In this document: one piece after another, positions 1 to 64,000 of the stretch
Layout: each line of letters starts with the position of its first letter
Position numbering within the stretch: position 1 is the first letter of the stretch
Source of the DNA: Cycas panzhihuaensis
Lineage: Eukaryota > Plantae > Cycadophyta
Reading direction: 5' to 3'
NCBI GenBank assembly: GCA_023213395.1
Contig: CM041465.1
Coordinates: forward strand, 121,031,741 to 121,095,740
DNA: 64,000 nucleotides
The notes under the pieces: model-generated
Told to the model about the DNA's origin: nothing
What the model saw: only the letters and a program-made list of their open reading frames with translations
Database searches by the model: none
Translations under genes and position numbers: made by a program

Positions 1-2161
1 ATGATGTAAGGAACGTTTGATGAAAACAACAAAAAAGGGTTCCTTTTAACCTTCAAGATCTGATGAAGTGATGAAGCCACAAGAAAGGTGTACTCAAGAA
101 ATGCTCCAAAGCCAACACAAACTCCACGCTTGAATTGTTGAGACTTAAAATGTCTCAACAATCCAACAAGAAAATTGTGATTTTATTAAGTTTCACAATG
201 AGCCTTTCCCTTTTTGAACTTAAGAAGGCCAAGGTCACCAACAAGATGCCAAAAAAATGAAGTTAGGTGGTAATTTTCTTCACCTTTACAATGTAGATAT
301 GCCTTTTGATTACATTAATTAAGCTCAATGATGCTTTAATAGCATGAAAGTGTGCTAAAAGAGCTTAAAACAGTAAGTACGAAAAGGTACTTTTAAGAAC
401 CACTTAAAAAGACTTTATAAGTGAGATTAAATCTCACTAAAAGAAAACAGATTTCTTAAGGTAATTAAGGCTGCCAATGTCTGTAAAAAAAAAAATTTTC
501 AAGTAGGCCCAAATTATAAAAACTTAAAGTCTTTTAAGATTCCCCTTTGAGAAATTTAAGTAAAAATTCTCTTAAAACCTTAAAAATTTGATTCTCATGA
601 GCAAATGGGCATTTTGTTAAAAAAATGCTATCAAGAGGTTGATTTTTCAATCTTTGAGCGCACTCTTTGTGTCTTGACTCAACAATGTCTTGACTTGGCT
701 TCTTGACTAAGCGATGTCTTGAGTTAATTTGTCTTGACTAGGCTTTGATTTTTAACCTTTGGTAGGCGGTGATGATTGTCTCCGAGTTGGCGAGTCTGAG
801 ACTTGCTTCTTGACTAAGCGATGTCTTGATCTCTTGAGTTGGCGAATAATGGCACCGAGAGAGCGACTTCTTGTTGAGCATGAGCTGGCGGTGATCTTGA
901 GTTGGCACGGTGGTAGCGATGATGAAGAGTTGTACCGGCAGCGGTGATCTTGACTTGGCACGGTGGTAGCGATGATGAAGAGTTGATTAATTTGGCGGTG
1001 ATCTTGACTTACGGTGGTAGCGATGATGAAGAGTTGGCCGATTTTGAGATGATGCATTGAGTCTTGACTTCAATGAATGGTGGTACAGCCGATTTGGAGA
1101 TGACTGTATCGAGTGTTGACTTCAAAGAATGGTGGTTGGTGAACGATTTGGAGATGATTTGTGCTTGAGTCTTGACTTCGACAATGAGCTAAGCCGAAAC
1201 CTTCTTGGTGAGCCGATCTTCTTGGCGATTTGATGCTTGAAATGAGCGAGGCCGGTGGCGGTGATGAAGACCGCCCACCGCCGATTGGACGATGGATGAC
1301 AATGCAGCGATGATTGGACGATGTGAGTCTTCTTTGTGCATGAAATGAGCGATCTTGAGTTGGCATGCTAATCGGGCAATCTTGCTAGCTGGACAGCTTG
1401 AGTTGGACGACTTCTTGATTGGGTAGCCTTCGACTAATTTGGGCCGGTTAGGCGACTTGGCGACTAGGCAGCTCACTCGGCTGGGTCGAGCAGTCCTTGC
1501 ATGCGAGTCCGTAATGCATGAAATGGGGTTTCTTCAAGTGCGAGGAGGATAGTCCAAAGGTGCAGATTTCAAACGGATGAGATAATAAACTAACAGTGCC
1601 GAAACAAACTAAGTTCAGAAACCTTTCAGCTCCGATACCAAATGTGAAAATGGGCATTAGGCCACATTAGTCCCAAGATCATAGGTAAAAGCACAATACT
1701 ACAAATGCATGAAGCATAAAACATAAAGAACACAAAGAGAAATAGGAGCAAGATCAAGATATCAGAAATGGGAGTTGGAATTAGTCCAACCACCAAAGAA
1801 TGCTTGACTTGATTAGCAAACTGACAGAATAACAATGAGCTCCTCCTCTTATGATGAGCAACAATGAAGAGAGGCCTCTTTAAATAGAAGAAGATGAGAG
1901 GCCAAAGGCTATTGCATGATTGACAAGTGTCAATCATGCAATGCATGCTTGCATGTAGGACAAGTGTCCATTGGGAGCTCATGTGAGCAAAAGTGCAAGG
2001 GGGTCTTTTGACCCTTAAGTTACAACGTTATGTCACTAGACATAAAGTGGGTGTGTACTTTATCACTTAAGTGATAAAGTTACACCTAAAGTACAAAAGT
2101 GCACACATAATACAAGAATAGAAAGTACATTAGCTTAACATTATAAACATAAGGTAAACCA
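1..2161 (-). mobile_element. 5' end of a Copia-type LTR retrotransposon (5' LTR 1643-2161, PBS, repetitive 5' UTR), continuing out of the window
   Basis: Minus-strand LTR (TG...CA) resembles the LTR family at 4658-5236. It is followed by an iMet PBS TGGTATCGGAGC (plus 1629-1640). Confidence 0.75.
670..1125. repeat. Degenerate tandem repeats in the retrotransposon 5' UTR
   Basis: Recurring TCTTGA(C/G)T motif; three copies of ACGGTGGTAGCGATGATGAAGAGTTG at ~907, 960 and 1011. Confidence 0.8.
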
Positions 2162-2299
2162 TGAGGTTTAACAAGTACCACATTCATACATTGATAAATA
2201 AGAGCAGAGATGAAATGAAAATAGATTAACAACATAACTTGGTGCAAAAATCTAGTAGTTTACAACCCTCTTCGAGGCAAGAGCGATTCTCCAACAGGC

Positions 2300-5236
2300 T
2301 GTTAAACCTTATGTTTAAATGTTAAGTGAATGTATTTTTATTTTTCATGTAATATATGCACTTTATACTTTAGGAGTGACTTATCACTTAAGTGATAAAG
2401 TGCACACCCACATTCTTTCTAGTGACACAACGTTGTCACTAAAGGGTCAATGGACCCTCATGCACCTTTTTGAGTAATCCAAGTGATGTATGTTGGATGT
2501 TTGACACTTGTCAAACATCCAAGGCCTTGGTGAGGGAGATTGCTCAGGATTTTAAAACGGATCTGAGGTTCCAAACGACGGCCGTGGCGGCTTTGCAGGA
2601 AGCTTCGGAGGCTTATTTGGTAGGGCTATTTGAGGACATTCGGGTGTACTGCGTATATGCACATACCAGATCAACAAAGAACTAAGTTGGACAAACATAG
2701 CCTTAAATGCATCTTTGTAGGATATGCAATCCATAGCAAAGCCTATAAGTTGTATGATCCAGTTGGGAGAAAAATGCATCTCTCAAGAGATGTAATCTTT
2801 GTTGAGGATGATAAAAAAGAGTTGGATATGGCATCAATCCAACCCCCCATTGACAAAGGGAAAAAGATTGTTGAGGACTTCCCTTCCCCTCAATCTTTCA
2901 CACCATGTTCTTCATCTGCACCTTCTGTACCATCTACTTCATCTTCATTTGATCCACTTGAACCTTCCACTTCATCTTCTGCTGCTCCTACACTTAGACC
3001 AGAAGATATTGAGGTTCATGCCACATCATTTCAGAAGTTACCTAAGTGGTACACTCATGCGGTACAGGATGGTCACAGCATTGAAGGAAACGTCCATCAA
3101 AGTTTCGAAGAAACAAACTTTGCACTTATGGTCAAGTGCTTTCTATTGATGAGCCTACTACCTTTTCGGAGGCTTCACAAAGAGAAAGTTGGAAAGCAGC
3201 CATGGATGAGGAGATTCAATCCATTCACAAGAATGGTACTTGGGACTTGGTCGAATTGCCTCCACACAAACAGGCAATCAGTTGTAAATGGGTCTACAAG
3301 ACCAAATTCCATTCTGATGGGACACTCAAGCGACAGAAAGCTAGACTTGTAGCAATGGGGTTGAAACAAAAGAAGGAATTGATTACGAGGAGACCTTTGC
3401 ACCTGTAGCAAACATGAACACCATCAGACTTCTCTTGGCCTTAGCTGCACAATGCAAATGGGCCGTCTATCAAATGGACGTGAAGCGCCTTCCTCAGCGG
3501 CGATCTTCAAGAGGAGGTATACTTGGAGCAACCTCCACGGTTACAAGGAACAAGGCAAGGAGCATTTAGTATGTCGCCTCAAGAAGGCTTTGTATGGCTT
3601 GAAGCAAGCTCCTAGGGCATGGTACGCAAAAATCGATGAATACTTTTTGAGACATGGGTTTCATCGATCCACATCCGATCCAAACTTGTACATCAAACAT
3701 GAACATCACCATGTCACTTATATTGCCTTGTATGTAGATGACTTAGTGATCACGGTGATGACACTAAGCTCATCAATGTTCTCCAAGATGACTTGAAGAG
3801 AAGTTTTGAGATGGTGATCTTGGACTTCTCCATTACTTTCTAGGCTTTGAGGTATGGCGTGACGGTGTATCTTCATTTCCCAAGCAAAATATTCTTGGGA
3901 CATCTTGCGAGATTCGGGATGCACGATCGCAAGACAGGCGCCTACACCCATGGAGAAACGGCACCAAGCTTTCCCTTAATGAGGAAGTGAACCCAGATCC
4001 ACACTTTACCGGCGGTTGATTGGGAGTCTCATTTATCTCACCAACACTTGGCCGGATATTTCATTCTTTGTTGGGATTTGCTCTCGTTACATGTCTCAAC
4101 CCAATCGATACATCGAATGCAAAGAAAACGCATACTCAAGTATATCAAAGGAACATTGCGCTTGGACTTGAGTATGTACATAAGGAGAACTTCACTTTAG
4201 AGGGGTTCTCGATTCGATTAGGTGATGCCGGGATAGCGGAAATCTACCTCGGTTCTTGTTTTACCCTTGGTTCAAGAATTGTTTCATGGAGTTGCAAGAA
4301 GCAACCAAATGTTACCTTGTCCTCCAGGCAAGCAGTACAAAGTCGGTCATGACTTGTGAGGCTATCCGCCACGGATTCTTGGTGAGCTTGGATTTCGGCA
4401 GTTGACCGACCTTCATTGTGACAATCAAAGTGTCCTCAAGCTAACTAAGAATCTCGCTTTTCCACGACGACCAAGCATATTGAAGTTCACCACCATTTCA
4501 TCGGGGAGCATGTACACGGTGAGATCACACTTCAATATCGACCAGCGGAGGAACAGACGGCAGAGATATCTTTACCAAGCCACTTGGTAGAGACAAATTT
4601 GTAAAATTCAGAGATGGTCTTGGTGTCCGACTTAACATTATAAACAGTAAGGGGGGGTGTTAAACCTTATGTTTAAATGTTAAGTGAATGTATTTTTATT
4701 TTTCATGTAATATATGCACTTTATACTTTAGGAGTGACTTATCACTTAAGTGATAAAGTGCACACCCACATTCTTTCTAGTGACACAACGTTGTCACTAA
4801 AGGGTCAATGGACCCTCATGCACCTTTTTTGAGTAATCCAAGTGATGTATGTTGGATGTTTGACACTTGTCAAACATCCAAGGCCTTAGGTGAGGATCCA
4901 AGCACTTTTGCTCATGATCCAAGTCATGTATCTTGGATGTTTGACACTTGTCAAACATCCAAGGCCTTAGGTCTCTCATTTCACTCTATATAAAGAGACC
5001 TCTCCTCATTGTCTCATAAGGAGAGTTGGAGCTGTATTGTTATGCTATCAGTTTGCTAATCAAGCTGTTTTCCTCTTGGGAGGTTGGACCAATTCCAACT
5101 CCACATATTGGGTATCATTTTCTCTTGCTCCTATTTCAGTTTGTGCTCTTTATGCTTTCATGCTTTCATGCATTTATAGTATTGTGATTGTACTTATGAT
5201 CTTGGGATTAATGTGGCCTAATGCCCATTTTCAACA
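2300..5236 (+). mobile_element. Young, internally deleted Ty1/Copia element (truncated 5' LTR, IN C-terminus, RT, RNase H, PPT, full 3' LTR 4658-5236)
   Basis: TSD CAGGC at 2295-2299 and 5237-5241. 2300-2528 is essentially identical to the start of the 3' LTR. Peptides [49 protein letters not shown] at 4646-4657. Confidence 0.93.
2527..2638 (+). pseudogene. H3: Histone H3 coding fragment (~37 codons) inserted in the Copia element
   Basis: Translates to [37 protein letters not shown], a clear H3 histone-fold segment. Confidence 0.95.
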
Positions 5237-5479
5237 CAGGCACGAGGCCCTAATGGCATGAAGCCATTATACTAAACATAACAAAATTCTCCAAGAATGC
5301 TTTACAAATGGGGAAAGCTTCTCTATTTATAGCCTTCAAAATCAAACTCCTATTTTTCCCTCTAGGAAATCGACTTCAAAATGAAACAAAATAAATGATT
5401 CTTTTTTTAATTCTCCTAAAAAGCGACTTCCTAATAATACTTTCTTCTATAAAACTAACATCATCCTTATTTTAGGAAT

Positions 5480-6200
5480 GCTACATCGAGGTCCATCACT
5501 TCATCAGAGAGCATGTGTAGAACGGTGAGATTGATCTTGTCTATAGGCCAATAGATCAACAACTAGCAGATATCTTTGCCAAATCACTTGGTAGAGAAAA
5601 GGTTGAGATTTTTAGACATGGCCTTGGGGTTAGACTTAACAATATAAACATTAAAGGCGGGGGGGTGTAGAACCTTATATATTATGTAAGTATACACCCA
5701 CATTTACTAGTGTTGTATTATGTTGTAATTTATGTGTCAATGGACTCTTTATTTGCACATATGCATGCATGATTGAACAATTGTCCAACATGTGTAGAAC
5801 CTTTATGTTTTAGTGTTAAGTTATGTATTATGTAAGTACACACCCACATTTTCTAGTGTTGTATTATGTTGCAACTTATGGGTCGATGGACCCTTTACTC
5901 TCTTTTTGCATATATGTATGCATGATTGGACAATTGTTCAACATGCAAGGTACTTGTATGCATGTTCGACACTTGTCGAACATGCAGTACCCCAAAGGGG
6001 AACCTTTTCACCTATATATATGAGATCATTTTCTCATGTATGATATAGTGAGAGTGAGATGTATTATTATGCTGCTGAGTTGAATACAAGTTAATCTTAT
6101 TGGAGCTAGGATCAATTTCTCCTCTTCCATTTCGTATTGTACTTATGTGCTTGCTCATTTTTAGTTTACTGTTGATGCTAATAATCTTTATCTAGTTATT
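5480..6200 (+). mobile_element. Copia 3' remnant (RNase H tail, PPT, LTR from 5666 with duplicated start)
   Basis: HHFIREHV and QQLADIFAKSLG-like peptides; G-rich PPT 5653-5665; TGTAGAACC LTR start repeated at ~5793. Right boundary approximate. Confidence 0.7.
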
Positions 6201-6204
6201 CATT

Positions 6205-9200
6205 GTTTCCAAATGATCCACAATCATCAAGGTTGTGAGGACTTTCAACCACTAAATCTAATACTACCCTTGGTACCATTTGAAAAATGGGGTCTTGATT
6301 TTGTTGAGCCAGTTAAACTAGTAGCTCGACGATCCCAAGCTTGATGTATCTTAGTGGTTACAAATTATATGACCAAATGGGTAGAAGTAAGACTACTGAA
6401 GAAAGTAGATGTTGATAGTATAAATAGATTTCTATATGAAGTGATCATAGCACAATATGGTTGCTCTTTGGAGATAGTAAGCGACTAGGGATCACTTTTT
6501 CTGAATCAAGTGATGGAAGAATTGACATAAAAAATTCTAATTAGTCATTGTAAATCAATGCCCTGCTATGCCAAAGTAAATGGACAAGTAGAAAGTTTGA
6601 GCAAGATTACTGAGAATTGCTTACAAAAAATCTATGATGTGGGAAGGTCAGACTAGGTGGAAAGGCTACTAGCAATCTTGTGGACTTTTCTTATGAACTA
6701 CAAAAGAGCTGCAGGATAGACACCATTCTAGTTAGTTTATGGGATGGAAACCATCATTTTGGTCAAGTTTGAATTGGCAAGCCTTTGAGTAGCCATGACT
6801 TGTTGACTCAATGATGTAGATTTCCTACGAGAACAATTGCAACAACTTTTGCAACTAGAAGGAACCAAGTATAAAGCAAAGTGGTTGTAGAATATCGAAA
6901 AGATGCGGAAAAAGGTGTGGCATGATTGCCAGCTATAGGCACTTGAATTCCAGAAACGAGATCAAGTATTGTTGTACGATAACAAATTTTGCACACACCT
7001 AGGGAAATTGAAGGTAAGGTGGATCAAACCATACCTTGTGGATATGATTTTCACTAATGGTTCAATACGACTAAGAGAAATTGATGGATAACAACTACCA
7101 ACAGTGGTAAATGGTAGTCAATTGAGACCCTACCACAATTGGAGTATGAAAAATCTACCAGAGGAATCAATTGGTTGTACCATAATGTGTTGCTTGAAGT
7201 TGGAGACAATTGAGGTTGCCTTGGTACTAGAACATGATTCCAATCTAGTACTTGAAAATAAAAATACAAAAAAAAATAGAAGAAAAAAAAAACTGTAACT
7301 CAAATCATACATCTAAGCAACACCATCATATGGCAAGTGTTTGAAAGAAAAAAACAAAAAAAGAAGATAAGAATATATATGGGTAAAAAAAAAGGGCGCA
7401 ATGAAAATATATAAAAAGAGATATTATTATTGTGAAAAAATAGGGTGGGGGGATATTATTTTTTCTATTAAAAAAAAATTGAGGATATATATAAAAAGAG
7501 AAAAAAGGATATTAGATTAAAAAACAAAAAGAGGGGAGAGTTTAAGTAAATGTTATTTCAAAAATACTCTGCGTTTTAATAATGAATGATATTGAGAATG
7601 CATAAAATAAAGGAATGCATAGTGCACTTTTGCACTATACATTCCTTTAAGCATTTCGACATGAACACACAACAGAACACCCAAGAATTAAAGTGAATAC
7701 TTAATTCATTTTTGGCGTCATTTTGACAAGAGTGAGTTCTAGAGTGATCAACACCATCATGAGCAAGCATCCCAGGCAGTTTGGTAGAGAAGCAAGCATC
7801 CAAATTGACATATGTTCTATAAGCGAACACATGGAGCATACCTCTGGTTTGTCCACTAGCAAACCCTAGTTTTTGTGTTTTCATCTTCTTAGTGTTAGCC
7901 ATTGCTTGTTATTTTTCCATTTTGTCCAACATGAAGACCACAAGGTGCAAAGAAAACCATCTGACAAAGTTCAAGGCCGAGTTGGATGGGTTGCCAACAG
8001 CTTTTAGGGCCAAGGTTCTACAGGCAGGTTGGGGAGAATACATTCACCTAGATCCATTGTATTGAGACCCATAGTTGATGGAGAAAATATTGCTAGAGTT
8101 GAAGAAAAATATGGGGCGCAACTAACTAGATAATAACATAGTGCATTCACTCATAAGACTTCCTAAGGAGGGGGATGTCTTAGCTGCCACAAAACAATCA
8201 TGGTTAATTTTGAAATTTGGGTGAAGTAGATCTGCAAGGAGCACACCCAAATATTCTCCGATGGAATTAGAGTTGTGGACATCATGGATGTGAGGTTATA
8301 ATGGGTGGTAAAGGTGATTGTCACCCAATTCTTATCAAAACAGAAGCGTACATACATTTGAGGGGGAATGATGCCAGTGTTGTCATAGTTTTATGATGCA
8401 TTTCATTTAAATTGGTCAAAATTTTTGGCATCAAATGCAAAACAACAAATAGTGAAATTAAACATCCATCCCTTCCAATATCTTTCGTTGTTTTTGGTCA
8501 TCCTGTCGCATTAATGTACGAGCACAACCACTAAAACAACCCATTCGACAAGATGAACCATTAATAAAATAGTAGGTGGTATCTTTTTTGGAGAATATTT
8601 AGGACGTGGACAAAAGGAAGAGTGAATGAAGAAATGGAAAGGGTGTTGAAATGGCTATAATAAGCACCAACCAGCCTTATTTATTACCAATCCAAATAGG
8701 TGGTGAAAAGCAATGCCAAACAGAGGCATGGGGCAGTGGAGGAGGAAAACATTGAATCCAAGCCCTCATTGGAGGAATGGACACAATGGAGGAAGAATTC
8801 CCTCCTATCACAGAATTGGAGAAACATCCTCTTAGTAGCAAGTTTCTATGGAAGGGAAGAGTTGATAGATCATCTAGATGGTGGAGGAATTGGAGGTAGG
8901 TTAGAAAGTGGAGATTGTCGCTTTAAAAGAAAAATTGAAGGATAAAGATACTATTATTGCCACCCTCACAAATCAATGAAGACATATTAAAAGGCAATGA
9001 AGCTACGACATATGTAGGGCAACAAGAGAAACCTTGATGCAGGTGGGGGAGAGACAAAATCCAAAATTTTGAAATTGAGCAAGGATGCTCAGCCCTTTTT
9101 GTTCACTTGGGATAGATGTTGGGGTAAAATTTGGTACTTATGTGCTTTTGGACAATGGAAAATTAATAAAGCATGTCTAGCTTAATCTGATGAGTGCAAG

Positions 9201-9860
9201 AACGCATCAACCAAGGGTCATATAGAAGAACGTAGGATAGAAACTAGGGAAAACTGCCAAAAAGGGGCTCTTAGTGAACACTTGATAGGTTGTGTTCCCA
9301 AATGGAATGCAACACAATCCAGAATGTATGCGGAGCACACCTTGAGGAACACATGTAGTGCACAATCCAATAAGAAAGATATGCTCTAGATCTGCTAACG
9401 TTATTCATGGACATACGCTTGTACGGTTGAAAGGATGTATTAAGAGGTGTAACTAATGAGTTATCTGAAAAATGTGCAATTTGTTATGAAAAAGAACGAT
9501 TGTGACCAAAAGTCACAACTGCTCCCTAAAAGGCATGCATTGGTGCATTTAATGTTCATTTCTCCACCATTTTGGTGTGAGAGCTAAGTTAGTCAATTGT
9601 ATATCATGTTTCTAATGGGGAATGTATATAGAAATGTTCTCCAAATGATGTAAAATCCATTGGACATTGGTATTACTTAAAGAGATTACGAGTTGCATGG
9701 AACATGTGTACTTTGATCATGATTGTGATTGATTTATGAGTTTATGCTATGATGTGATGATCGATATGATGGCATTGTGATGTTATGATGATGTGCTTAT
9801 GCTATGTGAATGAATTGATGAGTGTATATGGCATATGTGTGATATGCTATGAAACTGACA
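6205..9860 (+). mobile_element. Degenerate Ty3/Gypsy 3' half (integrase, long 3' region, LTR from 9117)
   Basis: PFEKWGLDFV and YMTKWVEV integrase peptides with stops. Post-integrase and pre-LTR sequences resemble the element at 21793-27573. LTR right end approximate. Confidence 0.75.
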
Positions 9861-10721
9861 CGTTGGCCAAACCCTAAGTAGACTACTTGAAAGTGTCCCT
9901 TGACAAGTGTACTTCCTAAGGAGCAGAAGTAAGATCAACATTAAGCAAAGGAGAAACAACCAATGTTAGAAAGCCAAAGTGTCAACAATTTGTAACTACT
10001 CTTGTAACTACCCAATTGTAGTTAGTAGCTTCATAGTTGTTGTCTCAACTATTTGTTGTCACAGTTTTTTTGGGAATATTTTGACCAAAGTTGCTTTGAC
10101 CTACACTAAAGTTCCTTTTTGCCCTTGGGTTTGCCATTCGACATAATACTTGAAAATTTTCTTACATCAAACAAATTCTAACATCATAACAATTTTTGGC
10201 AACTTGAGTCATATTTCACTTTACTTGACCATAGTGGTGTGGCTTCAGATGTGCTTCAGTCTAGTAGTACACTTATAGTAACCCTTGAGTTGTATAATGT
10301 GACACCAATAAAGTTGAATCATTTGTTAGAGTATGCAAGTAGACTCATAAGGCTAATAGGATATATATAAACCTAGTGCTTTGGGAAATATAGGCAAAGA
10401 CTCATAATGATTATATATTAATAAAACAACATGTTATACACTACTTTAAATCTTAAACTAGACAAGCCTATATGATTCTTGAAGGATAACATTTTAGGAT
10501 TGGTTTTTGGAGGTGGATAAACTTAAGGCTCAAGGGATTGAATTGATGGATGTGAATCAAAACCTCATGCCTAGTTTGCCATGAATCTTTGTATGCTTGT
10601 GTATTTTTATGATGGCTTATATGTTTTGGATCATGTTTTGAATGGGTATGTTTGTAATATTTTTTTAGCATTTGGAGGACAACATTCTAATGTATTGTAA
10701 ATTTTATTGTGTGTTGTATAG

Positions 10722-10893
10722 TCAATTGTATGTATTGGGAAAACAGATTTCCTCGCTTGTTGTCAAACAAGAATATGCAAGATCTAATGAGGTCATCAAG
10801 CCGACTCGTGGGTGTAGCTGATATAACTTGTGATATTGGGGGTTCAATTGAATGTCTAAATCATGCAACACAAATAGAATGCCCTTTCTTCAG
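10722..10893 (+). CDS. LKR/SDH: Internal exon of bifunctional lysine-ketoglutarate reductase/saccharopine dehydrogenase (alpha-aminoadipic semialdehyde synthase)
   Basis: (V)NCMYWENRFPRLLSNKNMQDLMRSSSRLVGVADITCDIGGSIECLNHATQIECPFFR matches the plant LKR motifs NCMYWE.RFP and DITCDIGGSIE. AG acceptor at 10720-10721 and GT donor at 10894-10895. Confidence 0.92.
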
Positions 10894-10974
10894 GTATCAT
10901 TATCAACCAAACTTCTAATTGTATGCTTTTAATGTAGGTATTTTGAACTCTTATTTATTATTGAAATAAAAGCA

Positions 10975-11655
10975 TACATTGGTATGCAAAATTATTCTCT
11001 AAGCAATGATAATGGTAAAATTGAGCATATGTAACTTGCCTTGCTTGGAAATAATTGTGACATTACACCATGTGAACCATTGTTGATAATCCATCATTAA
11101 TTATTTTGAGCAGTTATTTGTTATTAAAAGAAAAATGAAACATAGCATGTAAAGTCATTCTCTAAGAGAGGCTAATAGTGGAGTCAAGCATATGTTTTGC
11201 CCTATTTGCAAATAAACATGGCATTCAACCATGTGAGCTACTATTGATAACCCATCATCCATCGTTTCAAATGAAAGCCTTGAACCCTTGAAGGTGTTGT
11301 CATCTTTTATCTAAGTTGTTTTTGCTTTTAGGTGTGTTTCATATTTAAGCTCTTGATCTTTTGTGTCTGTACTTTCCTTCCCATTGTTATTGGAAGAAAT
11401 CAAACTTAGTATGCAAAATCATACTTTTAAGTAATGCTAATGTTAGTGTATGTAACTTGCTTTGTTTGCAAAGAATTGTGGCATTACATTATGTCAATTA
11501 TTATTGATAATCATTCATTCATTTTCTTTGAGTTAAATCGTTGAACCTTTAAAGGGTGTTTTCATATGTTATCTAAGTTGATTGTTTCTTATAGGTGTGT
11601 CTCTAAACTAAGCCATTGATCTTATCATTTGTACTTTCCTTCCCATTGTTATCTT
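10975..11655. repeat. Old degenerate direct repeats in intron sequence
   Basis: GTATGCAAAAT...TATGTAACTTGC block at ~10982 and ~11409; TGTACTTTCCTTCCCATTGTTAT at ~11368 and ~11630. Confidence 0.6.
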
Positions 11656-14600
11656 CTCATATGATTCAAGATATTTCAAGACCTATCAACTATTGAATGA
11701 TACCTTTTTCCATTGAGTTAGTCCATGTATTAGGAAATATAACTCTCTTTCTAATAGTGTGCAATAAGACCAATCTAATTTTCATTTATTAAATTCCTTA
11801 GTTAACATAATAATAGTGCCACTTTTACCCTATGGTTGGATCAAAATTGTAATAACCCAAAATTTAACTTGCCTCATAATTGTTAGAAAATAAAATCATG
11901 CTCAAATGTTATGATAGAAAATTATATATAAGTGAAAGCAATAATTCAATACAAGGATTCTCAACAATGAGATGACATAAGATACAATATGAACTATAAG
12001 TAAACTGAAGTATGCATCATAAGACAAGACATTAAGCATTGGAGGAAATGATCATCTCCAATATTGTATTATGAATGAGTACATACTTATAGATGTAGTC
12101 CACCTTATCGAGGAATAATGATATTGGAAAACCTTTAATAGAACCTATAAGAATATATGAATACGTGAGCTATAAATACACATTTCAATAATGCTCACAG
12201 ATTAATATCTACATAAATGTGCACCTCAGTAAGATGTGTATGCTTAACATTTGAGGAATGATTATTACAATAATCATGGATTGACCATAGATTAAACATT
12301 ATTCTCAAACACTCCCTCATAATATTTAATCTTGTTTTGTTTTGTCTATCATTAAACTTTGTTTTCATCTCCAAATTGCCTCGTGTGTGCTTCCTTTATG
12401 TGCTTGTCCCTCTTCTCCAACTTTTAAGAAGAAACTTGTGTTCACCTTGTTTGGACTTACAATTTTAGGTTTATGACCTTACAAAATGATGAACCTATTT
12501 TGGATGTGTTAAGCTTTTATATTTAAATGTTAAATTATGTACTTTATATTGTAGAGTGTTGCACTTTATGTAAGGGTACTTTACCACTTAATGTGATAAA
12601 GTACACACTCACATTCTTTTTAGTGAGAGAATGTTGTGAATTGAGGGCCAGTGTACCCCTCTTGCACTTTTGCACATAAGATAGCTCAAGGAACACTTGT
12701 CCCACATGCAAAGAGCATGGCTTGGGTGTTTGCCATTTGTCAAACTTCCAACCCCTAAAGGTTTCCTCCTCTTCTATATAAGGAGACCGTTTCTCTAAAG
12801 CATATGAGAGTGAAATATTATACTATTATGTTGTTTATTTGAATATAATTCAATCTTGTTATTTTGGAATTGGGATCAATTCCTACTCTTCTATTGCTAG
12901 TGTTCTTATATGTTTGAGTGTATGCTTGCTTACTTTCTTGTCCATTTAGTGCTATTGATTTGATGATAATCATTTGAATCTCTTAGCATAATTTGCTCCT
13001 TATATGATCCTAGGCGTTCATTGTGGTATCAAAGCTACTTGGAGAGGAGTGTTGTTTTTCAGGCTTGGAGGAACCACAACAAACCCTTGGTGATGGCCTT
13101 CACTCTATGAAGGCAATCTAAGGCCAAGTTTGACTCTTTTTCTGCACTTTCTTTTTCATCTCAAAGTGTTTACAGGTTGGAAATTAACAAATTTAACTTT
13201 CTGAGATCTTTTTTGAGGCTCTATTTGTTATTACAACAAGGAAATACAAAGAAATCTTTTTTCGTTTCTCTTTATCTGCACTATAAAAATTATTGTTGTT
13301 GGTTTCTTTAACTTCCAGTGAAGAGTGTTGTAGTTTGAAGATTAAATTCTACTTTCCAGATCATTATTGGGCACTTATTCTATGAGTTGGGCATATATTC
13401 TGCATACTGTGTGTAGTATTTTGTCTTGGGGGTTGGTCTACAGTGTTAATCCTTGCTGAGAACACTTCTCTGGACCAACTTGTCTTTGTCTACTAATTGT
13501 TGATAACAGTTGGTACCTTTGTTTACAACCCTAGTTGGGCACCTTCTCTCCTTGCTCTTTGGCAATTTTGTACATGTAGGATGGCTCCTCAAAAGGTTGA
13601 ACGGCTTCCTACTAACACCCGACTCCCTTCTAATAGTTGAGCAGCTCCTCATTGGCTAGGCATCTTCATCTCGTGGCTTGGCATCTATCGTTTTCAACCT
13701 ACTATCTGTCCACCAGTTCAAAGCAAGGAAGTGGATTGTTCTCCTTGCACCAGCCATCTCACACCTCTAAACTACTCCATGATGGTGATATTCCATTGAA
13801 AAATCCATTTCCAATGTTCGTTGAAGATTTGACTAATTCATTTGATCTACTCGATCGATTTTTCGATCTTTGGTTCACCGCAAGTCCACTACCGCAATCC
13901 TGTTTACAAAAATATTTCATATTTCTCACTATAATGTTATAACCATATGTTATAACAATTGGAATAATTCCTTGAATATTCTAATTTTAATAATTTCCTT
14001 TTTCTAAAAGTTTCTTTTGTTAAAGTGTTTAATGTTATCTTGTCATTTTTAAAGAAAAAATACTTTAATTTTTTTGTTTTGAGTTTTATAAACACATGAA
14101 AAAATTTGCAAGTGTGTCTTTTTACTCAAAATCAGTGATTTGAAAAATATTTATACTTTTTTGTGAAAAAATCACATTGTACAGGTGTGTTAAAGACTCC
14201 CTGGGAGGTGTCCTCTTAGTCCTAGTCATAAAAAAGAAGCTAAAAATCACTTCTTAATACAAAAAATCACTTTTTTGGGGCGCGTTAAGACTATTTTAAA
14301 GTCCTAACATCTTCTTGGTGGTGTGTGACTTGGCGCAAGTAATTAAAGTGTGTGATTGTTTTTGCACTTAAAGAAAGAATCCATTCCAAGCACTACATGC
14401 AAGCAACAAGTTCTGATTTGGCACTTGTACCTTTTTCATGTTTTTAGTGCTCTCTTTGCTACACTTAGTGTTATTTTAAGCACTCAAGCAACTTCATTTG
14501 AAAGTATTTTGCATTAGGCTTTCAAGCAATTGCAAGGCAATATTATATTCTTTTCATTACAAATTTATTTTAATCCATTTAATACTTAAAAAATTGTTTA

Positions 14601-16345
14601 AAAATCTTTGTTGGAGAGGCACAAAAAGGATTAGAACTTTGCCTCTTCTCAAGATTGGTGCATTCCCTAGGGGATCAACCAATTGTATAGTCAGCACACA
14701 GCAATTGAGATTTTTTTTGAAGGAAAGGAGGTTCAGAAAGGGTGTTATTGGAGTTGTAAATTCCAAGGAAAGCATGGTACGATCGTGCAGATCAACCCTA
14801 TCTCACTTTTTCTAAACTTGACCTTGGCCAACTGTTGTATCTATTTGAAAGATCAGGGTTGGACTAACTCATTGTTTAGCCCTCCATCTCTCAAATGACT
14901 CTGTTCATTTGATGGATCATCTTTGTAAGATTAGGGATGTTGGTGTATTTGTGCGCGAAACTTAAGCAGCGAAAGTCTTTAGTTTTCAAGTCATTTTTTA
15001 GTTACAAGAGCATTTTTAAACAACTTTATAATATAACGGTGGCAATCAACATGCTTAATGCAAGCCACATTAAGTTAATTGGTGAAGATAACTTTCAAGA
15101 ATGGAAAAAACAAGTAAAAAATTTGTTTATTATGAATAAATTTTGGACTTATGTATCTGAGATAAATTTCAAACTTGTTTCCCACTAAAAGTCCAACAGA
15201 TGATACTGTAATAATTTAGCTTGATCCTGTTTTAGTTGCTGCTTAGGAAGTTAAGGATAAAATAGCTTTTAAAAGAGGCATGTGACACTTTGGTTGCTTT
15301 GTATGAAAGGCAAGATGATGTTCACATTGTTATGACTAAAGTAAAGTTGTTTACTTTAAAATTTGTTGAGCCCATAATGGCTTTTTTGTTATCCATCAAA
15401 GAGATCAATAATGAGTCAACAACATTAGGCAAACATGCATCAAATGGAGACCTTGTGATTACCATGATTCATGCATTACCACAGGAGTACAATGGTTTCA
15501 TTTCATCAATCACAAGGGAAGGCACGCTTGGCACCATGATTTTCAATCAACTTGAAAGTTTCTTATTAGAAGAAGAGCAAATCTATTCTCATTAGGATGA
15601 ACCATCAACATTTGGAGCATTTATAGCCCAGTACAAGGGCAAACATACTCCCAAACAAAACTTCAACAAACAGTTTAGGAATCTCAATATTGGCAGATGA
15701 AAAGACAATAACATTGTTTGTCATTATTGTGACAAAATGGGCCACATTTTATCTAAGTGCCAAAAAAGACAATTCGACTTGCAACAATAGCAACAACACC
15801 AGCCACAACAACAATAAAGTCAACAACAACAGAGACAACAACAACGTCAAGAACAATAGCCCCCTCATAGACCAAATTGAGGTTGATTTCGAGGAGGTCA
15901 CAAAAGAAGGGGGGCACTTAGAGTGGCCATCAATGCCACACAAATCAATTTGCAAATGATAATGACAAATTGTTTTGTGCCTATCATATCTCAAACAATG
16001 ACAACTCATGGATTGTCAATTCAGGAGCATCTCGTCATATGATTGGAGATGAGGATTTGCTCTATGACATTACAGAATACAAAGGGCAAACAATCACTCT
16101 TGGTAATGATGAGATTGTTCAAATATTTAGAGTGGAAAAAATTGCCTCCTTCCACTCACCAGATTGCCCTAACTCCATATTTTCCATAGGTGATGCTTCC
16201 TTGGTGCCATCATGCCCAAGAATCTGCTATCTGCTAGTCAACATGATAGGCAAGAAATGAGCATTTTATTTAAAGGTAGGAAATGCACTATCGGTGACAA
16301 GAATAATCAAGTGGTTGCCATTGGTCATGAAGACCATGGACTTTA

Positions 16346-19300
16346 TGTTGAGGGAATGGATCTAGGGATCTAGTGCACTAACACTACACAATGGCAAATA
16401 AGCATAATGTACTCAACAAGAGAAATGCTAATAGCTTGAGCTCAAAGAGGAGAAGTGTAGAATGATCACTCTCCATGTAATTTCAGCTTATATAATGAGA
16501 ATGCTCATTAGGGTTTGGAATTTGAGTTTTCCCTCCCAATGACATTCAGATGAGATTACATGAAATTACAGTGAAATGAACTTTATGTCATTTCACTTAA
16601 GTGACTTAAGGATAGTCACCTTATCCTAAAGTTACAAACACAAAAGTGACTTTATCTAATTCTAACTTTATGAAATGACCATGTGACATTAACATAGTCA
16701 CAATCCCCACCCCTAATGGTAAAAGGTCATTTTCCTTTATCCTATTCTAATCTATGAGGTCTTCATTGTAGCCTCATTATTACATTGAGAAAAAAAATTC
16801 TACAACCTACAAGACACTTTTGTGGGAAAACCCTCGGGGGAATAAAAACCCACAGACTTGACTTCCTATTCTATGAAGTGGCTCAGGTGGCTTATTGAGT
16901 GTAGCCAGATATCCAAGTAGTACAAGTTGGTTATGTACCTTCAATCTGTTGAGTCTCCATATACCGTTTCGTCATCCCCCATGCCCTTTTGGGTTTTCAC
17001 AGGTTTTGATTTTTGAAACAAGTACAACCCAAGTCCTTTTGTGCCCACTGGGGGTTTTCACGAATGGGAGCAAGCAAAGACTTACTCTAGTCCTTTCGCG
17101 CCTACAAGGGGTTTTCACAAATGGGATAGAGTATGCTGGTCCAGTGTGCCATCCCCTTCAATCAGCTAGAGATGGAGGCCTTGAGGCCGAGCTGCTGTAG
17201 GAACTGTTCAAACTTCAACCTTTGCAGCGGTTTGGTGAAGATATCGGCCATTTGATTTGCTGTGGGGCAATGTTCCAATTGTATTATGCTGTTATGGATC
17301 AGTTCTCAAATCTTGTGGACTTTTGTACTAATATGCTTTGTACGATTATGAAAAACAAGATTCTTGGCCATGTGGATTGCTGACTGATTGTCCACATGTA
17401 AGCTTGTTGGACCTGTCTAGGTGATATCCAAAGTATGTAATAATTTGTGAAGCCATATCACCTCCTTGCTAGTCTCAGAAGCAACTATGTATTCGGCTTC
17501 AACAGTAGAATCTGCAATGATTTTTTGCCGCCTTGACCACCATGAAATTGGAGCTATTCCAAGAAATGTGATGTACTCGGATGTTGATGTTCTTGTATCT
17601 TTGTCATTGGCAAAATTTGAGTCTGTGCATGTTGTAAGTTTGAAATCATCGTTGTGCTCATACAACAAACCAAGTTCGTTGGTCATCTTTAGGTACTTCA
17701 ACAATGGTATTGCTGCTTGCCAATGGTTTTGCTTTGGAGTTGTTATGTGACAGGCAGGAATGCCAACGGCATGGGAAATATCCGGCCTTGTGTTGGTAAC
17801 ATAGATGAGGCTACCTACAAGTTGCCAATAGAGTGTTGTGTCTGCCTCTCGAGTGTCTTTGTTGGAAAGTTTGACATTGGGCTCCATTGGAGTAGACATT
17901 GTTCTGGCATCTTCTAATCGGAACTTGATGAGAAGATCGCTGATATATTTTTCTTGGGAGAAAGATTTTTCCACTGCATTGAGTTACGTCAATTCCCAAG
18001 TAATATCTATTAGTCTGAGGTCAGACAATTCGAAGGATTTTGACAAGTCCATCTTCAATTTGCTGATATCCTGCTCACTGTTTTTGGTTATTAGCATGTT
18101 GTGCACAAAGATCAGCGACTTTGCCTTTTTCTCTCTTGATGAACAAAGTTGCATCAACGTCTTGATAGTCACATACCTCATAACCAAGTTGCCTCATTTT
18201 GTTGGACAACTTGGTGAACCAAGCGCGGGGGGTTTGTTTTAGGCCATATAGCGACTTTTTTAGTCTGCACACTTTCTGCTGCTATCTTAAAGCCTTCAGG
18301 CTATGTCATGTAGATTTCTTCTTCCAAATCTCCATTGAGAAAAGCAGTTTTCACATCGAGTTGGTGGATTTTCCACCCCTGTGGAGCAACCAAGGCCACA
18401 AGTGCTCTGATTGTGGGCCATTTGGTAGTTGGTGCGAAGACCTTTGTGTAGTCGATGCCTTCCCTTTGGGTGAATCCTTTTGCGACCAACCTTGCCTTGT
18501 GTTTTTCAAGGGTGCCATCTGATCTATGTTTATTTTTGAACACCCATCTGTTTCTACCTTTCTTCCCAAAGGCAGAACAACGAGCTCCCATGTACCGTTC
18601 TTGATCAAGGATTGGTATTCTTCATTCATGGCATTTCTCCAAACTGTGTGTTTCACAGCTTCTTGGTATGATAGAGGCTTGTCATTTAAAGCAAGGTGTA
18701 GTTCAGTCGGTTCAAGCTCTGTGGGAAGTGATGTTTGCTCCCTTGCTCTGTAGGCATCGCTTCGAGTGCCAGTTTTGCCTACCTCATCAGGTCTCAAGTC
18801 TTTGTGCAACTGGTAGGCTTCTCGAAAACCTTTGGTTAGGAATGAGGTTCTCATTTCCACAACATCCTGGTCTTCATTTTGATCCTGAAAAGCATCATGA
18901 CAGATGTATGGTCCGGAGGTTGATGACATTGCTGGAGAAGACGACCGTGCAACTGAAGGTGGTGAAGGTGGTTCTTTTGCAACTCTGTTTCCTTTTGATA
19001 CTTGACATGGTGATTCTTGGTTATTCTCCCAAGATGGTGTTGGATTAGCGCACATTGGCATAGGATCTAAGTCAAGGATAGTGTCCTCTGAGGCTCTATT
19101 GTCAGATTCCAAAATTTTGAGTATTTCTTTAGTGTCTCCTCCCCCCTCGCCCCAAATGTTGGAATTTGTATATCATATGCTTGGACATCATTGTATCTAT
19201 GAGATGGTGCTTTAGAATCAAGTTGAAGTAGCTGATTCTCTATCTCTGCAAACACCACATCCCTAGTGATAATGATCTTCTTTAATGTTGGAATGAAGAT

Positions 19301-22300
19301 CTTGTACCCTTTCTTGTTCATAGGGTACCCAACAAAGATGCCCTTTAAAGCTCGCGACTGGAGCTTATTTCTGTGCTCATCAAGAATTTGAGCATCACAA
19401 GTAGAGTCGAAAATTTTGAAGTGATGGATGGTGGGGGTCCGTCTAGTCCATCGTTCATTTGGTGACGGGCTGAGCTTCGATGGACTTATGCTATTCATAC
19501 AGTAGACTGCAATATAAATAGCTTCAACCCAAAGATATGCAGGTACATTCTTAAAGACGAGCATAGCCTGTGTCATATTCATTATGGTTCTGTTAGCCCT
19601 TTCAACAATGCCATTCTGTTGAGGGGTACCTGTAATAGTTGTTTGATGCTTGATCCCTTGGTGATGCAAAAAGTCTTCAAATTCATTTGAAGTGTATTTG
19701 CCACCATTGTCAGTCCTGAGATACTTCAACTAATATCCAGATTTCTTCTCTATGAGAGTCTTGAATGCCTTGAATATTGTGAATGCTTCATCTTTCGATT
19801 TGAGAAAGGTTACCCATACCCTTTGAGTGAAGTCATCAATAAATGTAATGTAGTACCTCTTTCATGTGAGAGAAGGGATAGGCATAGGCCCACGGATGTC
19901 TGAGTGTACTAATTCAAGAGGTTGGTTGACTTTCCATTGACTCTGGGGAAATGGTTGTCGGTGGGATTTGGCAATAATGAAAGCTTCACATTTGAATGGC
20001 TTAGAGGAAAATTTGGACAGACCTGGAGTGGAATGGGAGATTTTCTTAAGTCGATCAAGTTTGACGTGCCCCATGCGAGCATGCCAGAGAGCTTCTAGGG
20101 ACAGCTTGGAATGAGTCAAGGTGACATTATATGCAAGTTCTTTTTCGATACAGATGGGCGTAGCAACTTGGTATACGAAAGAAGACAATGTGGTTCTAGT
20201 CAGTCTAAATAGTTTACCTTCAAGTTTCCCAATCATCACTATAGAACATGAAAGCGGGTGAAGAACACTAAGAACTTGATCATTAGCTGTGACACTCAGG
20301 TCGAATACATGGGAGACAAGTGTGGATAGTGACATAAGGTTTTGTTTGAGATGGGGAATATCCAAGACATCTTTTAAAGTAAAATTGGGCAGGCCTGGGA
20401 GCTTCAGGTGTATGGATCCCATGCCCTGAACAGGTTGTGTCGACTTATCATCCATGTGTACTACTCTCGTGACCTCTGAATCAAAATCCTGGAAGAAGTC
20501 TTGGTGACAAGTCTTGTGCTAGGTAGCTCTGTGTCCATAACCCAGTCTGATGATGATGTTGATGCAGTATTTGCCTGTCCAAGAGGTAGAGGTAGTGGCA
20601 AATCAAGTTGACAAATGGCTGTGCCTCAATGCACCTCTTAGGTCTAGAAGCAACAGATGAGGTGGATTCTTCCCTGCTTTGTTGAATATGTGCCTTAATG
20701 AGATTTGCTCCTACAAATAAGTCATCATGACTCTCATCAACATTGTGGGCTTGATGCTGCTGTTGTTGATGACGAGGCAATCTGTTGTAGTCAATGCGAT
20801 AATCTTTTGCAAGGTGTCCTTTCTTGTTACACCTTTGACACGTGGGAGCATTGTTGTTTGACTGACTCTGATTGGCAGCCTTTTGACTGTTGTTTTGCTA
20901 TTGACCTTGTTGTTGCCTCTGTTCTTGTCCATGTTGCTTTCCATTGCCTCTTCTGCGACCTCTCCTTCCTCCGTGTGAAGATTGACCTTATTGTTTGGTG
21001 TAGTATACTTCTTTGTCCATGTCAGCTTCAAAGGCTGCATTAGGAGGTGAATTTGAAAGTGGGAAGTTGGTAGCGAAAGTCTTGTCATGTTGAATAAACT
21101 TCTCAGCTAACTCTTTGAAGTCAAGTGTCTTCAATGTGCAAGATGACTGAATATTTCCTAGTAGGTTCTTATAATCAGGGACGTGCAAACTTGACTGAAT
21201 TAGGAAGGCCCAAGTTATGCATTGGGTCTTAAAATCCTTGTCAATGGCCTGTTTAATGGGGCAAGGAGCATTGATGGTTTCATGTGCTCATCATTTCTAC
21301 ATTTGCATCTTGTTCATCTTCAATACCATATGAACAAACTCCAAGTCTGATCGAGTATCGAAGTTTCTTTTGAGGACTTTGAAGACCTTGAAGGCAACGT
21401 CGTGCTACTTGTCATCGATCAAGTTGTCTAAGGAGTAATCTGTAACTAGCAAGATCCTTGCTCTGATCTTCTGGTTTTCAATGATCCACTGTCGTCTTTG
21501 TGGATTATTAGGTGGAGCAGCTAGAGATGTGCCATCGCTTTGTGGTGTGGTGTCAATAGTAGGTACTATCGGGGTTAACTCCAAATGGTCCAGCCAGAGT
21601 CCCTCATACTTGGTTGCGTTCTTGACTCCCGTGAACCATAGATCCCAGTTCTCCTTCCCCTTTAGCGTACAATTCATATTCTACTTGAAGTTGGTTGACA
21701 TGGTGGTGTGAAAAGATGAATGAGAGTGATCTATATAAATGTATATGAAAATGCACTAAGTAGAAGAAGGTGGAGTCACTGACACTTGTGACTGTTGGCA
21801 TGAAAATTGACTCACAGGCTTGTATTGACCAAAGGAATGCAAGTACGGACGGTACGGAGGTACGCATAGTGGAAAAAGGTAAAAAATATGTAATCTGGGT
21901 ACGATGATGACACGCATCAGACACGTCTACATCACGTACCTTTCGAGAATGCATGCGATAGCAAGGCACAAATGGACAGATATGACCCAAAGGCGCCCAG
22001 AAATGATGACGTCAGCCCAAAAGGACATAAGTACGGATGTACGGACCAGAAAAGACACCATTAAGGAGACTTAATCAAGTGTTAAAGTGAAAGGGTACCT
22101 TGGTAACAAAAGGTATGGTTATGACTTTGGGTCATAACCTTTCATCAAAAGGCATCAAAGGGACATATTTAATGGTGCTTTGAGGACCATTCGATGTGAG
22201 AGCCGAGTTATTCATTCCTATGTTATGTGCTCGAGGGTGAGAGCCGAGATCAAGAGTACGCAAAGGTGCGGATGACAAGACGCATGACCGATTGGAGCAT

Positions 22301-25300
22301 GAGTGCATGATAAGTACCATCCGGTACGCATGTAATGTAGGATCAGATGTCACCGAATGCTCAGAACGCATTCCACCCTGTAAATGAACTGCTGAATTAA
22401 TAAAAGAAGAGTTATGTGGAAATTGATGCATTCTTGATGTATGTTGATGATGTCTTGAAATATGTATTGAATTGCATCATTTGTGTACCATTCTCGTGAA
22501 TCATATATGGAATGTATGTGGAATGTATGTGTATAACCATGTTGTGATGTCCTAAAACTAGACTATAGCTGTGTAACCTTGACAAGTGCATTGATTCCAC
22601 GAAGGGTGTGGAATCTATAAGTCAACATTGGTTCCGCTGCTCACGTCCATTGAGGAGGGACAGGCCTAGGGGTTTCAAAGAGAAAAGAATGTGTAAAGGG
22701 CGAGGACCACGTCGCCGCCGTGATGGCGGGTCAGAACTAAGCCACAGACTGTGGGACCTTCCAATGCCACCTAAGAGGCCTTCAAGGTCGGAAGAGCCCC
22801 AAAAGGATACTTCACCTAAGGAAAAAGAAACCCGAGCAAAGGGCACTAAGATGGTCAAAAGAGGCAAAACTCGGAAGGGCGAGGAGACTAAGTTCGCAAA
22901 ACAACGAGACTAAGGGACGGTCTGGTTGAAGGATCCGAGGCAAGTGGAGCCCAGACACCTCGGGAAGAAGAAACCCATGGCGAACGCATGGTATTGACAC
23001 CAACCCCTATCGAGATGATTTGTTTAGCGAATTGGAAGGAAGCCTAAAGTGGACGAAAAACATAAGGAAATCTTAACGAGGGAAGTATACCAATGAGGAG
23101 GACAGCTCAAGGACCTAGGTGATGATGATAAGAAGGCGGAGGAAGGTCCCTCGGCATATTGGGAAAACAAGCTAACGAGGCAGTTATTTGAAGATTCGAC
23201 AGAAAAGGGTTCTGATCAATCTTACATTACGGTAACACCATTGACAATACAAGTTCCAGGTGTAGTGGAACCTATACATATAAAAACTCCGTTCAAAAAT
23301 CCGTTGTTTGGAAAGGATACGGCAGCAGTAGTCACTCCCAGTACATCCCCAAAGGACGGAGGAGGGGAAAGATCACCATCAGGTGGGGAACGGTTGCAAT
23401 CTCCCAAGATGGACGACCATAGAGATTTCGGGAAATTAATCTTCAATGATACTTCAGACGCAGCAGAGCATGTGTATTTGTTTCAGAATCTCATTGATGT
23501 TAGAAAAATAACGGACGAAGATGAGATTAAAGCACGCTTCGCCTGTACATTGAGAGGTGTACCCTTGGCTTGGTATAAGGAACGAACAAAAGTGAGCCAT
23601 GGGCAAAGATGAAGAAAGCGTCAAGAGAGATTCCAAAAGTTTCGCAAAGAATGAAGTGTGGAAATCGCATTGCGAGAAATCGTGCAGAGGTCGGGGAATC
23701 CGTCTAACTTACATTAGTAGAATGAAGATTATTGCGGCAAGTATGATCAATGAGACAATTACGGATCATAACATGAAGAATTACTTCGCCGAGGGCTAAA
23801 TGAGAAGTTGCGAGCCATGATGCATGCTCATCCATTGAAATCATTCAAGAATGCTCGAGTTGGCATTGGATTTCGAGATGGAAATGGACGCCTGTGCAGG
23901 GGACAAGATTCCTTCGCTAAGATTGCAAGATGAGATTAGAGAGTCGAGACGTAATCAAGATAATCGACCCTTCCGCCAAAGTTGGAGTAGCGTAAGAGGA
24001 GTCTCGAATTAGAGGCACGAGGAAAGAAGTAGCCCGATTGAAAATCAGAAATAATCGGGAAGAAGAAGAGACACCGAAGAAGAAAGAGCACACTGGAAGG
24101 GTGACCAAGTGGTGCCATATTTGTGAAGAAAACTCACATACCACCCGGGAATGTGAGTTGAATTTAAAAAACAGTGCGACGCACCAACAAGAGAAGTGGT
24201 GCCACATATGTGAGGTGGATACCCACACAACTAGGGATTGTTTCTACAATTCCAGGGGAAAAGCATTTAGAGGCCGAGGTCGAGGGAGAGGTAACCCACC
24301 TCGAAATGTGTATACAACGAGGGGTGCACCAGAACCCTCGAGGAAGAAACAGCCGATGGGGAGATGCCTCATCTGCCTACAGTTCGGGCATTGGAAGTCC
24401 GAATGTCCGATGAAGGTGAATCTGAACAAAAGCCGTCAGTATGTAACTGTGGCCCAAGCGACCACAAAACGGAAGATTGCAAGGGTAAAGCAAAGGCAAC
24501 TAATCTAATGACAATCGTGCCAGAAACGAAGAATGTGAAATTACAGAATAAGCAGAAAGAGAAAGTGGATGAAGAATACCCACATCCCCTAACTGAATTG
24601 GATCGGTACAAGAAAGCAAAACAAGTGTTGGATGGTTTAGTTCGGGAAGAAAATATGCTACCAATGGGTAAACCAAACAAAACTGCTTTATGTTCGGAAA
24701 AACAAACAAAAGAGCCAGAAAAATCACCAGAGGAATCGACGGTAAAACCCCAAATGGTGCAAATGGAGGAGTTGTTTAAAGGATTACCGTACCAAGAGAT
24801 TCCCGAATGTTGTTATTGATGGAGAATCTAGTGAAGCAGTTGCAGTTAACTATTCCTCTGTCTCAGGTTATAGATTGGATTAAAGGAGGAGTGTTACAGA
24901 AAGGAGTTACCAAAAGTTGGAAGCAAATCATACCATCATTCGACATGGATCCGATGGTAACCATGTCAGTTTTGGGAGAAAAGTTTCCGAGAGTGATCGT
25001 TGATGGGGGAGCAGCTGTGAATGTACTGCCCACCTCGACATGGCGGAAGTTGGGAAGCCCGAAGTTGGAAGCAGCGACTTATTCGCTGAAGTTGGCTAAT
25101 GAACTACTAGTACGACCCATGGGAAAACTGACCAACATCAAGGTGGATGTGGCAGGAATTGTCGTAAAGATCGATTTTACGATTGTGGAAACGGAGAAAG
25201 GTGCAACTCCTATCCGACTTTATTGGGAGACCATGGCTATACAAAACCCAATGTCTCCAGAGTTGGAAAGATGTAACCTTCACCTTGTCAGATGAAGGAA

Positions 25301-28300
25301 ATAAAGTAGTATTACCAATGTTGGGGAAGAACTCCATTGAGGTGATACCTGACAATGGATCAAGTACAACTGTTGTAAGGGAAGCAATAACTTCTTCATG
25401 TGACAAAGAAAACCTCTATCATACTGCGGAGAAGCCTACAACATCGACCCATTACCGTAAAAGAAGAACCGACCTATTTTGGAGAAATTTACAATTCTTC
25501 AGATGATGAAAACGAGATGAGATTTGTGGATTATTGGCTACGGGACGATTATGAAGTCAACCCTCATCCTATAGGTGTAACCTACTCTCTGATCAGAATC
25601 GAGGATGTTGATATTAAATCTAAATTTGTGGATTATACAGTGTTAGTAATAACATTAAAACCTAGACCCAAACCCAAATCCCCCTTTTAACCCAAACCCT
25701 TACCCTAATACCCCAACCCCCTCTAACCCTAACCTTCCCTCTACCTCCAGTGTGGGTCTTGAGGTAGATTGCCCTTCCCCACCCCCATCCCAGCCCGAGG
25801 AAGGAAGTAACAAACCTTCCTCATCCGCTTTAGAGGTACACCTACCCAGCAGAAGATCTTTTTCAACCATTGGCGCCAAATTTGAGGACGAAGAAAAGGA
25901 AATTGCTGAGAGTATCCCTAGAGATTCCGGTCTAGGAAACAAAATTGCCACCCGTAATGTAAATCATGAAGAATATGTTGGAGATTATGTGAAGACCTTT
26001 TATGGAGAACCACTATGTGGAATTTACCATTCAAACATTGTAGAGAACATTGGTTAGGAGAAGACCAATTAAGGGATCATAAGAAGAAACCGACAAAGCA
26101 TACCACACCAAGGAAAAGGCGGAAAAAGACAAGGCACAATCGCCACGAAGACATCGATTTCAAGAAGGGTGATCAAGTATGGCGATTCGACAACAAATCC
26201 CAAACAACCCAAGGAGAATTGAAGATGCATTGAAAGGCCCATATAGGATTGAGAAAGTGTACCAGAATGGTACTATCCAGTTGGAAAAACTATCAGGCCA
26301 GCTACTACCTGAAATGGTCAAGGGTAGTAAACTGAAACCCTATATCAACTAGAGTGGAGCAACTTACCAGCCGAATCAGTTGGTTGTACCATAGCGTGTT
26401 GCATGAAGTTGAGGCAAAATCGAATTGCCTTGATACCGGAACGTGATTTAGTTCGGTATGTAACATAAAATACAAAAAAATTAAAAATGTAAAAAACAAC
26501 CGTAACTCATATCATACAAATAAGCAATATAGTGAAGCATGGAGGAAAGATATATCATCATACAAAAAAAATCGAGGGAAAGTTGAAAAAAACAAAGCGC
26601 CCATAGATGAGGATTTATTAACCAAGAATGGCGACCAAGTAGCGGGCGAGCAGGAGGAGCGACCTTTAGAGCAGAGAGGGGAGGAATACCCCAAATTTTG
26701 AATTTTTGAGCAAGGATGCTCAACCCAATCATGTTGACCCGGATAGATGTTGGCATGAAAATTGACTCACGTGCTTGTATTGACCAAAGGAATGCAAGTG
26801 CGGATGATGCAGGTACGCATAGTGGAAAAAGGTAAAAATATGTAACTGGGTACGATGATGAGCGGATACGTGCACATACGTACCTTTCAGGAATGCATGC
26901 AGATAGCAAGGCACAAATGGATGAGATATGACCCAAAGGTGCCCGAAATGATGACGCCAAATTAAAAGGACATAAGTACGGATGTACGGACCAGAAAAGG
27001 CACCATTAAGGAGACTTAATCAGGTCTTCTGGAGAACGGGTACCTTGGTAACAAAAAGGTATGGTTATGACTTTGGGTCATAACCTTTCATCCAAAAGGC
27101 ATCAAAGGGACATATTTAATGGTGCTTTGAGGACCATTCCAGGGTGAGAGCCGAGTTATTCATTCCTATGTCATGTGCTCGAGGGTGAGAGGAGATCAAG
27201 AGTACGCAAAGGTGCGGATGACAAGACGCATGACCCGATTGGAGCATGAGTGCATGATAAGTACCATCCGGCACGCATATGTATGAGGATCGTATGTCAC
27301 TGGAATGCTCAGAACGATTCCACCGTGTAAATGAACTGTTGAATTAATAAAAGAAGAGTTATGTGGAAATTGATGCATTCTTGATGTATGTTGATGATGT
27401 CTTTGAAATATGTATTGAATTACATCTGCGTGTACCATTCATGAATCATATATGGAATGTATGTGGAATGTATGTGTATAACCATGTTGATGTGTCCTAA
27501 AACTAGACTATAGCTACTGTAACCTTGACAAGTGCATTGATTCCACGAAGGGTGTGGAATCTATAAGTCAACAGTGACAGGTCTACCTGACGCAGCAGGG
27601 AACAATGATGATGTAAAGCCACTAATACTTGTGGCGAATTTTCTTGACATAGCAGGGAATGATGAAGTAATACAATGTAAGATGTGGAATCAAAGAGATC
27701 ACAAATAAGTGTGTGGTATAAGTGATTTAATCAAGATAAGCAAGAAAGCTTATATAGAAGCTGGCACGTGGATGCACCCAACTAATAACCAAAGTGATGT
27801 AGGATGTGTAACAAACCCAAACCTCTAACTTGTGTCCAAAGTAGGTGAGGTGTCGATGCCTAGGGGGCTTCTAGCATATATAATAAATGGTCTTCACCTG
27901 CGATACTCGCACCATTCCTTGGTGATGAAATTTAAGTAAACGTGGATCCCAGGTACTGTCAGTCCTTACCCCGTTTACCAATGAGCAATGATATACTCTC
28001 TGAAAAGAAGTACGTGCATATCTCACGACTATGATGGATATTGGTTCGGCTAAATTAATTATCTTGATTAAGGGTTTTCAGTTTTCCTGGATGGTTATCA
28101 GGATAATCCTTGATTGGAGGTCGTAGGTATGGACGATTTGTCCCTCCACAACTATACTGGTTATGACCAAACCCAATATGAAACTCACACCTCCCTTAGG
28201 GCCCGTACTTCGGCCAACCTTGGTTTATTTCAACCAAGGTGAGTATGCACACAAGTCAAGAACTGGCGGTATAAAGTCATCATAATGAGTTGATTTTAAG

Positions 28301-30008
28301 GAAAGTGTTCTTGTTCTCGAATGACATATAAAAATAACTGAAAATTGAATGTAAATGCTCCACTTAAGTGTTGCTGCCATGTCCAAGTGTAGTGATGATA
28401 TGTCCACCTAGTGCCCAAGTGGCATTTAATGAGGTCTCCAAGTACATGCGATCATTAAAATCATAGACATGTGATGAGCCAAATCATCAAATATTGCTCT
28501 GATTCAGATGATTGGCTAGTACAAAGGATTTAAGTGCATTGTTCGTTTTACAAAAGGGCCAAAATAGTCCACCAAAAGCCAAAAAAACTATAAATGTCTA
28601 AAAAAAAAACCCTCTTATATGCAATCATTTTTTCTTTTTTTAAAATAAAGGAAAAAAATTTTTAGAAATACAATGTAAGCTAAAAAATCAAATTTTTAGC
28701 AAGCCAAGTCTACTGTTGGATAGATTGTACCGTCTGTTGTATTATTATATGGCACAAATTTTAAAAAAATTCAAAAAAATTAAAAAATTTTAGATTTGTT
28801 GCCCTTCACTTGCACTTTACAAATATATAAAAAATTTTATCAAAAACAAGCAAAAAGGCTTGTTTTAGCTCACAGCCAAAATGTACTGGAAAACCCAAAA
28901 ATGCTGATAACTTTTCAACGGAGCATCGGATTCATGCAAGACCTATCCCAAATGATAGATCGGGACGAGGAGATGTAAAAACATGCATTAAAGCAGGAAA
29001 AAACTCCTCAGATTTTTTCATATATGAGATGTTTAAATTTGGAGGGTGACTACCTAAAGCAGGTTGTTTGACCGCTTTAACCTCGAATTCTGGCATCGCT
29101 CCAGTGGACAAAAGTGATTAGGAGGCTAAAATGCACCTACTGGTGAAATTTCGTGTGATTTTGAGTTTTTTGATTTTTTAACTGTACAATTGTCTGTAAT
29201 TTCGTACAATTCATACAACATCCATATGATTTGATTTCAGACTTCAAAATTTGCTTCTATATTAGTGAAAATCACTGATTTCTTCTTCTGCAAGTTATAA
29301 ATATGATTTTTACTATAAAAATAGGTGAAAAATTAGTTAGAAATGCCAGATTTGGGGCTAAAAAAAAGGCTAAAAATTGTTATAAGATGAGCATTTTTTG
29401 TGCTCTTTTAGGCCTGTAAATAGGTTGCTTTAAGTAGCCACATTTCTTCCTTTAATCTGCAGAAATAAAATAGTACAAGAGCATACAGATTTATACTAAA
29501 AATCTGCTAAAAAGACATTCAAAAATGGATTTAAAAAATATCTCAACTCTTCACTTCACATGAATGGTGAAGAAGATGGGAAAATAGCTTGCAATCTCCT
29601 TGCAAGTGAGTGTGGCACTAGGATCCTCCCAATGGATCTGATACTACTTGTGGAGGGAATGGATCTAGGGATCTAGTGCACTAACACTACACAATGGCAA
29701 ATAGTGAAGACAAGCATAATGTACTCAACAAGAGATGCTAATAATTTGAGCTCAAAGAGAAGTGTAGAATGATCACTCTCCATGTAATTTTAGCTTATTT
29801 AATGAGAATGTCATTAGGGTTTGGAATTTGAGTTTTTCCTCCCAATGACATTCAGATGAGATTACATGAAATTACAGTGAAATGAACTTTATGTCATTTC
29901 ACTTAAGTGATTTAAGCATAGTCACCTTATCCTAAAGTTACAAACATAAAAGTGACTTTATCTAATTCTAACTTTATGAAATGACCATGTGACATTAACA
30001 TCATCACA
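16346..30008 (-). mobile_element. Nested Ty1/Copia element (3' LTR 16346-16702, 5' LTR 29649-30008) with degenerate gag-pol at ~17200-21690
   Basis: Perfect TSD CTTTA (16341-16345, 30009-30013) splits the host HGLYKLD motif. LTRs near-identical. Integrase YLRTDNGG/TPQQNGIVER, RT HQLDVKTAFL, RNase H STVEAEY. Confidence 0.92.
21793..27573 (+). mobile_element. Nested non-autonomous Ty3/Gypsy element (LTRs 21793-22627 and 26748-27573; gag, protease and integrase C-terminus only)
   Basis: Perfect TSD GTGAC (21788-21792, 27574-27578). PBS TGGTTCCGCTGC (tRNA-Glu-like). Several CCHC knuckles, protease IVDGGAAVN, KGPY integrase tail. No RT, RNase H or DDE core visible. Confidence 0.92.
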
Positions 30009-32909
30009 CTTTACAAGTTGGATGCTTCTAATATCACATTTGATACTTCACAAGCATATGTCTCACAGTCACTGACAAATGAACAGTTATGGCACAATAG
30101 GCTAGGTCATGAAGCTAGACAACATCAAAATGATGTTCAATAAATACACGGGGTTTGAACTTCCTAAGATTTTAGCACAAAAATGTCTTTGTGAAGCTTG
30201 CATAATGGGGAAATAACATCAGGAGCCTTTTCTAAAAGGCAATGCATGGCGTGCATCGCAACCTTTGCAACTGTTACATATAGATCTAGGTAGACCCATG
30301 TCCAGATCTTCTCTTGGAAGCACATTGTACTACATCACTTTCATTGATGAGTTCTCACATAAAGTTTGGGTTTATTTCATTAAACATAAATCTGAAGCTT
30401 TGGACAAATTCAAAGAATTCAAACTTGCTATTGAGAAAGAATCATATCTGCCAATTAAAATATTGCAATCTGGCAATGGAAGCATGTTTACTTCAATGGA
30501 GTTCAACCAGTTTTGCAAAGATCATGGGATCAAGAGACAACTCACTGCTCCTTGCACACCTCAGCAAAATGGAGTAGCTGAGAGGATGAATGTGACTTTG
30601 ACAAACAAAGCCAAAACCATGATGCATGCAAAGGGTCTTCCACTTTCTTATTGGACAGAAGCATTTCATACAAGAATTTATATTTCCAGTAGGACCTTAA
30701 AACAACAATCACCAATATGACACCAGAGGAGGCTTGGATTGGTAAAAGGCCAACCATTATCCATTTGTGCACTTTTGGGTGCGTTGCATACATGCATATT
30801 CCCTAACAACAAAGGTAGAAACTAGACGAAAAAAGTCTAAAATGCATTTTCATTAGTTACTTTATCGGCATCAAGGCGTATAGAGTGTATAATCCTATTA
30901 CTAAGAAAATACATGTATCAAGAGATGTTATCTTTGTTGAGGATAATGAGGAGATGGAATCGACATCCATCCATTTTCCTTTTGACAAAGGCCAACAGAT
31001 TGTTGAGGACTTCCTTTCCTTACAATCTTTTACACCATGTTCTTTTTCTGTTCTTGTTGCTTCTTCATCAACACCTGCTCCATCCACATCATCAATTTCG
31101 CTTGACCCTCGTAGTCCTTTTGTTGACCAACCACTTAAGGCCTAGGATATTGAGGTTATCACTACAATGACAAAAAAACTACTTAAATGGTTTACTCAAA
31201 CAATATAGGATGCACAAATAATTAAAAGAAAATGCCCATCAAAGATAAGGCGACATTATGTTAACTATGTACTTATGGTTGAAGTGCTTTGTGTTGATTA
31301 GCCTTTCACTTTTGAGGAGACATGTTAAAATGAAAAATGGAAAGGCATTCTATTCAAAAAAATGGAATATGGGATTTGGTAAAATTGGCTAAGGACAAAT
31401 AGGCAATCAATTGCAAAAGGAGATATAAAACCAAATTTTGATCTGATGATTCTATCAAGCGACACAGGGCTCGACTAGTGCCTAAAGCATTCAAACAGAA
31501 AGAAGGCATTGACTATGGAGAAACCTTTGTACATATGGAAAATATGAACACCTTTAAACTAATATTGGCTGGAATTGCTCAATGCAAGTGGTCAATCTAT
31601 CAGATGGATGTGAAGAGCGCCTTTCTCAATGACGATCTCACAGAGGAGGTATATTTGGCTCAATCTCCTAGATACATTTCACATGACAAGGAGCACTTAG
31701 CCTGTTGCCTCAAAAAGGCTTTGTATGGATTGAAATAGTCCCCTAGACCATGGTACTTAAAAATCGACATCTATAGACCCATAGATCCGTAGTTGTCAGA
31801 CATCTTTACTAAGACACTTGGTAGAGAAAATTTTGAAAAATTTTAAGAAATAATCTTGAGTAAAACTTAACATTGTAAATATTAAAGGGGTGTGTTAGAC
31901 CTTTATGTTAAAATGTTATGTACTTTATATTGTGAAGTGTTGTACTTATGTAAGGGTACTTTATCACTTAATGTGATAAAGTACACACCCACATTCTTTC
32001 TAGTGATGCAATGTTGTGACTTGAGGGCCAATGTACCCCTCATGCACTTTTGCACATAAGAGAGCTCAAAGGACACTTGTTCCACATGCAAAGAGCATGG
32101 CTTGTGTCAAACATCCAACCCCCTAAGAGTCTCCTCCTCTTTTATATAAGGAGACCATTTCTCATATAAAGCATTTGAGAATGAGGTATTGTATTGTTAT
32201 ATTGCTTATTTGAATACAAGTCAATTTTGTTATTTTGGAGTTAGGATCAATTCCTACTCCTCCATTTGCTAGTGCTCTTATATGCTTGAGTGTATGCTTG
32301 CTTACTTGCTTGTCCATTTAGTGTTATTGGTTTGATGCTAATCATTTGAATCTTTTACCATAATGTGCTCCCCATATGACCCTAGGCTTTCAAGGTGTCC
32401 ACCTGCCATTACCTACAACCCAATGACATTAATAAAACATAAGCATCCAACAACCAATTGTTGCTAATCTTGGGTAAATTGCTACAATTACCACTGCCAT
32501 CCACATAAGATATTCTGGCCATGAACTCACTGCATGATTGCAATTGATGAAACTAAATGCAAGGTCTAAATGAAGTATTTAGACAACTACTATAAATATA
32601 AAATGCATCATATTATTTATGTGTTGATGTGATATATTTCACATGTATTTTTCATAAAATGGATTCTCACGAGTACTTATCTATCATAAATTAAATTTTG
32701 ACAATTGTGAATAAAAATATGCTAGAAAATTTTCAAATATGAGCTTGCAAAAGGTTTTTTCACCACTTGCCTTAATTTCAACCTTAAAAGAATGTTAGAA
32801 ATCAAAACCCAATATATGCTTGTAGCCACTTGTTTTGAAGGCATTGGATTCTACTTTCGATTGCAATTTACTGCAATCCAATTTCTTATATGAAAGTTAA
32901 GTAAAAAAT

Positions 32910-35900
32910 TGTGTTAGTAGGTTTGAAAAATCGTGAATGGTTATGTTAGCATGGTAATTAATATTGTGTTAGTTAATATTAAGTCGCATGATTAATGTTA
33001 TATGTGGTAAGCGTTAAGCCCAAAAGTGCAAATCTTAGAGAGTTGCAACCAATGGGTTGGACATATTGTTTGAGGGATTATAAAAGATCCTAGAGTCCAT
33101 TATAAAACCATTGAATCATGTTGTGATCAAGGTGTGATTAAACAATGATGTAATAAGTGATCAAGAAGGAATCAATATAATCTTTTCATTGTTCCTATTA
33201 GCATGGTAGTTAAGGCTAAGCGACTTCTTTAATGTTAAATGTGGTTTAGTTAATGTCAAGTGAAAGGTGCAAATATTTTTTAGGGTCACAACCATTCAAG
33301 TTGGACGTGTCGTTTGGGGGACTATAAATAACCTTGGAATCCATTGTAAATTCATCCAAGAATCATCTATGTGATCTATCTTTCATGGTGGGTTTCTTCC
33401 CAAAAGGGATTCCTGCATAAATATTGTGTACTATGTACCTATGCCTTTTATTGTTGCTTGTTGGAGCGATAATTTTCACTCTGTCTCAGAATTCCTTTTG
33501 AAATCCCTTGAAAAATAACAAGTATGCTAGGAATTGGTAAAAGATAGCAGCGGCAATTGATCAAAAATATCTCCACTTATGAGAATACTTCTAAGGAAAA
33601 GATGCACTAAAGATATTAAATGTATAAGCTCGATGGTTGAAGCAAACTTCCCTCTTTGAGGCGAGGAAACCTCCAAAAATAGTAGCCCAATAGGGTCGAG
33701 CTAATTGCAGCACTAAGATCAAGAAAAAGCTAGGAAACAACTTGTTGAGATACCTAGGAATGAGGTCTTAGAACCCTATATATAGCTTCTTGATATCTCC
33801 TTAATAAAGTTGGCTAGATTAGGTAATTATCGAGAGGTTAGTCTACATGTAAATCGGCTAGAATATTGGTATAGAAGTCAGCAAATTGGAGGGTGTTTTG
33901 GATTACGACAAGTCCTTTCCCTCAAAAGCATGCTTTGCCCTCAAAGTATGGGTAATTTTGGATGTTGTTGATTCCATTCTTCACTTTCCCAGGTTGCATC
34001 TTCTAAATCTAGTGTTTTCCATTTTATGAGGTATTCCTTAAATTTCCTAGATTGTAATTTGTAGGATCCCTTCATTTTCCCTTCTTCATCAAGCTTAGGG
34101 ACTATCGTTTGAGGTGTTATTTTTTCCCCTATTTTCTTCTTAAGGCATGACACGTGAAAAACATTGTGAATTTTGCTTCCTGGTGGTAATATTAAGTGAT
34201 AGGCTACTTCCCCAATTCTTTCACTAACTTGATATGGTCTGAAAAATCATGGTGGTAGTTTTTGTTTGTTTGTCTGTTGCATTGATGCTTATTTGTACGG
34301 TTGAAGTCTTTCTTAGAAAGACCCAGTCCCCTATTTTGAAACTCCTTTTTGACCTTTATGTGTTCGCTTGTTGCCTCATTCTATTTCTCGTTGTGTCCGA
34401 GTTATCCTTTAGTGTTCAAACTACTTGTTCTAGTTGTTCTTGTTGTTCTCGATTGGATTGTACTTGTGATACTTTTGCCCAATTAAGTATAGATGGAGGT
34501 TTGCATCTGTATAATGCTTTGAATGATGTCATCTTTGCTGCCATATGGTAGTAGTATTGTACCACCATTCCGCTAAGTGAAACCATTTATGCCATTGATT
34601 TTGTTTATCTGATGAAAAATTTTGTAAGTATCCCTCCAGGCATTTGTTTATTACTTTCATATGCCCATCTGTTTGTGGGTGATAGGTTGTGCTCATATTT
34701 AGCTTTGTTTCAACTAGTTTAAATAGATCTTACCAAAAGTAACTTGTAAATTTTGGGTCTCGGTCACTAATTATGATTTTGGGGAACCCGTGTAGGCGAT
34801 GTATCTCTTTGATATATACCTCGACTATTTGACTTACTTTTGTTGTTGTTTGTGTGCCCCTGAAGTGTGCATATTTGATGAGTCTTCCCATGACTATAAA
34901 AATGCCATACTTTCCTTCCGATCAAGGAAGTCCCATGATAAAGTCCATAGAAATTTCTGTCCATTTTTGATATAGGATATGCAAGGGTTGTAGCAACCTT
35001 GGGCTCTTTACGCATTCACTTTTGTTACGTTGGAAGGTGTTACATTTCGATACTATTTTGAGGACATTTGCCTTCATTCTTGCCCAAAAAAAGAGTTTTG
35101 TAACTTCTGATATGTTTTGTCTATTCATGTATGCCCTAATGTAGGTGTCGAGTGGGCTTCTTCTAATAGACTATTTTTTATTTAAGATGTCTTTGGGATG
35201 AATATTTTCCCTTTCCGTAGAATTAAGTCCCCTTGTGTTTCAAACTTTGAAGTCTTTTGGTCTTGTATCTCTTCTAATATCTTCTATGAGGATGAGTCGA
35301 CCCTGTATTCCTTAACTAGTTCTTGAATCTAATTGGGAGTGGCCATTGTTACTATTTTGAAGGATACCTCCCTATTATTCTCTTCTGGTATTCTTGATAA
35401 TGCGTCTGCTATGACATTCTCTTTCCCTCATTTGTACTCAATATTCAAGTCAAAAGTCTATAACTTGCTAACCCATCTTTGTTCATCAGATAATGTTTTA
35501 TGATTTAGAAAGTACTTAGACTATCGTGATCTGTCCTAACTATGAATTTATTCCCTAGTAGATATTGGTGCCATTGTTGGAGAGAATGCATGATTGCTAG
35601 CATTTCTTTATCATATATTGGTTTAAGCTTCTCTCTATTATTTAATTTCCTGCTCTTATAAACTATTGGTCGTTCTTCTTGTATGAGGACTGCCCCAATT
35701 CCAAACCCCGAAGCGTCACATTCCAAGATAAACAGTTGGGAGAAATTTGGTATTGCCAAGATTGGTGTTGAGACCATAGCCTTCTTAAGTGCTTGAAATG
35801 CTTCTTCTTCTAATGAATTCCATCTTAAAGCATACTTTTATGTAAGATCAGTTAATAGAGATGCGATATGGGCATATCTTTTAATGAACTTTCGAAAAAA

Positions 35901-38900
35901 CCTTGTTGCCCCTAAAAGACTTCTGATGCTAGTTACATTCTTTGGTGTTGGCCAATTGATGATGGCTTGAATCTTCTTAGGGTTTATCTTAATGTCGTCC
36001 CTTGTGATAATGTGGCCCAAATATTCTAGCTCCTCCTTTCTGAATGTGCACTTCTTTATGTTTGCATAGAACTAATTTTCCTCTAAAATTTGTAGGACTA
36101 TCTTGATGTGCTCTAGATGTTCCTTCCATGTTTTGCTATGTATCAGGATATCATCAAAAAAGACTAATATGAACTTCTGCAAGAATTGTTTGAATATGGA
36201 ATTCATAGTGCTTTGGAATGTTGCCGAAGCATTTGTTAATCCAAAGGGCGTGGACTTGAATTTGATTAATCCCTCATGAGTGTGGAATGTTGTTTTGTAG
36301 ATATGTTCCTTTTTGATACATATTTGATAATATCTAGATTGTAAGTCAATTTTTGAAAAGTATCTAGTTCCATGGATTTCGTCGAGTAAATCATCTATCC
36401 TGGGGATCGAGTAATGATTCTTTATCGTTAGTTTATTTAATACTTGGTAATCTACACACATTCTATACGATCAATCCTTTTTTGGATTTAACACCATTGG
36501 AGATGCGAATGGACTTATACTATTTGAGATCTACCCTTGGAATAGGAGTTCCCGAGTGGTCTTTTCAATTTCTTTCCTAAGATGGTATGGATGCCTGTAT
36601 GGTCGTATGTTCACAGGCGTTTCCCCTAGTACTAATTCAATGGCGTGCTAATAGTCATGTTGTGGAGGAATCCCTTGTGGTTCCTCAAATACTGAGCTGT
36701 GTTCATCTATAATTTCTTGTACTTTTGAAGGTATGTCTTCCACCGCTATTTTGTAGCATGTTAGTATGAATGTTGAAGGATTTTTCTTTAGTATCTTCTC
36801 CATACGATGTGAAGATACTAATTGCACTGAAGGTGTGGTTGGTGCTTGTAGTCTATATTTGCGTTCATTTTGATAGAAACACATAAACTGCGTCATATAA
36901 TTAGTGACTATGTTCTCCAAGGTCTGAAGCCAATGAATGCCTAAGATTGCATCTACTCCTCCAATCAACATTGCAAACATGCACGTGGTTACTGAGTATT
37001 TGCCGATTTGCAATCTTATTGACTTGTAATATCCTCCACATGGTGTTGTTTTCCCATTCGCAATAGAAACTTGGAAAGTGTTTAATGGTTGTATCTCTAA
37101 TCTCAATTTCTCGACTATGGCTCTATTGATAAAATTGTGGGTGCTCACACCATCTACCGATATTGCCATTGGAGTTCCTTTGATCGTTTCTTGAAATCAA
37201 AGAGTTTGAGGAGTGACATGTTGCCCTGTAATTGCCTGTAAAGAGATTTGCACATTCTCTGTATCTACTCCCAGAAGTTTTCAACTCCTTCTGGATTTTG
37301 GTTGTTTTCTTCTCCTTCTTCCCCTTCCGGATTTTCCACGTTCTCATTATTTAAGGTGTTCTTCTTTCGATGTTTCCCTGGTTTCATTTGTATTCCTTAT
37401 TGCTAATGGAGCATCTATTTTTGTTCTTGAATAGGTCCAAATTAGGTTAGTCCCCTAATATTGGTATGTACTTGGTTCATTTTTGCGAATATAAGTGGGT
37501 TTCCCTTCCCTGAAATCTACTTGAATGTTCTTTGCTATCTTAATTACTTCCTGAATAGTTGTTGGATTCATCGATTTGATCTATCTTTTCAGGCTGCTGA
37601 TATAAGTTTCCATAATATATTTTGCTGGAATCCATTCTGAGATTAAACATTAGAGGCTTTGAAACTGTTCTATGTATTCTTGTATCGATCCATGTTGTTG
37701 CAGTCAAGTTAATTGGGCGAAATAGTCGGTGCTCCATGAGTCTTCGTACTGAGTAATTAGACCTACTTTTAGATATTCCCATGTTTTGCATATGCCCATG
37801 TTGGTCTTTCACCACTAGTAGAACCATTTTAATGCTTTCCATATAAGTGGAGAGATGTTATTGATATTTTGTCTTTCTCTGATAGTGCATATACTTGAAA
37901 ATGTCTCCATTTGTAGTAGCCAGCTTTGAATATCTCGTGATCTATTCGGTTCAAATTTTTCTGGTGTGAATTTAGTTCCTTTGAGACCATGGCCTGCTTG
38001 CTTTGTCTTCTGATTCTAACATTCGTAGGCTATCCCATTATATCTTCTTTGATTCCTTTGTTGATTCTCCCCTTGATCACTTTGATCCTAGAATTCTTCA
38101 TCAACTTCTAGAAAGACTCATAGTTTCTCTATCCCTGATGTTTCTTCCTCTTGTGGGTCTAATTTCTTATTGAGGGTATCAATAGAGGCCTAGATGCTTC
38201 TAAGAGAGTTAATGATTTCCTCAAACATTTTGATAAATGTCTATTACTCTTTGTTCCCTGTTTCTTCAACTATTGTTGACTGATGATGCACCATCCTGTT
38301 CTGTTGAAGATTTTTTCTTGATCTCAGCTCCGTTTGGTGTATCAAAGAAGTTCGGACAAAGGGTGGGATGGGCGGGAAGGAATATTTATTTCCCTTTAGG
38401 GGGGAAAAATTTACTTTCCCCCTAGGAAAATTTTTTTAGGATAGCTTCAACGAAGCTCTGATACCACTTGGAGCGATAACTCTCACTCTGTCTTAGAATT
38501 CCTCTTGAAATCCCTTGAAAAATAACAATTATGCTAGGAATTGGTAAAAGATAGTAGCAGTGATTGATCAAAAATATCTCCACAGGTGAGAATACTTCTA
38601 AGGAAAAGATGTACTAAAGATATTAAATGTATAAGCCAGATGGTTGAAATAAACTTCCCTCTTTGAGGTGAGGAAACCTCCAAAAATAGCAGTCCAAAAG
38701 GGTCGAGCTAATTGCAACGCTAAGGCTGAGCAAAAGCTAGGAAACAACTTGTTGAGATATTTGGGAATGAGGCCTTAGAACCCTATATATAGCTGCTTGA
38801 TATTTCCTTAATGAAGTTGGATAGACTAGGTAATTACTGGGAGTTTAGTTTGCATGTAAATCAGCCAGAATACTGGTGTAGAAGTCAGCCAACTGGAGGG

Positions 38901-41900
38901 TGTTTTGGATTACAACACTTGTTGTGTATGATCAAGATGTTGTAGTTCATAATACATGCATGTTTTCATATTTCTTCACATGGTATTGGAGTTGAACGAA
39001 GTACATAGTTGAGGCAAGATTGGGTGAGCGTGATAAGAGCGAAGGCTACTTAGTAACGCAGGTAGAGCCTTGTTCTGTCAATTTTAATCTTCTCCAACAA
39101 CCAGAAGAGTGACACAGTGGTGTAATGGTGATTGAGGAGATGGATTTCAATTATCAATAAGGTTTTCTCACTGTTTGAGGTCAAAAAATCAAAATTGGGC
39201 ATATTTCATACTGTGTTGGGCTCATGTTGGAGCCATTAGATTTGGCTAGGTATGTTGGGCACTCCATAGGCTAGTTGGGCTCAATTTAAAGATGATCTAA
39301 TAGTGTTGGGCTATGTTGGGCATCACTTGGAAGTTATATGACATGATTGGGCATAAGATTTAATACTTGGTTATTAGAAAGGAGTTAGACAGAGCTTGTG
39401 GGAGTGATTGAATCCATTTACGAAGGTTTTCTGCTCTTAAAAAGGGTGTTGGGCAGTTTTAAGGACTAAAATGACACCTTTTTGATGCATGTTGAAGTGT
39501 TGCTCTGATTTGGTGTCGATAGACAACCTTTGATGCCTGTTTCTCACTCATGTGAATTGCTTGAAGATCATAGAAGGCTGTAGACTTGCTTGTAGATGAC
39601 AAGCAAAGCTTGCACTTGTTTTTCCAAGTTTGAGTAGGTCAGTTTAAGCTGTAATAAAGGAGGCATGTAGGAGATGCACCTGCTCGTGGAGGAGACATCA
39701 GATTTTGTGGAGCTGTCGGTCAATGTTTTGAGCCACCACTTCATATTTATCGATTAGTAACCTTAAGACCAAGGTTTAATACATTAATATTCCTTTTAAT
39801 CTTTGTTTTATGACTTTATTTAAGTCACGTGGAGATAAGGAAAGTTGCGTGGGTATAAAGTGGGCAGCCACCACTTTTGGAATATGCCTTTTGGCATATT
39901 GCTTTCTCAATATAAAAAGTGAATATAAATACCATCACATGAAGCCCTTTGATAATTTTCATTGGAATTTTAAAGTGGTTTGACATTCATGTCCAAAATT
40001 CAGACTTAGTTTTATGCTTATACTACTGATTATAGATGTTTTTTTCATTTGAAGCATTTATTTTCAAGTTTTTAAGTGTATTTTGGTGACCCATTAGTGG
40101 TGGGTATAAAAACATTGAAGCCTAGAACCTGTGTGACATAAATCTTGTGTGAAATCAACTGTTGCAATCATTAAATATCACATCTTTGGTAAATTTTGCT
40201 AGAAAGCAGAGATTGAGCAGTGTGTAGGGTGTTGTCTGTGTGACTAAACGTCAAGTAGTTTGGTGAAAAAAAATGTGTTTGTCAGTTTGCTTTTTATAAT
40301 AGAGAGGATGGTTCCTCAAGTTATTTTGAACAGAAATAATTTCAGTGAGTAGAAGGCTAACATGATGTTGGTTTTAATGGTGAATCAACTTTGGGGGATC
40401 ACCAAAGATGAGTTGCTTGTTATTCCGTTGGATGTGAAGGAGCAAACTCATGAAGAGGAGAAGCTATTGGGCTATTAAAATTGTCTTTGGTACTTGGCTA
40501 GAGGGCCATAGTCCACAATCTTGATAAACCAAACAAAATTTGGACAAAATTGTGTGAGATGTTTGAAAAGAAGAAGACAAATCGTCATGTTGCTTTGATG
40601 ATGGAGCTTCTTAATGCGATAGTGGAAGACGAAAGCAACATAAGCGCCTACTAGAATACAATAACTGATTTGAGGAACAAATTAGAATAAATTAAATTAG
40701 GTTTAATTGATGATGCACTGTTGTTTGCATTAGTTATGTCAAAACTATCAGATACATTTGGAATCTTTTAGACCATCTACGCGAGAGATGAAGTAATAGA
40801 GGGTGAATCATTTGAGAAAATGAAAGGTCTCATTCTATCCAAGGATGCCAAGTTGAAGCACCATGGTCTACTCGATGGTTCAGAATCAAATCAAGCCTTG
40901 GTCAGAGATGACGTTTAGGAAGGGAAGTCCACACAAAAGTTAGGAGAAATTTCTTGGAAGAAGAAGTTTGTTGGTAAATGTAATTACTACAAGAAGGATG
41001 GCCACAAAGAGGAGAATTGTTGTTTCAAAGAGCGGGGTAAATGCAAAGTAAGTAAGGATGAGAAAGGAAACCGCGTTGTAGCTTACTGTGTAAAAGAATT
41101 AGTTCTGTCAGCTAAGTCAAATTGGAGAGACTACTAGATTTTGGATTCAAGAGTGGAAAAACACATTTATTTTCAGAAGCAAAACTTTGAAGCATGGAAT
41201 ACTTGTCCTAGTGAAGCTGGAATCGTTCTTGGAGATGTGAGTGCAATGCTTGTTGAGGGCATTGGCATAATTTCTCTTGTGGGAGGAAAACTTAAAGGTG
41301 TGTATTACATACCAAAAATGACGATGAACTTTCTGTCAACCCAAGATATATGCAAACAAGATATGAAGGTTGAGCTCTACAAAGACAAATAGCTAATTAA
41401 GGATCCTAAGAAAAATTTATTTGTTATTGTTATTGGAAAAGTGAGGGATGATTTTTGGGTGTTTGAGAAGTTTCAACCCCATAATAGTTCCCATGCCTTT
41501 GTAGTTGGTGTTGATAATGTGAGCAAACTTTGGTATGAACACCTTGGACGCCTTAATTACAAAAGCATAGCACTTATAAATTGATTGAAAATGGTGGAAG
41601 GATTGCTCCATGTTTCTTGTTTAGAAGGTGTATGTGAAGGGTGCATGTATGAGAAGCATCACTGCTATCTTTTTGCTCGAGATCGTGCCTAGAGAGACAA
41701 GGAGAACCTGGAGCTTGTGCATTCTGATGTGATGGGTCCTCTCTCAAACCTTTCTATATCTGGAGTTCGCTATACTTTAATGTTTGTCGATGATTATACC
41801 AAGAAGGCCTGGGTATATTTTTTGAAGAATAAGTCTGAAGTGTTTGACTACTTTTGTGAATGGAAGGTACATGTCGACAATGAATGTGAAAAGGAAATAA

Positions 41901-42607
41901 AAATTCTAAGGAGTGATAATGAAAAGAAATATGACAATAATGCTTTCAATCAGTTCTATCTAAATCACGAAATAAAGTGAGAATTCATAGTCCCATACAC
42001 CCCACAACAAAATGGCATTGCTAAAAGAAAGAACCATACCATGATGGAAATGACAAGGTGTATGGTGCATGCGAAGAACTTACCGCCTAAATTTTGGGTA
42101 AAAGTTGTTGGGACTGTTATTTATATCCTAAATGGGATACCAGCAAAATCAGCTCCTAATGTGACCCCTAAAGAAAAGTGGACCAGTCGTAAATGTACCA
42201 TTGACCATTTGAAAACCTTTAGGTGTATTGCATATGTACACATCCCAAACAAAAATGGCAAAAAATTGTATCACAAGAGTTTGAAGTGTATATTTGTGGG
42301 TTATTTTAATCAAACAAAGCTTACAAATTGTGGGATCTACAAGGAAGAAAACTTGTGACGAGTCAGGATGTAAAATATGATGAGTCTAAGATGTATAATG
42401 CTGAGAAGATGTTGTCTGAGAATCCTTTTACCCCCCACTACTTTCATTTCCTATTGGTGCTTCATCAGTCGTAGAGGACAATGAACTAGGTGTTGTGATT
42501 CATACAAAAGAAGGACTGAGTGGAGAAGGTAATAATTAGGATCAATCACGTGTAGAGGCACCTACAACAGCAGGTGTTTCTATGCCATTGTTGGCCAAGA
42601 AGACCAT
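32910..42607 (+). mobile_element. Degenerate Ty1/Copia element (5' LTR split by a Gypsy insertion; gag, protease, integrase; 3' half missing)
   Basis: LTR ends ...TTCACA at 38980, followed by PBS-like TGGTATTGGAG. Knuckle CNYYKKDGHKEENC; integrase HSDVMGP, FVDDYTK, LRSDN. Left boundary approximate. Confidence 0.75.
33462..38917 (-). mobile_element. Full-length degenerate chromovirus (Ty3/Gypsy); LTRs 33462-33910 and 38469-38917
   Basis: Perfect TSD CTTGT (33457-33461, 38918-38922); iMet PBS (plus 38455-38466); PPT 33913-33923. RT MCVDY/PFGLTNA/FFDDIL, RNase H LECDASG, integrase ISMDFI, chromodomain EYLIKWK...ATWE. Confidence 0.95.
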
Positions 42608-43256
42608 TGTGTGTGGGAGATAAGTCACAAGATTTAGGGGTTTTTTAAGACAAAATAGAGTATAATTTTAGTTTTGAGGTGTGACCAATTGGAACTAGGT
42701 GTGGCCTATCGCGCCAAAGTGAGATCAGGTGCGACTTGGAGTGCAATCAAATCACAAACACTGTATGACTAGGTCGTAGGGTTGCAATCTAAGTTTTCTA
42801 CAGGGAAGAAAACTTGTGATGAGTCAGGATGTAAAATTTGATGAGTCTGAGATGTATCATGCTGAGAAGATGTTGTTTGAAGAATCCTTTTACCCCCCAC
42901 TACTTTCATTTCCTATTGGTGCTTCATCAATCGTAGAGGACAACGAACTAGGTGTTGTGATTCATACAAAAGAAGGACTGAGTGGAGAAGGTAATAATTA
43001 GGAGCAATCACGTGTAGAGGCACCTACAACAACAAGTGTTTCTATGCCATTGTTGGCCAAGAAGACCATTGTGTGTGGGAAATGAGTCACAAAAGATTTA
43101 GGGGTTTTTTAAGTCAAAACAGAGTATAATTCTAGTTTTGAGGTGCGACCAATTGCAACTAGGTGTGGCCTAGTGCGACAAATGAGATCAGGTGCGACTT
43201 GGAGTGCAATCAATTCACAAACACTGTACGGCTAGGTCATAGGGTTACAATCTAAG
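42336..43256. repeat. ~460-bp tandem duplication (42336-42793 and 42797-43256)
   Basis: Two collinear copies starting TCTACA(A/G)GGAAGAAAACTTGTGA and ending CAATCTAAG. Confidence 0.9.
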
Positions 43257-44200
43257 TGTGACCTGAATTGCGACTAAAACTCTAATTGTAATTAAAAGTT
43301 AGTTGAGGACTTATCTTCGTGTGAACATCATGTAATAAAATGGTCCGGTTAGTTAGAATGGCTAAGTCATCGATGTAACAGAATGTGTTATAGCTTGTAT
43401 AAGTAAGTTCGATGGATGTAACAGATGTCAGATATAGCTTTTGGATTTCGCTCTCTTGCATTCTATATTATAACGACTTGAGTTGTAGCTTGTATGTAGT
43501 TAGTTGTACTATTCAGCCTGCATATGGTTGTGAGAGGGTTGGACGTAGGCTCCTTTGTGAGTAATAAAGATTTGGTTTGCATTCACACGACGTAATTCCT
43601 TGTGCTTGCTTATCAGTGTAATGTGCATAAATTCATGTAAGATAACGTGACAACATGCATTGGTTCCATTGCCAATTGAACCCAAGGAAAAGAATTAAAC
43701 ATGGCTAGAGTTGAGTAGATGATTAGTTCCTCTTCCATGCCACCAAGGGTTGTGATGGAGAAGAAATCTAAGATGCACCAAGAATGAGGAGAATGTTGGG
43801 CTAAGGATAGAATTTAGGCGAGGGTTTGAAAACCTAGATTTTCGATTACAGCAAAGAAATAGGTGAAGAGGTGACCACCTACAAAAGCAACAGAGCAATG
43901 CAAGTTGATTTTGAAAGATAAGAGAGAAAAAGGAGATCGGGCTGATGAAATAACGGTCAAAAGTCATGCCCAAGAATTGGCAGCTCAAATAGAAGAAAAC
44001 CAATGGTGCATATTGGAAGAGGACCTCCTGAGGAAAGATCAGTTACAAGTAAAAGTTGCTGAAGAAGAGGAACATGTAGGTGTAACAATAACATTGAGCA
44101 ATGAAGGCAATTCCATAAATTTGGAATTATATAGTACAACTAGTGGACGGTGGGACTGTAGGAATGAGTGGATAGGAGTAGGAGACATGTCACAAAGCAC
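43070..44200 (+). mobile_element. Gypsy-type LTR (~43070-43655) with tRNA-Glu-like PBS and short internal remnant
   Basis: TG...CA ends, TATA-like element at ~43463, TGGTTCCATTGCC at 43661. Confidence 0.55.
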
Positions 44201-44892
44201 ATGTGAAAAGCGCACAAGAGATGACAATACGACAAATGACTCAACTCTCCAAATCTCATTAAGAAATATGCAAGGTACAAATACATATTTATAACTTTAC
44301 ACTAAGTCTAAACATAGGAGGTGGTTCAACAACTCCCATGATTTTTGGTGTGCTCAAACTACCTCATTAATAGTTGTAGCATCTTTGACTTCTAGAAACT
44401 TTGACTAGGAATTTTCTCTCACTAGAATATTCTCATCTAGAATATTCTGCGAGCAATTATTCTAAAGAAATGAAATGAACTTAAATGGACATGTAATGGG
44501 AATGTACATTATTCCAACACCCTCCCATAATGTTAAGTTCATTTCTTTACATAAACATCAGTGTCCTAAGTCTCTCAAAAATTCTAAGTGAGAATACAAC
44601 TTGAGGGACAATACATCAACTTAACTATGCGGTGCTCCATATGCTGTCGAATAGAATGATGGTGATCTTCCACAAGCTTGACTCTGTCATGGAATCCCAA
44701 TTCTTCGATAGTTGGAAGGCATTTGTTGTAGTAGAACAACTGAAGAAGTCAATTAAGCCCAAAATGGTTTTTCAAATCTTTGTATCACGCTTTGCATACC
44801 GTCTTGGTGGAATAAGCTATCCACATCAAGAGATCAACCAGAATTTAGGTGCTAATGCACAATCTGTCGTTGATTTGGCCTTTAACTGCTAC

Positions 44893-45075
44893 AAGAGATC
44901 AACCAGAACCAAGTGGTCAATGCACATCCTGTCGTTGATTTGGAACCAGAACTAAGTGTCATCCACATCCTATCGTTGAATTGACTCAACCAGAACTAAG
45001 TGGTCAATGCACATCCTGTCATTTGATTATGATCAACCAGAACTAAGTGTCATCAACATCCTGTCGTTGATTTGC
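44893..45075. repeat. Minisatellite, about four copies of 40-50 bp
   Basis: AACCAGAACTAAGTG(G)TCA..CACATCCTGTCGTTGATTT repeated. Confidence 0.8.
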
Positions 45076-46366
45076 GTTTGCAGTTTCCTTTACAAAGCTT
45101 CCAAAAAATTTCATCATCTTCATGCAGTACATGCTAGTTGTTATCATTAATGTGTGAAAATCACGCTCATTGTCTTGCTTCTCCAAATGTCATAATCTTG
45201 GCTTACAATATCGTGCTTGATTTTATGCACTATTGTCATTTTCCAAGACACTGTTGCTTAATAGAATTGTTAGGTGTTTTCATTAACACCGCAACACTGC
45301 TATTATCATTACCATAACATAATATGCTTCAGCAATAAGCTTACCCAACTCACAAATGAAAGAGTTTGAGGTAGACAAAGGTATGATAAGTATCATGCAG
45401 GTTGTTAAGAGTTATATACTCTACAATTCATAAGTCACTCGTCTATTTCAGTTTCTGCACATAGAGACTAGACATGTTTCAAGAGTAAGCAAGTATCAAG
45501 ACTCTAATAAATCGTTAAGAGTCATTTTGCATCATATGCAAACAAATAAAGATGAGCAATCTACTCATCAACCACTAGCAAATTGATGAATGCTAGTGTT
45601 CCAGGTTGTAATTCTGCCAAGTCATGTCAAGTCATGTTGTATGACACCATGTTGTGATATATTGTGGTGCACCATGTTGCCTTTAATTGGATATGATTAG
45701 GCTTCCTGTCTTCTCCTTCAACAATTCCCATAGGTCTTTTGTAGAGAATCCGGTGCAAACTGTTCCACATCTGCTCCCAAGGAACGCGATCTACTTGCTG
45801 ATATACGTGAGGATCTGTGAGTTGTCGCATAGCCTCGCCAACGTACCACGACTTGTTGAGAACCACTATGCCAAGGTTTTTGTCTGCAGGCTTGATGATA
45901 ATATTCCTGTCTCGTCGAAGTGAAGACAGGGCCTTCTGAAGTTTAGGCAGGAAAGGACTAGCTTCCTTTCGCAGGGTATCACGAAGCCGCTGGAGTAGAG
46001 TAGCTTTACCAATCCGGATGATTTGCTCGAGAGGGGGATAACGCTTGGGAGGGCTCCAGTTGGGATTGGGAATCCTGAAAGGATCGACTCGCTTCTTATC
46101 ATCTTCCTTGTTGAAGGAATGCCGGAGTCGCAGAAGATGAGCGAAGCTTTCATACTCCTTAGTTACATCCTGTGTGTTCATAGGAGGCGGGCGCGGAATG
46201 AACTTAAGACCGAATCCTAAGAGCTTACTCTCATAATAAGAGAGCCTTCTGTCAGAGAGGTTGTTGATTGCCAAATTTGTGATCCGGCGCTCTATCTGGG
46301 AAGGCAACATCCTGGAGAAAAATACCAAGGCAAAGTAAGCTCTATCAAGGACCGGTCCCCACCTTG

Positions 46367-48367
46367 TTAATCTTGCGCGCGCCTTGGGGTGGCGCTTCTG
46401 CCCCGAGAATGCGGACGAGCTCGAGGACCGCCACCCTGTTGATTCCATTGTGGTTGTTGGAACCACTGCGCTTGCGGCATCTGAGGAGGCTGCTGCTAGA
46501 ATTGGGTCGGCATCCCCTAAGGAACATTCATCGGCTAGAAATTCTGCCAACTCTGCCACGGACCTCGGTGCCTTTGAAGTGCGACGAGGTTGATTTTGTT
46601 GCGACTGCCTTCTTTCTGATGAGGTCGGCCGTGAGGCAGATCGGACAGGCGTCTTCGAACGAGCTCGCGAGTTCGACCTCTGATTTGAGGACGATGGCTG
46701 CGCAGCAGCGGGAGTGGAGCTGCTCCCTGCCCCACTCCCAAGTGGCTCATTTTTTGGACTCTGTTGATTTGCATTGTTGTTCTGTTGCCTGTTAGAGTTC
46801 TTCTTTCTTTTATTGTTCTTTTTGTTCTTTGCCTTCTTCGATTGATTACTGGAAGATGGCGGCGGGATCGATGACAAGCTGTGGAAGCGAGAACCGGACA
46901 AGAGATTTTTGAGGTCTCTGATCTGGGCTTGCAGTGGCGTGCCACGGTTATGATGTTGTTTACCAGTTCGGCAATCGAGGGTTCCACTTGCATAGTATCT
47001 GCATCATTCATTGTTGCATCACGAGCTTCATGTCGCGCGGAGTCAGCGGATTGTCTCAGACTATCGCCAATAGCTTTTTCCATCAGCCATTGGTTACGTT
47101 TGAATTCGAAATCTTCCACGGCTTTATCGAACCAAGCACCTGCAGTAGCTGTAGGAATAGCTGTGCCAAAAAAGTTAACCTGGAAAAGAGAGTTACAAAG
47201 AGTTTCCAGAACTTTCCTGAAGTTGGTGGAACTTTGCGTGATTTCGTCCCGGGCTTTGTCCTTAGCAGTAGCGAGAGAAAGGATATACTGGTCCAGGAAC
47301 TTGCCATTCGCTTCGTTCAGGATCTGCTCGAATGCGGCATGCATTTGCGCTTGCAGGACTTCGTCAGCAACCTTCGTTTTAGGAGGCGAGATCTTGAGAC
47401 TGGAAGGAAACGAACCCACGGCCTTGAGTTCCTGCATCTTGAGCTCCAAACGGGCGGATTTGTCATGCTGCCAAGTTTGCCTTTTAAATTCGGCAAACAC
47501 TTTGGAGACAAGGTTATTAATCTGCGGTGGAAGCGGAGAAGAAGAAGAAGAGGTAGATGGTTGATTAGCATTTGCAGGACGGGAGGAATTGTTAGCGGGA
47601 ACGGAAAAAGAAACTTGCCGAGCAGGAGGGATTGAGAAAGACGGAGGAATCGGTCTGCGATCATTGAGATGCTTTTCTAAATCGGTGCGTTGTTGCTCTG
47701 ACTCGGCGCGCTGTCTTTCAAAATCAGTACGTTGCGTTGCAAACTGTTCATCGAAACTTCCTTTCTGAATGGCTAGCTGCTCGTGGATCCGGCATTCAAA
47801 GTCATTCTATGTGGCCTGCAAACGCTAGCTCTGCGCCTCCTCGGCTTCTTTGCGCTCGATTTCAAGGCGACTGTGATAGGGATGCCTTTCAGTTTAAAGG
47901 GCTGTGACGGTGGACTGCAACATGGTGCGCTCTGCGTTAACTCTGTTAACATCCTCTCTGAGCTGCGATCTTTCTTCATTGAACTTTCTCCGATCTTCGT
48001 TGAACTGGGAACGAATCTCGTTGAATGAAGCGGCATCATCTCTGAGTCTGCGGTTCTCCCTACGAATAACTTCCATACGACCTTTGAACTTTAACCGATA
48101 ACTGCGCGCATAAGTTGCACGAATTTCTTGTAGGGCACGTTTGCGAACTTGTTCAAGTTCTACAGAAAGAATGTCTGGGACTGGAATAATTGCGGAGCCT
48201 GCTTGCTCTTGCGGCAGAACGACTGCTACACATTTTCTGCTGGAAACCTGCTGTGAATCAACAGACATGGATCGGGGGATTCTGTGAACTGGAATCTTGG
48301 TGGGGTTTTCAGCAGGGTTCTGAGAAGGGTTTTGAGAAGGATTCTCAGATGTTGAACTGGAAGTCAT
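46367..48367 (-). pseudogene. ORF1 of arm A, ~666 codons reconstructed (SQNP repeats, coiled coil, helical middle, basic/Ser/Gln-rich tail)
   Basis: ATG at 48367 and TAA at 46367-46369 are in one frame. The ORF is broken by C>T/G>A nonsense changes and compensating indels. The ORF-track pieces of 157 aa and 321 aa are parts of it. Confidence 0.75.
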
Positions 48368-48588
48368 TTTGAGGCAACGACTGAAACAAGATTTTAGGTT
48401 CTAAAACTGGATATAACTCAAGCGTGCAGCAGAAAAAGACTTAAGGTTCAAGAAATAAACTTAACCAAAAACAAGTGTAGCAGATATGGGAGAAACTTAA
48501 AAGAAATTAACTAAACTATTATTAGTACATGCAAAAAGAGCTAGGACATGAAAATACGACAACTTATCTTTATAAACTTGGAAAGGGA

Positions 48589-48627
48589 ATCCGAACGCGT
48601 TTCGCTCTTATGAGCTCATCAACGGAC
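48589..48627 (-). ncRNA. Minimal type I hammerhead ribozyme motif (U3 variant), arm A
   Basis: Minus strand reads GUCCG-UUGAUGA-GCUC(AUAA)GAGC-GAAAC-GC-GUU-CGGAU: stem I, core, stem II, GAAA and a palindromic mini-stem III. Confidence 0.8.
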
Positions 48628-48926
48628 ATGGATCTCCAAGTATAAAAGATGAGAATATATAGGCCTCAAGGTAATCGGGTGCCTTGCGCGGTAAGATTGC
48701 GCGGAAATCATGCCGATACCGAGGACCAATCAAATCCTAGCAAATGGGCGGGCAGATTAATAACCTTGCAGCAACTTTATTTGGGTAGCTGGATGCAGCA
48801 ACCTGAATGGGTTGCTCTGCATCAGGCCGAAATCTGCTCCTCATCAAGAAAGTACCGAGTTTCCTTGGATTTCTCCAACAAATCATAGCCCTCGGAATAT
48901 GCCTCAAGTCAGGGTCTTCTTGGCAA

Positions 48927-48997
48927 AGCCCAAAAAGTTTAGGGTTTAAGCTCACGCGTAAACTGGGAGTAGTCCTAAACCCTAAACTTTTTGGGCT
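48927..48997. promoter_or_regulatory. Palindrome axis 1: inverted telomere repeats/telo-boxes and site II motifs around a 27-nt loop
   Basis: AGCCCA-AAAAG-TTTAGGGTTTA [loop 48949-48975] TAAACCCTAAA-CTTTT-TGGGCT. Function is inferred. Confidence 0.6.
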
Positions 48998-49515
48998 TTG
49001 CCAAGAAGACCCCGACTTGAGGCATATTCCAAGGGCTATGATCTGTTCGAGAATCAAGCTCTGTGCTTGATGAGGAGCAGCGGCACGATCTTGAGCAACC
49101 GAGTTGCTACGGATCTAGTTCGATCGATGGTGCCGGAACAAATTAATCTGCCGCCCATATGCTAGGATTGATCGCCTTGTCGGCATGATTCTCACGCAAT
49201 CTTACGTGCAAGGCTGCCGACTGAGGTCTATATTCTTAGCCTGAGTAATTGGAGATCCATGTCCCCGGATGAGCTCATAAGCGGCAGCGTTCAGATTTCC
49301 TTTCCAAGTTTATAAAGATAAGTTGTTTTATTTTCATGTCCTAGCTCTTTTTGCATGTATTAATAATCGTTTAGTTAATTTCTTTTAAGTTTCTCCCATA
49401 TCTGCTACACTTGTTTTTGGTCAAGTTTATTTCTTGAACCTTAAGTCTTTTTCTGCACTTCGAAAGTTATATCCAGTTTTAGAACCTAAAATCTTGTTTC
49501 AGTCGTTGCCTCAAA

Positions 49516-51437
49516 ATGACTTCCGATTCAACATCTGAGAATCCTTCTCAAAACCCTTCTCAAAACCCTTCTCAGAACCCTGCTGAAAACCTTGTCGAGA
49601 ATCCAGTTCGCAGAATCCCCCGGTCCATGTCTGTTGATTCACACCAGGTTTTCAGCAGAAAACGTGTAGCAGTCGTTCCGCCGCCAGAGCAAGCAAGTTC
49701 CGCAATCATTCTAGTCTCAGACGTTCCTTCTGTAGAACTTGAATAAGTTCGCAAATGTGTCCAACAGGAAATTCACGCAACTTATGCGCAGGTTATCGAA
49801 GCCGAAGTTCATTGCCGCGCGGAAGTTATTCTTAGGGAGAACCGCAGATTCAGAGATGATGCCACTTCATTCAACGAGATTCGTTCCCAGTTCAACGAAG
49901 ATCGGAGAAAGTTCAATGAAGAAAGATCGCAGCTCAGAGAGGATGTTAACAGAGCTAACGCAGAGCGCACCATGTTGCGATCACCATCGCGACCGCTTCA
50001 AACCGAAGGATTGCTATCGTGGTCGCTGAAATCGGCACAAGCGGGAGGCGTGAGCTAGCGTTCGCGTTCTGAAATGACTTTGAGCGACGGATCCACGGTA
50101 ACAAGCCATTGAAGGCGATGCGACGGCGACTTGCAGCGCAGCGTGTTGATTTTGAAGGCGGCTCAAGTCGGGCGAGCCGCCAATTTGGAAAGCGTCTCAA
50201 TGATCGCGGGCCATTCCTCCGTCTTTCGATCCTCTGCTCGCAAGTTTCTTTCCATTCTGCTAACAATTCCTCCCGTCTGCGAATCTTGATCAACCATCTA
50301 CCTCTTCTTCTTCTTCTCTACTTCCACCGCATATTAATAACCTTGTTTCAGCGTTTGCGGTCAAAAATCAAACTTGGCGGCGCCAGCGGTTCGCCGTTTG
50401 GGCTCGAGGATGTAGGAACTCAGGCGTGGTCGTTCCTTCCGATCTCAGATCTCGCCTCTAAAGCGATGGTTGACGAAGTCTGGCTCAGATGCATGCCTCA
50501 TTCGGCGGATCTGAACAGCGAATGGCAAGTTCTGGACCAAGATATCCTTTCTACCGTATGACAAAGCCCGGGACGAAATCACTCAAAGTTCCACCGACCT
50601 CAGGGATGTTTTGCAAACTCTTTGTAACTCTCTTTCCCACGTTAACTTTATTGGCACAACTATTCCTATAGCTACTGCTAGTGCTTGGTTCGATAAAGCC
50701 GTGGAAGATTCGGTCAAATGAACCAATGGTGATGGAAAAGCCATCGACGATGCGAGACAATCTGTTGACTCAGCGCGACAGGAAACTCGTGACGCAACAA
50801 TGAATGATGTAGATACTATGCAAGCGGAACCCTCGATTGCCGAACTGGTAAACAATACTGTTAACCAGAAGTATGCCGCTCTGCAAGCCCAGATCAGAGA
50901 CCTCAAAAATCTCTTGTCCGGTTCTGTTTGCATTGTCATCGATCTGCCGCCATCTTCGATGTCGATCAAAGAAGAAGAAGAAGAAGAAAAAGAACAATAA
51001 AAGAAAGGAGAACTCTAACAGGCAACATAACAGCAATGCAAATCAACAGAGTCCAAAAATCGGGCCGGCAGGGAGTGGGCGGGCGGCCCACTCCCGTGCT
51101 GCGACCATCGTCCTCAGATCAGAGGTCGAACTCGCGAGCTTGTTCGAAGACGCCTGCTCGATCTGCCTCACAGCCGCCCTCAGGAGAAAGAAGGCAGCTG
51201 CGACAAAATCAACCTCGTCGCAACTTTCAAAGGCGTCGAGGTCCATGGCAGAGTTGGCAGAATTTCAAGCCAATGAATGTTCCTTGGGGGATGCCGACCC
51301 AATTCTGGCAGCAGTGTCCTCAAATGCCGCAGGCGCAGTGGTTCCAATAACCACAATGGAATCAGCAGGGTGGCGGTCCTCGAGCTCGTCCGCATTCTCG
51401 GGGCAGAAGCGCCACCCCAACGCGTGTGCAAGATTAA
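49516..51437 (+). pseudogene. ORF1 of arm B (many indels)
   Basis: MTSDSTSENPSQNP start; collinear with arm A ORF1. Confidence 0.7.
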
Positions 51438-52519
51438 CAAGGTGGAGACCGGTCCTTGACAGAGCTTACTTTGCCTTGGTATTTTTCTCCAGGATGTCAC
51501 CTTCCCAGATAGAGCGCTGGATCACAAATTTGGCAATCCACAACCTCTCTGACAGAAGGCTCTCTTATTATGAGAGTAAGCTCTTAGGATTCGGTCTTAA
51601 GTTCATTACGCGCCCGCCTCCTATGAACACACAGGATGTAATTAAGGAGTATGAAAGCTTCGCTCGTCTTCTCCGACTCTGTCATTTCTTCGGCAAGGAA
51701 GATGATAAGAAGCGAGTCGATCCTTTTAGGATTCCCAATCCCAATTGGAACCCTCCCAGGCGTTATCTGCCTCTTGAGTGGATCATCCGGATTAGTAAAG
51801 CTACCTGCAAAAGGAAGCTAGTCCTTTCCTGCCTAAACTTCAGAAGGCGTTGTCTTCACTTCAAGCCTGCAGTCAAAAACCTTGGCACAGTGGTTCTCAA
51901 CAAGTCGTGGTACGTTGGCGAGGCTATGCGACAACTCACAGATCCTCAGTTATATTAGCAAGTAGATCGCGTTCCTTAGGAGCAGATGTGGAACAGTTTG
52001 CACTGGATTCTCTACAGGTTTTCCTCCATTTTGGGTTCCAGAATGAAGTTCCTGTTAAAGAACCCCCCTGACTCTGCCCTCCCTTGCGCCTTCTACTTGC
52101 TTCCAAAAATCCATAAACCTGTTCTTGCTGGGCGTCCCATTTGTGGTTATTGTAATTACCCCCTTGAGCCTACGTCCAAATTTCTTCATTACATGATCTT
52201 GCAAGTTCTGCTAAAGCGGAAAAACCACTTGCCCGTTTCCATTTCACTCCTGAAATCCCTGGCTAACTTCAAACTCCCATTGAATGTCTTGTTATTTACC
52301 TTTGATGTTGAGTCATTATACCCTAGCATTCCTACTTCTGAAGGTCTTGCTGCCCTTAGAGATATGTTGGGTGATTATTTTGTTGGGGATCTTCGGATGA
52401 TTAACTGCCTTGTCGACCTTGCTGAACTTGTTCTCAAGGAACACTACCTTGAGTTCAATGGTTTATTCTTCAAACAAGTTCGAGGCACTGCTATGGGTAG
52501 TAATTTTGCTATTGTCTAT
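51245..52519 (+). pseudogene. Penelope-like RT ORF of arm B (partial)
   Basis: RT N-terminus through motif B', with stops and a deletion. Confidence 0.85.
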
Positions 52520-53741
52520 CATTAATGCGTGAAAATCATGCTCATTGTCTTGCTTCTCCAAATGTCATAATCTTGGCTTACAATATCGTGCTTGATTTTA
52601 TGCACTATTGTCATTTTCCAAGACACTGTTGCTTAATAGAATTGTTTGGTTTTTTCATTAATACCACAACACTGCTATTATCATTACCATAACATAATAT
52701 GCTTTAGCAATAAGCTTACCCAACTCACAAATGAAAGAGTTTGAGGTAGACAAAGGTATGATAAGTATCATGCAGGTTGTTAAGAGTTATATACTCTACA
52801 ATTCAAAAGTCACTCGTCTCTTTCAATTTCTGCACATGGAGACTAGACATGTTTCAAGAGTAAGCAAGTATCAAGACTCTAATAAATGATTAAGAGTCAT
52901 TTTGCATCATATGCAAACAAATAAATATGAGTAATCTACTCATCAACCACTAGCAAATTGATGAATGCTAGTGTTCCAGGTTGTAATTCTGCCAAGTCAT
53001 GTCGAGTCATGTTGTATGACACCATGTTGTGATATATTGTGGTGCACCATGTTGCCTTTGATTGGATATGATTAGGCTTCCTGTCTTCTCCTTCAACAAC
53101 TCGCATAGGTCTTCTGTAGAGAATCCGGTGCAAACTGTTCCACATCTGCTCCCAAGGAATGCAATCTACTTGCTGATATACCTGAGGATCTGTGAGTTGT
53201 CGCATAGCCTCGCCAATGTACCACGACTTGTTGAGAACCACTGTGCCAAGGTTTTTGTCTGCAAGCTTGATGATAATATTCCTGTCTCATCGAAGTGAAG
53301 GCAGGGCCTTCTAAAGTTTAGGCAGGAAAGGACTAGCTTCCTTTCGCAGGGTATCACGAGGTCGTTGGAGTAGAGTAGCTTTACTGATCCAGATGAACCG
53401 CTCGAGAGGGGGATAATGCCTGGGAGGGTTCCAGTTGGGATTGGGAATGCTGAAAGGATCGACTCGCTTCTTATCATCTTTCTTGCCGAAGAAATGCCGG
53501 AGTCGGAGAAGACGAGCGAAGCTTTCATACTCCTTAATTACATCCTGTGTGTTCACAGGAGGCAGGCGCGAAATGAACTTACGACCGAATCCTAAGGGCT
53601 TACTCTCATAATAAGAGAGCCTTCTGTCAGAGAGGTTGTTGATTGCCAAATTTGTGATTCGGCGCTCTATCTGGGAAGGCAACATCCTGGAGAAAAATAC
53701 CAAGGCAAAGTAAGCTCTGTCAAGAACCGGTCCCCACCTTG

Positions 53742-55716
53742 TTAATCTTGCGCGCGCCTTGGGGTGGCGCTTCTGCCCTGAGAATGCGGACGAGCTCGAG
53801 GACCGCCACCCTGCTGATTCCATTATGGTTGTTGGAACCACTGCGCTTGCGGCGTCTGAGGAGGCTACTGCCAGAATTGGGTCGGCATCCCCCAAGGAAC
53901 ATTCATCTACTGGAAATTCTGCCAACTCTGCCATGGACTTTGGCGCCTTTAAAAGTTGCGACGAGGTTGGTTTTGTTGCGACTGCCTTCTTTCTGATGAG
54001 GCGGTAGTGAGGCGGTCAGGCGGGCGTGTTGAGCAGGCTCGCGAGTTCGACCTCTGATCTGAGGACGATGGCTGCGCAACAACGGGAGTGGAGCTGCTCC
54101 CTGCCCCACTCCCAAGCGGCTCGTCTTTTGGACTCTGTTGATTTGCATTGCTGTTCTGTTGCCTGTTAGAGTTCTCCTTTCTTTTATTGTTGTTTTTCTT
54201 CTTCTTCTTCTTCGACTGATTATTGGAAGATGGCGAAGCAGGATCGATGATAATTTGTGCAAGCGAGCCAGGACAAGAGATTTTGAGGTCTACGATGCGG
54301 GCTTGCGGCGGCATACTTTACTTGATGTTGTTTACCAGTTCGGCAATCGAGGGTTCCGCTTGCATAGTATCTGCATCATTCATTGTTGCGTCACGAGCGT
54401 CCTGTCGCGCGGAGTCAACGGATTGTCTCAGACTGTCTCCGATAGCTTTTTCCATCAGCCATTGGTTACATTTGAATTCGAAATCTTCCACGGCTTTATC
54501 GAACCAAGCACCTGCAGTAGCTATAGGAATAGTTGTGCCAATAAAGTTAACGTGGGAAAGAGAGTTACAAAGAGTTTCCAAAACTTCCCTGAAGTTGGTG
54601 GAACTTTGCGTGATTTCGTCCCGGGCTTTGTCCTTAGCAGCAGCGAGAGAAAGGATATACTGGTCCAGGAACTTGCCATTCGCTTCGTTCTGGATCTGCT
54701 CAGATGCGGCATGCATCTGAGCTTGCAGGACTTCGTCAACAACCATCGTTTTAGGAGGCGAGATCTTGAGACTGGAAGGAAACGAACCCACGGCCTTGAG
54801 TTCCCGCATCCTGAGCTCCAAACGGGCGGATCTGTCATGCTGCCAAGTTTGCCTTTTAAATTCGGCAAACACATTGGAGACAAGGTTATTAATCTGCAGT
54901 GGAAGTGGAGAAGAAGAATAAGAGGTAGATGGTTGATTAGCATTTGCAGGACGGGAGGAATTGTTAGCAAGAATGGAAAAAGAAACTTGCGGAGCAGGAG
55001 GGACTGAGAAAGACGGAGGAATCGGTCTGCGATCATTAAGATGCTTTTCCAAATCGGCACGTTGTCGCTCTGTCCCGACGCCCTGTCTTTCAAAATCAGC
55101 ACGTTGCGTTGCAAGCTGTTCATCGAAACTGCCTTTCTGAATGGCTAGCTGCTCGTGGAAATTCATTCTATATGTCCTGCAAATGCTAGCTCTGCGCCTC
55201 CTCGGCTTCTTTGCGCTCGATTTCAAGGCGACTGCGATAGCGATCTCTTTCAGTTTAAAGGGCTGCGACGGTGGATTGCAACATGGTGCGCTCTGCATTA
55301 ACTCTGTTAACATCCTCTCTGAGCTACGATCTTTCTTCATTGAAGTTTCTCCGATCTTCGTTGAACTGGGAACGGATCTCGTTGAATGAAGCGGCATTAT
55401 CTCTGAGTCTGCGGTTCTCCCTAAGAATAACTTTTGCGCGGTACTGAACTTCGGCTTCAATAACCTGTGCATAAGTTGCGCGAATTTCCTGTCGGGCACG
55501 TTCGCGAACTTGTTCAAGTTCTACAGAAGGAATGTCTGGGACTGGAATGATTGCGGAGCCTGCTTGCTCTGGCGGCGGAACGACTGCTACACGTTTTCTG
55601 CTGGAAACTTGCTGTGAATCAACAGACATGGACCGGGGGATTCTGCGAACTGGAATCTCGACAAGGTTTTCAGAAGGGTTTTGAGAAGGATTCTCAGATG
55701 TTGAATCGGAAGTCAT
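53742..55716 (-). pseudogene. ORF1 of arm C
   Basis: ORF-track pieces of 130, 399 and 121 aa are collinear with arm A ORF1. Confidence 0.75.
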
Positions 55717-55937
55717 TTTGAGGCAACGACTGAAACAAGATTTTAGGTTCTAAAACTGGATATAACTCGAGCGTGCAGCAGAAAAAGACTTAAGGTTCAA
55801 GAAATAAACTTGACCAAAAACAAGTGTAGCAGATATGGGAGAAACTTAAAAGAAATTAACTAAACGATTATTAATACATGCAAAAAGAGCTAGGACATGA
55901 AAATAAAACAACTTATCTTTATAAACTTGGAAAGGAA

Positions 55938-55976
55938 ATCCGAACGCGTTTCGCTCTTATGAGCTCATCAACGGAC
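55938..55976 (-). ncRNA. Minimal type I hammerhead ribozyme motif, arm C
   Basis: Same sequence as the arm A motif. Confidence 0.8.
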
Positions 55977-56258
55977 ATGGATCTCCAAGTACAAAAGATG
56001 AGAATATATAGACCTCAAGGTAATCGGGTGCCTTGCGCGATAAGATTGCGCGGGAATCAAATCCTAGCAAATGGGCGGGCAAATTAATAACCTTATCTGG
56101 CAACCTGACTGGACTGAACTGGATCTGCAACAACCTGAATGGGTTGCTCTGCATCAGGCCAAAATCTGCTCCTCATCAAGAAAGTATCGAGTTTCCTTGG
56201 ATTTCTCCAACAAATCATAGCCCTCGGAATATGCCTCAAGTCGGGGTCTTCTTGGCAA

Positions 56259-56329
56259 AGCCCAAAAAGTTTAGGGTTTAAGCTCATGCATAAACTGGGA
56301 GTAGTCCTAAACCCTAAACTTTTTGGGCT
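56259..56329. promoter_or_regulatory. Palindrome axis 2 (same structure; loop 56281-56307)
   Basis: Differs from axis 1 only by CpG decay in the loop (CACGCGT to CATGCAT). Confidence 0.6.
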
Positions 56330-56873
56330 TTGCCAAGAAGACCCCGACTTGAGGCATATTTCGAGGGCTATGATTTGTTGGAGAAATCCAAGGAAACTCG
56401 GTACTTTCTTGATGAGGAGCAGATTTTGGCCTGATGGAGAGCAACCCATCGGTCTTCTGATCGATTCGATCGATCGGTACCAGATAATGTCTGCCTGCCC
56501 ATTTGCTAGGATTTGATTGGCCCTCGGTATCGGCATGATTCCTGCGCAATCTTACCGCGCAAGGCATTCGATTACCTTGAGGTCTATATATTCTCATCTT
56601 TTGTACTTGGAGATCCATGTCGACGATGAGCCCGTAAGCGAAGCGGCTCGATTTCCTTTCCAAGTTTATAAAGATAAGTTGTTTTATTTTCATGTCCTAG
56701 CTCTTTTTGCATGTATTAATAATCGTTTAGTTAATTTCTTTTAAGTTTCTCCCATATTTGCTACACTTTTTTTTGGTTAACTTTATTTCTTGAACCTTAA
56801 GTCTTTTTCTACTGCACGCTTGAGTTATATCCAGTTTTAGAACCTAAAATCTTGTTTCAGTCATTGCCTCAAA

Positions 56874-58779
56874 ATGACCTCCGGTTTAACATCTGAGAAT
56901 CCTTCTCAAAACCCTGTTGAAAACCCTGTCGAGATTCGATTCGCGAATCCCGATCCATGTCGTTGATTCACGGCGGGTTTCGGTGAGAAACGTGTAGCGA
57001 TGCTGCCGCGAGCAAGTTCCGCAATCATTCCAGTCCCAGACATTCCTTCTGTAGAACCTGAACAAGTTCGGCGGCGTGCCCGGCATTCGCACAACTTATC
57101 GCGGGTTATCGGCCGAGATTGATCTGCGTCGAAGTTATTCTTAGGGAGAACGCGGTTCGATGATGCTTCATTCAACGAGATTCGTTCGATTCAACGGATC
57201 GAGAAAGTTCAATGAAGAAAGATCGCGACAGAGAGGATGTTAACGAGTTAACGAGCGCACCATGTTGCGATCACCGTCGCGACCTTCAAACTGCGGTATC
57301 GCTATCGCAATCGCCTTGAAATCGAGCACAAAGAAGCCGAGGAGGCGCAGAGCTAGCATTTGCAGGCCATACAGAATGACTTTGAACGCCAGATCCATGA
57401 GCAACTAGCCATTCAGAAAGGCAGTTGTGATGAGCAGCTTGCAACGCAACGTCTTGGTGAGCGACGCGCCGGTCGGGGCGTCAATGTGCCGATTTGGAAA
57501 AGCGTCTCAATGATCGCAGACCGATTCCTTCGTCTTTGTCAGTCCCTCGTGCTCCGCAAGTTTCTTTTTCCATTCCTGCTAACAATTCCTCCCGTCCTGC
57601 AGATGCTGATCAACCATCTACCTCTTCTTCTTCTTCTCCGCTTCCATTGCAGATTAATAACCTTGTCTCCAAAGCGTTTGCCGAATTCAAAAGGCAAACT
57701 TGGCGACATGATGATCCGCCGTTTGGCTCGAGATGCGGAACCGGCGTGGGTTCGTTCCTTCGATCTCAAGATCTCGCCTCCTAAAACGATGGTTGTTGAC
57801 GAAGTCTTGCTGGTAAATGCATGTCGCGTGGCGGATCGGCAGCGAATGGCAAGTTCCTGGACCAGTGTACCCTTTCTCTCGCTGCTGCTAAGGACAAAGC
57901 CAGGGACGAAATCACGCAAAATTCCACCAACTTCAGGGAAGTTTTGGAAACTCTTTGTAACTCTCTTTCCCACGTTAACTTTATTGGCACAACTATTCCT
58001 ATAGCTACTGCAGGTGCTTGGTTCGATAAAGCTATGGAAGATTTTGAATTCAAATGTAACCAATGGCTGATGGGAAACACTATTGGAGCGATGCGAGACA
58101 ATCGACTGGCGGCGACAGAAGCTCGTGACGCAACAATGAATGATGCTGATACTATGCAAGCGGAACCCTCGATTGCGGCCTGTAAACAATCGTTTAACCA
58201 GAAGTATGCCGCTCTGCAAGCCCAGATCAGAGACCTCAAAAATCTCTTGTCCGGTTCTGTTTGCACAGCTGTCACTGATCCTGCTTCGCCATCTTCCAGT
58301 AATCAGTCGAAGAAGAAGAAGAAGAAGAAAAAGAACAATAAAAGAAAGGAGAACTCTAACAGGCAACATAACAGCAATGCAAATCAACAGAGTCCAAAAA
58401 TCGGGCTGCTTGGGAGTGGGGCAGGGAGCGGCTCCACTCCCGCTGCTGCGCAGCCATCGTCCTCAGATCAGAGGTCGAACTCGCGAGCTCGTTCGAAGAC
58501 GCCTGCTCGATCTGCCTCACAGCCGCCCTTAGGAGAAAGAAGGCAGCCGCAACAAATTCAACCTCATCGCAACTTTCAGAGGCGTCGAGGTCCATGGCAG
58601 AGTTGGCAGAATTTCCAGCCGATGAATGTTCCTTGGGGGATGCCGACCCAATTGGCGGCGACTCCTCGGATGTCGCGCGATGGTTCCAATAACCACAATG
58701 GAATCAGCAGGGTGGCGGTCCTCGAGCTCGTCCGCATTCTCAGGGCAGAAGCACCACCCCAAGGCGCGTGCAAGATTAA
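56874..58779 (+). pseudogene. ORF1 of arm D
   Basis: ATG at 56874; the 326-aa ORF-track piece covers the C-terminal half. Confidence 0.7.
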
Positions 58780-60110
58780 CAAGGTGGGGATCGGTCCTTG
58801 ACAGAGCTTACTTCGCCTTGGTATTTTTGTCCAGGATGTCGCCTTCCCAGATAGAGCGCCGGATCACAAATTTGGCAATCCACAACCTCTCTGACAGAAG
58901 GCTCTCTTATTATGAGAGTAAGCTCTTAGGATTCAGTCTTAAGTTCATTCTGCGCCCGCTTGCTATGAACACACAGGATGTAATTAAGGAGTATGAAAGC
59001 TTCGCTCGTCTTCTCCAACTCCGTCATTTCTTCGGCAAGGAAGATGATCAGAAGCGAGTCGATCCCTTCAGGATTGCCAATCCCAATTGGAACCCTCCTA
59101 GGCGTTATCCCCCTCTCGAGCAGATCATCCGGATTGGTAAAGCTACTCTACTTTAGCGGCTTGGTGATACCCTGCGAAAGGAAGCTAGTCCTTTCCCGCC
59201 TAAACTTCAAAAGGCCCTGTCTTCACTTCGACGAAATAGGAATATTATCATCAAGCCTACAGACAAAAACCTTGGCACAGTGGTTCTCAAGAAGTCATGG
59301 TACGTTGGCGAGGCTATGCGACAACTCATAGATCCTCAGTTATATCAGCAAGTAGATCGTGTTCCTTGGGAGCAGATGTGGAATAGTTTGCACCGGATTC
59401 TCTACAGGTTTTCTTCCATTTTGGGTTCCAGAATGAAGTTCCTGTTAAAGAACCCACCTGACTGTGCCCTCCCCTGCGCGTTCTACTTGCTTCCAAAAAT
59501 CCATAAACCTGTTCTTGCTGGGCGTCCCATTTGTGGTTATTGTAATTACCCCCTTGAGCTTGCCTCCAAATTTCTTCATTACATGATCTTGCAAGTTCTG
59601 CTAAAGCAGAAAAACCACTTGCCCGATTCCATTTCACTACTGAAATCCTTGCCTAACTTCAAACTCCCATTGAATGTCTTGTTATTTACCTTTGATGTTG
59701 AGTCATTATACCCTAGCATTCCTACTTCTGAAGGTCTTGCTGCCCTTAGAGATATGTTGGGTGATTATTTTGTTGGGGATCTTCGGATGATTAACTGCCT
59801 TGTCGACCTTGCTGAACTTGTTCTCAAGGAACACTACCTTGAGTTCAATGGTTTATTCTTCAAACAAGTTCGAGGCACTGCTATGGGTAGTAATTTTGTT
59901 GTTGTCTATGCTTGCCTGTTTCTTTGTCATCTTGAAAAAATTGTAGAAAACAAGCTCGGCCTTTCTCAACTTCTCTTCTATAAGAGGTTTATTGATGATG
60001 CTTTTGGAGTTTGGAACGGTTCACATTCAGATCTTCAGGTCTTCTTTGATGCCTACTAGCAGGTTTATCCTAACAACATTAGGATTACTCCAGTTGTCTC
60101 CAATTCACAG
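58594..60110 (+). pseudogene. Penelope-like (TERT-related) RT ORF of arm D (partial)
   Basis: Motifs A (FDVESLYPSI), B' (GTAMGS) and C (RFIDD), with TAG stops at 59154 and 60057. Start codon is either 58594 or 58836. Confidence 0.9.
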
Positions 60111-60890
60111 ACATTTTAAGAAGTCTGTAATTAAGAAATGAAGGAGAAAAAGTACTTTAAATCACCGCAAGTATGAGTGCCACATCACTAAGTGACCGCA
60201 AGGTGAATTACACTTAAAAGAGTACAAATAAAAAGGTTTAAAAAGACCTTTAACATACATTATTTAAAGAGGAATAAGTACATTAAAAGATCCTCTTAAA
60301 GTGCTTCAAAAGAGGACTAAGTACTTTAAAATCTCCCCTTTAAAACTACTCTCAAAGTACATTGAAAAATCATTTTAAAATAGAGTCAAAGTATAACTCT
60401 AAAGAGGATTAAGTACATGAGAAAATACACATGAAATACTCTTTTATTGAAGCCAAGAAATACCCTTTAAAAGAAGATAAAATGAAGCTTGAAAGCTTAT
60501 AGTGTTCATAAGGTTTTATACCCTTTTACACCACCAAAAAATGTACCTTGAGAAAGAGGATTAAGAGATAAAAATCCCCTTGAGAGAAGACAAAATAACA
60601 AGGTAAAAGGTTTAATGTCTTCTTGAGGTACTTTTGTATGAAGCCAATAAAGGTGCATTTATGCCACCAAAAGATGTACCTTAATGAAGAGAATAAAATG
60701 TATTAAAAATTCCTCTTAAGGTACTTTACATATCCGCCAAAAGATGCTTTACAAAAGAGGATGATCCACATGAAAAACTCCTCTCAAAACATCATTATGC
60801 CACCAATAACATCTCCTTAAAAAAGAGGTCAAAGTGCAGAGAAGAACTCCTCTTTAAGTACTTTTTATGTCACGATGATGAAATACACTT

Positions 60891-63800
60891 TGTAGCGAGT
60901 CCTTTACCCAATTGGACAGAAAATAGAGCAGAGTAGGACGAATTCACAGACACAGAACAATAATAGAGAAAAAAGTCCACAAATGCTAAACCCAAATAGA
61001 TCAAATTCACAAATGGCAACACCTTTTGCTCCAAAAGTATATCTTCAATTATGGGTTAAATACAAAAATACGATACAAGAATGCACAAATTATAAGTAGA
61101 GTTCCAACATGAGTACCTGTACTGCCTGTCACAATCGCCAAACCCTTCGAGGCGGGGATTCTCCCAGAAATTGCAGCCCTAAGGCCGAAAATCTGCACTT
61201 GCCTTGAGGCCGAAAATGAAGAGAGAGAGCTTCACGAATGGATCATTTCGAATGATCTCAAAGTCCCTATATATAGGCGCATAAACTGGGACAAAATGAA
61301 GTCGGCCGAGGCGAGGAGGAGTGCGCTCAAAATAATCATGAGAAGTCGGCTCTGACTTCTCCAAAAAGCTGGCGAGCTATCTTTAAATGGTCATAACTTT
61401 TGATAGGGATGTCGGAATTGACTTTCGTACGAACCGTTGGAATAAATCGTTCGAGGCCTATCATTTGAATGCTTATATGCTATAACTTTGACCATATTTT
61501 GGAGTGCTACAAGTCCCCTCCCCTTGAAATTGTGCTTTGCCCTCAAAGCCTTTGGCGTGTTCGGAAATTGTTTTAACCATTCATCGTTTTCCCAAGTGGA
61601 GTCTTCAATATCCAAGTTCTTCCATTTGATGAGATGCTCTTTGATGCATGCGGACCTAAGAGATTGAGTCGGGATTGTAAGATTCCGTCAGGTTCTAGCG
61701 TCATCTTTCCTTCCTCATCGAGCTCTGGTATGTTGGATTGAGGAATGATCTTTTCCCCAATTTTCTTCTTTAGACAGGATACATGGAAAACATTATGAAT
61801 TTTTGTGTTTTTTGGGAGTTGTAAGTGGTAGGCGACTTCACCTACTTTGGAAGTGATTTTGTAAAGACCAAAGTATCTAGGTGCTAGCTTTTGATTGTTT
61901 CTTTTCTGTAAGGACATCTGTTTGTATGGTTGAAGGCGTAAGAAGACCCAATCTCCTACTTCAAATTGTTGTTCCGAGCGTTTTGGATCGGCCTGTTGTT
62001 TCATTCATTTTGTACAATTGCTAGGTTATCCTTCAATTTCTCGATGGTTTCCTCCATTTGCTTAGATGTTCTTATTTGCTGGACCCATGAAGGTCTATTC
62101 GAGTTAATAATGATGGTGGCATATAGCCATACAAAGCACGGAAAGGTGTCATTTTGTTGAAGAATGATATGTGGTGTTGTACCGATTACGCTAAATGTAA
62201 CCATTGATGCCATTGCTTTTGTTTATGCGGCGAAGTTTCTCAAGTATCCTTCTAAGCATTTGTTGACAATCTCTGTTTGCCCATCCGTGCGAGGATGGTA
62301 TGATGCGCTCATCTTGAGTTTTGTGCACGCAATTTTGAATAGATCCTGCCAAAATTTACTAGTAAATTTTGGGTCACGGTCACTTACAATTGCTTTAGGA
62401 AAACCATGCAACCTATGGATCTCCTTCATATATAGTTACGCCACGTCGCTAGCCTTAGTCATCGATTTTAGTCCTCTGAAGTGGCCATTTTGGTGAGGCG
62501 ATCTATGATGACGGTGCGTCCTTTCCTTCAGAGCAAGGTAATCCGGTTATAAAATCCATGGATATTTCATCCCATTTTTGTTCTTGCGTTGGTAGCGACT
62601 GGAGTAACCCTGGCATTTTTATGCATTCAATCCTGTTTCGTTGACAGGTATCACATTCCGCCACGAACTTTTGAACGTCTGTTTTTAATCCTTTCCAATA
62701 AAATGAAGCTCTTATCTTCCTGTATGTCTTGTCAATCCCTGTGTGACCTGCTATCGGTGTGGAATGGCCTTCTTGTAATATTATCTCCTTTAGCCCTGAT
62801 CTTCTAGGAATGCAAATCTTTCCTTTCTTGAGTATTATTCCTGTTGTATCTCATATGAGCAGTTTGTCCTTCCTTACTTTGTCGATCAATTGTTTGTACT
62901 TGGATCGTTGTCGTATTCCTTCTTTAATGTCTCATGCCATTTGGAGTAGCCACCGATATTGTATGTAATCTTGGTTTCGCATGAGTTTCTTGGAATTCTT
63001 GAGAGGCGTCTGCTATGACATTGTCTTTACCCTTTTTGTACACAATGGAGAATTCAAATGTTTGTAATTTGCTCACCCACTTTTGTTGTTAAATCGGCGG
63101 TGTCTTACGATTTAAGAAGTATTTGAGGCCCATCGTGGTCCGTTCGTGCACTGGAAGGAACCGCCTAGTAAATCATGTCTCCTTTGGTTGATCGCGTGCA
63201 TTATGGCTAGCATCTCCTTATCATAGATGGGCTTTAACTTTTCTGTTATTCAATTTCCTGCTCTAAATGCGCTATCGGTCTTCGTCTTGTAATAGGGCCG
63301 ACTCCTATGCCAAACCCTAAAGCATCGCATTCCAAAATGAATGGTTTTGAGAAGTGTAGGACTGCTAAAACTGGGGCTCTTACCATTGCACTTTTTAGTT
63401 CTTCAAAGGCTTTGTTGGTCGTTTCGTTCCATGTGAAAGCATCCTTTTTTGTTAGATCTGTAAGTGGAGCTGCTATGTTAGCATATCCTCTTATGAATTT
63501 CCTGAGGTATCTAGTTGCTCCTAGAAAGCTATGAACTCCCGTGACATTCTTTGGTGCTGGCCATTCTATTATTGCTTGGACCTTCTTGGGGTCGACCTTG
63601 ATTCTGTTTGGAGTAATGATATGACCGAGGTATTCGAGTTCCTGTTGGCCAAAGAGCATTTTTCTTGTTTGCAAAGAATAAACCTTTGCTAAAATTTCTA
63701 GGGCTAATCTCGGGTGTTCCAAATGTTCTCTCCATGTTTCTTTGTAAATGAGGATATCATCAAAAAGATTAGTACGAATTTCCTCAAACATTCCTTGAAT

Positions 63801-64000
63801 GTGGAGTTCAAAGTGACACAGGCGTTCTTTGGAGGCGTTGGTTAGACCAAATGGCATCACTTTGAATTGAGCAGTCCCTCATGAGTTATGAATCTTTGTC
63901 TTGTGGGCGTCCCCTCTTTTACCCGAATTTGATGGTAACCCGATCGAGAGGTCTATCTTGGAAGTATTGCACTCCATGTATTTCGTCTAGTAGGTCATCG
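60891..64000 (-). mobile_element. Chromovirus (Ty3/Gypsy) 3' part: 3' LTR 60891-61511, chromodomain, integrase, RNase H, RT; continues beyond the window
   Basis: LTR ends TGTAGC...GCTACA; PPT 61514-61525. Peptides VGDWVFLRLQPY, HGFPKAIVSDRD, SASYHPRTDGQTE, MPFGLTNA, LECDA. Confidence 0.92.

Follow-up and report, generated by a model that had tools for sequence, protein, structure and literature searches.

Head-to-head palindromes of a two-ORF Penelope-like element with telomere-type repeats at their axes in an apparent seed plant

Among retroelements, endonuclease-less Penelope-like elements (PLEs) stand closest to telomerase, and in plants they have been documented chiefly from spike moss; Gladyshev and Arkhipova (2007) reportedly counted Selaginella elements among the endonuclease-deficient, telomere-associated PLEs. 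Endonuclease-deficient PLEs require pre-existing 3'-OH ends (PMC8557442), and their telomere-associated members comprise Athena of rotifers, Coprina and Selaginella elements (PMC8557442, PMC6431247, PMC12477314), while Chlamys PLE-X is the endonuclease-lost Chlamys of Selaginella and Chara (PMC8557442). Inverted pseudo-LTRs (pLTRs) of PLEs usually are 5'-truncated copies that retain the 3' end (PMC8557442), and self-priming has been proposed as the source of head-to-head repeats in endonuclease-bearing PLEs (PMC3846280).

Here we analysed a 64-kb stretch of DNA (the window) from an apparent seed plant with very large chromosomes. It holds a two-ORF, apparently endonuclease-less PLE with a hammerhead relic in a very large plant genome, and the telomere-repeat 5' boundary of this element forms the centre of an interstitial palindrome. 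Like the Athena/Coprina type, it combines two ORFs with a reverse transcriptase (RT) from a clade lacking GIY-YIG, has a putative hammerhead motif and bears C-strand telomere repeats, read along the sense strand, at its 5' boundary, and the nearest named relatives of its RT are Selaginella and Ginkgo proteins. Unlike that type it resides in an apparent seed plant, and instead of the expected terminal location and head-to-tail array we found a head-to-head arrangement deep inside a chromosome. The 3' hammerhead-plus-repeat module that defines the type is seen in two related loci (L003 and L010), the window copies being without 3' ends. Chlamys PLE-X differs in having a CxC motif upstream of RT and a 28S rDNA target, whereas here the flank is a high-copy repeat and no CxC motif was seen by eye in the N-terminal RT translations or in the related protein P0001.

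Inverted pseudo-LTRs of endonuclease-bearing PLEs (Penelope, Naiad and others) share with our locus the head-to-head orientation, microhomology junctions and a near-palindromic junction read as self-priming. Their inverted copy, however, is 5'-truncated, keeps the 3' end, usually spans a few hundred bp and lies within an insert surrounded by a target site duplication (TSD), whereas in the window 3.2 kb of the 5' side are retained in the inverted copy, the 3' part is cut off and a TSD is lacking. The same contrast with the usual PLE pseudo-LTR had been drawn in a first-pass annotation of this DNA and is borne out, as the arms keep the 5' side and are without the 3' part.

Two further systems bear comparison. 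Endonuclease-independent LINE-1 insertions, reportedly described at breaks and dysfunctional telomeres by Morrish et al. in 2002 and 2007, likewise use free 3' ends and give 3'-truncated copies with microhomology and no TSD; they belong to another retroelement class, and to our knowledge head-to-head dimers with full 5' sides are not their typical product. Fold-back inversions, known from hairpin-capped or eroded ends and from breakage-fusion-bridge, combine inverted arms, a short unique spacer, junction microhomology and an adjacent secondary duplication, as at the window locus, where we find inverted arms, a spacer unique within the window and a TGTA common to both sides of the outer junction. 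The locus differs from them in that its arms measure just 3.2 kb and its axis falls exactly at the telomere-repeat-bearing boundary of a retroelement.

Lineage of the element

In phmmer searches the RT matched P0001, a 604-aa relative, at E = 3.6e-86, and among the 10,833 library hits at E <= 1e-3 those that we examined proved PLE-like. Its translations carry the motifs AIHNLS..LGFGLKF, FYLLPKIHK, FDVESLYPSIP, GTAMGS and RFIDD, while Pfam was uninformative on the window ORFs, RVT_1 staying under threshold on the RT fragments. A quick IQ-TREE phylogeny placed the RT in a clade with Ginkgo and Selaginella proteins (99% support). GIY-YIG was found in none of the 62 members of the clade around the RT, and all 26 homologues bearing this domain fell into the other clade; Pfam likewise detected no GIY-YIG in the eight closest relatives of at least 555 aa (555-1305 aa, some gene models possibly being incomplete). 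As all window copies stop before the expected position of an endonuclease, endonuclease-less status is read from these relatives. Judged by its sequence and its relatives, the element is a two-ORF PLE of an apparently endonuclease-less green-plant lineage. The first-pass annotation had proposed a Penelope-like, two-ORF element of a plant lineage, with which phmmer, motifs and tree agree, and the RT phylogeny it had suggested sets the element in the Ginkgo/Selaginella clade, apart from GIY-YIG-bearing homologues.

Anatomy of the palindromes and order of events

Self-BLAST and a repeat search of the window revealed two palindromes of 6.3 kb each (45740-52016 and 53114-59407), both with a spacer of 27 nt, which bears out the outward-pointing inverted arms of about 3.2 kb and 27 nt apart in the first-pass annotation. 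The features are as follows.

45132-45739, unstranded: high-copy repeat fragment, copy 1 ("pre"), left part of the 7.4-kb unit
45740-48948, minus strand: arm A, PLE with RT start (to aa ~226, LHRILY), ORF1, leader and axis
48571-48640, minus strand: hammerhead (HH9-type) relic in the arm A leader (Rfam RF02275, 24.7 bits, E 0.028), core TTGATGAGCTCATAAGAGCGAAACGCGT
48938-48986, unstranded: axis 1, TTTAGGGTTTA, 27-nt spacer (48949-48975), TAAACCCTAAA
48976-52519, plus strand: arm B, PLE, RT interrupted at aa ~392 by the tandem-duplication breakpoint
52507-52519, unstranded: tandem-duplication junction, imperfect ~8-nt microhomology GTTGT(C)TAT, overlap of the direct-repeat units
52520-53113, unstranded: high-copy repeat fragment, copy 2 ("pre"), second unit
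53114-56280, minus strand: arm C, PLE, duplicate of arm A
55716-55324 and 55517-54318, minus strand: ORF1 pieces of arm C, with the RT start at 53727-53104
55920-55989, minus strand: hammerhead (HH9-type) relic in the arm C leader (Rfam RF02275, 27.4 bits, E 0.0035)
56270-56318, unstranded: axis 2, TTTAGGGTTTA, 27-nt spacer (56281-56307), TAAACCCTAAA
56308-60113, plus strand: arm D, the longest, comprising leader, ORF1 and RT to aa ~459

All four arms point outward and consist of a leader with the hammerhead relic, ORF1 and the start of RT, the palindromic parts of A, B, C and D measuring 3209, 3041, 3167 and 3100 nt. At axis 2 the innermost arms (56139-56280 and 56308-56449) are 98% complementary with 27 nt between them, and axis 1 has the same layout (48807-48948, then the arm from 48976). 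Arm-to-arm identity is 90-94% on clean columns and highest beside the axis, where the repeat search gave 96-99%.

We measured the reach of each arm by tblastn with P0001. Arm A covers aa 3-226 (46349-45729), arm C likewise reaches aa 226, arm B covers aa 2-392 (51452-52519) and arm D aa 2-459 (58794-60113); no further RT pieces were detected with this query in the window beyond the four arms. LHRILY occurs in the translations at 45758 (minus), 53133 (minus) and 59388 (plus), and RFIDD at 59985 in arm D. The edge of arm D adjoins AT-rich unrelated DNA starting TGTAATTAAG, and within the window's view of that arm a nested insertion may lie at its end. The first-pass annotation had all arms ending inside RT. 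This stands for A and C, which end at LHRILY, and for D, which ends past RFIDD, possibly at a nested insertion; the end of B is the duplication breakpoint. Comparison of the flanking sequences revealed no TSD at 45740 or 60113, as noted there too.

The whole structure is a tandemly duplicated 7.4-kb unit (45132-52519 versus 52507-59909 by self-BLAST). The unit opens with a 608-bp piece of very high-copy repeat, contains the palindrome and runs 0.5 kb farther into the right arm. Its two repeat fragments (45132-45739 and 52507-53113) are 96.5% identical. Informative sites grouped A with C and B with D over the alternatives at 63:19:9 (22:8:4 on clean columns), and 12 indels are common to B and D as compared with at most two for any other pairing. 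Together with a unit that spans the non-PLE flank and both arms, these sites and indels establish that the palindrome formed first and was duplicated second. A/C and B/D are therefore duplicates rather than independent insertions, and the four arms represent one event. The LHRILY junction common to A and C, which gave the appearance of recurrence, is explained by this single segmental duplication. A rolling-hairpin or ODIRA-type triplication was rejected since both copies of the flank fragment have the same orientation, none being inverted.

Telomere-type repeats, hammerhead relics and flanks

About two plant telomere repeats lie at the inner end of each arm, their G-strand directed into the axis, so that the 5' boundary of the element carries short telomere repeats with the C-strand on the sense strand. 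The sequence (T)CCTAAACCCTAAAC caps the inner end of all four arms and occurs nowhere else in the 64 kb, and a telomere-type 14-mer is confined to the two axes (four matches versus 0.41 expected). Past the two repeats follow 24-27 nt of non-telomeric sequence, so that a plainly eroded telomere did not form the end. The locus itself is interstitial, more than 100 Mb from either sequence end (at least 106 Mb before and at least 123 Mb beyond the window).

Both hammerhead matches score under the Rfam gathering score of 52, and none of the four arms has an intact CUGAUGA box, whereas the hammerheads of relatives have intact-looking cores and a palindromic stem III. In every arm the relic is found some 300-350 nt in from the inner end; the hammerhead of related tandem copies is located between units. 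The inner ~350-430 nt of the arms show raised read depth, and together with the position of the relic this suggests that a partial upstream unit or a pLTR-like module may lie there, rather than the start of a processed RNA.

Among the 19 closest related metagenomic loci we found head-to-tail and single arrangements but no head-to-head one. At L003 and L010 a hammerhead adjoins a terminal (CCCTAAA)n tract, and among the related loci only these two have true terminal telomere arrays. CCCTAA runs upstream of RT in L006-L013 were discarded as telomere caps, being part of ORF1, where they code for (PN)n.

The flanking repeat reached a summed contig depth of 1e4-5e4 in three runs, taken over copy 2 (52450-53113) alone, the sole copy onto which reads were mapped. 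Other genomic copies of the repeat continue leftward as in 45120-45141 and rightward with TGTAAGACTGG..., a continuation that is absent from the window and was also not found on the right flank of the structure, where we looked for it; with the remainder missing at that side, the site is not a simple filled break. At their junction arm A and the repeat have the four nucleotides TGTA in common.

Origin of the palindrome

We consider a single snap-back at a free 3' DNA end, situated at the capped 5' boundary of the element, the most probable origin, with the copied strand joined to a broken repeat via TGTA (probability roughly 0.55). A two-ORF PLE would have occupied a free DNA end, or its copying onto such an end would have been under way, with the 5' side endward and carrying about two telomere-type repeats. 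The minus, G-rich strand would then have folded onto itself at its 3' end, leaving the 27-nt loop, and extension templated by the same strand over about 3.2 kb would have produced the head-to-head palindrome. The new strand would have left its template within the RT region and joined a broken high-copy repeat through the 4-nt TGTA microhomology. A later tandem duplication of the 7.4-kb segment over the imperfect ~8-nt microhomology gave the four arms, all of which are now decayed.

Both the free end and the snap-back are inferred from several features of the locus. A short asymmetric spacer joining 5' sides is the signature of snap-back priming, and the copied left arm stops at aa 226, short of the aa 459 reached on the right, which a snap-back requires. 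The agreement of the two units in their inner boundaries and 27-nt spacer, the polarity of both arms, which corresponds to synthesis from flank to axis, and the microhomology at the duplication junction and at the arm/repeat junction favour the same explanation. So do the confinement of the telomere-type 14-mer to the two axes and the placement of the RT in a clade without GIY-YIG, since elements of this kind depend on pre-existing 3'-OH ends (PMC8557442). The present position of the locus, more than 100 Mb from the sequence ends, counts against it, as do the non-telomeric 24-27 nt past the repeats and the absence of the remaining broken repeat from the right side, and a single event allows no statistics on mechanism. 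As to the polymerase, the odds are roughly even between the element RT working on nascent cDNA and a host enzyme acting where a DNA end had eroded or broken. If the element RT made the snap-back, the self-priming hypothesis would extend from endonuclease-bearing to telomere-attaching PLEs and a role in break repair would be indicated; if a host polymerase did, the locus would be an ordinary fold-back inversion marking a former PLE-capped DNA end.

A related possibility, which we regard as somewhat unlikely, is that cDNA synthesis reached the 5' end of the RNA, the cDNA folded back, the element RT made the second strand and the hairpin was captured at a break, all as a regular route of this lineage. 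RT snap-back typically gives a short asymmetric spacer, the left arm falls short of the right one, endonuclease-less relatives depend on free ends, and head-to-head PLE repeats have already been attributed to self-priming (PMC3846280). However, the four arms collapse to a single event, the 19 closest related loci are all head-to-tail or single, and endonuclease-deficient PLEs are stated to be without the inverted organisation (PMC3846280). Moreover, with the hammerhead inside the arms, processing would set the start of the RNA about 350 nt short of the axis, so that the position of the hammerhead, along with the depth of the inner segment, weakens the cDNA version. Of the fold-back intermediate put forward in the first-pass annotation, the joining of the arms by their 5' sides and the short asymmetric spacer stand, while a regular hairpin route is not supported, given one event, the internal hammerhead and no head-to-head arrangement among 19 relatives. 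The locus is one old rearrangement and no proof of a special hairpin replication route.

More doubtful is a reading of the axis as a fossil end capped by an endonuclease-less PLE, at which end-primed synthesis on the two repeats aborted after about 25 nt, snapped back and was sealed as a hairpin. If this were true, the spacer would be the 3' terminus of the family RNA, and the locus would provide direct sequence evidence for self-priming by a PLE RT and for a role of such elements in plant end healing and break repair.

A FoSTeS/MMBIR-type template switch would need no free end: a switch 27 nt upstream of an interstitial PLE, a backward copy of 3.2 kb and a second switch into a nearby high-copy repeat. 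The interstitial locus, two junctions with at most 4 nt of microhomology followed by a microhomology-mediated duplication at the same spot, and star-like pairwise distances in the distal parts of the arms, suggesting events not far apart in time, speak for it, but the meeting of the switch point with the element boundary and the telomere-type repeats would be chance, and we hold this course of events to be improbable. We judge it highly improbable that both sides of a double-strand break, or a pair of chromosome ends with PLE caps, each primed a cDNA from its 3' end and that these two separate cDNAs were joined head-to-head. Arm polarity corresponds to end-primed synthesis and the facing telomere repeats resemble a telomere-telomere fusion, yet the inner boundary and an 11-nt repeat stretch are identical where independent copies would be expected to differ in truncation or cap, and the arms are most alike by the axis (96-99%).

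Finally, short-loop palindromes are known from long reads as products of chimeric fold-back reads, and among the low-coverage Logan contigs (best share 0.22) no listed piece bridges the axis. An assembly artefact is nevertheless hardly credible, as the arms diverge by 6-10% with dozens of indels and the two copies of the structure have diverged in their spacers. Arm divergence and differing spacers identify it as old genomic DNA, and the first-pass argument against a read artefact holds with arms 90-94% identical and spacers that differ at 2 of 27 positions. "Opposite strand" joints (54328<->58194, 56038<->56547 and others) connect approximately mirror-image positions of the arms and were read as mapping switches between arms. 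As single-stranded DNA, axis 2 is predicted to fold at -64.6 kcal/mol (z = -17.8), and miRNA-like Rfam matches at axis 1 (MIR2670 and others, far under the gathering score) were dismissed as perfect-hairpin artefacts.

Anatomy and history of the duplicated palindromes

Self-comparison of the 44-62 kb region revealed two 7.4-kb units in direct repeat (45132-52519 and 52507-59909, 88% identity including gaps), each of which contains an inverted repeat (45740-52016 and 53114-59407). Each unit starts with 608 bp of unrelated sequence ('pre'), followed by a minus-strand arm of a Penelope-like element (PLE), a 27-nt spacer and a plus-strand arm:

45132-45739, 'pre' of unit 1
45740-48948, minus strand, arm A
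48949-48975, 27-nt spacer, axis 1
48976-52519, plus strand, arm B
52507-53113, 'pre' of unit 2
53114-56280, minus strand, arm C
56281-56307, 27-nt spacer, axis 2
56308-60113, plus strand, arm D

The two spacers differ at 2 of 27 positions and occur nowhere else within the window. The inner end of each arm is TAAACCCTAAAC, which is followed, from the axis outward, by a leader of ~570-590 nt, ORF1 (opening with an ATG at 55716 in arm C) and the start of the RT ORF. In a tblastn search with P0001, a relative of 604 aa, arms A and C extended to amino acid 226 (the LHRILY point), arm B to 392 and arm D to 459 (at ~60113), and no RT sequence beyond the four arms was found in the whole 64 kb. Both approaches bear out the first-pass annotation, which had described outward-pointing arms that end inside the RT. 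The end of arm D (~60113-60130) adjoins AT-rich DNA starting TGTAATTAAG; a nested insertion may be located here, in which case the rest of the RT would lie outside the window, which ends at 64000.

One patch of arm D (~56870-57240) and two of arm B (~49900-50480 and its first 400 nt, 48976-49370) diverge by 20-30% from the respective other three arms and carry many short deletions; in the low-coverage contig sets no contig of at least 85% likeness lay on the arm D patch. Private deletions of 1-9 nt number 38 in B and 31 in D versus 3 in A and 8 in C.

That the palindromes are an assembly artefact can practically be dismissed, as the arms diverge by 6-10% with dozens of indels and the two spacers have diverged as well, confirming the earlier argument from arm differences against a fold-back read artefact. 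The contigs placed on 52450-58449 came from low-coverage sets only (three individuals of one species and one of a related species), and none of those listed was shown to bridge the axis. Apparent 'opposite-strand' joints were rejected as real joints and read as mapping switches between arms, their positions being roughly mirror images in two arms.

The direct repeat spans 'pre', both arms and an extra 0.5 kb of the right arm, and the 'pre' copies are 96.5% identical to each other. Arm B's RT passes directly into 'pre' at 52507-52519, and an imperfect microhomology of ~8 nt, GTTGT(C)TAT, emerges when this duplication junction is compared with arm D and the left flank of unit 1. The 7.4-kb repeat is a plain tandem segmental duplication. 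In the four-arm alignment 63 informative sites group AC|BD, against 19 and 9 for the two alternatives (22, 8 and 4 on gap-free columns), and B and D have 12 indels in common, any other pairing at most 2, indicating that the palindrome predates the duplication. Consequently, the identical end points of A and C were inherited through the duplication and are not a recurrence. The arms are 96-99% alike beside the axis; in their distal parts distances are nearly star-like (92-94% for all pairs), suggesting that palindrome formation and duplication were probably close in time. The arrangement is real, old and unusual, and the element in it is of a known kind; one fold-back and one duplication account for the structure.

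A plant PLE of a probable endonuclease-less lineage and its relatives

The RT fragment of arm D has 10,833 homologues, the best matches being P0001 (57% identity), two models from Ginkgo biloba (59% and 50%), XP_024523476 from Selaginella moellendorffii (45%) and a Closterium protein. GIY-YIG is absent from the closest relatives of at least 555 aa and was found in remoter matches of 770-920 aa. A quick maximum-likelihood tree built from 108 RT cores, with no named Athena or Coprina references among them, groups the RT of the window with P0001 and the Ginkgo model P0002 inside a clade with 99% support that includes the Selaginella protein. This clade is nested in a 62-member clade (98%) in which no protein has GIY-YIG, all 26 GIY-YIG-bearing proteins being in the other clade. 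As P0002 matches the ORF1 region too, tree placement and domain content argue for a two-ORF member of an endonuclease-less green-plant PLE lineage. By eye, the translated N-terminal part of the RT showed no CxC motif like that of Chlamys PLE-X.

On 19 metagenomic contigs we found RTs that are 30-48% identical to P0001 (best segment). Several of these loci are head-to-tail tandems of the order RT, hammerhead, ~216 nt, ORF1, RT, for example L008 with copies 88% alike, and the hammerhead-to-ORF1 distance equals that in the window; none of the 19 is arranged head-to-head. In two loci (L010, 5754-6302; L003, 5825-6300) a terminal HH9 hammerhead that looks intact is followed by degenerate repeats and perfect (CCCTAAA)n up to the contig end, resembling the Athena 3' module, here in a metagenomic organism with (CCCTAAA)n telomeres. 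Upstream of the RT, L006-L013 have CCCTAA runs that were rejected as telomere caps, since they belong to ORF1 and code for (PN)n; perfect runs of this kind are present in L008 (3064-3087), L013 (5101-5160), L006, L007, L009 and L012. ORF1 of the window has a 12-nt CCTTCTCAAAAC repeat in the corresponding N-terminal region.

Axes, flanks and origin

Allowing up to 2 mismatches, the plant telomere 14-mer occurs four times in the window versus 0.41 expected by chance, and all four matches sit at the two axes. The left arm ends with ...AAAAAGTTTAGGGTTTA on the plus strand and the right arm with ...AAAAAGTTTAGGGTTTAGGA on the minus strand, so that the G-strand points towards the axis on either side. 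A C-strand telomere stretch thus marks the 5' boundary of the element on the sense strand, matching the capped 5' ends described for telomere-attached PLEs (PMC6431247). Sub-threshold HH9 hammerhead matches lie ~290-380 nt inside arms A and C; this relic has a palindromic stem III (ACGCGT), and its CUGAUGA box carries mutations in each of the four arms. Rfam miRNA-precursor matches at 48891-49033 (MIR2670, MIR4239, mir-3477) are all far under the gathering score, and a miRNA gene was rejected as the perfect axial hairpin explains them.

With a summed contig depth of 1e4-5e4 over its second copy in runs from two species, 'pre' (45132-45739, 52507-53113) is part of a very abundant repeat, which continues leftwards to about 45100. 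Other copies of this repeat match the unit 1 flank leftwards (22/22 nt at 45120-45141) and proceed past 53113 with TGTAAGACTGG..., where the PLE arm instead starts TGTAGAGAATCC; TGTA is common to both at this junction. Other copies read through both fragment ends. At its outer end the left arm thus joins an interior position of a broken repeat, the remainder of which was not found in the window. Depth is ~5-50 over the PLE body; in three same-species runs it reaches ~50-220 over the ~350-430 nt of each arm nearest the axis (55850-56650), dropping near the hammerhead. This 5-20-fold excess over ORF1, contig depth being a crude measure, suggests that the inner segment is a module that exists in more copies than ORF1 does, perhaps a pLTR-like 3' part or a stretch common to hammerhead-bearing non-autonomous repeats.

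Further repeats surround the palindromes. A likely LTR retrotransposon (33461-38917; 450-bp terminal repeats 33461-33910 and 38468-38917, 89% identical) has an interior 65% similar to the right flank of the palindromes (61497-63999), a 460-bp tandem duplication (93.5% identical) occupies 42336-43257, and a 47/91-bp tandem repeat (44897-45074) lies directly left of the high-copy fragment.

Identical inner boundaries together with a short, asymmetric spacer are the hallmark left when a single strand snaps back and copies itself. In both arms the polarity of synthesis runs from flank to axis, and the left arm is shorter than the right, as needed for a copy. An internal replication template switch is unlikely by comparison, and the joining of two independently primed copies very improbable. 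We favour, at a probability of roughly 0.55, a course in which a DNA end was free at the telomere-repeat-bearing boundary, the single strand would have snapped back at its 3' end and copied itself, the copied strand would have joined the broken repeat by microhomology, and tandem duplication would have followed. A free end is the most economical starting point, given the position of the axis at this boundary and a lineage apparently without endonuclease. The stronger claim of the first-pass annotation, a regular hairpin insertion route, partly overlaps with this course but is doubtful; the locus chiefly offers a starting point for surveying axes and 3' termini across the genome.

The element's own RT is a candidate for the snap-back polymerase, snap-back being a well-known behaviour of RTs. 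Self-priming was also proposed by Arkhipova et al. as the source of head-to-head PLE repeats (PMC3846280). However, processed RNA would fall short of the axis given a hammerhead within the arms, the relatives are arranged head-to-tail, and inverted organisation is stated to be absent from endonuclease-deficient PLEs (PMC3846280). The 24-27 non-telomeric nt that follow the two repeats argue against a plainly eroded telomere. A variant of the favoured course fits all observations: on a short telomere cap, end-primed synthesis of another unit may have started, aborted after ~25 nt and been followed by snap-back, in which case the RNA of the family would have the spacer as its 3' terminus.

What the first reader, a model, noticed from the sequence alone, without database searches (positions are those of the whole stretch)
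48927..48997. Telomere repeats close the hairpin exactly at the symmetry axis
Seen: GTTTAGGGTTTAAG on the left and (CCTAAAC)2 on the right of the loop, repeated at 56259-56329. Each arm's sense strand therefore begins with C-rich plant telomere sequence. Known: endonuclease-deficient Penelope-like elements (Athena, Coprina and relatives) have a 5' coiled-coil ORF, carry short reverse-complement telomere repeats and attach to chromosome ends. Their RT is the closest relative of TERT. Inference: this may be a telomere-targeting family here stranded inside an intron. The ~2-repeat tract could be an annealing or priming site resembling a telomerase RNA template. Alternative: AAACCCTAA next to TGGGCT is the telo-box/site II promoter module of plant genes active in dividing cells, so the axis may be a bidirectional promoter.
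Basis: partly seen in the sequence, partly recalled or inferred. Interest (0 to 1): 0.8.

Follow-up and report, generated by a model that had tools for sequence, protein, structure and literature searches.

The report
Telomere repeat inside retroelement polymerase codons
The hairpin is the centre of a decayed back-to-back copy of an endonuclease-less Penelope-like plant retroelement whose telomere-like letters double as codons near the end of its reverse transcriptase gene, and the hairpin likely formed when a new DNA copy folded back on itself at that spot, which may normally serve as a seed for telomere capping.

Summary
Observation confirmed, anatomy corrected. The repeats are real, but the four tracts are one motif, copied by an inversion and a 7.4-kb tandem duplication. 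The arms do not begin with the element's 5' end. They begin with its pseudo-LTR, the last ~45 reverse transcriptase (RT) codons, and the tract is the codons L-N-P-K. A relative with ~51% RT identity has the same four telomeric codons (p~0.004). LNP occurs in 13 of 31 clade RTs, including every named plant protein that reaches this position. Further along each arm follow a TATA box, a hammerhead motif, ORF1 and a truncated RT. No endonuclease is present. Related loci carry C-rich telomere words on the sense strand in 34 of 65 cases, against 2 G-rich. The loop is itself RT code with a 17-nt gap, which fits fold-back of an antisense strand. The surroundings are Copia/Gypsy debris; no host exon was found, so 'intron' is unsupported. 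Endonuclease-less Penelope-like elements are already reported in Selaginella and conifers. The tract inside RT codons, upstream of the ribozyme, was not in the papers I could read; three primary papers were unavailable.

The parts
45740..48948 (-). Left arm of palindrome 1: pseudo-LTR, ORF1 and N-terminal third of RT, 3'-truncated at 45740
48937..48948 (-). 12-nt telomere tract of the left arm (G-rich on +)
48949..48975 (.). 27-nt loop. The minus strand reads RT codons D-Y-S-Q-F-T-R-E-L-N, then a 17-nt gap into the tract; on the plus strand the last 12 nt read L-G-V-V
   Evidence: translation; loose ends; alignment
48974..48987 (+). 14-nt telomere tract of the right arm; codons L-N-P-K at 48975-48986
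48830..48964 (-). RT C-terminal tail (about 45 codons) in the left pseudo-LTR; no endonuclease follows
   Evidence: 62% to P0002 residues 578-622
48655..48661 (-). TATA box 39 nt upstream of the hammerhead core (predicted promoter)
48571..48640 (-). Type I hammerhead-like motif with palindromic helix III; U instead of C at core position 3
   Evidence: HH9, E 0.025, below gathering score
46535..48367 (-). ORF1 in two frameshifted pieces, with a short S-Q-N-P repeat and a coiled-coil-like stretch
   Evidence: weak helical-hairpin and coiled-coil hits below cut-off; matches Ginkgo gene models
45744..46331 (-). RT residues ~2-207, truncated
48976..52519 (+). Right arm of palindrome 1: pseudo-LTR, degraded ORF1, RT to residue ~379, cut by the duplication junction
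52507..59909 (+). Second copy of the tandem duplication (first copy 45132-52519), including ~600 nt of flank
53114..56280 (-). Left arm of palindrome 2, with TATA at 56004-56010 and hammerhead at 55920-55989
   Evidence: (E 0.0032)
56269..56319 (.). Second copy of the tract-loop-tract junction; the loop differs from copy 1 by two CpG-type transitions
56308..60113 (+). Right arm of palindrome 2; RT 58815-60113 with core motifs, 3'-truncated at residue ~446 of 626

Best explanation
The hairpin is the centre of a decayed head-to-head copy of an endonuclease-less Penelope-like retroelement, whose telomere tract is the L-N-P-K codons near the end of its RT gene; it likely formed when an antisense (G-rich) DNA copy ended just past this tract and folded back to prime its own copying. 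SHOWN: each arm reads outward as RT tail with tract, TATA box, hammerhead motif, ORF1, RT. The loop is RT code with a 17-nt gap. The palindrome predates a tandem duplication, and both outer ends are 3'-truncated. INFERRED: (1) cDNA made from a multimeric or read-through RNA ran through the upstream pseudo-LTR and stopped about 12 codons past the tract. (2) Its 3' end paired with the 12-nt inverted repeat and TTAG-type microhomology beside the tract, and was extended. (3) A 17-nt central deletion widened the spacer. (4) Later deletions trimmed both outer ends. The tract is likely kept at the DNA level as a telomere-joining handle, most likely a seed at which a cDNA end can be capped by telomerase; here the end would have folded back instead. 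Confidence: about 0.95 for identity, 0.7 for fold-back, 0.5 for the telomere-handle role; the number below is for the chain as a whole.
For: Identity: the top hits are endonuclease-less RTs from Cryptomeria (54-57%), Ginkgo, Selaginella and Closterium. The model of P0002 has TERT as its top three fold matches. Tract as codons. Same four codons in L003, where only 52 of 137 identical core residues share codons, product 0.0035. LNP in 13 of 31 clade RTs that reach the site, and absent from a sister group with intact frames. The proline sits inside a predicted helix, 579-592. Loop: 47 contigs from organisms A-C continue upstream of 56305-56307 with RT code reading F-T-K-E-L-N-L-G-A-T, matching the minus strand of the loop. 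Real palindrome: 59 columns split left vs right arms against 9 that split copy 1 vs copy 2, and 44 of the 59 are transitions. Telomere link of the clade: C-rich 12-mers on the sense strand in 34 of 65 loci against G-rich in 2. In L007 a 5'-truncated RT tail starts at the equivalent RT position directly behind G-rich repeats. Literature: head-to-head junction palindromes of Penelope are read as self-priming, and endonuclease-less copies receive telomeric repeats at the truncated 5' end (PMC3846280, passages).
Against: The junction is one event; its coincidence with the tract has a chance of roughly 1-7% (my arithmetic). No contig bridged the junction, and none of the 24 loose-end rows shown (95 in all) was a (CCCTAAA)n cap; the consensus upstream of the tract is RT code. 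L058 has a head-to-head inversion inside RT with no telomere repeat at its axis, so fold-back does not need the tract. DNA conservation of the tract rests on one distant locus, L003. Most of the 65 loci share one accession block and belong to the sister group that lacks LNP, so the strand bias is neither independent nor specific to this subfamily. The native sequence of this exact subfamily is not in hand, so the 12-nt stem may be a product of the junction. No telomere array lies in the window.
Confidence: 0.55

Rival explanations
1. The tract is the internal annealing and priming site: the chromosome's G-rich overhang pairs with it in the RNA and primes reverse transcription there.
For: Orientation fits, and the tract lies within ~370 nt of the predicted RNA 3' end at the next hammerhead. 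Athena/Terminons use such repeats (PMC6431247, passages). A Poseidon element initiates internally at an AC-rich stem-loop (PMC11167929, parts 1-2 of 4).
Against: It predicts copies whose RT ends ...LNPKP*; 0 of 268 proteins do, though clustering could hide them. In the window the tract marks the 5' boundary of the arms, not their 3' ends.
Confidence: 0.2
2. The tract is a telo-box acting as an upstream element of the pseudo-LTR promoter, and the axis is a two-way promoter.
For: AAACCCTA and TGGGCT (48992-48997) are adjacent. A TATA box lies ~290 nt downstream in each arm. Telo-box/site II pairs mark Pol II promoters (PMC3022908, abstract).
Against: Both motifs are RT codons. Site II is not kept in L003 while the tract is. 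The sister group keeps the TATA-hammerhead unit without the tract. Two-way transcription would follow trivially from the inversion. No host gene was found.
Confidence: 0.12
3. L-N-P is kept for the protein alone; the telomere match and its place at the axis are coincidence, and this is an ordinary inverted Penelope insertion.
For: The telomere frame T-L-N-P-K is only partly kept: K in 5 and T in 7 of 13 LNP proteins. Inverted 5' junctions are common in Penelope-like elements (PMC8557442, passages). L058 is inverted without a tract.
Against: Codon identity with L003; LNP is absent from 18 of 31 clade RTs; the proline lies in a predicted helix.
Confidence: 0.1
4. The palindrome is a long-read fold-back or assembly artefact.
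For: The right arms are noisier (200 and 142 private changes against 91 and 65; 71 gaps between right arms against 13 between left arms). No contig bridged the junction.
Against: The same junction occurs in two copies whose flanks differ by 3.2%. Arm differences are shared across the duplication, 59 to 9. The loop carries a clean 17-nt gap.
Confidence: 0.03

Closest known systems
Endonuclease-deficient Penelope-like elements of the Coprina type (Selaginella Sm1/Sm2; EN(-) elements listed for Pinus taeda and Picea abies in PMC9033089)
   Same: TERT-like RT without GIY-YIG, upstream ORF, pseudo-LTR with type I hammerhead, C-rich telomere repeat on the sense strand; a Selaginella RT (P0016) lies in the same well-supported 25-row clade.
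   Different: The tract is inside RT codons, upstream of the ribozyme. This copy is head-to-head, uncapped and embedded in LTR debris. PMC3846280 says fungal and protist EN(-) elements do not share the inverted organisation. Whether P0016 is Sm1 or Sm2 was not checked.
Athena / Terminon elements of bdelloid rotifers
   Same: No endonuclease in the RT, coiled-coil ORFs, hammerhead plus short reverse-complement telomere repeat.
   Different: There the repeat lies immediately downstream of the hammerhead (PMC6431247); here it is 309-326 nt upstream. The unit is ~4 kb, not up to 40 kb.
Canonical EN(+) Penelope/Poseidon elements, including conifer Dryads
   Same: Partial tandem with an inverted copy and a junction palindrome attributed to self-priming.
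   Different: No GIY-YIG here; endonuclease-bearing hits fall outside the clade; no target-site duplication seen.
Plant telo-box / site II promoter module
   Same: AAACCCTA next to TGGGCT.
   Different: Coding sequence of a retroelement, no host gene, site II not conserved in L003.

Membership tests
Penelope-like elements | RT related to telomerase RT | tested here: met
   Window RT is 57% identical to P0002; the P0002 model has TERT as its top three Foldseek hits, E 5.6e-9 to 1.1e-8, with LINE-1 ORF2p fourth. A sequence search of PDB found nothing.
Penelope-like elements | Pseudo-LTR formed by a 5'-truncated upstream copy | tested here: met
   RT residues 578-626 precede ORF1 in all four arms.
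Penelope-like elements | Hammerhead motif in the pseudo-LTR | tested here: met
   HH9 matches below gathering score in both left arms; the same architecture in 43 cores of related loci, helix III palindromic in 29 of 29 distinct cores. Cleavage untested; window copies have U3 and the right-arm copies are degraded.
Endonuclease-deficient PLE (Coprina/Athena type) | No GIY-YIG endonuclease | tested here: met
   None of the top 35 hits carries PF01541; 7 close relatives lack it while control P0036 has it; the element's own RT tail is followed by the TATA-hammerhead unit.
Endonuclease-deficient PLE (Coprina/Athena type) | Short reverse-complement telomere repeat on the sense strand | tested here: met
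Endonuclease-deficient PLE (Coprina/Athena type) | Repeat immediately downstream of the hammerhead (Athena/Terminon arrangement) | tested here: not met
   309 and 326 nt upstream in the window, 379 nt upstream in L003.
Endonuclease-deficient PLE (Coprina/Athena type) | This copy lies at a chromosome end or is capped by telomere repeats | tested here: not met
   No telomere array in the window; flanks are LTR debris.
Endonuclease-deficient PLE (Coprina/Athena type) | Family is enriched at host telomeres | not testable with these tools
   No genome held. Indirect: strand bias in related loci; 7 of 8 named Cryptomeria cluster members lie on contigs of 15-53 kb.
Endonuclease-deficient PLE (Coprina/Athena type) | 5' ORF with coiled coil | tested here: inconclusive
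   ORF1 is present; helical-hairpin and coiled-coil Pfam hits are below cut-off; only a crude heptad score was run.
Coprina clade | RT groups with reference Coprina elements | not tested
   No named Coprina reference was available; the tree shows only grouping with Selaginella, Ginkgo, Cryptomeria and Picea-cluster RTs.
Dryads / EN(+) Penelope-Poseidon | C-terminal GIY-YIG domain | tested here: not met
Telo-box / site II promoter | Both motifs present together | tested here: met
   AAACCCTA in the tract and TGGGCT at 48992-48997.
Telo-box / site II promoter | In the 5' region of a host gene and conserved as a pair | tested here: not met
   No host gene by Pfam; site II absent in L003.

The most novel reading that the evidence does not exclude
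A land-plant lineage of endonuclease-less Penelope-like elements, from Selaginella to Ginkgo and conifers, has written a telomerase seed into its RT codons. cDNA that stops there is either capped into a new chromosome end or folds back into a palindrome, so the elements both extend telomeres and start inverted duplications that end up inside chromosomes. A sister lineage has moved the repeats behind the ribozyme and into ORF1.
Probability: 0.35. Interest if true: 0.75.

Novelty: new variant of a known kind. Interest (0 to 1): 0.47.

Why it matters
How endonuclease-less Penelope-like elements start, stop and join their cDNA is an open question bearing on the origin of telomerase. A telomere tract held inside RT codons can be tested by synonymous recoding, which separates RNA/DNA function from protein function. 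Intact 626-aa copies exist in Cryptomeria, annotated as uncharacterized proteins. The conserved TATA-hammerhead unit also predicts the transcript ends. The window copy itself is a dead, internal remnant.

Tried and rejected
No host genome is held, so telomere enrichment and copy number were not tested. No RNA holder was listed; this says nothing about expression. Contig depth was higher over the pseudo-LTR than over the body, but the tool warns that depth is no copy number, so I did not use it. In one search no variant was listed at 56306-56329 while later third positions vary; I gave this little weight because 41 rows were hidden and alignment edges are clipped. Pfam did not recognise the window RT and PDB sequence search found nothing. 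Viral contigs held no relative. Rfam microRNA hits at the axis only reflect the palindrome. Earlier scan notes held nothing. The protein Atlas gave no answer for ORF1. One search had a faulty pattern and was redone. Folding the L003 tail put the tract in a small local stem, in a different register from the window, so a conserved hairpin is not shown. Gladyshev and Arkhipova 2007, Arkhipova 2017 and Lin 2016 are not held; they or their supplements may already describe the tract in Selaginella or conifer copies. A search of the PMC8557442 supplement for Sm1, Sm2, telomer, Ginkgo and Picea found no occurrence.

Full report
OBSERVATION. The tracts and the 27-nt loop are present at both places. TTTAGGGTTT occurs 5 times against 0.20 expected. 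Four of the five descend from one motif: a ~6.3-kb palindrome (45740-52016) sits inside a segment duplicated in tandem, 45132-52519 and 52507-59909.

WHAT THE ARMS ARE. Each arm encodes a frameshifted ORF1 and an RT. The 300-aa RT piece at 59157 found 228 longer relatives; the best are Cryptomeria (54-57%), unnamed 600-626 aa proteins, Ginkgo, Selaginella and Closterium, and none of the top 35 carries GIY-YIG. A fresh Pfam scan found GIY-YIG in control P0036 and in none of 7 close relatives. In a tree of 55 selected rows the window RT sits in a 25-row clade (100/99), nearest to Cryptomeria and Ginkgo rows; endonuclease-bearing rows lie outside. A model of P0002 (mean pLDDT 82) has TERT as its top three fold matches. 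The host is therefore probably a large-genome seed plant of gymnosperm type; this is inference.

THE TRACT IS CODING. P0002 residues 578-626 align across the axis in all four arms, so the arms start with the last ~45 RT codons, which is the pseudo-LTR. The tract is the codons L-N-P-K, and T-L-N-P-K is one reading frame of (CCCTAAA)n. Of 36 chosen clade proteins, 31 reach this site and 13 have LNP, among them all those named or clustered as Cryptomeria, Ginkgo, Picea and Selaginella. The proline lies inside predicted helix 579-592. Locus L003 (51% to P0002) has the same four codons as the window, while only 52 of 137 identical core residues share codons; the product for L, N, P and K is 0.0035. 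This is a single comparison.

REST OF THE PSEUDO-LTR. Rfam finds HH9-like hammerheads below the gathering score in both left arms. The same motif occurs as 43 cores in related loci. All have C3, where the two window copies have U3, which is likely methylation decay (inference). A TATA-like box lies 36-53 nt before the core in 27 of 29 distinct cores, against 4.9% at random positions. The predicted promoter is thus ~290 nt inside each arm, facing outward.

TELOMERE LINK OF THE CLADE. With RT on the plus strand, 34 of 65 loci carry C-rich telomere 12-mers and 2 carry G-rich ones. L040, L041 and L049 have (CCCTAAA)n arrays at a contig end. Repeats lie downstream of the hammerhead for 19 of 43 cores and upstream for 1, L003. 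Most loci share one accession block and belong to the sister group without LNP, so they are not independent evidence for this subfamily.

THE JUNCTION. Contigs of organisms A-C that match from 56305-56307 (47 in the rows shown) continue upstream with RT code, F-T-K-E-L-N-L-G-A-T. The loop's minus strand reads D-Y-S-Q-F-T-R-E-L-N and then jumps 17 nt into the tract; relatives have K-L-D-Y-S at this place. The plus strand is therefore antisense DNA that runs through the tract and about 12 codons further, then turns and continues as sense DNA from the tract. That is the footprint expected from fold-back priming followed by a small central deletion (inference). No contig bridged the junction and no telomere cap appeared in the 24 of 95 loose-end rows shown. 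The palindrome predates the duplication: 59 columns separate left from right arms and 9 separate the copies. The right arms are much noisier, which may be sequencing error. For: L007 has a truncated RT tail starting at the equivalent position behind G-rich repeats. Against: L058 is inverted inside RT with no repeat at the axis.

CONTEXT. Thirty-nine ORFs of at least 110 aa left of the element gave Copia and Gypsy domains, two weak unrelated hits (E 0.004 and 0.01) or nothing; a Gypsy piece lies to the right. The left flank is a very high-depth repeat. Short exons of a gene with giant introns cannot be excluded. Both outer ends are 3'-truncated with no telomere repeats or target duplication, so the original insertion site is lost.

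ROLE OF THE TRACT. I favour a telomere seed at the cDNA end, because the tract marks the 5' boundary of the arms and endonuclease-less copies are reported to receive telomeric repeats at the truncated 5' end (PMC3846280). Internal priming predicts proteins ending LNPKP; 0 of 268 did. A telo-box role and protein-only conservation remain open. None of these was tested experimentally.

LITERATURE. Passages were read in PMC8557442 (supplement list and search), PMC4209133, PMC6431247, PMC11539532, PMC10088271, PMC3846280, PMC13159263, PMC5537684, PMC12477314 and PMC9033089. PMC11167929 was read in parts 1-2 of 4 and PMC3022908 as abstract and outline. EN(-) elements are already listed for Selaginella, Pinus and Picea, and hammerheads for the Selaginella ones. 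Searches, and these passages, showed no description of a tract inside RT codons or of a head-to-head EN(-) plant copy. The three primary papers were not held, so this absence is weak.

VERDICT. A real feature of a known class of element, with a corrected anatomy and one apparently undescribed trait that is easy to test. Interest 0.47.

Noticed in passing
L007:1435-1460: A 5'-truncated RT tail begins at the position equivalent to the window's loop, directly behind ~2.5 G-rich telomere repeats that follow unrelated DNA.
   Followed up: partly
L061:2625-2672: Behind the RT end, G-rich repeats abut C-rich repeats, like an end-to-end telomere fusion scar.
   Followed up: partly
L030:5101-5160 (similar runs in L017, L018, L038): Ten tandem CCCTAA units lie about 1.3 kb behind the hammerhead and appear to read as an N-P repeat in the next ORF1. 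The window's ORF1 has a 12-nt S-Q-N-P repeat at its start (48303-48349, 49543-49591) that may be a decayed equivalent.
   Followed up: no
L058:989-2438: Head-to-head inversion of a related element with its axis inside RT and no telomere repeat.
   Followed up: partly
L001-L053 and window 48655-48661: A TATA box sits at a fixed short distance before the hammerhead, so the ribozyme is predicted at the very 5' end of the transcript as well as at its 3' end in tandem arrays.
   Followed up: partly
P0145, P0002 cluster: A Picea glauca protein annotated as a mitochondrial gene (KUM45112.1) and several Cryptomeria RefSeq 'uncharacterized proteins' are RTs of this family.
   Followed up: no
window 48976-52016 and 56308-59407: Both right arms have garbled patches and many more indels than the left arms, suggesting sequencing error in the second arm of hairpins.
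   Followed up: partly
window 33461-38917: Decayed Gypsy-type element with 450-nt terminal repeats 89% identical; a related internal region recurs at 61497-63999.
   Followed up: no
window 1645-5233: Nested inverted and direct repeats (1989-2469 self-inverted; 2297-2535 / 4655-4895 at 99%) around Copia-type fragments.
   Followed up: no
L048:1218: Hammerhead on the strand opposite to the RT match, suggesting a tail-to-tail arrangement.
   Followed up: no
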